In this document: one piece after another, positions 1 to 64,000 of the stretch
Layout: every line of letters begins with the position of its first letter
Position numbering within the stretch: the first letter of the stretch is position 1
NCBI GenBank assembly: GCA_963709505.1
Contig: CAVPXC010000033.1
Span: 9,289 to 73,288, forward strand
Source: an uncultured Chloroflexia bacterium
GTDB lineage: Bacteria; Chloroflexota; Anaerolineae; JAAEKA01
DNA length: 64,000 bases
Direction: 5' to 3'
Program-made: the position numbers and the translations under genes
Notes under the pieces: generated by a model
Seen by the model: the letters and a program-made list of their open reading frames with translations, nothing else
What the model was told of the DNA's origin: nothing
Database searches by the model: none

Positions 1-627
1 ACCATGGTAGCCGTGCCGCTGTTGCTGATCGGCAATCCCTTTCCTGTGCTTGTGTGGGGCCTGCCTAAACGCACCCGGCGTGGCGTGAGTGGGCTACTCA
101 ACGAACGCTCGACGTTTCGCAAGGTCTTGGCCAAGATCACCTCGCCCGGCATCGTCTGGCTGCTGTATGTCAGCGTGCTGATCGGCTGGCACGATCCCAA
201 GATGTACGACCTGGCGCTGCGCAACCAGTTCGTGCACGATATCGAGCACTTATGCTTCTTCGTTACGACGATGCTGCTGTGGTGGCACGTGCTGGGCGTC
301 GCCCCGCGCTTCCACCGCACGATGAGCGTCGGCCAGCGGCTGATCTACACGATCTCGGTGGTGCCGGTCAGCGTGATCATCGGCGTGGCGATTGCCTTCG
401 CCACAGACCCGATCTACACCTACTACCTGGACGTGCCGCGGCTGATGGGCCTCTCGGTGCTGGAAGACCAAATGATCAGCGGCATCCTGATGTGGATCCC
501 CGGCAGCGAGATGTTCTTCTGGGCTGCGCTGATCGTCCTGACCCAAATCGTCAAAGAGGACGAGAAGAAAAAGGCCGAGAGCCGTGCGGCATGGACAGTG
601 GACGAGTCCGTGGCGGTAAGCCAATGA
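1..627 (+). CDS. ctaG: Cytochrome c oxidase assembly factor CtaG (Caa3_CtaG-type membrane protein), 5' end outside window
   Basis: Frame is open from base 1 to TGA 625-627. Polytopic membrane protein with HDIEHLCFF and ILMWIPGSEMFF segments, as recalled for Bacillus-type CtaG. SURF1 and ctaB are neighbours. Confidence 0.7.
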   Translation, partial: TMVAVPLLLIGNPFPVLVWGLPKRTRRGVSGLLNERSTFRKVLAKITSPGIVWLLYVSVLIGWHDPKMYDLALRNQFVHDIEHLCFFVTTMLLWWHVLGVAPRFHRTMSVGQRLIYTISVVPVSVIIGVAIAFATDPIYTYYLDVPRLMGLSVLEDQMISGILMWIPGSEMFFWAALIVLTQIVKEDEKKKAESRAAWTVDESVAVSQ

Positions 628-1145
628 TCCGGCGTCACGCAGGCCGATGTCTTCTGCTGCTAACGCTGCTGGTTCTGCTGCCAACCTCGACTACCCTGGC
701 CCACGGCGGCGGCACACCGCAGCTGATCCAGGCGCCGGCCGGGCCGTACGAAGTCTACGCCTGGACCAACCCAACACCGGTGCGGGTGGGCACGCTACAC
801 GTGACGGTAGCACTGACGGACCCGGCCTCTGGCGAGCCTGTCCTGGACGTGCCGGTGGAAGTGATTGCATCGCCGGCAGGCGGCGCTCCCATAGCGTCGC
901 CCGCCACGCACGACCAGGCAACCATCAAAAGCTACTACGAAACCGACCTGGAGATCCCCAGCGAGGGCCCCTGGCAGGTGACGATTTCCTTCCAAGCGCC
1001 GCAGGGACCGGGCGAGGCGAGCTTTGGCGTCGACGTACAGCCTCGGTCGTTCACCAACTGGCTGGTAATCGGCATCGCCGGATTGGTCCTGATCGTGGCC
1101 GGCTGGTTCTTCTGGCCGAAAAAGAAAACTGCTTCGACACCATGA
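624..1145 (+). CDS. Secreted, C-terminally membrane-anchored protein of unknown function (mature N-terminus HGGG)
   Basis: ATG 624 overlaps the ctaG stop (ATGA). Signal peptide LLLLTLLVLLPTSTTLA-HGGG, a beta-rich body, and a C-terminal TM followed by KKK. Confidence 0.55.
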   Translation: MIRRHAGRCLLLLTLLVLLPTSTTLAHGGGTPQLIQAPAGPYEVYAWTNPTPVRVGTLHVTVALTDPASGEPVLDVPVEVIASPAGGAPIASPATHDQATIKSYYETDLEIPSEGPWQVTISFQAPQGPGEASFGVDVQPRSFTNWLVIGIAGLVLIVAGWFFWPKKKTASTP

Positions 1146-1279
1146 CAACCCGAAATCTGCTTTAGAAATGCCCGAACAAGTTCGGGAGTCCGCAGTGTTC
1201 GCCGGACTCCTCGACTTGTCGAGGGATTCTCAACGATTGATATGCGCCCAGCGCGTAGATATCCAATCAAAGAACAACC

Positions 1280-2122
1280 ATGCTAAAAACGCTTTTTAGC
1301 CGCAAATACATCTTGATGACCCTGTTCGTCGTCGCGGCCATGGCCGTGATGGCCCGGCTGGGCGTGTGGCAGCTTGATCGACGCCAGCAGCGCATCGCGC
1401 GCAACGCCGACCTGGTGGCCAAGCTCGAGGCTGCGCCGGCCTCGATGAACGAGGCGGCGCTGGCGGCGACGTGGCCATTGCCCGAAGACCGCGACGCCGT
1501 CCGCAACATCCGGGCCGAAGCCACCGGGCAGTTCGACTTCGACCAGCAGATCCTGCTCTTGCAGCAGAGCTATCAGGACCAACCGGGTGTTCACCTCGTA
1601 GCGCCTTTGGTGCTGGCAGGAACGAACAAAGCCATCCTGGTCGACCGTGGCTGGATTCCCTTTGAGGACTCTCAGACCGAGCGCTGGCGCCAGTACAACA
1701 CGGAGAGCGGCGAGGTCACGATTGCTGGCAGGCTGCAGCCTTCGCAGATCCTCTTCGGCAGTGCGGCGGAGAAGGCAAAGGAAAGCGCGGCCGCCGAGGC
1801 AGCCAAGGCTGAATGGTATCGAGTCGACGTTGAAGCGATCCAAAACCAGATGCCCTACGAGCTGCTACCGGTGTTTCTGCTGCAATCGCCCGGCCCGCAG
1901 GGTAACGTCGCCTTGCCCTACCGCATCGAACCGGAGGTCGACCTATCCGAAGGGCCGCACATGGGCTATGCGCTGCAGTGGTTTGCCTTTGCGATCATCG
2001 CCGGCCTGGTGTATGTCGGCGTTGTGCGGTCGAGAGAAAAGAAGGCAAAGGCCGATGCCCAGACCGAGGATACCGGACAGCCGGCGCCGGCGATTGCTAA
2101 GCATCCCGAGGCCGCCAAGTGA
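1280..2122 (+). CDS. SURF1 family cytochrome oxidase biogenesis protein
   Basis: N-terminal TM plus GVWQLDRRQQ, GWIP, and a C-terminal GPHMGYALQWFAFA TM. This is the classic SURF1 layout. Confidence 0.85.
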   Translation: MLKTLFSRKYILMTLFVVAAMAVMARLGVWQLDRRQQRIARNADLVAKLEAAPASMNEAALAATWPLPEDRDAVRNIRAEATGQFDFDQQILLLQQSYQDQPGVHLVAPLVLAGTNKAILVDRGWIPFEDSQTERWRQYNTESGEVTIAGRLQPSQILFGSAAEKAKESAAAEAAKAEWYRVDVEAIQNQMPYELLPVFLLQSPGPQGNVALPYRIEPEVDLSEGPHMGYALQWFAFAIIAGLVYVGVVRSREKKAKADAQTEDTGQPAPAIAKHPEAAK

Positions 2123-2201
2123 AAGTCCGCATGCCGCATGGTACGCCACGGTATTTTGTGGGGCGTGAGGCATCTGCTACAATCATAAGGCATGAAAGCG
2201 C

Positions 2202-2235
2202 AGATTGGACCTTTCTCGGAAGAAAGGTCCAATCT
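2202..2235. repeat. GGACC-family hairpin (AGATTGGACCTTTCT-CGGA-AGAAAGGTCCAATCT)
   Basis: Perfect 15-bp stem read directly from the sequence. The same family recurs at seven other sites in the window. Confidence 0.9.
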
Positions 2236-2257
2236 AGACCGTAAGGCTAACTCTCTG

Positions 2258-2686
2258 ATGATCAGAACTAGCAACATTGAACGACGGATCGGATTCCTGC
2301 TGCTGCTGAGCCTGATCATCACAAGCAGCGTCCTGGCAGGGTGCCAACGTGCCAGCCGGCAAAACCAAACCGACCAGGCGCCAGACGTGACCGTTACGTT
2401 GAACGTCGAGCCTAGTCCGCCGGTGGTGGGCAAAGCCCGAGTGGTCGTGCAGCTAGCCGATGCTGCCGGAAAGCCGATTGAAGGCGCTACGATAGACCTC
2501 CGCGGCGACATGTCACACGCCGGAATGCAGCCGGTGATGGCGACTGCCACCGCTGGCGCAGCCGGCAGCTACCCGGCCGACTTCGAATGGACCATGGCCG
2601 GCGATTGGATTGTCACAGTCACTGCCGCCCTGCCCGACGGGCGTACGGCAACCCGCCAGTTCGATCTGACCGTACAGAAGCCCTAG
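2258..2686 (+). CDS. YtkA-like domain lipoprotein
   Basis: ATG 2258 lies downstream of the hairpin. Lipobox LAGC. DMSHAGM motif and an Ig-like beta pattern, paralogous to 33886..34296. Confidence 0.6.
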   Translation: MIRTSNIERRIGFLLLLSLIITSSVLAGCQRASRQNQTDQAPDVTVTLNVEPSPPVVGKARVVVQLADAAGKPIEGATIDLRGDMSHAGMQPVMATATAGAAGSYPADFEWTMAGDWIVTVTAALPDGRTATRQFDLTVQKP

Positions 2687-2695
2687 AGGTCTCTG

Positions 2696-4143
2696 ATGGC
2701 TGCTAAGTCACCATCAAGCCAGGCCCTTTACCAACCAAAGATCCGATTCGACGTTTTGCACCTGCCCGGCCTGGGCCGGCTGCTGCGCTGGCGCTGGGGC
2801 CGGCTGATCTTCCAGGTCGCCGCTGCTGCTCCTGGCCCTGCTGATGATCTACGATGGGCTGACCGGGCCGCAGTTGGCGCCGCAGAACATCGCCACGGTG
2901 GCCGCCTGGGTGCACTACCGCGGTTTGGTGATCGTGGCCTTGCTGCTGGCCGGCAACCTGTTTTGCATGAGCTGCCCGTTCACCCTGCCGCGCACCTTGG
3001 CTCTCCGGCTGTCCGGTCGGGGCCGCAGGTGGCCGAAGGCCCTGCGCAGCAAATGGCTGGCCATCATCGCCCTGGTGGCCATGTTCTGGGCCTACGAGGT
3101 CTTCGACCTGTGGGCCAGCCCTTGGCTGACGGCCTGGGTGGTCATCGGCTATTTCGTCGCCGCGTTTGCGCTGGAGGCGATCTTCGCCGAGTCGCCGTTC
3201 TGCAAGTACGTCTGCCCGCTGGGCACGTTCAACTTCGTCGCCTCGACGATCTCGCCCTTGCAGATCACGGCCCGCAGCCAGGACGTGTGCCGGTCGTGCG
3301 TCGGCAAAGAATGCGTTCAACGGCAGCGGCACAGGTGCTCGGCTGCGGCACCGAGCTGTTCGTGCCGCAGGTCAAGAGCAACCTGGATTGTGTCTTCTGT
3401 CTCGACTGCGCCCGGGCCTGCCCGCACGACAACGTGGCGCTGGCAGTTCGCAAGCCGCTGGTCGAACTCAGCGGCAGCGCGTGGCCCCGGCGCTGGGACG
3501 TGGCCTTCCTGGCCCTGGTCTTCGCCTTCGCCGCCCTGGGCAACGCCTTCGGCATGGTGCCGCCGGTGTATGCGCTCGAGGCCAAGCTGTCGGAGTGGCT
3601 CGGTACCGGCAGCGAGGCGCTGATCCTGCTCGTGATCTTCGGCGTGACGATGCTGGCGCTGCCAGCGGCGCTGGGCATCGGAGCGGCTTGGCTGAGCCGG
3701 CGGCTAGCCGGCGATCGCAGGAACGAGCCCCTGCGGATCGTTCTGGCCCGCTATGCGCCTACCGTCGTGCCGCTGGGCTTCGGCATCTGGTTCGCACACT
3801 ACTGGTTCCATTTCGCCAGCGGCGCGCTGACCATCGTGCCGGTCTTGCAGAGCTTTCTGCTCGACCACGGCATCGCCCTGCTTGGCGCCAAGCCAGCCTG
3901 GTCGCTCAGCGCCATCTTGCCTGGTGATTGGCTGATCGTCCTGGAGCTGGTTCGGTGCTGATCGGCTTCCTGGCCAGCCTGGTCGTTCTCCGCCGCCAGG
4001 CGACCGCCGCCACCGGCGACGAGCGCACGGCCAGGCGGGTCATGCTGCCCTGGCTGGCGTTGCTGCTCTTCCTGGCGATCGCGGCGGTCATGATCTTCAT
4101 GCTGCCCATGGAAATGCGCGGCGCACCCGGGTTTACAGGCTAA
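2696..4143 (+). pseudogene. NapH/CcoG-like 4Fe-4S membrane protein, interrupted by at least 3 frameshifts
   Basis: The coherent protein is split over frames 2696, 2844, 2696 and 3928. Motifs: CMSCP, FCKYVCPLG, CVFCLDCARACP. The C-terminal TM pair in ORF 3928..4143 matches the tail of the intact paralogue 41382..42776. Shifts are near 2819, 3315-3345 and 3950. Confidence 0.6.
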
Positions 4144-4144
4144 C

Positions 4145-4247
4145 CAATTGTGAATTGTGAATTGTCAATTGACAATTGCTAATTACTCGGAAGCCTCCGG
4201 ATCCGCCATTAACCATTGACAATTGACAATTCACAATTCACAATTAC
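4145..4247. repeat. Inverted pair of heptamer arrays (GTGAATT / AATTCAC family)
   Basis: The left arm (aattgtgaattgtgaattgtcaattgacaattg) and right arm (caattgacaattgacaattcacaattcacaatt) are reverse complements around a small CGGA/TCCG hairpin. Confidence 0.9.
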
Positions 4248-4295
4248 CTCCGTCATTCGTTGTCGCATTCGTTGTGATATTCCTCAGGAGCATTC

Positions 4296-5261
4296 ATGGC
4301 CCTCACAAACAAGTCGAAGCGCTATCCCGTACCAGTGGATGCAGTCGCGGCCGAAATCACCGCATCGACGCCGGCGATCCAGGAAAAGCCCCAGGCGTCG
4401 GTCTTCAAGACCCTGATGGTGCTGTTCAAGGCGCGCGTGGTCAGCCTGCTGTTGATTGCGGCCCTGGGTGGCGCGTTTATCGGCGCAGGCAGTTGGCCCG
4501 GCTGGAACGTGCTGGCGCTGACCCTGTTCAGCGGCTGGCTGGCGGCGTCGGGCGCGTCGGCTCTCAACCAATATATCGAGCGCAAATCCGACGGCACGAT
4601 GGTCCGCACCCGCCATCGCCCGCTGGTGGACGGTACGATCCCGAACCCGAAATGGGTGCCGTGGGTCGGCATCAGCATGATTGCGGCTGCCGTGTTGTGG
4701 ACGTGGACCTTCAACCGCTGGCTCGCAATCTGGCTGGCAGCGGGCGCGTTCATCTACGTCGTGGTCTACACGATCTGGCTCAAGCCGCGCACGCCGCTGA
4801 ACATCGTCATCGGCGGCTTCGCGGGAAGCGCGGCTGTGCTCAGCGGTGCGGCAGCGGCCGGCCATTGGAACGCCCCCGGCGCGCTGGTGCTGGCCTTGTT
4901 GCTCTTCCTGTGGACGCCCACCCATTTCTGGAGCCTGGCGATCGTCTATCGCAACGACTACGCACGCAGCAGCACCCCCATGCTGCCGGTGATGGTCAGC
5001 CCCCGAAAGGCGGCCTTTTGGGTCCTCCTACACACTGCGGCGACAGGCTTTGCGGCTTTGATGCTGGCCTTCGACCCTGCGCTCGGCCTGATCTACCTGA
5101 TTCCGGTGGCCCTGGCGACGCTGGATATGATCATCCGCAACCTACGGCTGTTGCGCACGCCCACCGCCAAGAACGCCCGCTCGTTGTTCATCGCCTCCAA
5201 CATGTATCTGGCGATCGTGTTGGTGATGTTGTGTATCGACGTGGTGATCACATCGTTCTAG
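4296..5261 (+). CDS. ctaB: Protoheme IX farnesyltransferase (heme O synthase)
   Basis: UbiA-type polytopic protein with NQYIERKSD, MVRTRHRP and TPTHFWSLA motifs. Confidence 0.9.
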   Translation: MALTNKSKRYPVPVDAVAAEITASTPAIQEKPQASVFKTLMVLFKARVVSLLLIAALGGAFIGAGSWPGWNVLALTLFSGWLAASGASALNQYIERKSDGTMVRTRHRPLVDGTIPNPKWVPWVGISMIAAAVLWTWTFNRWLAIWLAAGAFIYVVVYTIWLKPRTPLNIVIGGFAGSAAVLSGAAAAGHWNAPGALVLALLLFLWTPTHFWSLAIVYRNDYARSSTPMLPVMVSPRKAAFWVLLHTAATGFAALMLAFDPALGLIYLIPVALATLDMIIRNLRLLRTPTAKNARSLFIASNMYLAIVLVMLCIDVVITSF

Positions 5262-5343
5262 AGATTGGACCTTTCTTCGGAGAAAGGTCCAATCTGGTTT
5301 TGAAACGCGAGATCGGACCTTTCTCGGAAGAAAGGTCCGATCT
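5262..5343. repeat. Two tandem GGACC-family hairpins between convergent ctaB and a bactofilin gene
   Basis: 5262-5295 and 5310-5343 each form a perfect 15-bp stem with a TCGG or CGGA loop. They are probably a bidirectional terminator. Confidence 0.85.
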
Positions 5344-5361
5344 TTTGGCTCGATCATGGAA

Positions 5362-5829
5362 TCAATCCGGCTCTTCCGGCTCCCCATCATCAGGAGATTG
5401 AGGCTCGACGGCTGGCAGGTAGGACCGCCAATCTTCGACGGTTGCCGGGGCCGCACGTGGCGGTTCGACTCTCGTCCCGTCGGCCTTCGTCATGTGGAAC
5501 TCGCCGTTGTAGAAGCCGCCTTCTTGCACGATCAACCGGCTGGCCGTTACCGTGGCCTCTACCTGGCCTGTGGGTGTGATCTTGAAGATGTCCTGACAGG
5601 TAACCTCGCCTTCCAGCTCGCCGGCGACGGTAACATTGCTGGCAGTTACCTTAGCCTTGACACGGGCGCCTTGCTCCACAATCAGCGTTCCCTGGCAATG
5701 GATCTCGCCTTCGGCTTGTCCTTCTACTCTCAGATTCTGTTCGGTTTTGTAGAGACCGTCGAAGTGGGAGTCGCGGTCCACTAAACTCTCGCTGTTGGTG
5801 CGTTCACCTGCGGGTATTGTCGTCGCCAT
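5362..5829 (-). CDS. Bactofilin (polymer-forming cytoskeletal protein)
   Basis: Repetitive beta-helix pattern (G.L.V.....V.G.V.A..V.V.G...G.V) with an acidic, proline-rich tail. Confidence 0.8.
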   Translation of the reverse strand: MATTIPAGERTNSESLVDRDSHFDGLYKTEQNLRVEGQAEGEIHCQGTLIVEQGARVKAKVTASNVTVAGELEGEVTCQDIFKITPTGQVEATVTASRLIVQEGGFYNGEFHMTKADGTRVEPPRAAPATVEDWRSYLPAVEPQSPDDGEPEEPD

Positions 5830-5834
5830 GGCCG

Positions 5835-6350
5835 TTACCTCCTATCGTGCGACATGATGAAGCGACAGTTCACTGTCGACCCTTCCTCTACGACCAGGAT
5901 GCGGGTATTGATCTCGCCTGCGATGCTGCCCGTCGGGGTAACGTGGAATTGGCCCTGACAGACGGCTTCGCCGTCGAACGACCCTGACACGATCACATTC
6001 TCCGCCAGCAGCTGACCCTTAGCTTGGGCGTCCTTTTGGACCAGAATGGTTTCCTTGGCCTCCATCTCTCCCTCGAATGAGCCCTCGATCAGCACGTTGC
6101 CTTGAGAATGCAGAGTGCCTTGCAGCCGGCTGTTTCCGTCCAACACGGCAGCAGCATCGCGGGACAAGCTGGGAACCATCGATTTCGGCTGGGGCGGAGT
6201 CAGAGAGGGCGAAGGAGCAGCCATCACAGGGGGTGGGGGTGGCTCAGGTTGTGAGCCAGGCTTGATTACCATATCCGTAGTGGAGAGTGATCGTGGGTTC
6301 GACAGGGAGGGCTGTGGTGGCTGGTCGCCTTCACGTTTGAATATGCTCAT
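5835..6350 (-). CDS. Bactofilin with a Pro-rich N-terminal extension
   Basis: Start MSIFKRE at 6350 is preceded by GGAGG. The bactofilin core reads LQGTLHSQGNVLIEGSFEGE. The upstream part of ORF 5835..6548 looks non-coding. Confidence 0.75.
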   Translation of the reverse strand: MSIFKREGDQPPQPSLSNPRSLSTTDMVIKPGSQPEPPPPPVMAAPSPSLTPPQPKSMVPSLSRDAAAVLDGNSRLQGTLHSQGNVLIEGSFEGEMEAKETILVQKDAQAKGQLLAENVIVSGSFDGEAVCQGQFHVTPTGSIAGEINTRILVVEEGSTVNCRFIMSHDRR

Positions 6351-6606
6351 GGATACGACCTCCTTGAAGACCGAAAGCGTTTCACGTGAGTCACCTACGC
6401 AGTATACCATGACACTGTAAGTGAAATCTATGCAGCTTCCCCATGCCAATTCAACGGATTCACTACGCAATGCACACGTGGAAGGAGTTTGCGACCCGAA
6501 CAGGCCTGTTTGTTGCCAGCAGGACTTCCACAAAACGGGTCTCGACATCGGTGGATTGATTGGCGGTTAGAAACTCGGCCCGTTTCACCCACCTATCTTG
6601 CGCGGA

Positions 6607-7224
6607 TCAAGTTTCCCCGAGGTCGAACAAAACTTGTCCATTGGTCAATTCGATCAGCTTGCGTTGCAGCGCTGCCGCTCGTTCTGCGGGGAGGCAGATG
6701 CGGTACGTAACGCCGACGTCGTATTCTTCTGCCACGAGCTCGGCCTCGAACTCCGGCAGCAGCCGCTGGAGGGGCGTAACCGCACCGTAATCGACTACGA
6801 TCAACAGCTCGACTTTAGGCACGTGCTGCGCCAGCGGCAACGTCTCCAACGCCAGCTTGACTCCGCCGCTGTAGGCACGCACCAGGCCGCCCTTACCCAA
6901 CAGAGTGCCCCCGAAATAGCGAGTGACCACTGCGGTAATATCCCCGATGCCGGCGTGCTCTAACACCGTGGCCATCGGCTTGCCGGCCGTGCCGTGCGGC
7001 TCGCCGTCGTCGCTGTAGCCCATCTGGCCGGTGCTGCCGGGTGGACCGATAAGATGCGCCCAGCAGTTGTGGGTAGCATCGGCGAATTCAACGCGAACCT
7101 GGCCGATGAATAAACGCGCCGCTTCCACCGTCGGCGTGTAGCCGACGGTGGTGATAAAGCGACTGCGATTGATCTCCTCCTCGACGCGATGAAGGCCGGC
7201 CGGGATCGGATAGCGAACGGTCAT
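6607..7224 (-). CDS. yigZ: YigZ / IMPACT family protein
   Basis: KSRFI-like [25 protein letters not shown] and RYFGG motifs. Confidence 0.8.
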
Positions 7225-7490
7225 TTCGCCCAGAACGCGTCCGCCTCTTCTTCCAGCTCTTTCAGCCGTGTGTAGTAATCCGGGAACTCCTTGAGATGCG
7301 CCCAGGCGATCTTGCCCGTCAGTAACGGGTCATTGCCGGTGACGTTGGTCTCCGGGTCGCGCAGGCCATGCTCCAGCTCGACGTTGATCCCCATCGTGAA
7401 CTGCTCGACGTCAAAGGTGTTCCAGGCGATACCCAAAGCGTCGCCAATTTGCTTGGCTTCCTCGGCGGTGAATTGCTTCTTCTCAGCCAT
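7221..7490 (-). CDS. Small conserved protein (DUF5661-like)
   Basis: Start MAEKKQF at 7490. ATGA overlap with the yigZ start. Family assignment is from memory only. Confidence 0.5.
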
Positions 7491-7733
7491 TGTTTGATCC
7501 TTTCCTGTCGCCCGCAACCAACTTCGTAAATTCGCCCCGAATTCCTGGGTCCAATGTTACGAAGCTATTGTAGGGCAGGTCGATTCGGTTATTGGTCGCC
7601 AGCGGACCGGCGACCGTTCTGCCCCCAGTATATCACATTTTCGTGCCGAACATCACAAGCGCTTTGTTAGGAATCTGACTGCCGGTTACCGAACTCAATG
7701 GTTTAATGCCATCACAACGCGTTAGCAGCACGC

Positions 7734-7765
7734 GATCGGTCCGGTCTTCGGCGACCGGACCGATC
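7734..7765. repeat. GGACC-family hairpin variant (GATCGGTCCGGTC..GACCGGACCGATC)
   Basis: 13-bp perfect stem read directly from the sequence. Confidence 0.8.
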
Positions 7766-7785
7766 TGAGAATCGAGAGACCCTTC

Positions 7786-8766
7786 GTGAAGCAATTCATT
7801 CACTCCACCCTACACCCGGACAACTATCACGGCCACGGCAAGAAGCCTCCCTTTTTCGAGGGCTGGTACTACAAGCTGGTCAACGCCGACGAAACCCGGC
7901 GCTACGCGATCATCCCCGGCGTCAGCCTGAGCGGCGATGCGCACGCCTTCGTTCAGGTGCTTGACGGCGCCACCGGCCACTCGGCCTATCATCCCTACCC
8001 ACTGGCGGACTTCTGGGCCTCGGAGAAGGACTTTGAAGTGCGGATCGGGCCGAACCTGTTCACCCGCGAGCGCATCGTGTTGGACATCAACCAGCCGGAG
8101 GGGCAGGTGCACGGCGAGCTGCGCTTTCTCGGAGTGACGCCCTGGCCGGTCTCGCCGACCTCGCCCGGCATCATGGGTTGGTACGCCTGGATGCCCAAGA
8201 TGGAATGCTACCACGGCGTGGTCAGCCTGAACCACACCATCGTCGGCAGGCTGCGCATCGACGGACAAGACGCTGATTTCGGCGGCGGTCTGGGGTACAT
8301 CGAGAAGGATTGGGGTAAAGCCTTTCCCGCGGCCTGGGTCTGGTTTCAAACCAATCACTTCGACGCGGCCAACACCTGCATCACAGCCTCAGTGGCGATC
8401 ATCCCCTGGGTACGGCAATCCTTCCCCGGCTTTATTATCGGTTTGTGGCACAACCGGCTGCTCTACCGTTTCGCCAGCTACACCGGCGCCAGGATCGAAC
8501 GGCTGGATATCACCGACGACCACGTCACTTGGAACGTACACAGCCGAAGCTATCGGATGGAGATGGTGGCAAGTCGCGCCGAAGGTGGCTTGCTGGCCGG
8601 CCCCACCCGGCAAGATATGAGCAAACGTGTGGACGAGACCCTAAACGCTACGGTGGACGTGCGCTTGAGCACAGGCAGCGGCCAGGTGCTGTTCAGCGGC
8701 CGCGGCCGCCACGGCGGGCTGGAGGTGCACGGTGAGTTGGAGCGGCTGATAGTCTCGCAGGGCTAG
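7786..8766 (+). CDS. Tocopherol cyclase family protein
   Basis: GTG start. N-terminal HGHGKKPPFFEGWYYKL resembles the conserved FFEGWYF(K/R) block of VTE1/Slr1737-type cyclases. Confidence 0.6.
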   Translation: MKQFIHSTLHPDNYHGHGKKPPFFEGWYYKLVNADETRRYAIIPGVSLSGDAHAFVQVLDGATGHSAYHPYPLADFWASEKDFEVRIGPNLFTRERIVLDINQPEGQVHGELRFLGVTPWPVSPTSPGIMGWYAWMPKMECYHGVVSLNHTIVGRLRIDGQDADFGGGLGYIEKDWGKAFPAAWVWFQTNHFDAANTCITASVAIIPWVRQSFPGFIIGLWHNRLLYRFASYTGARIERLDITDDHVTWNVHSRSYRMEMVASRAEGGLLAGPTRQDMSKRVDETLNATVDVRLSTGSGQVLFSGRGRHGGLEVHGELERLIVSQG

Positions 8767-8775
8767 TATTGTCCT

Positions 8776-8849
8776 TGTCATGCTGAGGGCCGCCGAAGCA
8801 TCTCGGCGTGGATGCAAACGGAGATCCTTCGCCGAGCCTCAGGATGACA
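8776..8849. repeat. Imperfect palindrome of the GTCATCCTGAGG...CGAAGGATCTC family
   Basis: tgtcatgctgagggccgccgaagcatctc ... gagatccttcgccgagcctcaggatgaca. Confidence 0.8.
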
Positions 8850-8871
8850 GGTGCAACCATGCAAGAGGCGA

Positions 8872-9241
8872 TTAGTATCCAAGCGAGGCGATCTGCGCCT
8901 CACCCATGCCGAAGTGGTGGGCGATCTCGTGGACGACCGTCTTGCGCACCTGCTCGGCGATGGCTTCGGGTGTGGCGTAATACCGCGTGAGCGGGCCGCG
9001 GAAGATCGTAATGCGGTCAGGGGTAACCAGCCCGTAGTGGCTTGTACGCTGAGTTAACGGGACGCCCTGATACAAGCCGAATAACGTAGACCCTGGCGGC
9101 ACATTAGAGGATTCAAGCTGGGCGCGCGACGGCCACTCCTGAACCGTGAGCGCGACGTTTTCCATCCTGTCCAGAATCTGCGGGGGCAAGCGTGGACACG
9201 GCATCGACGACGAGATCCTCAAACTCTTCCCTACTGACCAT
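8872..9241 (-). pseudogene. Zincin-like metallopeptidase (DUF1025 / Zincin_1) with an apparent +1 frameshift
   Basis: MVSREEFEDLVVDAVSTL in one frame joins PPQILDRMENVALTVQEWPS...VVHEIAHHFG in the next. Length 370 nt is 3n+1. The shift is at about 9187, beside a C5/G5 run. Confidence 0.65.
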
Positions 9242-9442
9242 CGCACATCACCTCTATTCTTCCACACGCTCGCGACCAACCGACGCCAAATCCGTACAGC
9301 CCAAGAGGCAAAGCCGCTGCATTATACCGACCTGAGCCAAAAGTGACAACGTTTCGAGTCAACCGGTGTTATAAACTCATGAACTCAACCGATCTGGCAT
9401 CAACTGTCACGTCGAGTGCTCTGTTAAGTTAGATTTTATACC

Positions 9443-9516
9443 GTGTCATCCTGAGGCTCGGCGAAGGATCTCGGCCTTGGTGCGTCGAGATCCTTCGCCG
9501 AGCCTCAGGATAACAC
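9443..9516. repeat. 31-bp-arm palindrome, GTCATCCTGAGGCTCGGCGAAGGATCTCG family
   Basis: The arms are 9443-9473 and 9486-9516, with one mismatch. Confidence 0.9.
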
Positions 9517-9598
9517 TCACAGTTTTCAACCTAACAGAGCATTGAGTGCAAGCGACGATCCAAGATCAACTTCACACTAAGAGGAGAATGACAACAAC

Positions 9599-10747
9599 AT
9601 GGCGAAGAAAGCCAACAAGAAGGTACGGGTAGCAATCATCGGGGTGGGCAACTGCGCAGCCGCGCTGGTGCAGGGAGTGCACTACTACAAAGATGCCGCC
9701 GACAACGCCGAGATCCCGGGCTTGATGCATGCCAGCCTGGGCGGCTATCACGTGCGGGATATCGAGTTCTCAGCCGCGTTCGACGTGGTCGAGGGCAAGG
9801 TCGGCAAGGACCTGAGCGAGGCCATGTGGGCCGCCCCCAACAACACCATCAAGTTCGCCGAAGTGCCGTTCTTGAACGTGCCGGTGAGCCGCGGGATGAC
9901 CCACGATGGGCTGGGCAAATACGTCAGCACCATGGTCAAGAAGGCGCCAGGCTCGACCGATGACGTGATTGCGATCCTGAAAGACACCCGGACCGACGTG
10001 GTGGTCAACTTCATGCCGGTAGGCTCGGAGATGGCGACCAAGTGGTATGTGGAGCAGGTGCTGGAGGCCGGCTGCGGGTTTGTCAACGGCATCCCGGTGT
10101 TCATTGCCAGCTCGCCCTACTGGGGCAAGCGTTTCAAGGACAAGGGCCTGCCGGTGATCGGCGACGACGTCAAGAGCCAGGTCGGCGCAACGATCACGCA
10201 CCGCATCCTGACCAACCTGTTCAAGGATCGTGGCGTGCATCTGGACCGCACCTACCAGCTCAACTTCGGCGGCAACATGGACTTCTACAACATGTTGGAG
10301 CGGGAGCGGCTGGAGAGCAAAAAGATCTCCAAGACCAACGCCGTCACCAGTCAGTTGCCCTACGATCTGGGTGAGGGGAACGTCCACGTCGGCCCCAGCG
10401 ACTACGTGCCGTGGCTGACTGACCGCAAGTTCTGCTACATCCGCATGGAAGGCCGGGCCTTCGGCAATGTCCCACTGGAGATGGAGGTCCGCATGGAAGT
10501 ATGGGATTCGCCCAACTCGGCCGGCGTGATCATCGACGCAGTGCGTTGCGCCAAGTTGGCGCTGGATCGCGGCCTCTCGGGCCCGATCGAGGCGCCCTCT
10601 TCGTACTTCATGAAGTCACCGCCCAAGCAATTCACCGACGACGAGGCGCGGCGAATGGTCGAAGAGTACGCGTGGCCGGATGGCGTTCCCTCTGCACCCG
10701 ACGTGATCGATCAGGTCGAGGAAGTCGTGCGCCAGGCCGGCGACTGA
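9599..10747 (+). CDS. ino1: myo-Inositol-1-phosphate synthase
   Basis: [25 protein letters not shown]-terminus plus [22 protein letters not shown] lies upstream. Confidence 0.85.
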
Positions 10748-10889
10748 CACAGCGCGGCCGGCCAGCACCGGCAACAAGCGACAGGACAGCGTCTGCTGGG
10801 CGCAGGCCGCATTGACCACCTTGGAGAGTTACTTACGGCGCTGGCCTGACCAGTGGTTGATGCCAAAGCCGCTCTGGCACTAGCAGTAA

Positions 10890-11096
10890 TGGTAGATTGG
10901 TAATGGATTGGTAGATTGGTGGATTGGTAGATTGGTAAATTGGTGGATTGGTGGATTGGTGGATTGGTAGATTGGTAGATTGGTGGATTGGTGGATTGGT
11001 GGATTGGTGGATTGGTAGACTGGTAGATTGGTGGATTGGTAGACTGGTAGACTGGCGCTCGGTACCAATCTACCAATCTACCAATCTACCGATCAC
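10890..11096. repeat. About 20 tandem octamers (GGTRGATT) followed by about 4 inverted copies (AATCTACC)
   Basis: Read directly from the sequence. Translating the array produces the spurious PIYQSTN-repeat ORFs on the minus strand. Confidence 0.95.
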
Positions 11097-11185
11097 CAAC
11101 AAACGAGGTATACCCATGACCCGCTTCCGTGCAACGCCCTTGACGCAAATGACAGATAACGCATCGCGTCAGTAATCTCAAATAC

Positions 11186-11214
11186 TTGCAAATTCCGGGG
11201 CTTTCTGCGATAAT
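11186..11214 (+). promoter_or_regulatory. Candidate sigma-70-type promoter of the pan operon
   Basis: TTGCAA, a 17-nt spacer, then GATAAT, about 130 nt upstream of panB. Confidence 0.4.
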
Positions 11215-11341
11215 TAAGACGTCACCTGGATCCTCCGGGACCGGGATGAACCGGAGCACTTATCTCAGGCAAACACCGCCGGTTTGCGGCAAGCGTATAC
11301 TTTTTGAGGTCGTTTCGGACTCTACCTGAAAGGAGGGTACC

Positions 11342-12277
11342 GTGTCAACCACCAGTCCTACCCCTTCCCCTGCGCTGTCTACGCGCAAAAAAGTTACTAC
11401 CCGCACCTTCCGCCAGAAGAAGCAGCGCGGCGAGCTCATCACGATGCTCACCGCGTATGACTACATGACCGCCCAGGTCGTGGATCAGGCCGGCATCGAC
11501 TGCATCCTGGTCGGCAACTCGCTGGGCATGGTCGTGCTGGGCTACGCCAACACCCTGCCGGTAACCATGGAGGATATGCTGCACCACTGCAAGGCAGTGG
11601 CGCGTGGCGCGCATATGCCGCTGCTGATCGGCGACATGCCCTTTATGTCGTACCAGGTCTCGGTCGAGGAAGCCGTGCGCAACGCGGGCCGTTTCCTCCA
11701 AGAGGCCGGCATGGAAGCGGTCAAGCTGGAAGGCGGTCGCGAGCGCGCCGATGCCGTGCGCCAGATCGTGGCAGCCGGCATCCCGGTCATGGGTCACATC
11801 GGCCTGACTCCGCAGAGTGTCTCCCAGTTCGGCGGCTTTGTGCCGCAAGGCAAGACCGCCGCGGCCGCCAGGCGCCTCGTCGAGGACGCCCAGATCCTGC
11901 AAGACGCCGGCTGCTTCAGCATCGTACTCGAATCCGTTCCCGCCCAACTCGCCGAATTGATCTCCAAGCAGCTCGAGATCCCCACTATCGGCATCGGCGC
12001 GGGTATCGGCTGTGACGGCCAGGTGCTGGTGATCCATGACCTGCTGGGCTTGTTCGACCGCTTTGTGCCCAAGTTCGTCAAGCAATATCGCAAATTGCAC
12101 GGCACGGTCGTCGAAGCTCTGGAGGAGTACAAGGCAGAGGTAGAGGCCCAAATCTTCCCCGCATTCGAACACTCGATCTTCATGGAGGAGACTGAGTGGC
12201 AGGCCTTGCTGGCTGCCCTCGAACCCCAGATCGCGCCGTCAAATGGGCGAGAGTCGACGGTGAACGGTGAACAGTGA
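11342..12277 (+). CDS. panB: 3-Methyl-2-oxobutanoate hydroxymethyltransferase
   Basis: GTG start after AAAGGAGG. Motifs MLTAYDY, LVGNSLGMVVLGY, MGHIGLTPQS. The last codons and the stop lie inside the GTGAACR array. Confidence 0.9.
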   Translation: MSTTSPTPSPALSTRKKVTTRTFRQKKQRGELITMLTAYDYMTAQVVDQAGIDCILVGNSLGMVVLGYANTLPVTMEDMLHHCKAVARGAHMPLLIGDMPFMSYQVSVEEAVRNAGRFLQEAGMEAVKLEGGRERADAVRQIVAAGIPVMGHIGLTPQSVSQFGGFVPQGKTAAAARRLVEDAQILQDAGCFSIVLESVPAQLAELISKQLEIPTIGIGAGIGCDGQVLVIHDLLGLFDRFVPKFVKQYRKLHGTVVEALEEYKAEVEAQIFPAFEHSIFMEETEWQALLAALEPQIAPSNGRESTVNGEQ

Positions 12278-12322
12278 ACGGTGAACAGTGAACGATGAAC
12301 AGTGAACAGTGAACAGTGAGCG
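12260..12322. repeat. Nine tandem heptamers (GTGAACR)
   Basis: Read directly from the sequence. In this orientation the array supplies TGA in all three frames. Confidence 0.95.
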
Positions 12323-12380
12323 GAAACGCAAACCGTTAGCTCTGCTTCCTGCTTATTGTTCACCGGCTCCCAAAAAGACC

Positions 12381-13299
12381 ATGCCCGCAAACTCCTCTGT
12401 ACTGATCGTCGGCACCGGCGCGCTCGCCAGCCTCTTCGCCGCGCGCCTGGCCGCGGCCGGGTGCGCCGTCACCATGCTCGGATCCTGGCCCGATGGCCTG
12501 GCCGCGCTTCAGACACATGGCGTGCGTCTTCTCGACGCGGATGGTGGCGTTAAGACCTACCCTGTGCATGCCACCGGAGATCCGGCCGAGTGTCGCGGGA
12601 TTCTGCAGTCGTTCGTCCTGGTCAAGGCCTGGCAAACCGCGCGCGGCCATGCAGCTTTCCGGCTGCCTCCCCTCTGCTGGGCTTGTGCTCACCCTACAAA
12701 ACGGATGGGGCAACCGAGAAATCCTTGAGCAGGCCCTTGGCCCAGAGCGCGTCGCCCTGGGTGTAACAACTCTGGGCGCAACGCTGGTGGAGCCAGGCTT
12801 CGTGCGCCTGGGCGGACAAGGGCCGATCACCCTGGGCGTCCATCCGCGGCTGCAGCCACTGACTGACCTACTGGTGCTGGCCGGCTTCGACGTGCGCACA
12901 GCAGACGACGTTGCCGGCTTGGCCTGGGGCAAGCTGGTGATCAACGCCGCGATCAATCCGTTGACTGCGCTGCTGCGCGTACCGAACGGCGAGCTGTTAG
13001 CCCGGCCGGCCGCGCGTGAGCTGATGGGCCTCGCGGCCCGCGAGGCTGCCCAGGTGGGCGCCGCCCAAGGCCTGCACCTCCCCCTAGCCATCGCCGCCGA
13101 CCCGGTGGCCGCCGCCGAAGACGTGGCACGTCGAACTGCGGCCAACCACTCGTCGATGTACCAGGACGTCCAGCACGGCCGTTCAACCGAGATCGACGCC
13201 ATCTGCGGCGCGATCGTCGAGGCCGGCGAGCGCCTGGGCATGCCAACGCCGGTCAATCGGACGTTGTGGCTGTTGGTGCGGGCGATCAGTGAAGGGTGA
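12381..13299 (+). pseudogene. panE: 2-Dehydropantoate 2-reductase with an apparent +1 frameshift
   Basis: VLIVGTGALASLFAARL...FVLVKAWQT (frame of 12381) continues as AAMQLSGCL...TLQNGWGN...SSMYQD (frame of 12493). The shift is at about 12645, in a GC-dinucleotide run. Confidence 0.75.
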
Positions 13300-13380
13300 A
13301 GGGTGGAGAGTGGAGGGTGCGGAGTGCATAGTAAACGACAGTTCTCTCCACTCTCCACCCTCCACTCTCCACCCTCCACT
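13290..13380. repeat. Inverted pair of heptamer arrays (GTGGAGR / YCTCCAC)
   Basis: The left arm 13290-13327 and right arm 13345-13380 are reverse complements. Confidence 0.9.
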
Positions 13381-13403
13381 GCGAAACTCTTGCAAGAGGA
13401 ACA

Positions 13404-14240
13404 ATGAAAGTTGTAACATCTCTAACCGATCTGCGAGCGGCCCGTGCCGCCTTGTCCGGGCCGCTCGGGCTTGTGCCGACCATGGGTTACCTCCACGAAG
13501 GTCACGTCTCGCTAGCTCGGCGAGCCAAGACGGAGTGCGCCAGCGTGGCTGCGAGTATTTTCGTCAACCCGACCCAGTTCGGGCCTACCGAGGACTTGGC
13601 AGCCTATCCACGCGACCTGCCGCGAGATCTGGACCTGCTCGAAGCTGCAGGCGTCGACCTCGTGTGGACACCCACGCCCGATGTCGTCTATCCGGCGGGC
13701 TTCCAAACGTGGGTGACGGTGGAGGAAGTGGCGACAGTGCTGGAAGGAGCGCAGCGTCCCACGCACTTTCGCGGCGTGACCACGGTCGTGGCCAAGTTGT
13801 TCAACGCCTTCCAGCCTGACAGGGCTTACTTCGGCCAGAAGGACGCGCAGCAGGTGGTGGTCATCAAACAGATGGCGAGCGATCTGGATTTTCCCGTCGA
13901 AATCGTGGTTTGCCCCACGATGCGCGAGCCGGATGGCCTGGCAATGTCCAGCCGCAACGCGTACTTAAACACCGAGCAGCGGCAGGCGGCCACGGTGTTA
14001 TCTCGGGCGCTGCGAGCCGCCAAGGCGGCTTTCGACGGCGGCCAGCTCGACGCCAGCATCCTGCGCCAAATCATGGCCGACACCATCGACGCCGAGCCGC
14101 TGGCACGCCGGCAGTACGTGTCTTGCGCTGATCCGGCGACGTTGCGAGAGCAAGACGGTTGCGTGGAGCGCGCCTTACTCTCGATGGCAGTGTACGTCGG
14201 CAAGACTAGGCTTATCGATAACTTCCTGCTTGGAAGCTAA
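13404..14240 (+). CDS. panC: Pantoate-beta-alanine ligase
   Basis: VPTMGYLHEGHVSL, FVNPTQF and YFGQKDAQQ motifs. Confidence 0.9.
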   Translation: MKVVTSLTDLRAARAALSGPLGLVPTMGYLHEGHVSLARRAKTECASVAASIFVNPTQFGPTEDLAAYPRDLPRDLDLLEAAGVDLVWTPTPDVVYPAGFQTWVTVEEVATVLEGAQRPTHFRGVTTVVAKLFNAFQPDRAYFGQKDAQQVVVIKQMASDLDFPVEIVVCPTMREPDGLAMSSRNAYLNTEQRQAATVLSRALRAAKAAFDGGQLDASILRQIMADTIDAEPLARRQYVSCADPATLREQDGCVERALLSMAVYVGKTRLIDNFLLGS

Positions 14241-14326
14241 GATCGGACCGTTCTTCGGTGAACGGTCCGATCTGGTGCGATGGAGTTGATTGAGATCGGA
14301 CCGTTCTTCGGCGAACGGTCCGATCT
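14240..14326. repeat. Two tandem GGACC-family hairpins (AGATCGGACCGTTC-loop-GAACGGTCCGATCT)
   Basis: 14240-14273 and 14293-14326, each with a perfect 14-bp stem, lie directly after the panC stop. Confidence 0.9.
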
Positions 14327-14350
14327 GGTGCGAAAGGTAAACATTCAAGC

Positions 14351-15127
14351 ATGCTTCTAGTCATCGATATCGGCAACACCAACATCACCCTCGGCCAATA
14401 CGACGGCGACCAACTTGGCCCGCGCTGGCGGCTGGCGACTTCACACGAACGCATGCCGGACGAGTATGGCCTGCAGTTTCTCGGACTGCTGGCCCACGAC
14501 GGCGTCGACCTCGACAGCCTGACAGGCGTCTGCCTGGCGTCCGTCGTGCCGCCGCTCACCGGCAAGATCCAGGAAACCTGCCGGCGCTACCTGCGACAGG
14601 AGCCGTTGGTGGTTGGCGCGGGCGTCAAAACCGGCGTCCGTATCCGCATCGACTATCCGCAAACCGTCGGCGCCGACCGTGTGGCCGACGCCGCAGCGGT
14701 CAAACATCTGTACGGCGGGCCGGCCTGCATCGTCAACTTCGGCACAGCCACCACCTTCGACGCCATTTCGGCGGAAGGCGACTACCTGGGCGGGGCGATC
14801 GCACCCGGCATCGGCATCTCGGCTGAGGCGCTATTCACCCGCACCGCTCAGCTGCCGCGCGTCAACTTGCAGCGCCCCCCGTCGGTGATCGGCCACAGCA
14901 CCGTGCATGCTATGCAGTCCGGGCTGATCTTCGGCTACGTTAGCCTGGTCGAGGGCATGGTCGGCCGGTTCCGCGCCGAGCTGGGCGCCGAGATGAAGGT
15001 CATCGCCACCGGCGGCCTGGCCGAAACCATCGCCCAAGAGACGACAGCCATCCAGATCATCGCGCCGTGGCTGACGCTGGATGGGCTGCGGGTGATTTGG
15101 GAGCTGAACCAGAAGGGGAAAGGATAA
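14351..15127 (+). CDS. coaX: Type III pantothenate kinase
   Basis: MLLVIDIGNTN, GADRVADA and NFGTATTFD motifs. Confidence 0.85.
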   Translation: MLLVIDIGNTNITLGQYDGDQLGPRWRLATSHERMPDEYGLQFLGLLAHDGVDLDSLTGVCLASVVPPLTGKIQETCRRYLRQEPLVVGAGVKTGVRIRIDYPQTVGADRVADAAAVKHLYGGPACIVNFGTATTFDAISAEGDYLGGAIAPGIGISAEALFTRTAQLPRVNLQRPPSVIGHSTVHAMQSGLIFGYVSLVEGMVGRFRAELGAEMKVIATGGLAETIAQETTAIQIIAPWLTLDGLRVIWELNQKGKG

Positions 15128-15146
15128 ACCTGCCCTGCTCGGGCCG

Positions 15147-15298
15147 GTCGAAGTGAATGGGTCGGTCGGAGACCGAACAGTCGAAGTAAATGGCTCGGTC
15201 GGAGACCGGCCCGAACAGGTCGAAGTAAATGAGCTCGGTCGGAGACCGGCCCGAACAGGTCGAAGTTAATGGGCTCGGTCGGAGACCGGCCTGAGCAA
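15147..15298. repeat. Four tandem copies of a ~40-nt unit (GTCGAAGTRAATGRGCTCGGTCGGAGACCGGCCCGAACAG)
   Basis: Units are at 15147, 15180, 15219 and 15259. Each holds a small CGGTC-GGA-GACCG hairpin. There are no unique spacers. Confidence 0.9.
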
Positions 15299-15347
15299 CG
15301 GGACGAATGAATTTCGAATGAAGGTTGGCTGAAGAGGTAAAAGACCG

Positions 15348-15716
15348 ATGATGCGACAAATGTTACTTGGCAAGATCCATCGTGCCGTCGTCACCGCGGC
15401 GGACGTGAACTATGTTGGCTCGATAACCGTCGATTCTGATCTGCTGGAAGCGGCGGGCATTCTGCCCTACGAGCGGGTGCAGGTCGTGGACGTCGAGAAC
15501 GGCGCTCGATTGGAGACCTATACGATCCCCGGCGCGCCAGGCAAAGGCGAGATCCAGCTCAACGGCGCAGCCGCGCGGCTGGTGGCCGTGGGCGATCACG
15601 TCATCATTATGAGCTATGGCTGGCTGTCGCCGGAGGAGATCACCTCACACCGGCCTAAGGTGGTGTTGATAGGAGAGGACAACCGGATCAAGAAAGCCAT
15701 GCACTACGGAGAGTAG
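15348..15716 (+). CDS. panD: Aspartate 1-decarboxylase
   Basis: [12 protein letters not shown] and YVGSITVD (Gly-Ser self-processing site context). Confidence 0.9.
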
Positions 15717-15749
15717 CGCCCCAACGAAACACGGCGAGAGGTATAATCA

Positions 15750-16046
15750 ATGGCTACAACAAGAATAAGCGCGTCAGATACCACTGTCGTTAGTCGCAAC
15801 ATCGCTCTGACCAGTGAAGTCTTACGCTCGATGTTAGAAGAACCCGATGTCCTTGACCAGCTGCCCGCCAACTTCGAGTTAGTTGTGCTTCCTGATGATG
15901 ACCCCGAGTTGTGGCTTTACAATCTTGAGCTCCTCGACAGATACGGAAGCGAAGGAAAGCCTGTCGTGTTCGTGCGGATGTCGGCCGGACAAAAGCAACC
16001 GGCCAATGGGGTTTCCGTGAGCTTCTACGTTCCGGTGATTGTGTAA
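15750..16046 (+). CDS. Hypothetical small protein
   Basis: Clean 98-aa ORF with lower GC than its surroundings. No motif recognised. Confidence 0.4.
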   Translation: MATTRISASDTTVVSRNIALTSEVLRSMLEEPDVLDQLPANFELVVLPDDDPELWLYNLELLDRYGSEGKPVVFVRMSAGQKQPANGVSVSFYVPVIV

Positions 16047-16064
16047 GCCGCATCAGTCTCTAAT

Positions 16065-16092
16065 TTGACAAATCGCAGACTTAAGCTAAAAT
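16065..16092 (+). promoter_or_regulatory. Candidate sigma-70-type promoter of the lys leader/operon
   Basis: TTGACA, a 16-nt spacer, then TAAAAT, about 30 nt upstream of the leader ORF. Confidence 0.45.
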
Positions 16093-16124
16093 CCAGCCCA
16101 CGTTCACTCGGAAAACAAGCACTC

Positions 16125-16208
16125 ATGCATATTACTTTCACCTTCGTCAAGTTCGCCAAGTCCAAGAAGCCTTCCCCGGCCTGGGAAGGTGCTTTGTGCT
16201 TGCGGTGA
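16125..16208 (+). promoter_or_regulatory. Candidate leader peptide ORF (MHITFTFVKFAKSKKPSPAWEGALCLR) with 4 Lys codons
   Basis: 27-codon ORF between the promoter and two terminators upstream of lysW. It contains the hairpin CCTTCCC-cggcct-GGGAAGG. The RBS is weak. Confidence 0.4.
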
Positions 16209-16232
16209 ACTAGGCGCCGACCAAGTACACGA

Positions 16233-16272
16233 GCCCTGCCAGGCCACACCGGCCAGGCGGGGCTTTTTGTTT
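16233..16272 (+). terminator. Intrinsic terminator 1 in the lys leader
   Basis: GCCCTGCCAGGCC-acacc-GGCCAGGCGGGGC (12 pairs, 1 mismatch) followed by TTTTTGTTT. Confidence 0.7.
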
Positions 16273-16290
16273 CATCGTTCAGCGGCAATG

Positions 16291-16330
16291 CGGCCCCTCT
16301 CGCCCCCCCCGGCGTGTAGGGGCCGTTTTT
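16291..16330 (+). terminator. Intrinsic terminator 2 in the lys leader
   Basis: CGGCCCCT...AGGGGCCG outer stem with an inner CGCC/GGCG stem, followed by TTTTT. Confidence 0.6.
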
Positions 16331-16421
16331 CTCCGCCTGGTCGATCATCGTTGCTGGCCACCACATAGCGCCGAACTGATCTTCGGCGCAAGCAGAAGTG
16401 CGCAGAAAGGAACAACCTACC

Positions 16422-16592
16422 GTGACCTACGAAGCCAACTGCCCGGAATGCGACGCGAGCTTGAACCTGCTCGACCCGATGGAAGGTGAGATCGTGCCCT
16501 GCCCTGACTGCGGCGTCGATCTCGAAGTAGTATCACTCGACCCGCTCAGTCTCGAGCTGGCGCCCGAGGAAGAAGAGGATTGGGGCGAATGA
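16422..16592 (+). CDS. lysW: Amino-group carrier protein LysW
   Basis: Zinc ribbon CPECD...CPDCG and the diagnostic C-terminal EEEEDWGE tail. GTG 16422 is preferred over GTG 16398. Confidence 0.8.
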
Positions 16593-17449
16593 TCCGCGTC
16601 GCTGTCCTAATCTCGCGCATTCGCGTCGAGGAAAAGCTGTTGCTCGCGGCGCTTGAGACCGCCGGTGCTGCCGTCCAGATCGTCAACGACAGCGAGCTGG
16701 TGTTTGCACTGGGCGACGGCAACAGCGTCCTTAATGCCGATGTGGTGCTGGAGCGCTCGGTCAGCACGGCGCGCGGGCTATATGCCCTGCGTCTGTTCGA
16801 ACACACGGGCCTGCCCACGGTCAACAGCTATTACACCGCCTCCACCTGCGCCGACAAGGTGCTGACTACTGCAGCGCTGGACGAAGCCGGGATCGCACAG
16901 CCACGCGCCCGCGTAGCCCTTACTCCCCAGGCAGCCCTGGCCGCCATCGAAGAGCTGGGCTACCCGGCCGTGATCAAGCCCGTTGTCGGCTCGTGGGGCC
17001 GGCTGCTGGCGCGCATCAACGACCGGGACGCGGCCGAGGCGCTGTTGGAGCACAAAGAGGTACTGGGCTCTTACCAGCACAGCATCGTCTACATCCAGGA
17101 GTTCATCGCCAAACCGGGCCGCGATATCCGCGCCTTCGTCATCGGCGACAAGACGGTCGGCGCCATCTACCGCCACTCTGAACACTGGATCACCAACACC
17201 GCCCGCGGCGGCCAAGCCTCGAAATGCCCGGTCACCCCCGAGATCGACGACCTCTGCCGCAGAGCGGCGCAGGCCGTCGGTGGCGGCGTGCTTGCTATCG
17301 ATCTACTGGAAGACCCCGACCGCGGCTTCCTGGTCAACGAAGTCAACCACACAATGGAGTTCCGCAACAGCATCGAGCCGACGGGTGTGGATATTCCGGC
17401 GCGGGTGGTGGAGTATGTGCTGCGGCGGGCAAAAGCGAGAAACCCGTAA
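16589..17449 (+). CDS. lysX: Alpha-aminoadipate-LysW ligase (RimK-type ATP-grasp)
   Basis: ATG overlaps the lysW stop (ATGA). ATP-grasp pattern [13 protein letters not shown]...YIQEFI. Gene context supports the call. Confidence 0.85.
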
Positions 17450-17492
17450 AGCGTAAGGCGTAACCCGGAAGGCGGAGGCGGAAATCCCCTGC

Positions 17493-17597
17493 TGATCGCT
17501 CACAACCAATCGCTCACCGCTTAACAAATTGCCGCCAATCGCTCACCACTCATCGCTCACCGCTAATCGCTCATTACTTATCGATCACCGATCACCC
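17493..17597. repeat. Degenerate tandem array (ATCGCTCAYY units)
   Basis: Read directly from the sequence. Its reverse-complement family (GATGAGY) reappears at 18676-18712, on the other side of lysY. Confidence 0.8.
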
Positions 17598-17602
17598 GAC
17601 CT

Positions 17603-18673
17603 ATGGACAAATCAATGGCCACGCCAGTACGAACATCTATCGTCGGCGCATCCGGATACGGCGGCGGCGAGCTGCTACGGCTGCTCTTGCAGCACCCGAA
17701 CGTCGAAATCGCTCAGGTGACTTCCGAGTCCAACGCCGGCAACTACGTGCACAGCGTGCATCCAAACCTGCGGCCAGCAGCCGGAAGTGGACGCCAACCG
17801 CTGCGCTTCACCAGCGCGGCGGAGCTGGCCCCCTGCGACGTCCTCTTTCTGGCTCTTCCGCACGGCGAAGCCCAGCGGCGCATCGATCACTTCGCCGGCC
17901 TGGCCGAACGCATCGTCGACCTCTCCGCCGACTTTCGTCTCAGCGACCCTGGTACGTATGCACGCCGCTACGGAGAGCCGCATGCCGCGCCCGACTGGCT
18001 GGGGCGTTTCGCGTACGGCCTGCCCGAGATGAACCGCGAGACCATCCGCCAGTCACGATACGCCAGCGGCGTCGGCTGCAACGCCACCGCCTCCATCCTG
18101 GCGCTACTACCATTCATCCGTGCTGGTTTGCTGCGCGATGATCGCCCCATCGTCGTCGACATCAAGGCCGGCTCCTCCGAGGGCGGCGCATCGCCCAGCC
18201 TCGCTTCACACCACCCAGAGCGCAGCGGCGCGGTGCGTTCCTTTGCGCCAACCGGGCACCGGCACGAGGCTGAGGTCGTGCAAGCCCTGGGCCGCGAGGA
18301 CGTTTATCTTTCGGTAACCTCCATAGAGCTCGTGCGCGGCGTCCTGGCCACGGCCCATGGCTGGATCAAGCCCGGCCTAAGCGACAAGGACCTCTGGCGC
18401 GCCTACCGGGCGGCCTATGGCCAGGAGCCTTTCGTGCGCATCGTCCACGAGCGCGGCGGGATCTACCGCCACCCTGAGCCCAAGCTGCTGGCCGGCACCA
18501 ACCTGGCGGACGTAGGCTGGGACATCGATCCACAGACCGGTCGCCTGGTCGCGCTGGCCGCGATCGATAACCTGGGCAAAGGCGCGGCCGGCAGCGCGGT
18601 GCAATGCATGAACCTGATGCTTGGGCTGGAAGAGACGGCGGGGTTGCAGTTTACGGGACTGCATCCGGTGTAA
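17603..18673 (+). CDS. lysY: LysW-gamma-aminoadipyl-phosphate reductase (ArgC family)
   Basis: IVGASGYGGGELLRLL N-terminus, SGVGCNATA active-site Cys region, and NLGKGAAG. Confidence 0.85.
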   Translation: MDKSMATPVRTSIVGASGYGGGELLRLLLQHPNVEIAQVTSESNAGNYVHSVHPNLRPAAGSGRQPLRFTSAAELAPCDVLFLALPHGEAQRRIDHFAGLAERIVDLSADFRLSDPGTYARRYGEPHAAPDWLGRFAYGLPEMNRETIRQSRYASGVGCNATASILALLPFIRAGLLRDDRPIVVDIKAGSSEGGASPSLASHHPERSGAVRSFAPTGHRHEAEVVQALGREDVYLSVTSIELVRGVLATAHGWIKPGLSDKDLWRAYRAAYGQEPFVRIVHERGGIYRHPEPKLLAGTNLADVGWDIDPQTGRLVALAAIDNLGKGAAGSAVQCMNLMLGLEETAGLQFTGLHPV

Positions 18674-18718
18674 ATAATGAGTGATGAGCGGTGAATGATG
18701 AGTACCGAAGGCGGAGAG

Positions 18719-19576
18719 ATGATGAAAGTATTGGTTGCAAAGGTCGGCGGCGGTGTTGGAGTCAACCTGGACGCGGTGTGCGCTGATGTGGCAGCGCTTG
18801 TGGCAAGCGGCCAGCCGATTGTGTTGGTACATGGCACATCGGCTGCAGCCGATGCGCTGGCGGAGAAGGCCGGTGTACCGGTACGGCAGCTGACTTCGCC
18901 TTCGGGCCACGTCAGCCGCCATACCGACCCGGAGATGCTGGAGATCTACGTGGCTGCAGCGGCGGGCCAGGTCAACAAGCGGATCGTAGCCGCGCTGCAA
19001 GGGCTGGGCTGCAACGCCGTGGGCCTGTCGGGGGTCGATGGCCGGCTGCTGGTGGCCGAACGCAAGAATGCAGTGCGGTCGGTTGAGGCCGGCCGCCAGC
19101 GCATCGTGCGCGATGACTACACCGGCAAGCTTGTCTCCGCCAACAGTGGCCTGCTGCAGCTGCTCTTAAGCGCGGGGTACGTCCCCGTGGTGGCGCCGCT
19201 TGCCTTGGGCACTCACGCCGAGCGGCTTAACGTGGATGGCGACCGGGCTGCAGCATTTCTTGCCACCTCGCTCGGCGCAACCACTCTGCTTATCCTCAGT
19301 AATGTGCCGGGGCTGCTAGCCAGTTTTCCCGACGAAAACTCCCTTGTGCGCCACGTAGCGCCGTCACAGCTGGACTGGGCCGAATCCTTGGCGCAAGGCC
19401 GCATGAAAAAGAAAGTGCTGGCCGCTCGCGAAGCGCTGTCCGGCGGCGTGACCCAAGTCATCCTGGCCGATTCGCGGCTGACAGAGCCGATCCGCACGGC
19501 GCTGGCGGGTGGTGGGACGTGGATATCACAGCGAATCGAGTGGACAACGAATGCGGAAGCCGGAGAGACTCGTTGA
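18719..19576 (+). CDS. lysZ: LysW-aminoadipate kinase (ArgB family)
   Basis: VLVAKVGGG and IVLVHGTSAAAD motifs. ATG 18719/18722 follows GGCGGAG. The upstream ATG 18695 lies inside the repeat. Confidence 0.8.
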   Translation: MMKVLVAKVGGGVGVNLDAVCADVAALVASGQPIVLVHGTSAAADALAEKAGVPVRQLTSPSGHVSRHTDPEMLEIYVAAAAGQVNKRIVAALQGLGCNAVGLSGVDGRLLVAERKNAVRSVEAGRQRIVRDDYTGKLVSANSGLLQLLLSAGYVPVVAPLALGTHAERLNVDGDRAAAFLATSLGATTLLILSNVPGLLASFPDENSLVRHVAPSQLDWAESLAQGRMKKKVLAAREALSGGVTQVILADSRLTEPIRTALAGGGTWISQRIEWTTNAEAGETR

Positions 19577-19689
19577 CATCATTGAGAACCGTCCTGAAAG
19601 TATGCACTGTGACATTCTACCCAAACCCTCCGCCCTCCGTGTTCGTTGTTCACATGGGAATCCGCTTGTGATATCCCCACCGCACTACC

Positions 19690-20858
19690 ATGAACTCCAG
19701 ACATCATCACCCTCGAATCCGCCCACACTTCCGGCGTCTACCCGAAGCGTCCACTCGCCATCGTCCGTGGTAAAGGGGCGCAGCTATGGGATGCCGAAGG
19801 AAACGAATACATCGACTGCGTCGGCGGCGATGGGCGCGGCCAACCTGGGCCACGCCCATCCCGCAATCGTATCGGCCATCAGCCAACAGGCCGGCCAACT
19901 CATCACCTGCCCCGAGATCTTCTACAACGACCGGCGCGCCGAGCTGCTGGCGGCACTGGCCAACGTAGCTCCTGCCGGCCTGAGCCGCGCGTTTCTCTGT
20001 AACTCCGGCGCCGAGGCGGTCGAGGCCGCGATCAAATTCGCCCGGCTGAGCACTGGCCGCCGCGAGATCGTGGCCTGTATGCGCGGGTTCCACGGCCGGA
20101 CGATGGGCGCGCTGTCGGCCACCTGGGAGCCGAAGTACCGAGAACCGTTCGAGCCGCTCGTGCCTGGGTTTGCCCATGTGCCCTACAACGATCTGGCTGC
20201 GCTGGATGCTGCTGTCACGGACTCGACCGCAGCGGTGCTGCTGGAAGTCGTCCAGGGCGAAGGTGGCGTGCGGCTCGGCGACCCGGCTTTTCTGCTCGGC
20301 GCGCAACGCCTCTGCCGAGAGCGAGGCGCGCTGCTGATCGTTGACGAAGTCCAAACCGGCTATGGCCGCACCGGCGCCCTGTTTGCCTGCGAGCATCTTG
20401 GCCTGGCGCCCGACCTGATGCCCATCGCCAAGTCCATGGCCGGCGGCCTGCCCATGGGCGCCTGCCTGATCGGGCCACGCGTCGGTCCGATCGAGAAGAT
20501 GACCCATGGCAGCACCTTTGGCGGCAATCCGCTGGCCTGCGCCGCGGCCTTGGCGACGCTGCAGGTCATGCTCGATGAAAACCTTCCCGGTCGCGCGGCC
20601 CGTTTGGGCGCATATCTACAGGAGCGCCTGCGCTCGATCCGATCACCCTTGATCCGCGAGGTACGCGGCCTGGGCCTGCTCGTAGGCGTCGAACTCAAAA
20701 CCAAAGTTACCCCCATCCTGCAAGGCCTCCAAGCTCGCGGCGTCCTTGCCCTGCCCGCCGGAACCACCGTCCTTCGCCTGCTGCCGCCGCTGGTGATCGA
20801 GCAGAGCGATTTGGAGCGGGTGGTGGAGGCAATCGAGCAGCAGCTTGCTCTCTCCTGA
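19690..20858 (+). pseudogene. lysJ: LysW-lysine/ornithine aminotransferase (ArgD family) with two apparent +1 frameshifts near the 5' end
   Basis: MNS (frame of 19690), then [43 protein letters not shown] (next frame), then [11 protein letters not shown]...DEVQTGYGRTG...THGSTFGGNP (frame of 19509). Shifts are at about 19700 and 19829. Confidence 0.75.
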
Positions 20859-20860
20859 AA

Positions 20861-20993
20861 CGCTGAATGATGAGTGATGAATGCGGAATGCGGAATGCGG
20901 AATTTGGCCGCTACTTAGAATTCCACCATTCTGCACTCCGCACTCTGCACTCCGATCACTCTGCACTCCGCATTCATCATTCATAATTCAGCA
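20861..20993. repeat. Inverted pair of heptamer arrays (GAATGCG/GATGAGT family)
   Basis: The left arm gaatgatgagtgatgaatgcggaatgcggaatgcgg is mirrored by ...ccgcattcatcattcataattc. Confidence 0.85.
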
Positions 20994-21012
20994 TTCCCTC
21001 CCGGAGACCCCC

Positions 21013-22167
21013 ATGTCCCTAGAAAACTACCACATCATCGAATCGACCCTACGCGAGGGCGAGCAGTTTATCGGCGCCCAGTTTACGCGTGAGCAGAAGA
21101 TCCGCATTGCCCATGGCTTGGACGGATTTGGCGTCGAGTATCTGGAACTCACCTCGCCACTGGCGTCGCCCGGCTGCTTGGACGACATCAAGACGATCGT
21201 CGGTTTAGGCCTGCGCGCGCGCATCTTGACCCACATCCGTTGCCACAAGGACGACGCCAAGATCGCACTCGAAACCGGCGTGGACGGGCTGGACGTCGTA
21301 ATCGGCACCTCGTCGCAGTTGCGCCAGTTCAGCCACGGAAAGAGTATCGACGAGGTCATCGACGTGGCGGCCGAGGTGCTGACCTTCATCCGCAGCCAGG
21401 CGCCAAACATCGAGCTGCGCTTCAGCACCGAAGACTCCTTTCGCAGCGAAGAAAAGGAATTGCTGCGGGTTTACCTGGCCGTCGACAAGTTGGGCGTGGT
21501 CAACCGGTTGGGCACAGCGGATACCGTGGGGATCGCCACGCCCACCCAGGTGTTACGGCTGGTCAGCACGTTGCGCCGCCTGACCACGGCGGACATCGAG
21601 TTCCACGGCCACAACAACTCCGGCTGCGCTGTGGCTAACGCATTCGCGGCGCTGGAAGGCGGGGCAACCCACATCGACACCACCGTTCTGGGAATCGGCG
21701 AACGCAACGGCATCACTCCCCTCGGCGCGTTCGTGGCCCGCATGATCACCTACGACCGGGCCACGGTGTTGCGCAAGTACCGCCTGCCGCGGCTGCGCGA
21801 CCTCGAGCTGATGGTCGCCGACATGGTTGGTGTGGACATTCCGTTCAACAACTGCATCACCGGTTTCAGCGCTTTCACCCACAAGGCAGGAATCCACGCC
21901 AAGGCGATCATCAACACGCCGGAGACCTACGAAGCAATCAATCCGCACGACTTCGGCATGAAGCGGTACATCTCGATCGCCCACCGCCTCACCGGTTGGA
22001 ACGCGGTCAAGGCTCGTGCTGAGCAGCTTGGTCTCGACCTGGACGACACCCAAATCAAGGCGCTGACCCAGCACATCAAGGCTCTCGCCGACGAGAAACC
22101 GCTGGGGTTGGACGATGTGGATGAGTTGTTGCATACGTGGGGGAATGGTAGATTGGTAGATCGGTAG
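21013..22167 (+). CDS. hcs: Homocitrate synthase
   Basis: [24 protein letters not shown] and the [14 protein letters not shown] signature. Lys-cluster context. The 3' end runs into the octamer array (GNGRLVDR*). Confidence 0.85.
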
Positions 22168-22251
22168 ACTGGTAGATTAATAGATTGGTAGATTGGTGGC
22201 GACAGTGTGCCCAATCGACCAGTTTACCAATCAATTAATCTACCAATCTAC
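22145..22251. repeat. Inverted pair of octamer arrays (GGTAGATT / AATCTACC)
   Basis: Same unit family as 10890-11096. Confidence 0.9.
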
Positions 22252-22266
22252 CCCCGGAGGTAACCC

Positions 22267-24375
<2,109 letters not shown>

Positions 24376-24390
24376 GACCCTCCGGCTTCC

Positions 24391-24425
24391 GAGTTCTGAG
24401 TTCTGAGTTATGAGTTACGAGTTGC
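24391..24425. repeat. Five tandem heptamers (GAGTTMY)
   Basis: Read directly from the sequence. The adjacent TCCGGCTTCCGAGTT is related to the hairpin at 42783-42870. Confidence 0.85.
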
Positions 24426-24468
24426 CTGTCACGCACTACTGCGCACATACGAAGGATACATTGTACCC

Positions 24469-25815
24469 ATGCCAACTATCTGTCTGATCCCTGGCGACGG
24501 TGTAGGCCAGGAAGTTATCCCCGCAGCGGCGCGCGTGCTGGCTGTGATTGTGCCGGATTTCAAGTTTGTCGAGGCCGAGGCTGGCTGGAGCTGCTTCGAG
24601 CGGCACGGCACGGCCTTGCCCGAGGCGACGCTGGCCGCGGTAGCCGCGGCGGACGGTACGCTCTTTGGAGCTACTCAATCGCCGATCAACCCCCTCCCCG
24701 GCCCTCCCCCTGCGAGGGGGAGGGAGTCAGATTCCATCCTCAGCACTTCCCCTTGCACGGGGTCTGACTCCCTCCCCCTCGCAGGGGGAGGGCCGGGGAG
24801 GGGGTTCTACCGCAGTCCGATCCTCACCATGCGCAAACACTTCGATCTCTACGCCAACCTCCGTCCTGTCAGCAGTCCCGACCTAAGAGGGCGCGCGCCT
24901 GACGGCATTGCTCCCCGCTCTCCGCTCCGCGCTTCCCCGGTTGACCTGCTCATCGTCCGCGAAAACACCGAGGGCCTCTACGCCGGCCGCGAGCGCCTCG
25001 AGGGTGACACCGCCATCGCCGAGCGCGTCATTACCCGCCGCGCCAGCGAGCGCATCGCACGCGTCGCCTTCGACCAGGCAAGGCAGCGTGCCCAGCGACG
25101 CCCTCCGTCATTGACAATTGACAATTCACAATTCACAATTGACAATTCCTCTGTTACCATCGTCCACAAAGCGAACGTGCTCAAGCTCACCGATGGCTTG
25201 TTTCGAGAAACGTGTCTCGACGTCGCGAGAGAGTACCCCGATGTGACGGTGAATGAACTACTGGTAGACGCTGCAGCGATGTGGCTGGTAAGGGATCCTG
25301 CTCGTTTCGACGTGATCGTCACCACCAACCTGTTCGGCGACATCCTGTCCGACCTGGCGGCCGGGCTGATAGGCGGGCTGGGCGTCGCGCCGTCGGCCAA
25401 CGTTGGCGCGGGGCGGGTAGCGGTCTTCGAGCCCGTGCACGGCAGCGCGCCCGATATCGCCGGCAAGGGCATCGCCAACCCGGTCGGTGCAATACTGAGC
25501 GGCGCGATGCTGTTGGAACACATCGGCCGGCCAGATGCCGCGCAACGGGTACGCCAGGCCGTCGCGGCAGCCCTGGCCGATGGCATCATGACGCCCGACC
25601 TAGGCGGTACGGCGACGACCGACCTGGTCACGAACGCCGTCATCGGACACTGTAGTCTGCCGAAACATCCACTACGAAGACTCGGGGCTGACTCTCGTAA
25701 GCGCCAGATAGCGCAAAAAAAGCTGTCCGAGTTCTTTCGAGACTCGCTGCTCGTTGATGCCGACCTGGATCTGATCCAGGACAAGAGCCTACCCAGGGAT
25801 AACATCGATCTATAA
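24469..25815 (+). CDS. hicdh: Homoisocitrate dehydrogenase (isopropylmalate DH family) carrying in-frame repeat insertions and a C-terminal extension
   Basis: [39 protein letters not shown] and [19 protein letters not shown] motifs. The extra segments map onto repeat DNA. Confidence 0.8.
24688..24806. repeat. 119-nt nested palindromic element (perfect 44-bp arms) inside hicdh
   Basis: The arms 24688-24731 and 24763-24806 are exact reverse complements. Each arm also holds CCCTCCCCCT-gcg-AGGGGGAGGG. The element is translated as [40 protein letters not shown]. Confidence 0.95.
25109..25149. repeat. Heptamer array (CAATTSA) read in frame inside hicdh
   Basis: cattgacaattgacaattcacaattcacaattgacaattcc encodes [15 protein letters not shown]. 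Same family as 4145 and 55165. Confidence 0.9.
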
Positions 25816-25829
25816 CAAGTAATGACAAC

Positions 25830-27443
25830 ATGAACGACTATCTGGACGCCAATCGTACCCTCTGGAACGCATGGACCCAACTCCACGCCGAGTCGCCGTT
25901 TTACGACCTGCCCGGTTTCAAAGCCGGCAAGAGCAGCCTGCGTAGGATCGAACAGGCTGAGTTGGGCCACAAAGTCGACGGCAAGACCCTGCTCCATCTG
26001 CAGTGTCACTACGGCCAGGACACCCTATCGTGGGCCAGGAAGGGTGCTAGCGTAACCGGTGTGGACTTTTCGCCGGAGTCCATTGCCTTGGCCCGCAGCC
26101 TGAGCGAGGAGCTAAACATCCCGGCGACGTTCATTTGCTCGGAAGTCGCGCGCCTGCCTCATGCGCTGACCGGCCAATTCGACATCTTCTTCACGTCCTA
26201 CGGCGTGTTGCATTGGCTCTCGGACCTCCGACGCTGGGGCGAAGTAATCGCTCATTTCCTCAAGCCCGGAGGAATCTTCTATATCGTCGAGGACCATCCG
26301 TTCATGCGCAACCAACCACTCTCCACCTTCCACCCTCGCCTATCCTCAGAACCGGCGAGCCAGGGTCCAACCTCCGCAGACCTCCATCTGCTCCACTCTC
26401 TGCTGCAAATCCCCTCCCTCTCTGGTCAAGAAGCAGCCGCTTCGGTGTTTCTGGCCGGCTGGATGGCCGAGCACGGCATGCGGGCCTTTGTCGACGCCGC
26501 GGGTAACGCCGTCGGCATCCTCGACGGCGGGCCAGGACTCGATGGCCAGACAGCGCAGGATATCGTTCTGCTCGGCCACATCGACACGGTCGGCGGCGAC
26601 GTGCCGGTGCGAATCGAGGACGGCAAGTTCTATGGTCGCGGTGCGGTCGATGCCAAGGGGCCGCTGGCGGCCTTTGCTGCCGCGGCCGCTCAGGTCGGGC
26701 CGCAGCCCGGCTGGCGCATTATCGTTATCGGCGCGGTCGAGGAGGAGGCCGCCACATCCAAAGGCGCACGCTTCGCGGCGACCCAGTACCGGCCCGCGCT
26801 CTGCGTCATCGGCGAGCCCAGCGGGTGGAATCGGGTGACCCTCGGTTACAAGGGCCGGCTGTTGGCTCACGTTACCGTGCAGCAGGCGATGGCCCATTCC
26901 GCCGGGCCTGACGCATCCATCTGCGAGGTGGCGGTGAATCTCTGGAATCGCGTGCGCAGCCGCATGGCCGAGATCAATTCAGGCCAGGAAAGAGTCTGGG
27001 ACCAGATACAGCCCTCTCTGCGCAGCTTTCATTCCGAGACCGACGGCCTGCAGGAGACCGCCCGGATGGTGCTGAGTTTTCGCTTGCCGCTGAACGCTGG
27101 GCCGGAAGCCATCCAGGCCGAGCTGCTGGCGCTGACCGGCGAGGCCGAACTGCGCTTCGAAGGCGCCGAGGCTGCGTTTCGCTCAGACAAGAACAATCCT
27201 TTGGTGCGCGCCTTTCTGGCTGCCATTCGCGGCCAGGGCGAGCAGCCGGGCTTTCTACTCAAAACCGGTACCGCAGACATGAACGTGGTCGGCCCTGTGT
27301 GGCACTGCCCCATCCTCGCCTATGGTCCCGGCGACAGCACTCTAGATCACACTCCGTACGAGCATGTGGAGGTCGTCGAGTGGCAGCGCGGTGTGTCGAT
27401 TCTGACAGACGTGTTGCGACGCCTGACGGCGGCCGGTCTTTAG
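25830..27443 (+). CDS. lysK: Chimeric ORF: N-terminal fragment of a class I SAM methyltransferase fused to LysW-lysine hydrolase (M20 peptidase, LysK/ArgE family)
   Basis: Residues 1 to about 160 form a Rossmann methyltransferase ([18 protein letters not shown]) that stops after FYIVEDHPF. After the repeat remnant at 26316-26337 the protein reads [15 protein letters not shown]...GHIDTV...DAKGP...EEE, which is M20-type. Confidence 0.7.
26316..26337. repeat. Remnant of a YCTCCAC heptamer array at the methyltransferase/LysK junction
   Basis: ccactctccaccttccaccctc, translated as PLSTFHP. Confidence 0.7.
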
Positions 27444-27490
27444 GAGTGAACTGGGGGGTGACTGCGCAATGCAGCCCCGCTCAATCTGGT

Positions 27491-27519
27491 TTGACAGCAC
27501 CCTTTATGTAGCCTATACT
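27491..27519 (+). promoter_or_regulatory. Candidate sigma-70-type promoter
   Basis: TTGACA, a 17-nt spacer, then TATACT, about 105 nt upstream of ATG 27626. Confidence 0.5.
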
Positions 27520-27625
27520 CAAATCATGGGTCATGGGCCCATTTGGAAGACACCCTTGTCGCCCACCCGGGGAACTCAAGGCCCCATTTGTCATCCAACC
27601 GAACGCACGGAAAAGGAGAAGCAAG

Positions 27626-29292
27626 ATGAGAGTACCGAGAGTGTTCAATAGCAAGACGGCCGCGCTGCTGGTCGCCGTCTCGATGATCAGTTTTTTGGCG
27701 GCCTGCTCGCTACCCTTGCCTGGCTCGAAAAAACAGGCAGTAACCGAGACGCCGGCAGCGGCAGCGCTGGCGCCGGCCCAGCCCGTCAACGAGCCAGCGC
27801 CCAGCGGTCCCACCGCCAGCTTCGGCGGCGTGAGCTTCGCACTCGATCCGGCCATTGCTGCCTCAGCTAGTGGTGCGACCATGCCTGACACCAGCGACCC
27901 CAGCGCGCCGCCAGAGATCGACAAAGGACCGGCGCGGATCGAATTCGGCTTTGACGGCTACACCGGCCCAACTAACACGATCCCGGCCCTTGTCTACGTC
28001 TACAACCTCGTAGATTTGGCAGGCAAGCCAGAGGAGCCGATGGCAAATAGCCTGGCAACTCTGCTCCAAGAGCGGCCTGATCTGGCCGGTCAGCAGCAGC
28101 TGCCCTTCCTGCCCACTGTCAACGCGGGCCAGGGGCTGCACGTACGTGAAGCCTACCGCGATTTCGCCAATGGCTCCGGCATCGAAACCATCACCATGTA
28201 TGCCCAGGAAGCATCGCCGATCACCGCTGACCGGCTCTGGTACACCTTTCAGGGCTTGACAAGCGATGGACTGAGTTATGTAGCGGCCGTCTTCCCGTTG
28301 AGCACCGATCTCTTCCCTGTTGAGATTCCTGCCGACTTCAACTACGACGAATGGTTCGCCGAGTACGACAAGTACATGGCCGACGCCAAGAAAGCTCTGG
28401 CAGACGCGCCGGCCGACCGGTTCACCCCTGCGCTTGACAAGCTCGGCGCGCTGGTGCAGTCGATCACCGTGCCGCCTGGCCTTTCGATTGTCGCGCCGGC
28501 GGCGGCCAAACCGGCCTCGGCTGGCTTCTCTGGAACGTTCACCGCGACCTTGCCGGCCGCCGACACCCCCGGCCGCGCGATGACAATGACGCTCAACCCG
28601 GATGGCACTGCATCCATGAACACCGACTACATGAACGGCCAGCCGCCGATCTTCGAGACCGGCACCTGGCAGGACAATGGCGATGGTACGGTCACAACCA
28701 GCTTCACCCAGGTGGGCGAGAACGTGCTGGCCACGCCGGACGTCGTCACGTTCGCCCAGGAGGACGGAGCGCTGGTGGCCGTGACGTATGATCCGGAGGC
28801 CTATGGCTCACAGGGCTTCACGTTGCAAAAGAGCGGCGAGGCAGTTGAAGTGCACCTGCGCCCACCGAACTGGTCACTTCCACTGAACCGATCACTCCCG
28901 CCGAACCGGCTGCGCCAGCTGTTTCGGCTGTTCCAGGTGCGCCAGCTGAGATCACCGGGATCGCAACCTGGGAACTCCAGGATATCCGCCGCTCGAGCGG
29001 TGCGACAATTCCGGTCGTCAACTCCGCCAAGTACACGTTGCAGCTAGGTCCCGACGGCTCCGTCGCGATCGTGGCCGACTGCAATACGGGTAAGGGTACC
29101 TACGAGATCGAGGGCAACGACATCACCTTCCAGCTAGGCTACACCAAGATGATGTGTCCTTCTGGCTCGCTTTTCAACCAATTCGCCAAGTATCTCGAGT
29201 ATGCTGACAGCTTCACGGTGGAAAACGGCAGCCTGGTGCTATCCTATGGCAACGGCGCCGGTACGATGACCTTCGCGCCGGCCGGCCAGTAG
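27626..29292 (+). pseudogene. Lipoprotein with a C-terminal META (HslJ-like) domain, apparent -1 frameshift
   Basis: RBS AAAGGAG. Lipobox LAAC. After ...FTLQKSGEAV the protein continues in the frame of 29038 as APAPTELVTSTEP...ITGIATWELQDIRR...ADCNTGKGTYEIEGNDITF. Length is 3n+2. The shift is at about 28848. Confidence 0.6.
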
Positions 29293-29311
29293 ACGCATCC
29301 ACGTCGCACTC

Positions 29312-29402
29312 TTAGAGGGGTCCAATCTCGGAAGATTGGACCCCTCTAATTTACCAGGTCTCACCCTCAGAAAGGTCCAATCTCGGAAGGTTAGACCTTT
29401 CT
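29312..29402. repeat. Two GGACC-family hairpins with the half-modules in permuted order
   Basis: 29312-29349: TTAGAGGGGTCCAATCT-cgga-AGATTGGACCCCTCTAA. 29369-29402: AGAAAGGTCCAATCT-cgga-AGGTTAGACCTTTCT. Confidence 0.85.
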
Positions 29403-29471
29403 AAATTTAACCCGAGATGGCATCTACATGCTTCCGTACTTGGAGTATGCGAGTCTCACCTTGGGATGCGG

Positions 29472-29669
29472 TTAGACTGAATTCTTGACGATACCCTCTT
29501 GGATGCCGGTCAGCAGGTCCGTATAGTCTTGTTTGGGTAGAAATGACTTCATCTCTTCCAACAAGAACAACACCCACTGCACCTGTTCCTCCTTGGGCTT
29601 GAGCCCGATCAGCTCGGCGGCAGTTTGTAGCATCTCGGTGATAGTGTGATCGTATGGGATGGTTGCCAT
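29472..29669 (-). CDS. Hypothetical 65-aa protein
   Basis: Start MATIPYDH. Lower GC. No motif recognised. Confidence 0.35.
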   Translation of the reverse strand: MATIPYDHTITEMLQTAAELIGLKPKEEQVQWVLFLLEEMKSFLPKQDYTDLLTGIQEGIVKNSV

Positions 29670-29802
29670 GTGTCGAATCTCCTGTAGATGGGAAGCAAGA
29701 AAGCTCGCATGTGGTTTGCGCCGGCCTGCGGTTTGAAACAACAGGCACAATCAAGCCCAATAATACACCCATTTTTGAGTATCATCAAACTCGCTGGAAG
29801 GA

Positions 29803-30194
29803 TTGGCGGCAATGGAACTTAACTATCTGGGAGTACGCAGCATTCAACCTATTGACGAACTGGATACCTTCCCGGCGCCTGCTGGCCTGGGCCGCGTCAC
29901 CATGACCTCGGACGAGTTGACAGCCCTTTGTCCCGTGACCGGCCAGCCGGACTTCTACGTGCTCACGATCGAATACGAGCCGGGCCACTGTGCATCGAGT
30001 CAAAGAGCCTCAAATTGTATCTCTGGCACTTCCGCGACCGCGGGGTATTCTGCGAGCAACTGGCGGTCGATATCCGAGACAAAGTCATAGCGACGATCCA
30101 CCCGAAGACCTGCACGGTCAAGCTGGTCCAAAAAGCGCGTGGCGGCATCACTATCGAAGCGCTGTCGGAGTATCGGCGAAGCAGTGAACAGTGA
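29803..30194 (+). pseudogene. queF: NADPH-dependent 7-cyano-7-deazaguanine reductase with an apparent -1 frameshift
   Basis: LCPVTGQPDFYVLTIEYEPG (frame 29803) joins CIESKSLKLYLWHFRDRGVFCEQLA (frame 29928). The shift is at about 29985. The stop lies inside the GTGAACR array. Confidence 0.75.
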
Positions 30195-30358
30195 ACGGTG
30201 AACGAGTGAACGGTGAACGGTGAACGGTGAACGGTGAACGGTGAACGGTGAACGGTGAACGGTGAACGGTGAACAGTGAACGGTGAACAGTGAACGGTGA
30301 ACAGTAGAAGTAGTAGCCTATACTGTTTACTGTTTACTGTTTACTGTTTACTGTTCAC
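30183..30358. repeat. About 17 GTGAACR heptamers followed by about 5 inverted copies (CTGTTYA) between convergent queF and the rhodanese gene
   Basis: Read directly from the sequence. Both convergent CDS ends lie inside the arms. Confidence 0.95.
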
Positions 30359-30994
30359 CACCGGCAAGCCTGCCTGCTCCCAGGCCTGAAGACCGCCTAG
30401 GATTGCCTTGACGTCGGTATACCCCTGATCCATCAGGAATTGCGCCGCACGGGCGCTTGATTCTTCGGCCGGTCAGGTGCAGTAGGTGAGGATCTCGGCG
30501 TTCTTGGGAAGCTCATGCCGGCCGGCCTCCAGCTCGCTAAGCGGGATCGACGCCGCTCCCTCGATGTGGGCCGCCTGGTAGTATTCCACACCGCGCACAT
30601 CGACAACCACGACCTGGCCGGAATCCAGCCGCGCCTTGGCGTCGGCCGGGCTGATCCTGGGCACGTCAGGATAGGGAACGTCCTGCTGCGAGGCTGCCGG
30701 CGACTGGTTGGCGGGCACAAGGGTCGTCACCGGCTCTTGACGATTGAACAGCAGCGCGGCCAATAAGCCGATTATCAACACGGCCCCGCCAAGGGTGAGC
30801 CAAAGTCTTCGGCTGCCGCCACCACGAGGCTGGCTTTTAGCCTGCTGCGTCTGCCCAGCGATGGACGGGACGCCCTTCGGCCGGGCTGTCGCTACAGCCG
30901 CCCCGCAGGCGGTGCAAAAACTGGCGTCCGGCTTGAGCTGCGCGCCGCACTTCGTGCAGAACTGCGTTGGGCCGGGGGATGGGGAGTCGGTCAT
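30341..30994 (-). CDS. Zinc-ribbon / TM / rhodanese-domain protein with an in-frame UGA (30475-30473); candidate selenoprotein or nonsense pseudogene
   Basis: Start MTDSPSP at 30994 after GGAG. FCTKCG..FCTACG, then a TM, then the rhodanese domain. The frame reads ...ILTYCT-TGA-PAEESSARAAQFLMDQGYTDVKAILGGLQAWEQAGLPVVNSKQ-TAA with no other stop. Confidence 0.6.
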
Positions 30995-31233
30995 GTCGAG
31001 TAATCTCCGATTTTTTCGATAGGATGGGGAGCATCGGCATTTGCCACAGGGATGCGCCAGAACCCGCAATTCGACGGTCAGGAAAAGCGCTTTCAAGGCG
31101 CTTTCGGCCAACCACTAGCCGGGGCCGAAATTCCTGCTATCATGGCAAGTGCGCCGGCCCTGCACTGGCAGGCTAGCCGTCGAATTCTGACATGATAGCG
31201 GTAGAAGCGCAAATCTGCCAAGGAGGATCATCC

Positions 31234-32743
31234 ATGAAACGGTTTTATCTGATCGCATTCCTATCGGTTGCCGTTCTGCTCGCAGCCGGGTGCGCCCAGG
31301 TCGCGCAGCCTGATCAGGCGAGCGCCGGCCAGGCCGTAGCCCAAGAAGCAGCCGCCACTGCTACCCCCAGTCAACTGACTATCGTCAAGGCGGATGTAAT
31401 GGACATGCCGGCCGGCCAACATGTGATGACGCATACGATGGTTATGACTCATACCATGACGATGGCTAATGGCACGGCGATGCCAATGACACACACAATG
31501 ATCATGACCAACACCATGCCGATGACCGACGACAAGGCAATGCCGGCCGATCACGCCCTGCACCATCCGGATATGGCCGCGGGTGCGCCGATGACCATGA
31601 CCATGCCGATGACGCACACCATGCCGATGACCGACAGCATGGCAATGCCGGCCGATCACGCTATGCACCATCCGGGGATGGCTTCGGGTACGCCGATGAC
31701 GATGACTATGCCGATGACGCACACCATGCCCATGATGCCAATGACAGGCACCATGCCCATGATGCCGATGATGCCTGCGATGCCAACGTCTGACAACCAG
31801 AACATGGACTCCATGCAAATGGGTCAGATGATGGACATGATGGGCCAGATGATGCAGATGATGGGCCAAATGCACATGAAGATGGGCGCGGGTGGCATGG
31901 ACATGACAGCCAGTATGCCAATGACCGGCACTATGCCCATGATGCCGATGACCGGCACCATGCCCATGATGGGCGGCCAGGGCACGCAGTCCATACAGAT
32001 GGGCCAGATGATGGACATGATGGGCCAAATGATGCAGATGATGGGCCAGATGCACATGAAGATGGGTATGGGCACGATGGCTCCGGATACGGCCAGCCAA
32101 GGCTCCGGCATGTGCAAGATGATGGGCGGCAAGGGCTGCGACATGATGAAGCAGGCAGCCGCCGGCCAAGGCTCAAGCATGTGCAAGATGATGGGCGGCA
32201 AGGGCTGCGCTATGATGAAGCAAGCAGCCGCTACCGGCCAAGATTCCGGCATGTGTAAGATGATGGGCGGTAAAGGCTGCGCTATGATGGCCGCCATGCC
32301 GATGACCCCTACCATGCCGATGACGCCTTCGATGCCCATGACAGGGACGATGCCAAGCGCGGCGGCTCAACCGGCTGCGGCGAGTGGCTATGCGCCTCAG
32401 ACGGCCGAGGCCGGCGCGGTAACGGTTACCCTCACGCCCCGCAACCTGGCCGATCCCGCCGCCCAAACCCTCGACTTCGACGTAGCCCTGAACACCCATT
32501 CCGTTCGACCTGAGCGGCGACCTGGCCAAGCTCGCCACACTACGGGCAGGCAGCAACCAGGTTGCTGCGAGCACCTGGACTGCCCCGGCAAGTGGGGGCC
32601 ATCATGTTGCAGGTTTGCTCAGTTTCCCCGCTGTTGACGCAAAAGGTCAGCCGCTGTTGGAAGGGGCCAACACGGTCGTAGTGAGCATCCGCAACCTGGC
32701 GGGCGTGCCGCTCCGCACCTTCACCTGGATGTTGGGTCAATGA
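31234..32743 (+). pseudogene. Extremely Met/His/Cys-rich lipoprotein (putative Cu(I) binder) with an apparent +1 frameshift before its C-terminal domain
   Basis: RBS AGGAGG. Lipobox LAAGC. MPMTHTMPMTD runs, GQMMDMMGQMMQMMGQMHMKMG twice, MCKMMGGKGC[DA]MM three times. After LNTHSV the protein continues in the next frame as DLSGDLAKLATLRAG...GGHHVAGLLSF...TWMLGQ, and the stop overlaps the MCO ATG. The shift is at about 32504. Confidence 0.65.
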
Positions 32744-33801
32744 GACAGTCAACAGCAAAAGCAGTTGGAGCGCTGCTGGCCGGCGCGCTCTTGCTGGTAG
32801 CATGCAGCCAGAGGACGGCGCAGCAACTGCCGGCGGCGGCGCCGTCCCCTACGCCCAGCAGTCTCAGCGGACCAAAGCCCTCCTCCGGCATGGCCCACAT
32901 GATGGCCTCACTGCCAGACGAGAACGTTCCCGCCGCTACGGTCAACGAGGGCAACCAGCCTCTAACCAGCCGCGACGAAAACGGGGTTAAGGTCTTTGAG
33001 CTGACCGCCAAACCGGTTCGCTGGAACTTCGGCGAAGGCATCGAACAGGTGGCCTGGACCTACAACGGCATGGTTCCGGGGCCGCTGATTCGGGTCGTGG
33101 AAGGCGACAACGTGCGCTTCGTCGTCAAAAACGAATTGCCTGAGCCAACGACTATTCACTGGCACGGCATCGAGCTACCGAACAGCATGGATGGCGTGCC
33201 CGGCATGACCCAGGAGGCGATCCAGCCCGGCGAAACTTTTACCTACGAGTTCGTGGCCAAGCCGGCCGGCACCTTCTGGTACCACAGCCACGTCGACAGC
33301 GACGTCCAAATCGGAGTTGGCCTGCACGGTGCCTTTATCATCGACCCCAAGACACCCGATGCCGATCCGCCGGACGTGGACGAGGTGGTGATGCTCAATG
33401 AATGGCGCTTCGTCGACGGCAAGACCTACGCCTCGATGCCGATGTCGGGCATGGACCCCAACTACTTCACCATCAACGGCAAGATCTTCCCGGCCACAAA
33501 GACCGTCCATGCCAAGGTGGGTGACCGCGTGCGGTTGCGCTTCATCGCCGCCGGCCAGTTCGTGCACCCGATGCACCTGCACGGCTTTCCCTTCAAGATC
33601 GTCGCCACCGACGGGCATCCTGTACCCGAGGCGTCACAACTGACCAAGGACACCGTGCTGGTTGCGCCCGGTGAACGCTACGACGTCGAGTTCGTCGCCA
33701 CTGAGCCGGGCATGTGGATGATCCACTGCCACATCACGCATCACACCACCAACGACGGCGAGGAGCCGGGTGGGTTGATGATGGTGGTCAATGTCGAATG
33801 A
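32740..33801 (+). CDS. Small (two-domain-size) multicopper oxidase
   Basis: Copper-ligand blocks HWHG, WYHSH, HPMHLHG and HCHITHH..M. 353 aa with a lipoprotein-like leader. Confidence 0.85.
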   Translation: MRQSTAKAVGALLAGALLLVACSQRTAQQLPAAAPSPTPSSLSGPKPSSGMAHMMASLPDENVPAATVNEGNQPLTSRDENGVKVFELTAKPVRWNFGEGIEQVAWTYNGMVPGPLIRVVEGDNVRFVVKNELPEPTTIHWHGIELPNSMDGVPGMTQEAIQPGETFTYEFVAKPAGTFWYHSHVDSDVQIGVGLHGAFIIDPKTPDADPPDVDEVVMLNEWRFVDGKTYASMPMSGMDPNYFTINGKIFPATKTVHAKVGDRVRLRFIAAGQFVHPMHLHGFPFKIVATDGHPVPEASQLTKDTVLVAPGERYDVEFVATEPGMWMIHCHITHHTTNDGEEPGGLMMVVNVE

Positions 33802-33843
33802 TGAGTGCGGAATGCGGAATGATGAATGGCGGAAGGCGGAAGT
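33796..33843. repeat. Heptamer array (GAATGMG / GGCGGAA units)
   Basis: gaatgatgagtgcggaatgcggaatgatgaatggcggaaggcggaag. The MCO stop codon lies inside it. Confidence 0.8.
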
Positions 33844-33885
33844 CAGAGTGAGTTTCGCCGTCTTAGAGAAAGGATATCTTCAGTG

Positions 33886-34296
33886 ATGATGAAGCGATGT
33901 GTTTTCGCCCTGGCTGTTCTCCTTGTTGTGGCGGTAGTAGGCGCGTGTGCCGCGCCGGTTGCAGCCCCGGCACCTGCAGCACCTGCGGCCAGTGGCCCGC
34001 CTCAGGTCACCCTGACCACCAACCCTAACCCGGCTGCCGCCGCCGGCGAGACCGAGCTGGTGGTCGAGGTCAAAGACTCCGCCGGCAAGCCGCTCAGCGG
34101 CGCCAAGGTGCTGGTGACGGCTGACATGGCCGCCCACAGCATGGGTGCCATGCAGGGCGAGGCTACCGATCAGGGCAACGGCCGCTACGCCACCAAGGTA
34201 CCCTTTGGCATGGGCGGCGACTGGAAGATAACTATCGAAGTGCGCCAGGGCGACACAGTCCTGGCGACCCAAGATTTCGTCGTTCCCGTTCAGTAG
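33886..34296 (+). CDS. YtkA-like domain lipoprotein
   Basis: Lipobox VGAC. DMAAHSMGAM motif. Paralogue of 2258..2686. Confidence 0.6.
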   Translation: MMKRCVFALAVLLVVAVVGACAAPVAAPAPAAPAASGPPQVTLTTNPNPAAAAGETELVVEVKDSAGKPLSGAKVLVTADMAAHSMGAMQGEATDQGNGRYATKVPFGMGGDWKITIEVRQGDTVLATQDFVVPVQ

Positions 34297-34459
34297 GCAG
34301 CGTACCCTGCGACAGCATCACCCGCCAGGTCGGCCCCAATCGTTCGATCTGTCTGAAACCGGACGTAGGGGCGGGTGCAAGACCCGCCCTCAGTGGATGC
34401 ATGGTTCGCCAAAGGGGCGGGTGCAAGACCTATCCCCACATCGAGTTTGGAGGTAAATC

Positions 34460-34991
34460 GTGACCAAGAAGAAGTCTCAGAACAAACCTTCGACCGCAAA
34501 ACAACCGTCTCCATCGCCCCAGCGCGCTCGATGGCCATATGTGGTCTTGGCAATTGTCCTGGTCGTGGCTGCGGCCGCGGCTATCCTCCTGCTGCAATCG
34601 GCCAAGCAGCCTGCCGCTGGCGCGTTGACTGGCACCAGCGCGCCGGCCGGCGCCGGCCGCCCTCAGTTGGTCGTCGACCAGGAGCAGATCGACTTCGGCT
34701 CCGTGCCGGTCAACAAGATGGTCAAGGCCAGCTTCAAGCTAACCAACGCCGGCGACACACCACTCACGCTCTCGGTCCCCCCGGTAGCCCAAGTCGTCGA
34801 GGGCTGCTGACCGCCCAGAATTGTCGTCGGTTCGACGACCTTAAAGCCGGGCCAGCAGACCGATCTCAGTATGGAATTCACCATGCATGCAGGCATGGAA
34901 GGGGAGCATGATTTTCGAGTTCGCGTTGAAGTCAAACGATCCAGCCAACCCGGAACAGGAGCTGAAGGTACTCTCGAATTGGATTCAGTAG
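34460..34991 (+). pseudogene. DUF1573-like membrane-anchored protein with an in-frame UGA (34808-34810) and an apparent +1 frameshift (about 34938)
   Basis: GTG start after GGAGG. The frame reads ...VAQVVEGC-TGA-PPRIVVGSTTLKPGQQTDLSMEFTMHAGMEGEHDFRVRVEVK, then shifts to NDPANPEQELKVLSNWIQ-TAG. The stop sits just before the RBS of the next gene. Confidence 0.55.
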
Positions 34992-35015
34992 TAGCAGACC
35001 AGGAGGTACAGTGCG

Positions 35016-35276
35016 ATGTGGTGGAATCATGGAGCTGGAATGGGATGGATGGTCGGCGGCGGTTTGATGATGTTGCTGTTCTGGGGAGGATTGATCTTCC
35101 TGTTCGGCTTGGGCGTCTGGGCGTTTAGCCGCTCCGGGCAGCAGCGCTCCGGCGATTCCAGCCAGACATCTGTTGCGAAACAGGATCGCGCCTTGGAGAT
35201 CTTAAAGGAACGCTATGCACGAGGCGAGATCACGAAGACCGAATACGAAGAGATACGCAACGACATTCGAACCTGA
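35016..35276 (+). CDS. SHOCT-domain membrane protein
   Basis: AGGAGG RBS. Gly/Met-rich TM and a C-terminal LEILKERYARGEITKTEYEEIRNDI SHOCT motif. Confidence 0.7.
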   Translation: MWWNHGAGMGWMVGGGLMMLLFWGGLIFLFGLGVWAFSRSGQQRSGDSSQTSVAKQDRALEILKERYARGEITKTEYEEIRNDIRT

Positions 35277-35353
35277 TGGGCACGAAGCTCCAACGCGCAT
35301 GCAGGCGTAGGCATTCCCAAGGACAACAGGGACCAAGAAGCGAGGACATGACT

Positions 35354-35767
35354 ATGAGACGGATTAGCTTGTTAGCAATCGTGATGGCGCTTGTAATCGG
35401 CGCTTGCAGCGCCCCTGGCCCCGGCCAGGTCGACCAGTCGCCGGCGCAGCCTGCCCAGGTCACCAAAATCGACGCCGACCAGCTAGCCACGATGCTGCAA
35501 AACAAGGACTTTACTTTCGTAAACGTCCACATTCCCTATGCAGGCGAGATCGCCAACACGGACCTACAGATCCCCTACAACGAGATGCCTGCCAACCTGG
35601 ACAAGCTACCCAACAAGGATGCCAAGATCGTGCTCTATTGCCGCAGCGGCCGCATGTCGGACGAGGCCAGCCAGGAGTTGGTCAAGCTCGGATACACGAA
35701 CGTCTATGACGTGGTAGGCGGTATGCAGGCCTGGACGGCTTCGGGACGTGAGGTAATCCAAAAGTAA
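35354..35767 (+). CDS. Rhodanese-domain lipoprotein
   Basis: Lipobox IGAC. Active-site loop YCRSGRMS. GGMQAW. Confidence 0.8.
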   Translation: MRRISLLAIVMALVIGACSAPGPGQVDQSPAQPAQVTKIDADQLATMLQNKDFTFVNVHIPYAGEIANTDLQIPYNEMPANLDKLPNKDAKIVLYCRSGRMSDEASQELVKLGYTNVYDVVGGMQAWTASGREVIQK

Positions 35768-35829
35768 GGGCGCGTCTAGATCCGGGCTTGTTCGCGGAAT
35801 GAACCCGCTTTCTAGACCTCCGGCCGAAG

Positions 35830-36099
35830 GTGAGGTGTGCCGTGATCTGGCTGTTGGTAGGTGCTTTGGTGCTAGGAATAGGGCTGGTTCTGCTGCAGCG
35901 CTGGTCTGCCCAGCGGGCAGAAACTGTGCCACCATCTGTTCACCCTGCGCCGTCGATGCGCGATTGCCCCGCTTGCGGAAATAGCATTTCCGTCGATTGG
36001 GCCTTCTGCCCGTTCTGTGCCCGCGCGCTGGCTGGGGAGGAAATCGCCATCCAGAACAACGAGCGGAGTTTGCCGGTGGCTAGCCCGGGACGGCCGTGA
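35830..36099 (+). CDS. Membrane-anchored double zinc-ribbon protein
   Basis: N-terminal TM, then CPACG...CPFCAR. Confidence 0.45.
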   Translation: MRCAVIWLLVGALVLGIGLVLLQRWSAQRAETVPPSVHPAPSMRDCPACGNSISVDWAFCPFCARALAGEEIAIQNNERSLPVASPGRP

Positions 36100-36175
36100 A
36101 AGTGCTGCACCTTTTTCACAGCGTGCGGCTCCCACTCTGCCTCGCCGTCCCCAGGTGATGCAAGTGACCGGCTGA

Positions 36176-36204
36176 TTGCCGTGCAGGTGTTTTTCGGATA
36201 CAAT
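36176..36204 (+). promoter_or_regulatory. Candidate promoter placing the transcription start at or next to the kinase ATG (possibly a leaderless mRNA)
   Basis: TTGCCG, a 17-nt spacer, then TACAAT ending 7 nt before ATG 36212. Confidence 0.3.
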
Positions 36205-36211
36205 GCCCGGC

Positions 36212-37657
36212 ATGTCCTTTGCCAAGCGTTTCCGTGGTTTGCTCGAAAACCCGCATTTCTGGGTGGTCGTTGCCGGATTGGCAATCACCACTTGGCTGCA
36301 TTACACCACTAGCCCGCTGCTGTTCGAGCAGCACACCGTCTACCGCTACCTCTACTTCCTGCCCGTCGTCTACGCCGCCCTGCGTTTTGGGCTGTGGGGG
36401 GGATTGCTCGCCGGCCTGACAGCCAGCTTGCTTTTTGCACCGCACATCTGGCTCAAATTCGGCCACTTCCCCGAGGAGAGCCTCAACGATCTTTTTGTCG
36501 CCGTAGTTCTGACCTTGGTGGGCATTTTGACTGGTGCGCTAACTGATGCGGAGCGCCGCCAGCGGCGGAAGCAAGAAACTGCCAGCGCTCAACTGGCCCA
36601 GTCTTTGGCGCAACTGGAGCACCGCACGGCCGCGCTGGAAGAGATGCAACGCTATATCAACAGCGTGCTAGCCTCGCTGAGCTGCGGCGTGATTACTGTC
36701 GACGCAGCGGGCCGCGTCACGACCGATAATCCGATGGCCCGCACCCTCCTAGGCAGCAATTTGATCGGCCAGCCGCTGCCCGCTTCCCTCGTTAACCGGT
36801 CAAAATCAGGCTTTGATGGCTACCGCCAGATGCGGTTGGCCGGCCGGCCGGTAGGAGTGCACGCCGGTCCGCTGACCAGCGGCGATGGCAGGCACATGGG
36901 CACCGTGCTCGTGCTGGACGACCTGACCGAAGTCAAGGCGCTTGAGGAGCAGGTGCGGCGGGCAGAGCGGCTCAGCGCGCTCGGTACGCTTGCGGGCGGC
37001 GTGGCGCACGAAGTGCGCAACCCCGTGGGCATCATCCGCGCCAGCGCGCAGCTCATGGGCTCGCTTCCAAGCGTCGCCGAGGATGTCGGCAGCCACGAGT
37101 ATTTGTCGGTGATTACGCAGGAAGCCGATCGCATCGACCGATTGGTCGAAGATCTGCTCGGCTACGCCCGCGCCGGCGAGCTGAGCCTGGCACCGGTGGA
37201 CATGGAAGAGTTGGTCCGCAGCACCGCCGCGCGACTGGCCTCGCTGACCGAGCAGGCGGACGTCGATCTGGTGGTTGAGGTTGAGCCTCGGCTGCCTCGG
37301 GTTGAAGGCGATGCCGGCAAGCTGGAGCAAGTGCTGTTGAACCTGGGCCTAAATGCCATCGCCGCGATCCAGGCGGCCTATCCACGCCCAGCGGCCGGCG
37401 GCCGGCTGGTACTGTCCGCACAGCGCGCGCCGGGCGGCCTGCACTGCGTCGTGCGCGACAACGGCCAGGGCATGCCCGACGACGTGCGCGTCCACATCTT
37501 CGACCCCTTTTTCACCACCCGCGACGACGGCACCGGCCTGGGCCTGGCCATCGTCCAACGCATCGTCGCCGACCACGGCGGCACAATCGAGGTCGCCAGC
37601 GAGCCTGGCAAGGGCGCTACGTTTACCATCTGGCTGCCTGCGATGAACGAGGAATGA
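36212..37657 (+). CDS. Membrane sensor histidine kinase (PAS, HisKA, HATPase)
   Basis: 4 TM, H-box [11 protein letters not shown]-box LNLGLNAI, G-boxes DNGQGM and GTGLGL. The last codons and the stop lie inside the GATGAAC array. Confidence 0.85.
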
Positions 37658-37757
37658 TGAACGATGAACGATGAATGCGGGCGGACGAAGTTTCCGCATT
37701 CATCGTTCATCGTTCATCATTCCTCGTTCATCATTCCGCATTCATCGTTCATCGCTG
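37642..37757. repeat. Inverted pair of heptamer arrays (GATGAAC / GTTCATC), about 39-bp perfect arms
   Basis: gatgaacgaggaatgatgaacgatgaacgatgaatgcgg is mirrored by ccgcattcatcgttcatcgttcatcattcctcgttcatc. Confidence 0.95.
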
Positions 37758-37825
37758 ATAAGCTACTGCCAGTTTAAAATCCTGTGCCCATCGACCGTGG
37801 TGTGCATGATCAAGGAGATACGATA

Positions 37826-38621
37826 GTGCCCAACTCACCCGTTCAGCTAGCCATCGCCGAATGGCAAGACAAGCAGATCACCGGCACCGAATTGATGCGC
37901 CGGTTGGTGTCCTTCGATAAGTGGATGGTTCCGGTGTCTGAAGCCGCAGCGGCCGAAATGGTTAGCACGAGGAGCAGCCTCGCGCTTGATGTACAGCCAG
38001 GACGGCGAAGGCGTCTCCCGTCTGTACCTCTTCTCCGACGGCGAGGCCTACGATGCGTTCCGCGCGTCCGTGGGGCAGGATGCATCCGAGCAGCACTTTC
38101 TATCCACGACCGGGACATGGATCTTTCAACTCCCCCTGGACCCACTCGACTTCATCGAGATCGATCCGGCGACGCCCTGGCAGATTGGTTATCACAAAGA
38201 GCAGTTCCCCCGCTTGCGAGCCATGGCTGCCGCCGTCGAGGTCGAACTGGCGCTGGCAGCCTTGCGCGCCGGCACGGCAGAGCCCGGCTCACTCACGAAG
38301 GTGCGGCAATACGAGCACTACATTCTAGCCGTCACCAGCCGGGATGGCGGCCACACCCTGGCCCTCGCGCCGGACGATCGCGACCGCACGCTAGCCGCCA
38401 TTTTCACCTCCGACGATAGCTTCCAAGCCTTCCTCCCCGAAGGCGGAGCGCTACTTTCGGACGGGCAGCTCCTGCGCGTTGCGCTGGCCGGCCCACAGCT
38501 CTTCGAACAACTGTCCCGGATGTCGCTGGACGGCGTCGTCTTCAACTGCAGCGGCCCCGGCCGCCCCATCGCCTTTGCCCAGGCATTTCTCACTGTCATC
38601 CTGGAGGCCAAATCGGAATGA
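37826..38621 (+). pseudogene. SseB-like protein (two SseB_N-like halves) with an apparent +1 frameshift
   Basis: GTG 37826 follows AAGGAG. ...KWMVPVSEAAAAEM (frame 37784) joins ...LMYSQDGEGVSRLYLFSDGEAYDAF...AAIFTSDDSFQAF (frame 37986). The family call is weak. Confidence 0.45.
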
Positions 38622-38622
38622 T

Positions 38623-38691
38623 GAATGATGAGCGATGAATGATGATTTCGAAATCATCATTCATCGCTCATCATTCATCATTCATCGTTCA
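38623..38691. repeat. Near-perfect palindrome built from GAATGAT/GATGAGC heptamers
   Basis: ggaatgatgaatgatgagcgatgaatgatgatttc | gaaatcatcattcatcgctcatcattcatcattc. Confidence 0.95.
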
Positions 38692-38694
38692 AAC

Positions 38695-39969
38695 ATGACC
38701 ACAGTCCTAATCGTCGACGACGAAGCCAACATGCGCTGGGTGCTCCAGCGTGCGCTCGAACAGGCCGGTTACCAGGCCCTGGCCGCCGGCCGCGGGGAGG
38801 AGGCGCTCAACCTGGCTGCGCGCAACCGGATCGATCTGGCGCTGCTTGATCTGAAGATGCCCGGCATGGATGGCCTGGCCGTGCTACGCGAGCTCCACCT
38901 GCGCCAGCCCGATCTGCCGGTGATTTTGTTGACCGCCTACGCCACCGTGCCGACCGCGGTCGAGGCCATGCGCCTGGGCGCGCTGGACTACCTGCGCAAG
39001 CCGTTCGACGTGGAAGAGGTGCTCTTCAAGATCGCCAACGCTTTCCAGCGGCGGGCCGTGCAGATCGAGCGGGACGCGCTCAGCGCCCGGCTGCGGCAGG
39101 CAGGCAACTCGGCGGCAGGCCCAGGGCTGTTTAGCTTTGCACGCTTTGTCGGCGCGAGCCCGGCCCTGACCGAACCCCTCACGCACGCACGTGCCGCGGC
39201 GCACAACGACTACCCTGTGCTGATCACGGGCGAGGAAGGCACGGGCAAAACCCTGCTGGCGCAGCTGATCCACGGCCAGAGCCGCCGGCCCGACGCGCCG
39301 CTGGTGACCACGGACTGCGGCAGCCTGAGCGCCGGCGCGCTGCGGCAGGAGCTCCTGGCGGAGAGCGGCAGATGGCGACAGGCGCTTGGCGGCACCTTAT
39401 TATTGCGCCGCATCGGCCGGCTCCCCGACGAGCTGGCAGAGCCGCTAGCGACGCATTTGGCCGGCCTGCTGCGTTCGCCGGAGCGGCCGGCGGGCTTGCG
39501 AGTCATCGCCACCGCTGCCGACGAAATTACGCCCTCGTTGTTGGCGCTGTTGGACGGCATCCGAATCGCGCTTCCGCCGCTCCGCGAGCGCGATGGCGAC
39601 TTGTTGTTGTTGGCCCAGCACTTGGCGCCGGGCACAAAACTGGGCGGGCTTGCGCTCAGCGCACTTCTGGCCTATCCTTGGCCGGGAAACGTCTCCGAGT
39701 TGGCAGGCGTTCTGGCTCACGCCAAGGCCCTGGCCGGCGAGGGGACCATCGAAGTCGAGCATCTGCCGGCTCGCATCACCATGGCGTCGTCAGATGAGAC
39801 AGCCACCTTCCGCCTGCCGCCGGGCGGCATCGACCTGGACCAGGTAGAGCGCGAGCTGATTCGCCAGGCGCTGGATAGGGCTCAGGGCAACAAGAGCCAG
39901 GCCGCGCGCCTGCTTGGCCTGACACGGCACACGTTGCTGTATCGGTTGGAGAAGCACGGGTTCGAATAG
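38695..39969 (+). CDS. NtrC-family response regulator with a degenerate AAA+ module (REC, AAA-like, Fis-type HTH)
   Basis: REC: LIVDDE...DLKMPGMDG...KPF. Walker A reads GEEGTGKT. The Walker B position reads LLLRRIG instead of the usual FLDEIG, and no GAFTGA loop is seen. C-terminal NKSQAARLLGLTRHTLLYRL. Confidence 0.8.
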   Translation: MTTVLIVDDEANMRWVLQRALEQAGYQALAAGRGEEALNLAARNRIDLALLDLKMPGMDGLAVLRELHLRQPDLPVILLTAYATVPTAVEAMRLGALDYLRKPFDVEEVLFKIANAFQRRAVQIERDALSARLRQAGNSAAGPGLFSFARFVGASPALTEPLTHARAAAHNDYPVLITGEEGTGKTLLAQLIHGQSRRPDAPLVTTDCGSLSAGALRQELLAESGRWRQALGGTLLLRRIGRLPDELAEPLATHLAGLLRSPERPAGLRVIATAADEITPSLLALLDGIRIALPPLRERDGDLLLLAQHLAPGTKLGGLALSALLAYPWPGNVSELAGVLAHAKALAGEGTIEVEHLPARITMASSDETATFRLPPGGIDLDQVERELIRQALDRAQGNKSQAARLLGLTRHTLLYRLEKHGFE

Positions 39970-40110
39970 TCTTGGCGCCTTTCTCCCAAAGTGCAACGCA
40001 CTTTGGAGGTTGCTCTTGGGAGGGGAAACCGCGTCAATTACCACAACACCGTATCACTTCGCGCAGAATCGCACCCCTCACCACCTGAAACGGGCCAAAA
40101 TCAACCAACC

Positions 40111-40140
40111 ATTGACTTCGCATCCGCCTTGGTGTTATGC
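40111..40140 (+). promoter_or_regulatory. Weak candidate promoter upstream of the PCFCGC/CuA cluster
   Basis: TTGACT, an 18-nt spacer, then TATGCT. Confidence 0.25.
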
Positions 40141-40198
40141 TTCACAATGTCTGGTCGAGCCATTTACGCAAGCTCTGCCTAACGACACTGGGCGGCGC

Positions 40199-40262
40199 GA
40201 TTGCAGATTGCAAGTGGCAAGTTCAGCACCTGCAACCTGCAACTTGCCACCTGCAACTTGGC
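40199..40262. repeat. Inverted heptamer arrays (TTGCAGR / CTGCAAC)
   Basis: gattgcagattgcaagtggcaagttcag | cacctgcaacctgcaacttgccacctgcaacttgg. Confidence 0.8.
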
Positions 40263-40280
40263 CACCCTCACGGAGGTTGT

Positions 40281-40838
40281 ATGCAGCGAAACCCAAGGCG
40301 AATGCTGATCCTGGGCATTCTTATCAGCTTGTTGATAGCAGCTTGCGGTGGCAGCGCCGCCCAACCGACGAGCGACACGAAGATGGCGCCGGAGTCGCAG
40401 CTTCCCGCTGAGATGAAGGACCAGCCGGCCAGAGTGATAGAGGCGTACCGTTTCGCGATCGCCAACCCCGATCTACTCAAGCAGATCCCCTGTTTCTGCG
40501 GCTGCGTGGCCGAGCAACACGAGTCGAACTACAACTGCTACGTCGCAAAAGATGGCGGCCCCGGCAGCGTTCTGGATTTCGACAACCATGCCACGGGCTG
40601 CGGCATTTGTGTTGACATCACTCAAGATGTGATGAAAATGCAACAAGAAGGCAAGAGCGTCGACCAGATGCGCGCGGTCATCAACCAACGCTACGGTAAT
40701 TTCGGCCCATCGACCGACGACGCCGGCAAGTCGTCCAGCACCGGCCAATTCATGCCGATCGGCGACACCACCCAGTTGATGAGCAGCCTACCCGAACACC
40801 ACTGCGACGAGGAGACAGGCCTCTGCGACTCTCAATGA
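40281..40838 (+). CDS. PCYCGC-motif lipoprotein (motif here PCFCGC)
   Basis: GGAGG RBS. Lipobox IAAC. IPCFCGCVAEQHESNYNCY, GCGICVD, and a C-terminal HHCDEETGLCD. Confidence 0.7.
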   Translation: MQRNPRRMLILGILISLLIAACGGSAAQPTSDTKMAPESQLPAEMKDQPARVIEAYRFAIANPDLLKQIPCFCGCVAEQHESNYNCYVAKDGGPGSVLDFDNHATGCGICVDITQDVMKMQQEGKSVDQMRAVINQRYGNFGPSTDDAGKSSSTGQFMPIGDTTQLMSSLPEHHCDEETGLCDSQ

Positions 40839-41281
40839 TCGCCGCAATGCTGACCGGGCTGCTAGCGCTGGCCGCGTTGATTGCGCCGCTGCCCAGCGCA
40901 GCCAGCGCTGCCGTTGAACGCAGCATCGTGCTCGACGCCCGCATGTTCGCCTACACGCCCGGCCGGCTGCGAGTCAACCAGGGCGACCGGGTAACGCTCA
41001 CACTGCAATCTTCGGATGTCGTCCATGGCCTCTATATCGACGGCTACGGCGTGGACATCCAGGCCGAGCCCGGCCAGCCGGCCGAGACCACCTTCGTCGC
41101 CGACCGCCTGGGTAAGTTTAAGTTCCGCTGCTCCGTGAGCTGCGGTGCCATGCACCCCTTCATGATCGGCGAGCTGGTCGTCGGCCCAAACATCCCGTTC
41201 TGGCGCGCGGTCGCAGCGCTTTTTGTGGTAACCGTAGGCTCTTTGGTAACTGTGTCGCTGTCTCAAAGAAGTGGAGGGTAG
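40835..41281 (+). CDS. Membrane-anchored cupredoxin with a CuA-type site
   Basis: ATGA overlap with the upstream gene. VVHGLYIDG ... C-SVS-C-GAM-H-PF-M matches H...CxxxCxxxHxxM. Confidence 0.7.
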   Translation: MIAAMLTGLLALAALIAPLPSAASAAVERSIVLDARMFAYTPGRLRVNQGDRVTLTLQSSDVVHGLYIDGYGVDIQAEPGQPAETTFVADRLGKFKFRCSVSCGAMHPFMIGELVVGPNIPFWRAVAALFVVTVGSLVTVSLSQRSGG

Positions 41282-41381
41282 AGAGTGGAGAGTGTGGAAC
41301 GCCGAAGACATGCTAGAACTTCAAGTCCTCCACCCTCCACCCTCCACCCTCCACTCTCCACCCTCCACTCTCCACCCTCCC
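41272..41381. repeat. Inverted GTGGAGR / YCTCCAC heptamer arrays filling the intergenic gap
   Basis: gtggagggtagagagtggagagtgtgg ... cctccaccctccaccctccaccctccactctccaccctccactctccaccctcc. Confidence 0.9.
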
Positions 41382-42776
41382 ATGATCCCCACCGTACGAC
41401 CTGATTCCTCCTGGCGCTTTGAGCTAACAAAGATCTCGTGGGTGCGCCGCCTGCTGACGTGGCGGCCGCTGCAGTTCAGCGTGACCTTGGTCATGCTGGG
41501 GTTTTTCGTGCTGGCCATGCTCACCGGCTTCTTCGGCACGCCCGTCGGCAACCGCAACTTCAGCATCATCTTCGTCTGGATCGTGTGGTGGGCGCTGGTG
41601 ATCATCCTGCTAGTGCCAGCCCTCGGCCGCGGATGGTGCGCCATTTGCCCGATCCCGGCGCCGGGGGAATGGCTGCAACGACAGAGCTTCGTTCACCCCC
41701 GGCAGAGAAAGCTATGGACGCTGGGCAAACGTTGGCCCAACAAGCTAAAGAACATCTGGATCCAAAACTTCGCCTTTCTCGGCGTAGCCCTGTTTAGCGC
41801 CATCATCCTAACCCGGCCCGTTGCCACAGGCGCGATATTGCTGCTGTTCATCGTGCTGGCCTTCGCTCTGAGCATACTTTTTGAGCGGCGCACATTTTGC
41901 CGCTACGTCTGCCCGGTAGGCGGATTTATCGGGCTCTACTCTATGACCGCGCCGATCGAGCTGCGCGTCAAAGACGTTGAGGTGTGCCGGACCCATGACA
42001 CCAAGGACTGCTACCTGGGCAACGAGCAGGGTTTCGGCTGCCCGTGGCTGGTCTTTCCGGGCAGCCTAACCCGCAATACCTACTGCGGCTTGTGCACGGA
42101 GTGTCTCAAGAGCTGCACCATGAACAATGTGGCGATCAACCTACGGACGCCCGGCGCCGACTTGTTCGTCGCCAAGGGCCGCCGGCTGGACGAGGCGTAT
42201 AAGGCCTTTATCATGCTCGCCTGTGCGATCGCCTACTCGGTCGTGCTCCTCGGTCCGTGGGGTCTGCTCAAGGAGGCGGCGAATTTCGGCAGCGTGCCGG
42301 CCTGGCTGCTGTACGCCGCCGGCTTCCTGGCACTCAACCTGCTGATCGTACCTGGCCTGTTCTTTGGCGCCACCAGCTTGAGCCGCGCCCTGGGCGGCCT
42401 GAAGCAGATCCGGCCCAAGGCCGTGTTCATCGACTACGCCTACACCCTGGTGCCGCTGGGCCTGGCCGCCTGGATCGCCTTCAGCCTGAGCTTTGTGTTG
42501 GTCAATATCAGCTACGCTCTGCCGGTGATCGGCGACCCGTTCGGCTGGGGCTGGAATCTGCTTGGCCTACGGGATGTGCCCTGGACGCCGGTGCTTCCAG
42601 CGCTTGTGCCTTACCTGCAAGTGCCTGTGCTGTTGGGCGGCCTGGCCTTCAGCATCAACGCCGCCTGGCGCATTGCCCAAGAGCAGACAAGAACCCACGC
42701 GCTGCGGGCGATATTGCCGGTGGTGGCGTTTCTGATGGCGGTCACGTTGGTGCTTTTCGCGCTGTACCTGGGCTAG
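41382..42776 (+). CDS. NapH/NosH/CcoG-like polytopic 4Fe-4S protein
   Basis: Start MIPTVRP lies after the repeat. GWCAICP and FCRYVCPVGG (CxxCP), CGLCTECLKSC (CxxCxxCxxxC), and about 10 TM. Confidence 0.7.
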   Translation: MIPTVRPDSSWRFELTKISWVRRLLTWRPLQFSVTLVMLGFFVLAMLTGFFGTPVGNRNFSIIFVWIVWWALVIILLVPALGRGWCAICPIPAPGEWLQRQSFVHPRQRKLWTLGKRWPNKLKNIWIQNFAFLGVALFSAIILTRPVATGAILLLFIVLAFALSILFERRTFCRYVCPVGGFIGLYSMTAPIELRVKDVEVCRTHDTKDCYLGNEQGFGCPWLVFPGSLTRNTYCGLCTECLKSCTMNNVAINLRTPGADLFVAKGRRLDEAYKAFIMLACAIAYSVVLLGPWGLLKEAANFGSVPAWLLYAAGFLALNLLIVPGLFFGATSLSRALGGLKQIRPKAVFIDYAYTLVPLGLAAWIAFSLSFVLVNISYALPVIGDPFGWGWNLLGLRDVPWTPVLPALVPYLQVPVLLGGLAFSINAAWRIAQEQTRTHALRAILPVVAFLMAVTLVLFALYLG

Positions 42777-42782
42777 CGCGAA

Positions 42783-42870
42783 TACCTCGTAAGGCGTAAC
42801 ACGTAACTCGGAAGCCGGAACAACTCGATACCCTCCGGGTTCCGGGTTACGTGTTACGCCTTACGAGGTA
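42783..42870. repeat. 25-bp-arm perfect hairpin (TACCTCGTAAGGCGTAACACGTAAC...) with an inner CCGGAAC/GTTCCGG stem
   Basis: The arms are 42783-42807 and 42846-42870. Confidence 0.95.
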
Positions 42871-42882
42871 CGTCCCAAAAAC

Positions 42883-43998
42883 ATGACCGATCAATCTTCA
42901 AATCCTTCCACCGAAAAATATCCCACGTTTCGTTCAGGCCGGGAACGTGTTGCGCTGGGACTGGTGCTGCTCGTTGTACTCGGTCTACCCCTCGCCATCT
43001 TTGGCTATCAACGGCTGCGGGCTGCCGGGCCGATGCGCACCGTCGAGATCACGGCTCGGCTGCCAACCTCCGACTTGGGAGGCTGGACGCCCGAGGTAAT
43101 CACCGTGCAAAAGGGCGAGCGGGTGCGCCTGCGTCTGACCAGCGCCAACGTCGTGCACGGCTTTGCCGTGCCCAAGCTGGGCATCGACGCCGGCTGGATC
43201 GAACCGGGCAAGGTCACCGAGGTCGAATTCGTCGCCAACCGGCCGGGCCGCTACACCACCGAGTGCACCGTCTACTGCGAGGCGGGCCACTGGCGCATGC
43301 GCGGGATCATCCAAGTGGTGGATTCCAACGATCCCCTGGCGTCGGAACAGGACAGTGACCCGCCACAGACCGACTGGGTGGCCTCGGGCATCGACGTTGA
43401 CGCCGAGCACCCCGGCGAGAATGCGCCGGAGCAGGCGCCCGATGCAGCTAACGGCGCCCGGCTTTGGCAGCAAATCAACGGGCGGACGGCTGCCGAGGTT
43501 GCGGAATCGCTCGACCTGCGCCACAGCAGCCCAAGCGACATTTTTGCGCTGCTAGCCTCGCCCGACTTGCCAGAAAGCAAAGCCATAGCTGCCTTAACGC
43601 CGGCCGAGCGCTGGGACGTCGTCGCCCATCTGTGGCGCGCGTCGACCACTCCAGAGACCCTGCAGCTCGGCGCGAAGTTGTACAAGCGTGACTGTACCGG
43701 TTGTCATGGGCCAAACGGCAAGGGTGACGGCCCGGGCGCGGCGGCAATCAAGCAGCAGAACACCCTGCAGGGCATGGCTGGCATGGGAGACATGCCGGGT
43801 ATGAACAAAGCCCCCACCGACTTCACCGACCTGACCGCGCAGGCCGGCGCCTCCGATTTACTCTACTATGGCAAGCTCGTGCGCGGCGGCATGGGCACTT
43901 CCATGCCGTATTGGGGAACGATTTACACAGAGGATGAGTTGTGGGCGGTGATCGTTCACCTACGAAGCCTGGCGTTTCAGTATCCCCCGCAGCATTAG
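42883..43998 (+). CDS. CoxB-like CuA cupredoxin fused to a class I cytochrome c
   Basis: N-terminal TM. VVHGFAV ... [13 protein letters not shown]-terminal [13 protein letters not shown] ... [11 protein letters not shown]. Confidence 0.75.
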
Positions 43999-45977
43999 CC
44001 GCCAACACCCGAAGCGTCTCTTGCCTGGACCATGGCCTGAAACTCTGCAACCTGTTCGCGATCGCCGATGACGGCTGCGGCATCTTCGGCGGCGAAGCGA
44101 AAGGAAGCGGGTGGATTGGCGTTGAGCTTACCTCCTCGTAGCACGCCCACGACCGAGACTCCTATGCGCCTACGGATGTCCAATTCTTGCAGGCTGTGCC
44201 CTTCCACTGGACTACCAGCCGGCACGACGATCCATGCTAACTCAAGGAGATAGGCTGCATTTCGAAGTTGGGCCAGGAGCTGATAATCGCCGTGCATCTC
44301 ATACAAGGGGGCGTACAGCTCATCGCGCACAGCATCGGTAAAACGCTGGATCTCCGTCGCAGGAATGTCCAAATGCAACAGCACCTGGCGAGTCAGTTCG
44401 AGCCCTGCCTCGAATTCAGGCTGCACCACTTCGTGTACACCGAGCGCGTGCAGGCTGCGCAGATGCTCCAAGCCCTCGGCTCGCGCCACAATGTGCAGGG
44501 TGGAATTAAGCCGCCTGACCTCGGCCACAATGGTCTGGGTGATAATTGCCGCAGGCACGGTGGCCAGTAACAATCGCGCCTGGTGCACTTGAGCGGCCTC
44601 CAGCACCATCCGCTGGCTGCTATCGCCGTAGATGATCGGCATACCTTCGTCTTTCAGCGCATCGATGCGACGCTGATCCAATTCGATAACCACAAAAGGC
44701 CAACCTAAGCGCTGCAGCACCTGTGCCACGGCAGTACCCACTCGCCCACCGCCGGCGATCACGACGTGGTCGCTCAGTCCGCCAGCCGGCAGGTTGATCG
44801 TCTGCAAAGGTTCCCCCTTGAACCAACGCTTGCGCAGAGCGTACAGCCGATCGGTCTGCCCGGAGATCAACGGCGTGAGCACCATCGTCACAACCGCCGT
44901 AGTCAATACCAGTGCGTAAAGGTCATTGTCGATGGAGCCAGTGCTCAGTCCTGTCCGGGCCAGCACGAATGAGAACTCGCCGATCTGAAACAGGCCCAGC
45001 CCAACGGCCAGCGGCGCGACGTTGCCATAGCCAAAGCCCCGGGTCAAGACACCGAAAATCAGGGCCTTACCTACGCAAACCAGCAGCACGACCAGCAGCA
45101 CGAGTCCGAGGTTGGTCACCAGAAATGCCGGGTCCAGCAACATGCCAACCGAAGTAAAGAAAAGCAGTCCAAACAGGTCGCGCAGCGGGATGATGTCACT
45201 CAACGCCTGATGTGCGTATTCCGACTCGCTGAGCACCAGCCCAGCTACGAACGCGCCGAAGGCAAAGGAGAGTCCCATGAGATACGAGGCATAGCCGATG
45301 CCTAAGCCCATGGCCGTCACCGCCAACAGAAAGAGCTCGCGCGAGTTCCAACGAGCGATGGTAGCCATCAAACGCGGAATCACCCGTGTTCCAACGAGAA
45401 TCATGGCGGCGAGAAATGCCGCGGCCCGCAGGGCCGCCAGGCCCAATACGGGCAGACCAGCTTCCGGGTCGTTCAGCTGGGGAAGGATAATCATCAACGG
45501 CACAATGGCCAGATCCTGAATGATGAGCATGCCGATCATCACCCGGCTGGACAGGGTGCCCAGCCGGCCCTGGCTTGCCAGAGTCTTCAAGATGACCATC
45601 GTGCTTGACAGGGCAATCATCGCGCCGAACCAAATCGATGAGATGACGGTCCACCCCAGCGCCTTGCCAATCGCCAAGCCCAGCAGAATCGTCAACAGCA
45701 TCTGCACGGGGGTGCCGATCAAAGCGATCCGGCGTACAGGCCGCAGCTCCTTCAATGAGAATTCCAGCCCCAATGCAAACAGTAACAACGCCACGCCGAC
45801 CTCAGCCAACAACTCGATGTCGTGGACGCTAGATACGGTCAGGCCCCCGGTATTCGGACCAAGCAACACCCCCACGAGAATATATCCGATAATCAAGGGT
45901 TGACGGAGACGGTGGGCAATCAATCCACCGATCAAACCTCCCACCACGATGATGGCAATATCCGCTGCAATTCCCAC
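43995..45977 (-). CDS. CPA2-family cation:proton antiporter with C-terminal RCK (TrkA-N/TrkA-C) domains
   Basis: About 12 TM Na_H_exchanger core, IAGGGRVG Rossmann, and a TrkA-C-like tail. Confidence 0.85.
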
Positions 45978-46031
45978 AGGTCAGCCTCCTCGTGCACCAA
46001 GACAACGGGCTGGCCACACCCAAGCGCGGCG

Positions 46032-47524
46032 CTACCGCAGCAGTAACAGCGTCGAAAGCGGTATGCTGACAATGCGCGGGTCGTCTGTAACCGGTTCATC
46101 CGTCAACGTCACGATAATGCCAAAGGGAGCGTTGTACACGGATTTTTCGACGAAGCTACGCAGCCCGCGGGTATCATCCCAGCCAATTCGGGTGCGATAT
46201 TTCACTTCCATGGGGATACGTTGCTCACCCACGGTCAGAATGAAGTCGATTTCAGGCTCGGCCGAGCGTTCGGGAAAATGGGCGACGTCGAGACTCGTGA
46301 TGGATTTAAGGAAATACCCCGCTGCGCTTTCGGCGATGTGCCCGGCCAAGTCGCGCAGATGGGATTGGCGCTCGAGCCCGCTGGCGTCCAACGGTATAAC
46401 TTCCTGCAGCCAACTCGCGCGCAATGCATGGTCGCACAAGCAGAGTTTTTGCGCGCCGCGCGCGCTTGAGCCGAAGCTCCAGGGGTTCGATCAGGCGAAT
46501 CAGAAGCGTGCCGTCAAGAAGCTTGAGATACGCCAGGATCCGTTGCCACCCAATATTGGCGTTCATCGAACGTTTGATTTCGTCAAGATAGAGTGCCTGT
46601 TTGGGCGATTGCCCCGCATAACGACAAGCCAGTCGAAAAACCTCTTCGAGGAGATGCTCATCGCGCTTGGCGCCCCTCGGTCCCACGCGTAAATCGTGTT
46701 GGATCGCTCGACGGATCACGGTATCATTCAACTGATCGGCGAGTTCATCCCAGGGAACATCCGGATGAGAATGGGCGATGGGATAAGCGCCGCGTTCGGA
46801 GAACGCTCTGAACGCCACGTCGCGCTCGATACGTTGATGCAACCCGTGTTCCCGAAGACCCAGCCAAAATCCCTTCTCTCTGAGGGGCGCCAGACCATTG
46901 ACCAGCAGATAGGGCGCCAGAACGTCCTTCGTTGCGGATCTCGGCGATTTCGCGCAGGAACAAAGGTCCCATCTCAAGCGTGCTGATGCGGCCTGCCAGG
47001 CTATCGCGTCCCTGCTCGATGCGGAGCGATGAGCTGCCGGTTACCATGACACGGACGGCGCTCGTGTCCACAAGGAACTTCAATTGCGGCGCCCAGGCAT
47101 CCAGGTTCTGGACTTCATCCAGGAAAAGAAAAACGGATTGCCCTTCCTGCGCGGCCTGGTTGAACGTTTTGCGCAGAATCGTCTGCTCAAACCAATCGGA
47201 CAGGCGAAGAATCGGCTCTTGTAGTTTGCGGATCTCAGGCAACTCGTCGAACTGGATATAGCAAATATGGGCGGGCGGCACGCCTTCGTCCAACAATGTC
47301 TGGATCATCTGCAGCACAAGTGTGCTCTTGCCGACCTGCCGTGGGCCGCTGAGTACGGTGATTTTCGCGAGACCTTGTTTCAAACGCCTCAAAGCCAGCG
47401 GAAAGGCCCATCGTCTTACCGGTGGCAGAGGCGCTTGCGGCAATCCGCGCCACCATGGGTTCAAACGGGTGATGTCAGCTTCTAGCCCTTGGGTCATAAA
47501 CTCAAAGAATTGACGAGTGGTCAT
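46032..47524 (-). pseudogene. AAA ATPase (AAA_14 + DUF4143) with two apparent +1 frameshifts
   Basis: GPRQVGKST / FLFLDEVQ (ORF 46745..47524), then KDVLAPYLL... (46306..46977), then KLCLCDHALRASWL...FGIIV (46032..46439). Shifts are at about 46930 and about 46475 (GC-dinucleotide run). Length is 3n+2. Confidence 0.7.
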
Positions 47525-47761
47525 AGAAATCCTCAGGAGTTGGGGCGAATCGCGGCAGCGCCAGAAAAGTATACATCATTCTTGGTGAATTGGGCAACCG
47601 GTTTGTGTTCCACAACGCGCTCGATTGGCCGTTCCTCTTGCCAGCGGGACGACCTGGCCTCACGCGATGTGCTTGGCGTCCGCATGTGAGTATGTTACAA
47701 TGGAGCAGGCGTTTGGTGAAAACTGTACTGGCTCGCGACTGGGCTGAGAAAGGAGGCTGCG

Positions 47762-48592
47762 ATGGCATCACCGTTTCCGGGCATGGACCCGTACCTGGAA
47801 GGCGAGATGTGGCAGGAGTTCCACGAACGGCTTGCCAATCAGGTAAGCGCTGAGCTCATGCCGCAACTGGCGCCCAAGTACGTAGCGCTGCTGGCCAAGC
47901 GCTACGTGGTTGCAGCCCCTACGACGGGCGCGTTGTCTGGAATGGGCTTGAACATCATCGATTGGCCTGCACAGCGAGTCATCTATCCTGATGTGCATGT
48001 CGTCGCCCCGCGGCCCCCGACTTTGAGGGAACCCTCCGCAGACTACGGCGCTGGCGTGGCCGTGATGGAGCCCGCAATCGAGCTGGCAAGCCCCATGCCT
48101 GAGCAAGTGCCCCTGCTAAGTGTCGAGATTCGCGATGTGGCTCAACGCCGGCTGGTAACGCTGATCGAGATCTTATCTCCGGTCAACAAGCGCGGCACAG
48201 GCGCGCGGGAGTACGCCCAACGGCGCATCGAGCTCCTGCAGACCCGCACGCACATTTTGGAGATCGACTTGCTGCGCGGTGGCACACGGATTGAGCTGCT
48301 GGCCGAGCCACCGCCCGCCTCTTACTACGTCTACTTGAGCCGAACTGAGCGGCGCCCCTACACGCAAATCTGGCCCGTGTCCTTGCGCCAACGCCTGCCG
48401 GCCGTACCGGTGCCCCTGCTTTCCCCCGACCCTGACGTCGTCCTGGATCTGCAGGCCGCGGTTGACGCCTGCTTCGCGCTGGTGGGCTACGAACGCCTGC
48501 TCGACTACGCATCGCCCCCTCCACCACCTCCACTCGATGCAACAGATAACGAATGGGTTGCTAGCTGTCTGCAGGCGGTTGGCCCGCACTGA
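47762..48592 (+). CDS. DUF4058 family protein
   Basis: Characteristic N-terminus MASPFPGMDPYLEGEMWQEFH. Confidence 0.7.
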   Translation: MASPFPGMDPYLEGEMWQEFHERLANQVSAELMPQLAPKYVALLAKRYVVAAPTTGALSGMGLNIIDWPAQRVIYPDVHVVAPRPPTLREPSADYGAGVAVMEPAIELASPMPEQVPLLSVEIRDVAQRRLVTLIEILSPVNKRGTGAREYAQRRIELLQTRTHILEIDLLRGGTRIELLAEPPPASYYVYLSRTERRPYTQIWPVSLRQRLPAVPVPLLSPDPDVVLDLQAAVDACFALVGYERLLDYASPPPPPPLDATDNEWVASCLQAVGPH

Positions 48593-48669
48593 TCGGCCGG
48601 CGGCGGTGCGGGATTGGATTCAACGGTGGCGAAACCGGGTACTACACCAGAATTCACCACTCATTTGCC

Positions 48670-51600
48670 ATGCCTAACTTCACATATCGCAAACTTCTGT
48701 CGACCTTCGGCTCTCTGGCCGTACTGACATTGACTGTCTTGTCATCTACGGCGTCGGCCACACCCGGCCGTGCCGAAGCGGGCGATGTTCAAATCCGGAT
48801 AGCGACCACCCACCTCAACGCGCCCGCCGAACCGTGCACGGACAGCTTCGTCGCCATCCCCCTTGACCACACCACCACCGTCCCCGGCGACACGGTCGAT
48901 CACTACGAAGCCAACGGCGCCGGCGTTGCCATCGGCGACCTCGACAACGACGGCGACTTGGACGTCGTCCTGGCGAACCACGCCGGGCCAAACACGATCC
49001 TGTGGAATGAAGGGGGCCTGCACTTTCGTACCGAGCGGATGGACCATGGCGACTCGCGCGCGGTGAGCGTCGTCGACGTCGATGCCAACGGCTGGCTGGA
49101 TATCGTCTTCACCCGGCGGACTGGCGGCATGGCCTGGTGGCAGAATCGTGGCCAGGCCGGCGAGCCCGGTCGCTTCCGCCGCGAGGTGCTGCCCGGCGTC
49201 GCTCGCCCAGCCTATGCCATGGCCTGGGGTGACCTGGATGCCGATGGCGATCTGGATCTCGTCATCGGCTCCTACGATGCCAGCCTGTTGGATGACCTGG
49301 GCAATGAATTTCTCTTGAAGGGCGGAGGCGGGGTTACTTTCTACGAAAACCGCGCCGGCAGGTTCGTGCCAACCGGCTTGGAGTCCAAAGCGCAGGCGAT
49401 GGCGATTGCCCTGTTCGACGTCGACCGCGACGGCCGGCGAGACATCGTGGTGGGCAACGACTTCGCCGTCCCGGACCATGCTTGGATCCGTGGAGAGTCT
49501 GCCTGGCAGCGCACATCGTTTGAGACCACCAGCCACAGCACGATGAGCCTGGATGCCGGCGACGTCGACAACGACGGCGTATTTGAGCTGTTCTCGACCG
49601 ACATGATGCCTATTGACGACGCACCTGCGACCGTCGCAGCGTGGGATCCGCTGATGGCCGGCATGGTCGATCCGATCGACCCAGCCGATCCACAAATCAT
49701 GTCGAACGTGCTCCAGGTGGCAACCGAAAAGGCGGGCTATCAAAACGCGGCCCGGCCGCGCGGCGTCGACGCGACGGGCTGGAGCTGGTCGGCGAAGTTC
49801 GGCGATCTGGATCAGGATGGGCTGCTGGACCTGTACGTGGTCAACGGGATGATCGAGTCGACGATGCTGGCTCACCTGCCCGACCACGAGCTGGTCGAGG
49901 CCAACCAGGCGATGCACAACGTCGGCGACGGTTTTTTCCGGCCGGCGCCGCAGTGGCAGCTTGGCTCGTCCGCCAGCGGCCGCGGCATGAGCATGGCCGA
50001 CCTGGATGGCGACGGCGATCTGGACATCGTCGTCAACAACCTGCGACAACCAGCCCAGCTTTTCGAGAACCGGCTGTGCGGAGGCCAGAGCCTTCTCGTC
50101 GACCTGCGCTGGCCGGGCAGCGCTAATGCACACGCCATCGGCGCCGAGCTTACGCTCAAAACCAGTGACGAAACAATGACGCGAGACGTGCGCTCCGGCA
50201 GCGGATACCTGTCCGGCGACCCATCGCGTAGTCACTTTGGCATTCCGGCTGGCGCATCGACGCAATCCCTGGAGATCCGTTGGCCCGATGGGGTCCTCTC
50301 AACAATACGCGATCTCCAACCCAACACACTGCTAATGGTGACTCGCGAAGACACCGTCAGACCAAGTCCCGACAAGTCCGCTGCGCCCAACTCTCCGAAC
50401 AGCACCCTGCGAGCCATCATCGCCCAGCAAGGCTTGACCGGCGACCCCAGCACCGGTCGCGAGCTGCCCGATATTGAAGACCCGCTGGCGCAGTTGGGGA
50501 TGAAACTGTTCTTCACCAAAGCGCTCGGCGGCGACAAAGACTCGGCCTGTGTGACCTGCCACCACCCGCTGCTGGGCGGCGGGGATGGCCTGGCGCTGTC
50601 TATCGGCGTCGGCGCGACGGAGCCGGACCTGCTCGGGCCCGGACGGACCCATCCTAGCGACTATTTCAATGTTCCACGCAACGCGCCCACCACGTTCAAC
50701 ATCGGGCTGTGGGACCAGGTCTTGTTTTTCGATGGCCGGGTGGAGAGTCTGGGCAAAACCGCCGGCAAGAACGGCGACGATGGTCTCGGAATCCGAACCC
50801 CAGATACGCGTCTTGGCATTGCGGATCCCAGCGCCGGCGACAGCTTGGTCACGGCCCAAGCGCGCTTTCCTGTGACGTCCAAAGAAGAAATGCGCGGCTC
50901 ATCCTTCGAGTTCCACCGGCCAAACCGTCTCGTGCGTGAACATCTCGCCGCCCGTTTGGGCGACTACGGGTCGGGCAAGCAAGAGCTGGACATTAACCAA
51001 TGGATTGACGAATTCCAGCAGGTCAAGGAAGGCCAGAACGTCGAGGGTGTCATCAGCTACGACACCATAGCCGCAGCCATGGCTGCCTACCAGAAGTCAC
51101 AGGTCTTCGTCGACACCCCATGGCGAGCCTATGTCCAGGGCGACGACGGCGCAATCGATGAGTCGGCCAAACGCGGCGCGCTGCTGTTTTACTCGGAGAT
51201 CGGTAAAAGCGGCGCAGGATGCGCCGAGTGCCATCAGGGCGACTTCTTTACCGACGAGCAGTTCTACACTCTTGCCATTCCGCAGATTGGCAATGGCAAG
51301 GGCGATGGTCCTCACGGCGACGATGATTTCGGACGCTTCCGCGAGACCGGGCGTGCGGACGATCTCTATGCCTTTCGCACGCCGACCCTGTTGAACGTCG
51401 AGGTGACGGGACCGTACGGTCACGACGGCGCGTACGATACCTTGGAAGGCATCGTGCGCCATCATCTCAATCCCGTCGAAGCCGTGCGATCGTATGATCC
51501 TGGCCGGCTCGATCCGGCAGTCAAGACAACTCACCTCGTGCCCAACACCCAGCGCGCCCTGGCTAAACTGGCCGCCGATCGCCGGATGGGGTGGACGCCC

Positions 51601-51849
51601 CTCCAGGATGTCGATCTGACGCCCAGTCAGGTAGACGACCTGGTAAGGTTCCTACTGAGCCTGACCGATCCATGCGTCAAGAGCCCAAGCTGTCTGGCCC
51701 CTTGGATCCCCGATGACCTTGACGGCGATCCTGACGAGCTCAGGCTACGTCCGACTATCCCTTCGCTGACACCTCAGACGCGTTGGCAGGGCTTCTCAAG
51801 AGTCCACCCACGTGTCACGCTGAGCGGGTCAAATGGAAAACCTGAATGA
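48670..51849 (+). CDS. Secreted FG-GAP/VCBS repeat + ASPIC/UnbV domain fused to a di-heme cytochrome c peroxidase (CCP/MauG family)
   Basis: Repeated DLDNDGDLD / DLDGDGDLD calcium-type loops. GSGYLSGDPSRSHFGIP. Two CxxCH motifs (CVTCHHP, CAECHQG). FRTPTLLNVEVTGPYGHDG. Confidence 0.75.
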   Translation: MPNFTYRKLLSTFGSLAVLTLTVLSSTASATPGRAEAGDVQIRIATTHLNAPAEPCTDSFVAIPLDHTTTVPGDTVDHYEANGAGVAIGDLDNDGDLDVVLANHAGPNTILWNEGGLHFRTERMDHGDSRAVSVVDVDANGWLDIVFTRRTGGMAWWQNRGQAGEPGRFRREVLPGVARPAYAMAWGDLDADGDLDLVIGSYDASLLDDLGNEFLLKGGGGVTFYENRAGRFVPTGLESKAQAMAIALFDVDRDGRRDIVVGNDFAVPDHAWIRGESAWQRTSFETTSHSTMSLDAGDVDNDGVFELFSTDMMPIDDAPATVAAWDPLMAGMVDPIDPADPQIMSNVLQVATEKAGYQNAARPRGVDATGWSWSAKFGDLDQDGLLDLYVVNGMIESTMLAHLPDHELVEANQAMHNVGDGFFRPAPQWQLGSSASGRGMSMADLDGDGDLDIVVNNLRQPAQLFENRLCGGQSLLVDLRWPGSANAHAIGAELTLKTSDETMTRDVRSGSGYLSGDPSRSHFGIPAGASTQSLEIRWPDGVLSTIRDLQPNTLLMVTREDTVRPSPDKSAAPNSPNSTLRAIIAQQGLTGDPSTGRELPDIEDPLAQLGMKLFFTKALGGDKDSACVTCHHPLLGGGDGLALSIGVGATEPDLLGPGRTHPSDYFNVPRNAPTTFNIGLWDQVLFFDGRVESLGKTAGKNGDDGLGIRTPDTRLGIADPSAGDSLVTAQARFPVTSKEEMRGSSFEFHRPNRLVREHLAARLGDYGSGKQELDINQWIDEFQQVKEGQNVEGVISYDTIAAAMAAYQKSQVFVDTPWRAYVQGDDGAIDESAKRGALLFYSEIGKSGAGCAECHQGDFFTDEQFYTLAIPQIGNGKGDGPHGDDDFGRFRETGRADDLYAFRTPTLLNVEVTGPYGHDGAYDTLEGIVRHHLNPVEAVRSYDPGRLDPAVKTTHLVPNTQRALAKLAADRRMGWTPLQDVDLTPSQVDDLVRFLLSLTDPCVKSPSCLAPWIPDDLDGDPDELRLRPTIPSLTPQTRWQGFSRVHPRVTLSGSNGKPE

Positions 51850-51954
51850 AGTTGAACGCCTTAGCGAAGCGTCCCGTGTTTCATAGAGGGGACGCTTCGC
51901 TAGGGCTTTGAGCGGTGCAAGGTGTCGATATGACCCGCTCAGCGTGACACGTGG
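51808..51954. mobile_element. MITE-like nested palindrome (24-bp perfect terminal inverted repeats, 14-bp inner hairpin)
   Basis: CCACGTGTCACGCTGAGCGGGTCA at 51808-51831 and its exact reverse complement at 51931-51954. Inner hairpin TAGCGAAGCGTCCC...GGGACGCTTCGCTA. The left arm encodes the last 14 codons of the upstream CDS. Confidence 0.6.
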
Positions 51955-52202
51955 CAACGACGGTGCGACTTTTGAACAGCCCTGGACACGTAGGAATGGC
52001 TGTTGCACGCTGGCGGTTTTTGCTGTACAATGCACCAATCAGTGGCTCCTCAGCCAAACGTGGCGCGCTCCCTCGAAATCATCAGCATAGACGCCATGTT
52101 CAACGTTTACCCCGGTGTGCCGCCGGCTGTTTCGTCCTTTTGATTGCGTCGCGTTCCGTACCCGCGCCAGGCAACTGGCAGTCCACTCCCGAGTGACCCC
52201 CT

Positions 52203-53534
52203 ATGTCCGATACGCTGGTCGACGATGCCCGGCAGCGGGCGACTGATATTCTTCATCGCTGCGCGACCCCGCACGGCTTTCGTGCCTCCGCGCTGGCAGC
52301 CGGCTACCCGCAGATTTGGGCGCGCGACAGCATGATCGTCTTCCTGGGCGCGGCAGCCACCGGCGAGCCGGCCCTCCTCGCCGCCGGAAAAGCCTCGCTG
52401 GAGATCATGAGCCGGCACCAATCCCTGCGCGGGATGATCCAGCTCAACGTCAACCCTGACACCGGCTACGTTAGCACGGAGAACGCCGGCTCGGTCGACG
52501 GCAACCTGTGGTACCTGCTGGGCCATTATCTGCACCTGCAATTGACCGGCGACGTTGAGTTCATGGCCAGGCACTGGCGCACCATCGACCGGGCGATGAC
52601 CTGGCTCGAATACCAGGACATGAACGAGTGCGGGCTGCTTGAGGTGCCAGAGGCGGGCGACTGGATGGACCTGCTGGCGGTGCGCTACAACGTCTTGTAC
52701 GACAACGTGCTCTATTACGCCGCGACGCTGGCCTATCAAATCATGTGCCGCCAATTGCCTGAGGGCATACTCTGCCACCAACTCCCTGTGAATCCGTTGG
52801 GCATCCACGAACGGCTCAATCTGCTGATGTGGATCGACCGCTGTTGGGTGGCCGAACACTTTGCCGAACACCTGGACAAGCTCAAGTCCATCCGCCTGGA
52901 ATGGTTCATGCTCTATCACAACATGGGCACGATCTCGAGCCGGCCATACTACCTTCCCTGGGTGGCATTTCGCGAATACGGCGACTGGTGCGACAGCCTT
53001 GGCAATTTGCTGGCGATTCTGACCGGCGTCGCCGATCGCCATCGAGCCGAGCACATCCTGCGCTACATGCATCAGGTAGGCATGGCCGAGCCTTACCCCA
53101 CCAAGGCCATCCACCCGCCCATCTACCCAAACGAGGCCAACTGGCGCGAGTATTACCGCAGCCGCAACCTCAACTTGCCGCATCAGTATCACAACGGCGG
53201 CATCTGGCCGATGATTGGCGGGTTCCACGTCGCGGCGCTGGTGCGTCACGGCTGGACCAGCGAGGCCGAGCGCCTGCTGCACTCCCTGGCCGACGCTAAC
53301 CGCCAGGGCATGTATCAAGACTGGGAGTTCACCGAGTGGATGCACGGCGAGAGCGGCCATCCGATGGGCTTCGGCCAGCAAGGCTGGTCGGCAGCCATGT
53401 TCCTCTACGCCGAGAACGCCGCACGCACCGGTAAGCTGCCGTTGTTCGACGATCTGCTGGCCGCCAAACCCTCGGCGGCCGTCGCGGCCGAGGTGAACGA
53501 GGTCTACGATCACGCCGGTGGGGGGCCGGCTTAG
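52203..53534 (+). CDS. (alpha/alpha)6-barrel glycoside hydrolase (GH100 invertase / GDE_C-like)
   Basis: GYPQIWARDS, GDWMD and a NGGIWP-type pattern. Next to the sugar ABC genes. The family call is approximate. Confidence 0.55.
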   Translation: MSDTLVDDARQRATDILHRCATPHGFRASALAAGYPQIWARDSMIVFLGAAATGEPALLAAGKASLEIMSRHQSLRGMIQLNVNPDTGYVSTENAGSVDGNLWYLLGHYLHLQLTGDVEFMARHWRTIDRAMTWLEYQDMNECGLLEVPEAGDWMDLLAVRYNVLYDNVLYYAATLAYQIMCRQLPEGILCHQLPVNPLGIHERLNLLMWIDRCWVAEHFAEHLDKLKSIRLEWFMLYHNMGTISSRPYYLPWVAFREYGDWCDSLGNLLAILTGVADRHRAEHILRYMHQVGMAEPYPTKAIHPPIYPNEANWREYYRSRNLNLPHQYHNGGIWPMIGGFHVAALVRHGWTSEAERLLHSLADANRQGMYQDWEFTEWMHGESGHPMGFGQQGWSAAMFLYAENAARTGKLPLFDDLLAAKPSAAVAAEVNEVYDHAGGGPA

Positions 53535-53539
53535 TGAGA

Positions 53540-53623
53540 TAGTGCGGTAGTGCGGTAGTGCGGTAGTGCGGTAGTGCGGTAGTGCGATCGTCGTGCCGTC
53601 ATTCCCGCTTTTGCGGGAATGAC
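53540..53623. repeat. Octamer array (TAGTGCGG, about 6 copies) followed by the GTCATTCCCGC-tttt-GCGGGAATGAC hairpin
   Basis: Read directly from the sequence. Confidence 0.9.
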
Positions 53624-53791
53624 GGCGGGAGTGACGATGCTTTAGCAATGGGTATCCCCTGGTCCTGCCGGCTGCACTGACACCCAAACAGGCGCCATGT
53701 CAAAGCTGGTCAGAACCCAGGTTTATTGTGTCGATGAAGTGTGACCACCGGTTCGCACACGAAATCCGTCAAACTCGAAGGAGGAGTCGCT

Positions 53792-55159
53792 ATGAGAAGC
53801 AAGCATCTGTTCCTCGTTTTTAGTCTCTTGATGGTGGCCGTGTTGGCGCTGAGCGCCTGCGCGCCACCGGCCACGCCAACGCCGCCGGCCGAAGCTCCTG
53901 CCGCCCCGGCCGAGCAACCTACCGAAGCCGCTGCCGCCCCCGCCGAGCCCGTCACGATCACCTGGGCCTTCTGGGGCAGCCCAGAAGAAGCCGCCAGCCA
54001 CAAGATCGTCGCCGATGCCTTCATGGCAGAGCACCCAGAGATCACCATCGAGCTCTGGAACCAGCCCTGGGATGATTATTTCACCAAGATCCAGGCGCTG
54101 TGGGCGAGTGGCGACGCGAAGACGATCCCGGATGTGGCCTTCCTGTGGCCAACGCCCAAATACGCGGCCGAGGGCGTGCTTGAAAACCTGGACTCTTACA
54201 TCCAGAAATCCGGCTACGACCTGAACGACTACTGGCCAGGCCTGTTGGAGTCGGCCAAGTATAACGGCAGCGTCTACGGCTTTCCACGCGATATCGACGT
54301 GGGCATCCTCTATTACAACAAGGACCTCTTCGACAAAGCCGGCGTCGCGTATCCCACCGATAGCTGGACCTGGAAAGACCTGCTTGCGGCCGCCGAGAAG
54401 CTGACCATCAAGGATGCCAGCGGCAACGTCACCCAGTACGCGCTGGCGATGGAGAACAACAGCAAATACGACAAGTGGGTCAACCAGAACGGCGGCGCGA
54501 TCCTGGACGATTATGTCAATCCGTCTAAGTGCATGCTCGCCGACCCCAAGTCGGTCGAGGCTGTCAAATTCTTCGCCGACATGATGGCCAACGGCAATGC
54601 CATGCGCGACGCCGACCTCAGCCAGGCTGGCGGCGATGCATCCGTGTTCCCGGCTGGCCAGGCGGCGATGATCATGCAGAACACCAGCCGTATATCGGGC
54701 TTCAACAAGGCCGGCCTGAAGTATGACGTCGTGCCGGTGCCGATCCCTGAGGGTGGTAAGCGCTTCAACCCTGCGGGCGGTGCGGCCTGGGTGATGAGCG
54801 CCAAGAGCGACAACAAAGATGCCGCCTGGACCTTCATCGAGTGGCTGCAGAGCACGAACGGTGGTGAGAAGATCTACACCGAGCGCGGCGAGATCTTCCC
54901 GGCGCTGCAGTCCGTCGCCAACTCGCCGGCGTTTATGACCGATCAGCCGCCTGCCAACAAGCAGGGGATCATTACCGAGGCCAAAGCCTCCGGCGTCGGC
55001 GGCTTCGGCTACTTCCCCGAGTGGGGCGAGCTGCAAAGCTCCGTTATCAACCCCGGGTTGGACCAAATCTGGACCGGTGCGGTGACGCCCGAACAAGGTC
55101 TGGCCGACCTGTGCAAGCAGGTGGATCAGTTCTTGAAGGATAACGGCTATCCGAAGTAG
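53792..55159 (+). CDS. ABC transporter sugar-binding lipoprotein (SBP family 1)
   Basis: GGAGGA RBS. Lipobox LSAC. Ala/Pro-rich linker. ITWAFWGSPEE. Confidence 0.85.
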   Translation: MRSKHLFLVFSLLMVAVLALSACAPPATPTPPAEAPAAPAEQPTEAAAAPAEPVTITWAFWGSPEEAASHKIVADAFMAEHPEITIELWNQPWDDYFTKIQALWASGDAKTIPDVAFLWPTPKYAAEGVLENLDSYIQKSGYDLNDYWPGLLESAKYNGSVYGFPRDIDVGILYYNKDLFDKAGVAYPTDSWTWKDLLAAAEKLTIKDASGNVTQYALAMENNSKYDKWVNQNGGAILDDYVNPSKCMLADPKSVEAVKFFADMMANGNAMRDADLSQAGGDASVFPAGQAAMIMQNTSRISGFNKAGLKYDVVPVPIPEGGKRFNPAGGAAWVMSAKSDNKDAAWTFIEWLQSTNGGEKIYTERGEIFPALQSVANSPAFMTDQPPANKQGIITEAKASGVGGFGYFPEWGELQSSVINPGLDQIWTGAVTPEQGLADLCKQVDQFLKDNGYPK

Positions 55160-55164
55160 GCCGA

Positions 55165-55272
55165 GAATTGTCAATTGTGAATGGTCAATTGTCAATTGCT
55201 AATTGACCTTTGACCATTCACAACGACTTTTCTCATTGACAATTCACAATTCCCAATTCACAATTGACAATT
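55165..55272. repeat. Inverted heptamer arrays (AATTGTC / GACAATT family)
   Basis: Same family as 4145-4247. Confidence 0.9.
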
Positions 55273-55283
55273 CTTCCCCCTCC

Positions 55284-56234
55284 GTGAACCACCAACCTCT
55301 TAACCGCCCCCTTCCTACCACGCGGCGCCGCAACCCCTTCCGCTGGCGGCCTGACCAGCAGTGGGAGGGGTATTTGTTTATCCTGCCGAGCTTGCTGGGC
55401 TTTGGCGTCTTCGTCTTTCTCGCGGTTGTAGCCTCGTTTGGGATCAGCTTTTTGGACTGGGGGTTAACCGGGCCGAGGGGCTTTGTGGCCATTGATAACT
55501 ACCGCCAGCTGCTGCGCGATCCCGTGTTTTGGAAGGCGTTCCGCAACACCGCCTTCTACATCATCACGATCGTGCCTTTGCAGCTTGCGCTTGGCTTGGC
55601 CATCGCCGTGGCGCTCAACCAGGCGATCCGGGCGCGCAGCGCCTTCCGCATGATCTATTTCTTGCCCGTGGTGACCACAATCGTCGCCGGCGCGATCGTT
55701 TTTCGCCTGATCCTCGCCAAAAACGGTCCGCTGGCCAACCTGGTCGGAGATGTCGGCGGCCTGCTCGGTCTGCCGCTCCGCCTGCCCGATCTGTTAGGCA
55801 GCACCACGTACTCCAAGTGGTCGGTCGTGCTGTTGACGCTGTGGAAGAACACGGGCTTTACGATGGTGGTCTATTTGGCCGCGCTGCAAGGCGTACCGCA
55901 GGAGCTGTACGACGCGGCCCACGTCGACGGCGCCGGCTCCTGGCAGCGCTTCCGCAACGTGACGTGGCCGATGATCACCCCGACGACTTTCTTCCTCGTC
56001 ATTCTGCAGACCATCGGCGCGTTCCAGCTCTTCACCGAACCCTTCGTGATGACCCGCGGCGGCCCCGCGCAGTCGTCCATGCCGGTCGTCCAGTACATCT
56101 ACGACAACGCCTTCCGCTTCACGCGCATGGGTAAAGCTTCGGCGATCGCCTGGTTCCTTTTCATCTTCATTTTCGGCTTTACACTCGTGCAAAACGTGAT
56201 GCAGCGGCGGTGGGTGCATTATGAGACGGAGTAG
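55284..56234 (+). CDS. ABC sugar transporter permease (MalF/BPD_transp_1 type)
   Basis: GTG 55284 lies just after the repeat (the ATG at 55203 lies inside the repeat). EAA-like loop DAAHVDGAGSWQRFRNVTWP. Confidence 0.8.
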   Translation: MNHQPLNRPLPTTRRRNPFRWRPDQQWEGYLFILPSLLGFGVFVFLAVVASFGISFLDWGLTGPRGFVAIDNYRQLLRDPVFWKAFRNTAFYIITIVPLQLALGLAIAVALNQAIRARSAFRMIYFLPVVTTIVAGAIVFRLILAKNGPLANLVGDVGGLLGLPLRLPDLLGSTTYSKWSVVLLTLWKNTGFTMVVYLAALQGVPQELYDAAHVDGAGSWQRFRNVTWPMITPTTFFLVILQTIGAFQLFTEPFVMTRGGPAQSSMPVVQYIYDNAFRFTRMGKASAIAWFLFIFIFGFTLVQNVMQRRWVHYETE

Positions 56235-56235
56235 A

Positions 56236-56362
56236 TGACTGGGTGACTGGGTGACTGGGTGAAGGGTTTTCCTTTCGGTCCTTTGTCACCAGTCACCCTG
56301 TCACCCTGTCCCCTGACGACCCAGTCGACCCTAGTCACCCAATCACCCAGTCACCCAGTCAC
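56236..56362. repeat. Inverted octamer arrays (GGGTGACT / AGTCACCC)
   Basis: Read directly from the sequence. Confidence 0.9.
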
Positions 56363-56372
56363 GATCACAATC

Positions 56373-57222
56373 ATGGAAACATCCGCACCACGGTCCACAG
56401 GCCGGCTGAGCTCGCCAACTCGCTACGCCCTCTATGCCGCTTTGATCCTGGGTAGCTTGATCATGCTGGCGCCGTTCTTGATCATGCTCGTGGTGTCGCT
56501 CTTTCCCAACGAGGCGTTTTTGGCGCGACGTTTTCCGTTGGACCAGCTCACGCTGGCCAACTACGCCGAGACATTCCGCGTGGTCCCCTTTAGCCGCTAT
56601 TTTCTGAACAGCACGATTGTGACGGTCTCGGTGACCGTGCTGCAGATCCTGATCTCCTCGCTGGCGGCCTTTGCCTTTGCACGGCTGCGCTTTCGCGGGC
56701 GCGAGGCGCTGTTTCTTGCTCTACCTGGCGACCTTGATGATCCCGGCGCAGGTGACGTTGATCCCCAATTTTCTCATCATCAGAAACTTGCGCTGGTACG
56801 ACACCTACATGGCGCTGATCGTCCCCGGGCTGTTCAGCGCGCTGAGCACATTCCTGCTGCGCCAATACTACCGCGGCATCCCGCTGGACCTGGACGAGGC
56901 CGCGCGCATGGATGGCGCGTCAAGCTTCCGCATCTGGCTGCAGGTGATCGTGCCGTTGAGCTGGCCTGTCATGGCCGCGCTGGCCATTTTCACCTTCCAG
57001 GCCACCTGGAACGACTTCCTGTGGCCGCTGGTCGTCACCGGCTCCGACGAGATGCGCACGATCCCTATTGGCCTGTCCTATTTCGTGGGACAGTACGGCA
57101 CCTCCTGGAATCTGCTGATGGCCGGCTCGGTGATCGCACTGCTCCCCGTGCTGGTGATCTACCTGCTGGCGCAGAAGACCTTCGTCCAAGGCATCACGCT
57201 CACCGGCATGGGCGGACGGTAA
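56373..57222 (+). pseudogene. ABC sugar transporter permease (MalG type) with an apparent +1 frameshift
   Basis: ...FARLRFRGREALF (frame 56259) joins LLYLATLMIPAQVTLIPNF...DEAARMDGASSFRIW (frame 56671). The shift is at about 56712. Confidence 0.75.
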
Positions 57223-57472
57223 GTGACTACCGCTCACATCGCCAACTCCAAAATCAGGTGTCCGGCTGTGGAGAGGTCCGATTGTAAGAAATGCGGTAGT
57301 CGACATCCTGCGCACCCTTGCGGAATATTCCTTACTTTTTGGCTCGTCGAGGAATGCTATCATGGACTTTGTTAAGTTTAGTGCCTAAATAAACGTGACA
57401 GGTGCTAGACAGACCAGGCTATGCCAGAGATGCATTCTGGCCTCACCCCTTACAGTATGAAAGGAACCGACG

Positions 57473-58405
57473 ATGCGACGACTTATTGTGCTTCTGACTG
57501 CTTTTGCGATCCTGTTGACAATCCTGGCTCCGGCGGCACTGGCTGCCCCAGGCCAGGCCTTCCCCAAGATCCTCCCGCTGCCTGACGGCTTTGCGCCGGA
57601 GGGTGTGGCGGTGGGCCGCGGCACCACTTTCTACGTAGGCTCTCTGGCCGGCGGCGCCGTCTACCGTGGCGACTTGCGCACGGGCGAGGGCGCGGTGTTC
57701 GTGCAGCCCCAGGCAGGCCGGGCGATTGCCGGCATCTATGTCGATCAGCGATCAAATGCGCTCTTCGCGTCTGGTACACAGTCCGGCAATGCGTATGTTT
57801 TTGACGCACAGACAGGCGCCGAACTGGCTTCATACCAGCTCACTACGGCGAGTTCCAAGTTCATCAACGACGTGATCGTTACCGGTGACGCTGCGTATTT
57901 CACCAACTCTTTTGCCGCCGAGATCTACCGGGTGCCGCTAGGGCCAGGCGGCAGCCTGCCGAATCAATCTGCCGTGCAGACCATTCCCCTGGGCGATGAT
58001 TGGGTGCAGAATCCTGGCACTGGCTTCAACGCCAATGGTATCGAGGCCACTGCGGACGGCCGCTGGCTGTTTATCGTCAATTCAAGCCGCGGCGAACTCT
58101 ATCGGGTCGATCCGCAGACCGGCAGCGCGAGTCTGGTCGACCTCGGCGGCGCCAGCCTGACCAACGGTGACGGCATCCGGCTGCAGGGAAAGACCTTGCA
58201 CGTCGTTCGCAATCGGTTGAACCAGATTGCTGTGCTCAAGCTTGCACCTGATTATGCCTCCGGCACGGTCGAGCGCACCATCACCGATCCGGCCTTCGAA
58301 GTACCGACTACCGTGGCTCTGTTTGGCTCCCGGCTGTATGCCGTCAACGCCCGCTTTGGTATGCCGCCTGGATCGTTTGAAGTCGTGCAGGTACCGAGAA
58401 ACTGA
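57473..58405 (+). CDS. Secreted beta-propeller protein (SMP-30/gluconolactonase/LRE-like)
   Basis: Signal peptide plus repeated blade-like segments. Assignment is by general resemblance only. Confidence 0.45.
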   Translation: MRRLIVLLTAFAILLTILAPAALAAPGQAFPKILPLPDGFAPEGVAVGRGTTFYVGSLAGGAVYRGDLRTGEGAVFVQPQAGRAIAGIYVDQRSNALFASGTQSGNAYVFDAQTGAELASYQLTTASSKFINDVIVTGDAAYFTNSFAAEIYRVPLGPGGSLPNQSAVQTIPLGDDWVQNPGTGFNANGIEATADGRWLFIVNSSRGELYRVDPQTGSASLVDLGGASLTNGDGIRLQGKTLHVVRNRLNQIAVLKLAPDYASGTVERTITDPAFEVPTTVALFGSRLYAVNARFGMPPGSFEVVQVPRN

Positions 58406-58542
58406 GGAATTGGCTGTCAACAGACCAATTCGCACGAGTGAAGGTTCGATCAAAAAGCCCCTGGCTATCTGGCCGGGGGCTTTTCATTTACTTCCCCTGA
58501 GGCCGTCGAAAGGGTCTGTCCCCAACGCGGATGCACTCGGCT

Positions 58543-58571
58543 GCCGAGAATGTTGACACACGTTACGATGT
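58543..58571 (+). promoter_or_regulatory. Candidate sigma-70-type promoter of the TA / hsdR operon
   Basis: TTGACA, a 17-nt spacer, then TATGAT, 42 nt upstream of ATG 58613. The spacer holds ACACA-N8-TGTGT. Confidence 0.5.
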
Positions 58572-58612
58572 GTTATATGATATCTCTGGAAACATCATTG
58601 GCGAGGTGAACC

Positions 58613-59014
58613 ATGTCACGCTATCCCCTGAACCTACCTCAACAGCTAAAACAGGAAGCAGAAGCCTGGGCGCAGAAGCAGGGCGTTTCGCTCAACCAGT
58701 TCATTCTCTGGGCCACGGCCGAGAAGATCGGCGCGCTCAACCAGCAGTTGGATGATCCACGCTTCCCGCAGGTGACCTATCGTCGCGGCGCCAGTGGTGT
58801 CCCGACGCCGGTATTGCGGGGAACCGGCATCCGTGTCCAGGCTGCTGCGATTGCCAGCGAACAGTGGGGCATGTCGCCGGCTGAAATCGCCGACGAATAC
58901 GGCCTGGCAGTCAAGCAGATCGAAGAGGCGCTGGCCTTTGCCCGCACCCATCGCCAGGAAATCGAGACCCACCTGACCATGGAAGCGCGTATGAGCGAAG
59001 AGGCGCATGGCTAA
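58613..59014 (+). CDS. Antitoxin-like protein: HicB/RHH-like N-terminus fused to DUF433
   Basis: LNLPQQLKQEAEAWAQKQGVSLNQFILWA, then PVLRGTGIRVQAAAI...SPAEIADEYGL..QIEEALAFA. Confidence 0.65.
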   Translation: MSRYPLNLPQQLKQEAEAWAQKQGVSLNQFILWATAEKIGALNQQLDDPRFPQVTYRRGASGVPTPVLRGTGIRVQAAAIASEQWGMSPAEIADEYGLAVKQIEEALAFARTHRQEIETHLTMEARMSEEAHG

Positions 59015-59384
59015 GCCCCGGCTTCACCTCGACGCCGACGCGTCGTACCGCACGTTACAGAGAGTGTTGACGGAGCGGGGACACGACGTCACACGCACGC
59101 CCTGCGAGTGGATGCCGTTGGATGCCAGCGACGAGCAGCAACTGCTGGGCGCTACCGCGCAGGGACGTTGCATCGTCACGTTCAATATCGCCGATTTCAT
59201 GCGACTTGCCCTGAAACATCCCGGGCACGGCGGCATCGTGGTGGCCAACCAGAGGGATTGGACACTCTCGGATTTGATTGCAGCCCTCGACAACCTCCTG
59301 ACAGCCACCACCGCTGCGGACTGGCCCGCCCAAGTGCGCTGGCTCAACCAGATGGCGCAAGTGATCTTGTCAATGACATCATGA
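59007..59384 (+). CDS. DUF5615 (Mut7-C/PIN-like) putative toxin
   Basis: Overlaps the antitoxin by 8 nt. LTERGHDV...ASDEQQLLGATAQGRCIVTFNIADF. Confidence 0.6.
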   Translation: MAKPRLHLDADASYRTLQRVLTERGHDVTRTPCEWMPLDASDEQQLLGATAQGRCIVTFNIADFMRLALKHPGHGGIVVANQRDWTLSDLIAALDNLLTATTAADWPAQVRWLNQMAQVILSMTS

Positions 59385-61765
59385 CCAAGAAACAGCTTTC
59401 CGAGCAGGAAATCCGCACCCGCTTCGTTACGCCAGCAATCCAGAACGCCGGGTGGAAGCCTCAGCAGATCCGGGAGGAGGTTACGTTCACGGCGGGCAGG
59501 ATCATCGTCCGCGGCACCATGTCGATGCGCAGCAAAGATGGACGCAAGCGCGTCGATTACATCCTACACTACAAGCCCAACATCCCCTTGGCTCTTGTCG
59601 AAGCGAAGGACAACAACCACGCGATGAGTGCAGGGATGGACCAGGTGCTGGAGTACGCCGAGGCGATGGACGTCCCCTTTGTCTACACGTCCAACGGCGA
59701 TGGCTTCATGGAGCACGACCGGACGGTTCTCGACGGCCCGGTGGAACGTGAACTGACCCTATCGGAGTTTCCCGGTCCTGAAGAACTCTGGCAGCGCTGG
59801 GTCAGTCGCAAGGGAATGACGCCGGACGTCGTCGACGTCGTAGAGCAAGATTACTACTTCGATCGTTCAGGGCGGGAGCCCCGTTACTACCAACTGGTGG
59901 CCATCAATCGCACCGTCGAAGCCATCGCACGCGGTCAGCAGCGCGTTCTGCTGGTCATGGCCACCGGCACCGGTAAGACCTACACCGCCTTTCACATCAT
60001 CTGGCGCTTGTGGAAAGCACGCACGGTCAAGCGTGTGCTGTTTCTGGCCGATCGCAACATCCTGATCGACCAGACCATGACCAACGATTTCAAGCATTTC
60101 GGCGACACCATGACCAAGATCACCGGCCGGCAGGTGGATAAATCCTACGAGATCTACCTGGCGCTGTATCAGGGCATCTCGGGCACCGAGGAGTGGCAAA
60201 ACGCCTACCGCCAGTTCTCGCCGGAGTTCTTCGATCTGATCGTCGTCGACGAGTGCCATCGCGGCAGCGCGGCCGAGGACTCGGCGTGGCGCGAGGTGTT
60301 GGAGTATTTCTCGTCCGCAGTTCAGGTCGGTCTGACAGCCACGCCCAAGGAAACCGAAGACGTCTCCAACATCGACTACTTCGGCGAGCCGATCTACACC
60401 TATTCGCTTCGCCAAGGCATCGAGGACGGCTTCCTGGCGCCCTACAAGGTGATTCGCATCGATCTGGACAAGGACGTGGACGGCTGGCGCCCCCGGGCCG
60501 GCGAGCTCGACCGCTACGGCACACCCATTCCGGATGAGCTGTACACCTCGCGGGACTTCGACCGCACACTGGTGCTGGACGAGCGCACCAAGGTGGTCGC
60601 CTGGCGGGTCAGCGAATATCTCAGGCAGATGGGCCGGTATCGCAAGACCATCATCTTCTGCGAGGACATCGAACACGCCGAGCGGATGCGCCACGCCATC
60701 GCCAACCAGAACGGCGACCTGGTCAACGAAAACCGCCGTTACGTGATGCGGATCACCGGCGACAACCCGGTTGGCAAGGCGGAGCTGGACAACTTCATCA
60801 GCCCGGAAGAGCGATACCCGGTGATCGCGACCACGTCCAAGCTGCTCAACACCGGCGTCGATACCCAGACGTGCCATTTGATCGTCCTGGACCGCACCAT
60901 CAACTCGATGACCGAGTTCAAGCAGATCATCGGCCGCGGCACGCGTATCCGGGAGGATTTTGGCAAGACCTACTTCACCATCATGGACTTCCGCAACGTC
61001 ACCCGTCTGTTTGCCGATCCGGACTTCGACGGCGATCCGGTGCAGATCTACGAGCCGGGCCCGCACGATCCGACCGTTCCGCCGGAGGGTGAGCCTGGCG
61101 ACGGTCAGGACGCAGGCGACTTGCTGCCGCCGGACCTTCGACAGCAGGCAGGCGTCCGCATTGCCGAGCGACCGGAGCGGCGCGAGAAGTACTACGTCGA
61201 CGCCGTGGAGGTCACGATTCTGGCCGAGCGCGTCCAGTACCTGGATCGAGCGGGCAACTTGCAGACCGTCTCGTTCCGCGACTTCAGCCGTGAGAACCTG
61301 CGGGCGCAGTTTGCCTCGCTGGACGACTTTCTCAAACGTTGGAGCGCGGCCGAGCGCAAGGAGGCCATTCTGGAGGAGCTGGTCGAGCAGGGCTTTCTGC
61401 TGGAGCAATTGCAGGCTCAGACCACCGCCGACCTGGATCCCTTCGACCTGATCTGCACCATCGCCTTCGACCGCCCGCCGCTGACGCGCAGCCAACGAGC
61501 CAAAAGCGCGGCCAAGAGCGCCGTCTTCGACCAATACGGCGGCCTGGCCCGGCGGACGCTGGAGGCGCTGCTGGACAAATACGCCGACCAAGGGATCGCC
61601 ACCATCGAAGAGGCCCGGAACGAAGCCAAGGTAGCGGAAGTTCTGCAACTGCCGCCGATCAACCAGATCGGCCGGCCGGTGCAGATTCTCAATTCCTTTG
61701 GCAGCAAGACGAAGTACCTTCAGGCTGTGCGCGAGTTGGAGCAAGAGATCTACCGCGCGGCCTGA
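59381..61765 (+). CDS. hsdR: Type I restriction enzyme R subunit
   Basis: ATG 59381 overlaps the toxin stop (ATGA). N-terminal nuclease LVEAKD, helicase motifs MATGTGKT, DECHRGS, TATP, and QIIGRGTR. Confidence 0.9.
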   Translation: MTKKQLSEQEIRTRFVTPAIQNAGWKPQQIREEVTFTAGRIIVRGTMSMRSKDGRKRVDYILHYKPNIPLALVEAKDNNHAMSAGMDQVLEYAEAMDVPFVYTSNGDGFMEHDRTVLDGPVERELTLSEFPGPEELWQRWVSRKGMTPDVVDVVEQDYYFDRSGREPRYYQLVAINRTVEAIARGQQRVLLVMATGTGKTYTAFHIIWRLWKARTVKRVLFLADRNILIDQTMTNDFKHFGDTMTKITGRQVDKSYEIYLALYQGISGTEEWQNAYRQFSPEFFDLIVVDECHRGSAAEDSAWREVLEYFSSAVQVGLTATPKETEDVSNIDYFGEPIYTYSLRQGIEDGFLAPYKVIRIDLDKDVDGWRPRAGELDRYGTPIPDELYTSRDFDRTLVLDERTKVVAWRVSEYLRQMGRYRKTIIFCEDIEHAERMRHAIANQNGDLVNENRRYVMRITGDNPVGKAELDNFISPEERYPVIATTSKLLNTGVDTQTCHLIVLDRTINSMTEFKQIIGRGTRIREDFGKTYFTIMDFRNVTRLFADPDFDGDPVQIYEPGPHDPTVPPEGEPGDGQDAGDLLPPDLRQQAGVRIAERPERREKYYVDAVEVTILAERVQYLDRAGNLQTVSFRDFSRENLRAQFASLDDFLKRWSAAERKEAILEELVEQGFLLEQLQAQTTADLDPFDLICTIAFDRPPLTRSQRAKSAAKSAVFDQYGGLARRTLEALLDKYADQGIATIEEARNEAKVAEVLQLPPINQIGRPVQILNSFGSKTKYLQAVRELEQEIYRAA

Positions 61766-61798
61766 AGAAAAGAAAAAACGAAGATATTCCATGCACCG

Positions 61799-62164
61799 GT
61801 GAAAATCATGATTGACGATCCGCAAGGTCGCTTTTTACACATCTACTGCGACGAAAGCCGGCAGACAGCCGATCGCTACATGGTGATTGGCGGTATCATC
61901 GCACAGCGCGAGAATGAAACCTCCTTTGCCGAAGCCATGAAGCTCTTTCGGCAAGGCCAGAACATGCATGCCGAGTTGAAGTGGACAAAGGTGTCCAAAA
62001 TGAACGGAGCACACACGCGCACCGGCGCCAAACGCGCCAAGGTGACCTTGGCAGAGTATATCGCCGCCAAGGCTGGGTTGTTGAACCTACAGCAGCCAAC
62101 TCCGCGCAGCCACAGGCATTTCTCGATCTGGCATTTTCACTTCCGAGGTTTCTTGAATCGATGA
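61799..62164 (+). CDS. DUF3800-like protein, probably truncated or degraded
   Basis: N-terminal LHIYCDES...AELKWTKVSK is DUF3800-like, but the remainder has no family character. Lies in a lower-GC segment. Confidence 0.35.
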   Translation: MKIMIDDPQGRFLHIYCDESRQTADRYMVIGGIIAQRENETSFAEAMKLFRQGQNMHAELKWTKVSKMNGAHTRTGAKRAKVTLAEYIAAKAGLLNLQQPTPRSHRHFSIWHFHFRGFLNR

Positions 62165-62561
62165 TCGAAGACGACTAGAGCGCGAGAGTCTCCCGGAGCG
62201 CTCTGCTGTTGCCGAAAACAAAAAATGCCTCAAACCCTACGCCCTTGCGGGCTACTCCTAAAGGAGTTTCCGTGACGTCATCACGGTTTTCGGGTTTGAT
62301 GGCACTTTTCTATCTTGATTATATCACATCTTGTCAAGACCTGAGTAACCTTGGACCCAAGATATCATCGACAACTGCCAGAACGAGCCAATTATGCAGC
62401 AATCTGCTGCACAATTGGTATGGTTTCAGAGTTTCATGGAGCGACGATTTCGTTGGAGGAGAGAAAAGGCAAACCGTTTTATCGCTGGTACTATGACCCA
62501 ACTTGTGCAATTTGCCGGAAGGCGTATATGATTCGATCAAATGGCGCTCAAGGAGTCACCG

Positions 62562-62813
62562 ATGCAGATCACAATCACTGTCCCTCAAGAACCGTTCCTG
62601 GCTGAGCCGCGTGAGAGTGTATCCAGGAAAATCCGCCTTTATGCTGCGCTCGGCATGTATCGCGCCAGTGAATTGTCTATCGGCGCGGCGTGTGAACTGG
62701 CGGGTGTCGATCGATACACATTCCTCGAATTCTGTAAGCGCCAGGACGTTTCGTTGCAGACCCAAACACCCAGCGAACTAGAAACAGAATTCAAAATGAA
62801 CCTGCCTCGCTAG
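62562..62813 (+). CDS. UPF0175-family antitoxin-like protein (no cognate toxin adjacent)
   Basis: AAGGAG RBS. LYAALGMYRASELSIGAACELAGVDRYTFLEFC. Confidence 0.55.
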   Translation: MQITITVPQEPFLAEPRESVSRKIRLYAALGMYRASELSIGAACELAGVDRYTFLEFCKRQDVSLQTQTPSELETEFKMNLPR

Positions 62814-62974
62814 CCCGATCCCTCAGAGACTAAGGGGGGCAGGCCGCCACACTCGGCGACTTTTCGCGAGGCAGGAGAAGCCCGTGGGCTTTTTGTCCTG
62901 ACAGGGTCAAAAAGCTCCTCCAACTAGCCTTTTCGGGCAAGCCACCTACGAAGAGCGTGACCGATAATCCTCCA

Positions 62975-64000
62975 ATGTCCATCACCACCCTCGTCAAATC
63001 GATCCAAGACATCATGCGCCAGGACGCCGGCGTGGACGGCGACGCGCAGCGCATCTCGCAGCTCGTCTGGATGCTCTTCCTCAAGATCTACGACGACAAG
63101 GAGGTCGAGTACGAGCTCGATCCGGCCTACGTCTCGCCGATCCCTGACCGCTTCCGCTGGCGAAGCTGGGCAGCCGACGACGAAGGCATGACCGGCGACG
63201 AGCTGCTGGCTTTCGTCAACAACGACCTGTTTCCCGGCCTCAAGGGCCTGCAGTTCAGCGCAGTCGACGACCCACGCGGCTACATCGTGCAGGACGTCTT
63301 CACCGACGCCTACAACTACATGAAGTCGGGCACGTTGATCCGCCAGGTGATCAACAAGATCAACCAGATCGACTTCAACTCGATGCAGGAGCGCCACCTG
63401 TTCAACGACCTGTACGAGAAGATCCTGCGCGACCTGCAGAGCGCCGGCAACGCCGGCGAGTACTACACCCCGCGCGCCGTGACCCAATTCATGGTCGACG
63501 TGACCGATCCCAAGCTGGACGGCGTGGTGCTGGACCCGGCGACAGGCACGGGCGGCTTCCTGATCTGCGCGCTGGAGCACATCCGCAGCAAGTACGTGCA
63601 CACCACCGAGGACGCCGAGCGGCTGAGCCGGTCGATCCGGGGAGTCGAGAAGAAGCCGCTGCCGCATTTATTATGCGTCATCAACATGATCCTGCACGAC
63701 GTCGAGACGCCGCACGTCGAGCGCGACAATGCCCTGTCGCGCCGGCCCTACCGCGATTACACCGACAAAGACCGGGTGCGCTACATCTTCACCAACCCGC
63801 CCTTTGGCGGCATGGAGGAGCCGGGCGTCGAGAGCAACTTCCCGTCGCAGTTCCAGACCAAGGAGACCGCCGACCTGTTCCTGGCGCTGATCGTGCACCT
63901 GCTGCAAGACGGCGGCCAGGGCGCGATCGTGCTGCCCGACGGCTCGCTGTTCGGCGAGGGCGTCAAGACCCGGCTGAAGGAGCACCTGCTCGAGCGCTGC
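62975..64000 (+). CDS. hsdM: Type I restriction-modification system M subunit (N6-adenine methyltransferase), 3' end outside window
   Basis: MSITTLVKSIQDIMRQDAGVDGDAQRISQLVWMLFLKIYDD N-terminus, YYTPR, DPATGTGGFL, and NPPFGG. The frame is open to base 64000. Confidence 0.9.
   Translation, partial: MSITTLVKSIQDIMRQDAGVDGDAQRISQLVWMLFLKIYDDKEVEYELDPAYVSPIPDRFRWRSWAADDEGMTGDELLAFVNNDLFPGLKGLQFSAVDDPRGYIVQDVFTDAYNYMKSGTLIRQVINKINQIDFNSMQERHLFNDLYEKILRDLQSAGNAGEYYTPRAVTQFMVDVTDPKLDGVVLDPATGTGGFLICALEHIRSKYVHTTEDAERLSRSIRGVEKKPLPHLLCVINMILHDVETPHVERDNALSRRPYRDYTDKDRVRYIFTNPPFGGMEEPGVESNFPSQFQTKETADLFLALIVHLLQDGGQGAIVLPDGSLFGEGVKTRLKEHLLERC

Follow-up and report, generated by a model that had tools for sequence, protein, structure and literature searches.

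Two CuA cupredoxins around a NapH-like polyferredoxin belong to a conserved gene module that looks like a copper-linked electron-transfer device

Introduction

Two separate proteins with a CuA signature are encoded close together in the 64-kb window (the whole stretch of DNA that was analysed), and neither an oxidase subunit I nor NosZ, which the preliminary description likewise had not seen nearby, is encoded anywhere in it. What, then, do these CuA proteins serve? An electron wire without a catalytic subunit had been suggested. In this study, such a wire fits the anatomy of the locus, and its link to copper is supported by the gene neighbourhoods. Because the genes are conserved in hundreds of genomes without an oxidase or reductase partner, the module looks like an undescribed copper-linked electron-transfer device. 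No description of it was found in the searchable literature, which agrees with the earlier remark that the gene order was not that of a described system.

Gene content and conservation of the module

Pfam and structure searches agreed with the four open reading frames and the domains first assigned to them, all on the forward strand: A (40281-40838), B (40835-41281), C (41382-42776) and D (42883-43998). Relatives of C are encoded by at least 551 species genomes. The neighbourhoods of the best 80 loci with C relatives, mostly from Chloroflexota, were surveyed, and the order A-B-(DUF1573-like)-C-D recurred among them. The counts are uncorrected for phylogeny, and the loci come mostly from metagenome-assembled genomes: A was found in 67 and the cytochrome c of D in 63 of the 80 loci, an ORF with the CuA motif preceded C in 78 of 79 loci, and the CuA motif followed C in 70 of 75. 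At 10 loci and among database matches, B is joined to the N-terminus of C, which gives fusion proteins of 614-681 aa; B is fused to C in about one in eight genomes. The four genes are thus strongly co-conserved, and together with a DUF1573-like CC/CU protein, a fifth member that had been overlooked, they form a conserved module.

Some loci depart from this arrangement. Minimal variants keep B and C and have neither A nor the DUF1573-like protein. Thermoflexus-type loci carry a type-1 blue copper lipoprotein instead of the cytochrome c of D, and Ardenticatenaceae-type loci combine the B-C fusion with a di-haem cytochrome c and GltD-like NAD(P)H Fe-S flavoproteins (Fer4_20 and Pyr_redox_2). These output and input variants support an electron-transfer role.

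A catalytic partner was searched for in the same material. The COX1 motifs GHPEVY and WxHHM[FY] were absent from the 1.08 Mb of the 80 loci and from the window, so B and D are not coxB paralogues beside a lost coxA; NosZ was not seen in the loci either. No large family recurred in the 80 neighbourhoods besides C, histidine kinases and multicopper oxidases, and no respiratory partner (oxidase, reductase or cytochrome c biogenesis) did so.

CuA cupredoxins B and D

B is a secreted CuA-type cupredoxin with a C-terminal transmembrane (TM) anchor; its predicted ligands are H64, C99, C103, H107 and M110 (motif at 41129-41164). D consists of an N-terminal TM anchor, a CuA cupredoxin with predicted ligands H92 and a 12-residue motif at 43264-43299, and, after a linker of about 100 aa, a class I cytochrome c (PF00034, Cytochrom_C, E 8.9e-13; CTGCH at 43693-43707, conserved Met341), as had been recognised at the outset. 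Pfam, PDB relatives and synteny support both assignments, and both proteins score above the Pfam gathering thresholds for COX2 and Cupredoxin_1. The whole soluble domain of each can be aligned to the CuA domain of Thermus ba3 subunit II (2cua, 1ehk_B), where His, Cys, Cys, His and Met line up; such domains are the best PDB relatives of B (E 1e-13 to 1e-11), and D matches the ba3 domain at about 1e-10. In a six-frame translation of the window, the pattern H-x30-40-CxxxCxxxHxxM occurred exactly twice, in B and D, against a mean of 0.01 in codon-shuffled windows, which bears out the claim of two separate CuA proteins. The Cys, His and Met ligands are kept in orthologues of both, and the orthologues of D retain CxxCH in 94-96% and the anchor residues E21, A24, P36 and Y42 in 90-97%. 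We infer that both sites would hold copper.

B and D share the cupredoxin fold and the complete CuA ligand set with subunit II of ba3 and caa3 oxidases (CbaB, CtaC), and D also resembles the caa3 subunit in fusing CuA to cytochrome c. However, no subunit I lies nearby at any examined locus, and these proteins are partnered with a polyferredoxin. The signal of B is cleavable and its anchor C-terminal, D spans the membrane once where the oxidase subunit does so twice, and the NCBIfam CoxB model (TIGR02866) scores them at 48-58, about one third of its cut-off of 148. PmoD, too, is a separate secreted cupredoxin anchored by a C-terminal TM helix, and it forms a CuA-like site, but that site spans a dimer and uses a different ligand set. 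CopI and CopJ of Cupriavidus, a cupredoxin and a cytochrome c in copper-resistance islands, also resemble this module, and B shows weak similarity to CopI (E 0.031); unlike B and D, CopI has a green type-1-like site with His/Met-rich copper-binding regions. Neither PmoD nor CopI-CopJ comes with a NapH-like polyferredoxin or with Sec/Cys accessory proteins.

The membrane polyferredoxin C

Pfam (Fer4_5), NCBIfam, AlphaFold and alignment place C in the NapH/NosR superfamily of polyferredoxins. Its AlphaFold model (pLDDT 76, pTM 0.78) has 9 TM helices, one fewer than the roughly ten first counted. Residues 1 to about 300 form a NapH-like module, in which positions 109-292 align with most of NapH, but the NCBIfam NapH/MauN match (E 2e-7, score 30.7) is far below the cut-off of 213. 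A fold search of C against the PDB gave no match, no CcoG/FixG model matched it, and no FixG-type Ig domain was seen. Of the two CxxCP motifs assigned to C, one stands (CAICP, 41637-41651), whereas the other is CxxxCP (CRYVCP, 41898-41915). The seven-Cys Fe-S region (41985-42116) holds the reported CxxCxxCxxxC in one canonical copy, and also an atypical C-x7-C-x9-CP with an invariant His. Eleven Cys and H206 are invariant.

The short loops carry 17 Lys and Arg inside versus 4 outside; the N-terminus is predicted to be inside, and all 11 invariant Cys are predicted to be cytoplasmic. By alignment and topology prediction, no His, Met or Cys is invariant outside or within the TM helices. The path from quinol through Fe-S to CuA could not be kept as first written: the Fe-S domain and the CxxCP-type motifs are predicted to be cytoplasmic, and CuA and haem c lie outside, so the clusters would not be a simple quinol-CuA relay. 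The same geometry is found in NapH and NosR. With the Fe-S domain and CuA on opposite sides and no conserved haem or metal ligands of C between them, an electron wire does not account for the transmembrane step, a difficulty that it shares with NapH and NosR.

NapH, NosR and RdhC share a module of four TM helices with two CX3CP motifs, for which both quinol oxidation and the feeding of an exocytoplasmic redox domain are proposed (PMC5928378). Like NosR, NapH and RdhC (PceC), C has Cys-x(2,3)-Cys-Pro motifs after TM helices and then a cytoplasmic two-cluster ferredoxin-like domain. NosR and RdhC also carry an N-terminal exocytoplasmic redox module, and the B-C fusions mirror their FMN domain; NosR and NosGH, feeding NosZ, are similarly tied to cytochrome c and a CuA entry site. 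In contrast, the outer module here is a CuA cupredoxin rather than FMN or NapG, C has five extra TM helices with an invariant, Trp-rich outer loop (DPFGWGW), one of its motifs is CxxCP instead of CX3CP, its first Fe-S motif is atypical, and the nap, nos and rdh catalytic genes are absent.

The likely start of C is the ATG at 41382. A GTG at 41271 was rejected, as it sits inside a long imperfect hairpin rich in GGAG/CTCC in the B-C spacer (41270-41380, inverted repeats I2-I6). The C-D spacer holds a hairpin with a 37-bp stem (42783-42870, inverted repeat I1, 95% complementary).

Lipoprotein A and the DUF1573-like protein

A is a PCYCGC-family lipoprotein by Pfam (PF13798, E 4e-26) and alignment, with the lipobox LIAAC and a GGAGG 7 nt before its ATG at 40281. 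The end of A and the start of B share 4 nt (ATGA, 40835-40838), so the Cys-rich PCFCGC lipoprotein coupled to the next gene was correctly described. What had been overlooked is the CcmH/NrfF-like C-terminal half, which rests on four weak but concordant searches: Pfam CcmH at 1.9e-3 and NrfF at 1.7e-3 and, as the top fold match, CcmH (2hl7) at E 1.5 are among the values obtained. As in CcmH, a CxxC is followed by QEGKS and RYGNF; A differs from CcmH and NrfF in being a lipoprotein and in its additional PC[FY]CGC/His/Cys cluster. C71, C73, C75, H80, C86, H103 and the pair C107-x-x-C110 are invariant. A also matches the model of the CYCXC (seleno)protein family (OS_HP4; 4e-18), and its orthologues carry Sec at C107, the first Cys of CxxC (TGA at 19 loci, TGC/TGT at 47).

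The DUF1573-like protein, read through at 34460-34991 on the forward strand, has the motifs EGC-U-PP and MHxGMxGxH. Its gene lies between B and C or just 3' of D elsewhere, and 5.5 kb upstream of the module here, where the copy carries an in-frame TGA at 34808 and, at about 34925, a frameshift of 1 nt. The codon is TGA at 30 loci versus TGC/TGT at 16, with conserved coding sequence downstream, and a hairpin lies 14 nt after the UGA (-21.4 kcal/mol, z -2.4). Judged by these codons, A and its DUF1573-like partner are Sec/Cys families, a selenoprotein character that the preliminary description had not noticed, and the Sec/Cys pairs would mark redox- or metal-active cysteines in both. Both CYCXC, with UxxC, and DUF1573 appear in lists of selenoprotein families (PMC9312934, PMC13188914); where the list gives UGC for DUF1573, the protein described here has C-U (GCUPP). 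The function and gene context of both families are without prior description.

Copper genes and regulators around the module

The two-component system and the multicopper oxidase lie where they had been reported. Copper-homeostasis genes occupy 31192-34296 on the forward strand and encode a Met/His-rich lipoprotein, a two-domain multicopper oxidase (HWHG...HCH) and a YtkA-like protein. They are followed by a sensor histidine kinase of the DUF4118-HisKA-HATPase type, AtoS/ZraS-like and a putative regulator of the module (36176-37657, forward), and by an NtrC/ZraR-like response regulator immediately upstream of A (38635-39969, forward). Between the response regulator gene and A, no match to a sigma-54 promoter was found; a sigma-70-like site lies at 40112-40141. 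By eye, the AAA+ domain of the response regulator has no recognisable GAFTGA loop.

Among the 41 loci of at least 14 kb, copper-homeostasis genes (CopA-type ATPase, multicopper oxidases, YtkA-like, DUF305, Met-rich and TRASH-ABC proteins were counted) lay within 8 kb of the module in 28, and a histidine kinase or response regulator in 30. Some loci have no copper gene; in one (L081), the module sits among sugar-metabolism genes. We believe that the module is probably copper-regulated. Lipoprotein rhodaneses are encoded in the window and at 10 loci.

Proposed mechanism and alternative explanations

The explanation that we put forward, and to which we give an even chance, is a copper-regulated electron wire of NosR/NapH design, in which CuA is the outer redox module and which brings its own factors for maturation or for handling copper. 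The core would be the membrane polyferredoxin C. Its exocytoplasmic partner would be B, held beside C by the C-terminal TM helix and replacing the FMN domain of NosR and RdhC or NapG. Reducing equivalents may enter at C in one of two ways: menaquinol may supply them at the 4-TM/CX(2,3)CP module, in the manner proposed for NapH, or a donor in the cytoplasm may dock on the Fe-S domain. On the outer face, they would pass from CuA of B to CuA of D and then to haem c of D, the outer end of the chain, and leave for a high-potential acceptor encoded outside the module. We speculated that A, with its CcmH-like CxxC/UxxC and Cys/His cluster, and the DUF1573-like protein, with CC/CU and MHxGMxGxH, are thiol- or selenol-based accessory factors, which may hold the cysteines of CuA and haem in the reduced state and supply Cu(I), or may bind copper directly. 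The two cannot simply be substrates of this chain, since the potentials of CuA and c-type haem, usually about +200 to +300 mV, are too positive for disulfide reduction. Because the module sits in copper-homeostasis islands beside two-component regulators, it would most likely serve the redox handling of the extracytoplasmic pool of copper, or provide a copper-dependent route for electrons that is turned on under copper abundance.

A housekeeping role is rather unlikely. Here, C-B-D would be a menaquinol:cytochrome c/cupredoxin oxidoreductase, which would stand in for bc1 or Alternative Complex III and supply terminal oxidases or reductases whose genes lie elsewhere, and the nearby copper genes would only supply cofactor. 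The module consists of electron carriers, its output is now one, now another of the standard periplasmic carriers (cytochrome c, di-haem cytochrome c, blue copper protein), quinol oxidation is proposed for the NapH membrane module (PMC5928378), and the locus among sugar-metabolism genes lacks a copper gene. However, what recurs in the 80 neighbourhoods is not a respiratory partner but multicopper oxidases, CopA-type ATPase, DUF305 and Met-rich proteins, and the two-component system beside most copies is more typical of a stress- or condition-specific regulon.

Strict copper detoxification or trafficking seems doubtful to us. B and D would oxidise Cu(I) without O2, as proposed for CopI, or buffer copper, while C would be a CcoG-like cupric reductase or redox sink and A and the DUF1573-like protein would carry Cu(I). 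The copper islands, the Cu(I)-ligand-type Cys/Sec and Met/His motifs of the two accessory proteins and the weak resemblance of B to CopI are consistent with this, and the related polyferredoxin CcoG is a cupric reductase. But both cupredoxins have the full CuA electron-transfer ligand set instead of a surface copper-binding site, C lacks the CcoG/FixG features and any conserved metal ligand on its outer face, and from standard potentials the transfer from Cu(I) to menaquinone would be uphill.

We regard an extracytoplasmic sulfur/selenium or thiol-redox system as improbable. In such a system, C would be a DsbD/CcdA-like conduit of Cys pairs and Fe-S clusters that reduces A and the DUF1573-like protein, with rhodaneses as partners. 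The Sec/Cys pairs fall at a CxxC and a CC motif, A has its CcmH-like half, lipoprotein rhodaneses recur, the CX3CP role is not settled (PMC5928378), and at one locus (L082) CcdA-like, rhodanese, cysteine desulfurase, Se_S_carrier and YeeE/YedE genes lie upstream instead of copper genes. Nevertheless, two CuA centres and a haem c are left unexplained, the CxxCP and CxxxCP motifs are predicted to be cytoplasmic and not intramembrane, and the minimal variants retain B and C without either Sec/Cys protein.

That B and D are ordinary ba3- or caa3-type subunit II paralogues with subunit I elsewhere, or decayed cox/nos remnants, is effectively refuted, even though their best solved relatives are ba3 CuA domains and homologues of D are annotated as 'cytochrome c oxidase subunit 2' in some pipelines: the COX1 motif and a further large recurrent family are missing from the loci, the CoxB scores and TM layout do not fit, the fusion partner of B is C and not an oxidase, and decay is ruled out by conservation in hundreds of species.

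Composition of the Module and Its CuA Ligands

The module consists of four open reading frames on the + strand, just as the preliminary description had listed them: A (40281-40838), a PCYCGC lipoprotein; B (40835-41281), a CuA cupredoxin; C (41271/41382-42776), a NapH/NosR-like polyferredoxin; and D (42883-43998), a CuA cupredoxin joined to a cytochrome c. Pfam assigned PCYCGC to A, COX2 and Cupredoxin_1 to B, Fer4_5 to C, and COX2, Cupredoxin_1 and Cytochrom_C to D. The match of A to PF13798 (PCYCGC) had an E value of 4e-26 (92 bits against a cut-off of 25), and its match to NF041379, the NCBIfam model of the CYCXC (seleno)protein, reached 65 bits, under the cut-off of 90. A has the lipobox LIAAC, GGAGG lies 7 nt 5' of its ATG, and its stop codon and the start codon of B (ATG) overlap by 4 nt. 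A shows the traits of the PCYCGC/CYCXC proteins: the PC[FY]CGC motif, additional Cys that are conserved and, at UxxC/CxxC, a Sec/Cys pair (TGA for selenocysteine in some orthologues, a Cys codon in others).

Both B and D passed the COX2 gathering score in Pfam. The CuA ligands are H64, C99, C103, H107 and M110 in B and H92, C128, C132, H136 and M139 in D. Across the entire soluble domain, both cupredoxins aligned with the CuA domain of Thermus ba3 subunit II (2cua, 1ehk_B; E 1e-13 to 1e-10), with all five ligands (His, Cys, Cys, His, Met) in register, and both sites are predicted to bind copper. All six reading frames of the 64-kb window together gave exactly two matches to the pattern H-x30-40-CxxxCxxxHxxM, B and D, against a mean of 0.01 in codon-shuffled windows, which confirms the claim that two proteins carry the CuA signature. 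The cytochrome c said to be fused to the second of them was also found (PF00034, 8.9e-13; 49.8 bits against a cut-off of 21.3). Among D orthologues, the haem site C271, C274 and H275 was kept in 94-96% and the distal M341 in 93%; with CxxCH and a distal Met, D contains a class I c-type cytochrome domain.

Conservation and Variants of the Module

C had more than 3800 database relatives at E <1e-5 under generic names such as '4Fe-4S binding protein', and some of these, 614-658 aa long, have an N-terminal COX2/cupredoxin domain. In a scan of one genome per species, relatives of C were found in at least 551 genomes, and the best 80 loci were compared. Nearly all of these 80 loci were labelled Chloroflexota (Anaerolineae, Caldilineae, Ardenticatenales, Thermoflexus), and a few short contigs were binned to other phyla. 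When the window proteins were mapped, the order A-B-C-D on the same strand was recovered in most of the 80 loci. A was found in 67/80 and the D cytochrome c in 63/80; the DUF1573-like gene, the fifth member of the module, lay between B and C or directly after D in 40 loci, and an in-frame fusion of B to C was seen in 10.

ORFs with a CuA motif were also counted around C, independently of the motif-based selection. On the upstream side of C, within 1.5 kb, 78 of the 79 loci with sequence there had such an ORF (77 of them with the upstream His); on the downstream side, 70 of 75 had one (68 with the His). The ligands are thus conserved in orthologues and the genes are conserved together, two points on which the preliminary description had made the module depend. 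Clustering of all neighbourhood ORFs showed no recurrent large families beyond C, kinases and multicopper oxidases. The public names of the module proteins are generic or misleading ('c-type cytochrome', 'cytochrome c oxidase subunit 2'), and automatic names of the latter kind would be corrected by these results.

The variable parts differ between lineages. Loci of the Thermoflexus type have no A, a D without cytochrome c, and an added type-1 blue copper lipoprotein. In loci of the Ardenticatenaceae type (L014, L016 and L082), B is fused to C, and the fusion is accompanied by a di-haem cytochrome c and by GltD-like NAD(P)H Fe-S flavoproteins (Fer4_20 + Pyr_redox_2), one or two per locus. In L080, where B is a gene of its own upstream, C is directly followed by a GltD-like protein, and in L076 and L079 the N-terminal domain of this protein stands alone beside C. 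Because these variable parts are electron carriers, that is, standard outer carriers plus a possible inner pyridine-nucleotide-linked partner, they fit and support a function in electron transfer.

Two further observations were made in these loci. Upstream of the module in L082, from an Ardenticatenaceae MAG, positions 737-5609 encode a CcdA-like DsbD_TM protein, a rhodanese, a cysteine desulfurase, Se_S_carrier and two YeeE/YedE halves. A recurrent, unannotated protein of ~300-350 aa with the motif PCCGN.TA[FY]PDCNHG and a C-terminal Cys was found near the module in six loci (e.g., L021 13751-14671 and L076 3540-4595).

Relationship of B and D to Oxidases and NosZ

CuA centres are known only from a handful of settings, namely haem-copper oxidases, NosZ, CuA-NOR and a site of the PmoD type. 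The nearest NCBIfam models of B and D were CoxB and the CuA end of NosZ, with scores far under the equivalog cut-offs. For CoxB (TIGR02866), B scored 47.8 and D 57.8 against 147.7, and the membrane anchors are different: CoxB-type proteins have an N-terminal membrane hairpin of two helices (one helix in ba3), whereas B has a signal peptide and a C-terminal anchor and D has one N-terminal TM helix. Of the NosZ models, solely the C-terminal ~80 residues matched, with 43-46 bits against a cut-off of 625. In NosZ, the CuA domain is preceded by a seven-bladed propeller that carries CuZ, and the nosDFYL genes accompany it; neither the propeller nor nos accessory genes were found in the neighbourhoods of related loci.

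Among the large ORFs of the window, none encodes a haem-copper subunit I, a NosZ or another terminal enzyme, so the module was rightly described as lacking a catalytic subunit nearby. A hidden oxidase subunit I was rejected: the window has no COX1 Pfam match, and the COX1 motifs GHPEVY and WxHHM[FY] are absent from 1.08 Mb of the 80 loci and from the window. The idea that B and D are ordinary coxB paralogues, which had been named beforehand as the explanation that would undo the module, is effectively refuted by this absence from the loci and the window.

A large gene downstream was considered as the source of the missing acceptor. It encodes a secreted protein of 1059 aa (48670-51849, +) in which FG-GAP/VCBS repeats and an ASPIC/UnbV domain are fused to a CCP_MauG di-haem cytochrome c peroxidase domain. 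This candidate was rejected, with a homologue in 0/80 loci.

Anatomy and Family of the Polyferredoxin C

The likeliest start of C is the ATG at 41382; the GTG at 41271 falls within an intergenic hairpin. An alignment of 18 diverse members showed 11 invariant Cys. The invariant motifs are CxxCP after TM2 (CAICP), CxxxCP after TM4 (CRYVCP), an atypical motif in the Fe-S region (C203-x7-C211-x9-C221-P, with H206 invariant) and a canonical cluster motif (C236-xx-C-xx-C-xxx-C246). The AlphaFold model (pLDDT 76, pTM 0.78) has nine long helices, five of them TM helices in the C-terminal part. The preliminary description had proposed about 10 TM helices and two CxxCP motifs; the membrane protein stands, with nine helices in the model, and one of the two motifs is CxxCP while the other is CxxxCP.

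The short loops of C contain 17 K+R on the predicted inside and 4 on the outside, and all of the invariant Cys are placed on the inside by this prediction. The layout of the B-C fusion (signal peptide, outside cupredoxin, TM anchor, cytoplasmic linker, TM1 of C) agrees with this topology. Tat export of the Fe-S domain, suggested by the string 'ERRTF', was rejected; the first Arg is not conserved, being N or K in many orthologues, and the positive-inside count also places the domain in the cytoplasm. The outer face of C has the invariant Trp-rich loops GTPVGNRNF and DPFGWGW. The alignment showed no invariant Cys, His or Met on this face, and therefore no haem b and no outer metal site was seen.

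The nearest NCBIfam model of C was NapH/MauN. TIGR02163 scored 30.7 against a cut-off of 213, and most of the NapH model aligned with positions 109-292 of C. Proteins of the NapH/MauN/NosH type have four TM helices, two CX3CP motifs and two cytoplasmic CxxCxxCxxxCP clusters; C keeps this layout in altered form, with one CX2CP and one CX3CP and with one canonical and one atypical cluster motif. No NapG-like gene was present in the related loci. The CcoG/FixG family was absent from the Pfam and NCBIfam matches of C at E up to 0.1, and CcoG/FixG/RdxA proteins have a C-terminal FixG Ig-like domain, whereas C ends in five TM helices. The PDB, which has no apparent NapH, NosR or CcoG structure to compare, gave no fold match to the model of C at E up to 1e-3, the best listed being unrelated transporters. 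By sequence, C is a superfamily relative of NapH, MauN and NosH and not an orthologue.

According to a study of PceC, NapH, NosR and RdhC have in common a module of four TM helices and two CX3CP motifs, which was proposed to oxidise quinol and to pass electrons to an exocytoplasmic redox module; this is NapG in one case and, in NosR and RdhC, an FMN domain at the N-terminus, and the CX3CP motifs have no role assigned to them (PMC5928378). The B-C fusion has exactly the architecture of NosR and RdhC, with a CuA cupredoxin replacing the FMN domain. By analogy, the module may be likest in its working to a NosR/NapH system that feeds a CuA site. By model cut-offs and defining partners, it is classed as a member of none of NapH, NosR, CcoG, CoxB and NosZ.

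Accessory Proteins and Sec/Cys Pairs

The invariant residues of A are C71, C73, C75, H80, C86, H103 and C107-x-x-C110. The codon of C107 was TGA in 19 loci and TGC/TGT in 47, including the window, and was never TAA or TAG. Past CxxC, A reads ...QEGKS...RYGNF, as in CcmH, and four independent searches gave weak matches to CcmH/NrfF (Pfam 1.9e-3; NCBIfam 1.7e-3; PDB sequence 2kw0, 0.37; Foldseek 2hl7, E 1.5). CcmH was the single match of the fold search with the model of A (TM 0.51 on the target), and this modelled fold may be taken as concordant support for the weak sequence matches and nothing more.

The DUF1573-like gene (34460-34991, +) has an in-frame TGA at 34808 in the context EGC-U-PP. 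At this codon, 30 loci have TGA and 16 have TGC/TGT (Cys), and TAA/TAG was never found. The coding sequence is conserved past the TGA, including an MHxGMxGxH motif, and a stable hairpin begins 14 nt past the UGA. From the in-frame UGA/Cys alignment, the conserved downstream coding and the SECIS-like hairpin, we propose the DUF1573-like protein as a candidate bacterial selenoprotein. In the window copy, a +1 frame correction at ~34925 is needed to regain the conserved C-terminus LKSNDP...SNWIQ; an apparent 1-nt insertion there shifts the last ~21 codons and is a sequencing error or a real frameshift. The window contains no sel genes or tRNA-Sec. An ARAGORN 'tRNA-???' with an abnormal anticodon loop (5405-5485, +) was rejected as tRNA-Sec; Rfam has no tRNA there, and the prediction is probably spurious.

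CYCXC/OS_HP4 (UxxC) and DUF1573 (UGC) have already been listed as selenoprotein families of unknown function, with no mention of a link to this module (PMC9312934, PMC13188914). The listed DUF1573 motif is UGC, whereas the window protein has a C-U motif. A, the cytochrome c of D and the DUF1573-like gene co-vary across the loci when kinship is ignored.

Copper Setting and Possible Function

In the window, the module is the end of a ~16 kb copper island. It encodes an NlpE-N-domain protein at 27533-29047 (+) and a lipoprotein rich in Met and His at 31192-32637 (+), followed by a multicopper oxidase of two domains (motifs HWHG...HCH; 32740-33801) and, at 33826-34296, a YtkA-like protein. The DUF1573-like gene also belongs to the island, as do a SHOCT protein, an AtoS/ZraS-like kinase (36176-37657), an unknown ORF and an NtrC/ZraR-like regulator (38635-39969, +). 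The two-component system and multicopper oxidase reported beside the module are hereby located. Downstream, a convergent KefB-like antiporter terminates the unit. The island also has two rhodanese-domain proteins, a lipoprotein (35276-35767, +) and a zinc-ribbon-TM fusion (30473-31111, -).

The lipoprotein at 31192-32637 is extremely rich in Met and His: (P)MTHTMPM recurs many times, QMGQMMDMMGQMMQMMGQMHMKMG is also repeated, and CKMMGGKGC(D/A)MMKQAA is present in three copies. It is probably a copper-binding sponge and has a relative in L039 only; its C-terminal part is seemingly out of frame. The NlpE-N-domain protein seemingly continues in another frame as an 84-aa ORF (29038-29292, +), possibly its C-terminal part, which suggests a frameshift or an assembly error.

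Among the 41 loci of ≥14 kb, 28 had at least one copper-homeostasis gene within 8 kb, and 30 had a kinase or regulator. The copper genes counted were CopA-type ATPases (CPC + HMA motifs), two- and three-domain multicopper oxidases, YtkA-like, DUF305 and Met-rich proteins, and an ABC ATPase with a TRASH/YHS domain.

The module is real, non-random and conserved, with a well-defined anatomy from which we infer its function. We propose that it works as an electron wire in the style of NosR/NapH. C would be reduced by menaquinol or, via its Fe-S domain, by a cytoplasmic donor, and would pass the electrons across the membrane to the CuA of B. They would next move, still on the outer face, to the CuA of D and its haem c, and would end at an acceptor encoded outside the module. 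A and the DUF1573-like protein would be thiol/selenol accessory factors that mature the CuA and haem sites or handle Cu(I); maturation is suggested by analogy with Sco/TlpA, PCuAC and CcmH. The neighbouring two-component system would switch the module in a copper context.

A more specific reading, which we consider unlikely, is a branch without haem-copper oxidase in which a NapH-type quinol (or NAD(P)H-linked) dehydrogenase feeds CuA, then CuA/haem c, and finally an extracytoplasmic copper acceptor, either the two-domain multicopper oxidase nearby, which would reduce O2, or Cu(II). If true, copper detoxification would be linked directly to the respiratory chain, with selenoproteins serving it as accessory factors, and the module would be a tractable model for how NosR/NapH-type proteins move electrons across the membrane.

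Three further rivals to the electron wire were weighed. A housekeeping quinol:cytochrome c oxidoreductase would share the carriers, and in L081 the module lies among sugar-metabolism genes, an exception to the copper setting of most larger loci. A strict copper redox or trafficking device of the CcoG/CopI type would share that setting, and its CcoG side is at odds with the C-terminal half of C. A thiol or sulfur/selenium redox system would have its counterpart in the Sec/Cys pairs and in L082, the second exception, which has sulfur/selenium-trafficking genes upstream; it would not account for the two CuA centres and the haem c.

What appears to be new, judged from sequence, is the combination of a NosR/NapH-type polyferredoxin, a CuA protein as its outer module, and accessory proteins of the Sec/Cys kind. 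The accessible literature, where subscription journals are thinly covered and an earlier account is possible, yielded no report of these genes as a set. If the wire is true, it would define a large conserved family of stand-alone CuA proteins coupled physically to a NosR/NapH-type polyferredoxin, carried by hundreds of Chloroflexota species abundant in sludge, sediments and hot springs. Natural fusions of B to C, and partners that are small and visible to spectroscopy, could help to clarify cross-membrane communication in NosR/NapH proteins, the orphan selenoprotein families CYCXC/PCYCGC and DUF1573-like would gain a first functional setting, a copper-linked one, and the module may show how Chloroflexota with monoderm or atypical envelopes handle copper.

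Regulator and Intergenic Hairpins

The NtrC-like character of the upstream regulator prompted a search for a sigma-54 promoter (TGGCAC-N5-TTGCW); the 3 matches equalled the chance expectation of 3.0, none of them lay upstream of A, and the candidate was rejected. A weak sigma-70-like site lies at 40112-40141. The regulator (38635-39969) seemingly has no GAFTGA sigma-54 contact loop, its AAA+ region contains ELLAESGRWRQALGG, and it may activate transcription independently of sigma-54. The neighbouring kinases and regulators were not kept as CopRS-like, as their single-linkage clusters mix OmpR, NarL and NtrC types.

Long, near-perfect inverted-repeat hairpins occupy nearly every spacer in and around the operon (37648-37726, 38608-38694, 40208-40256, 41270-41380 and 42783-42870). 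They consist of short low-complexity repeats, and their sequences are all different. An Rfam scan of 27-46 kb returned only sub-threshold microRNA-like matches, which are these hairpins. They may stabilise mRNA, act as attenuators or belong to the REP-like elements, and some of them produce spurious N-terminal ORF extensions, e.g., HRSSFIIHRSSF.
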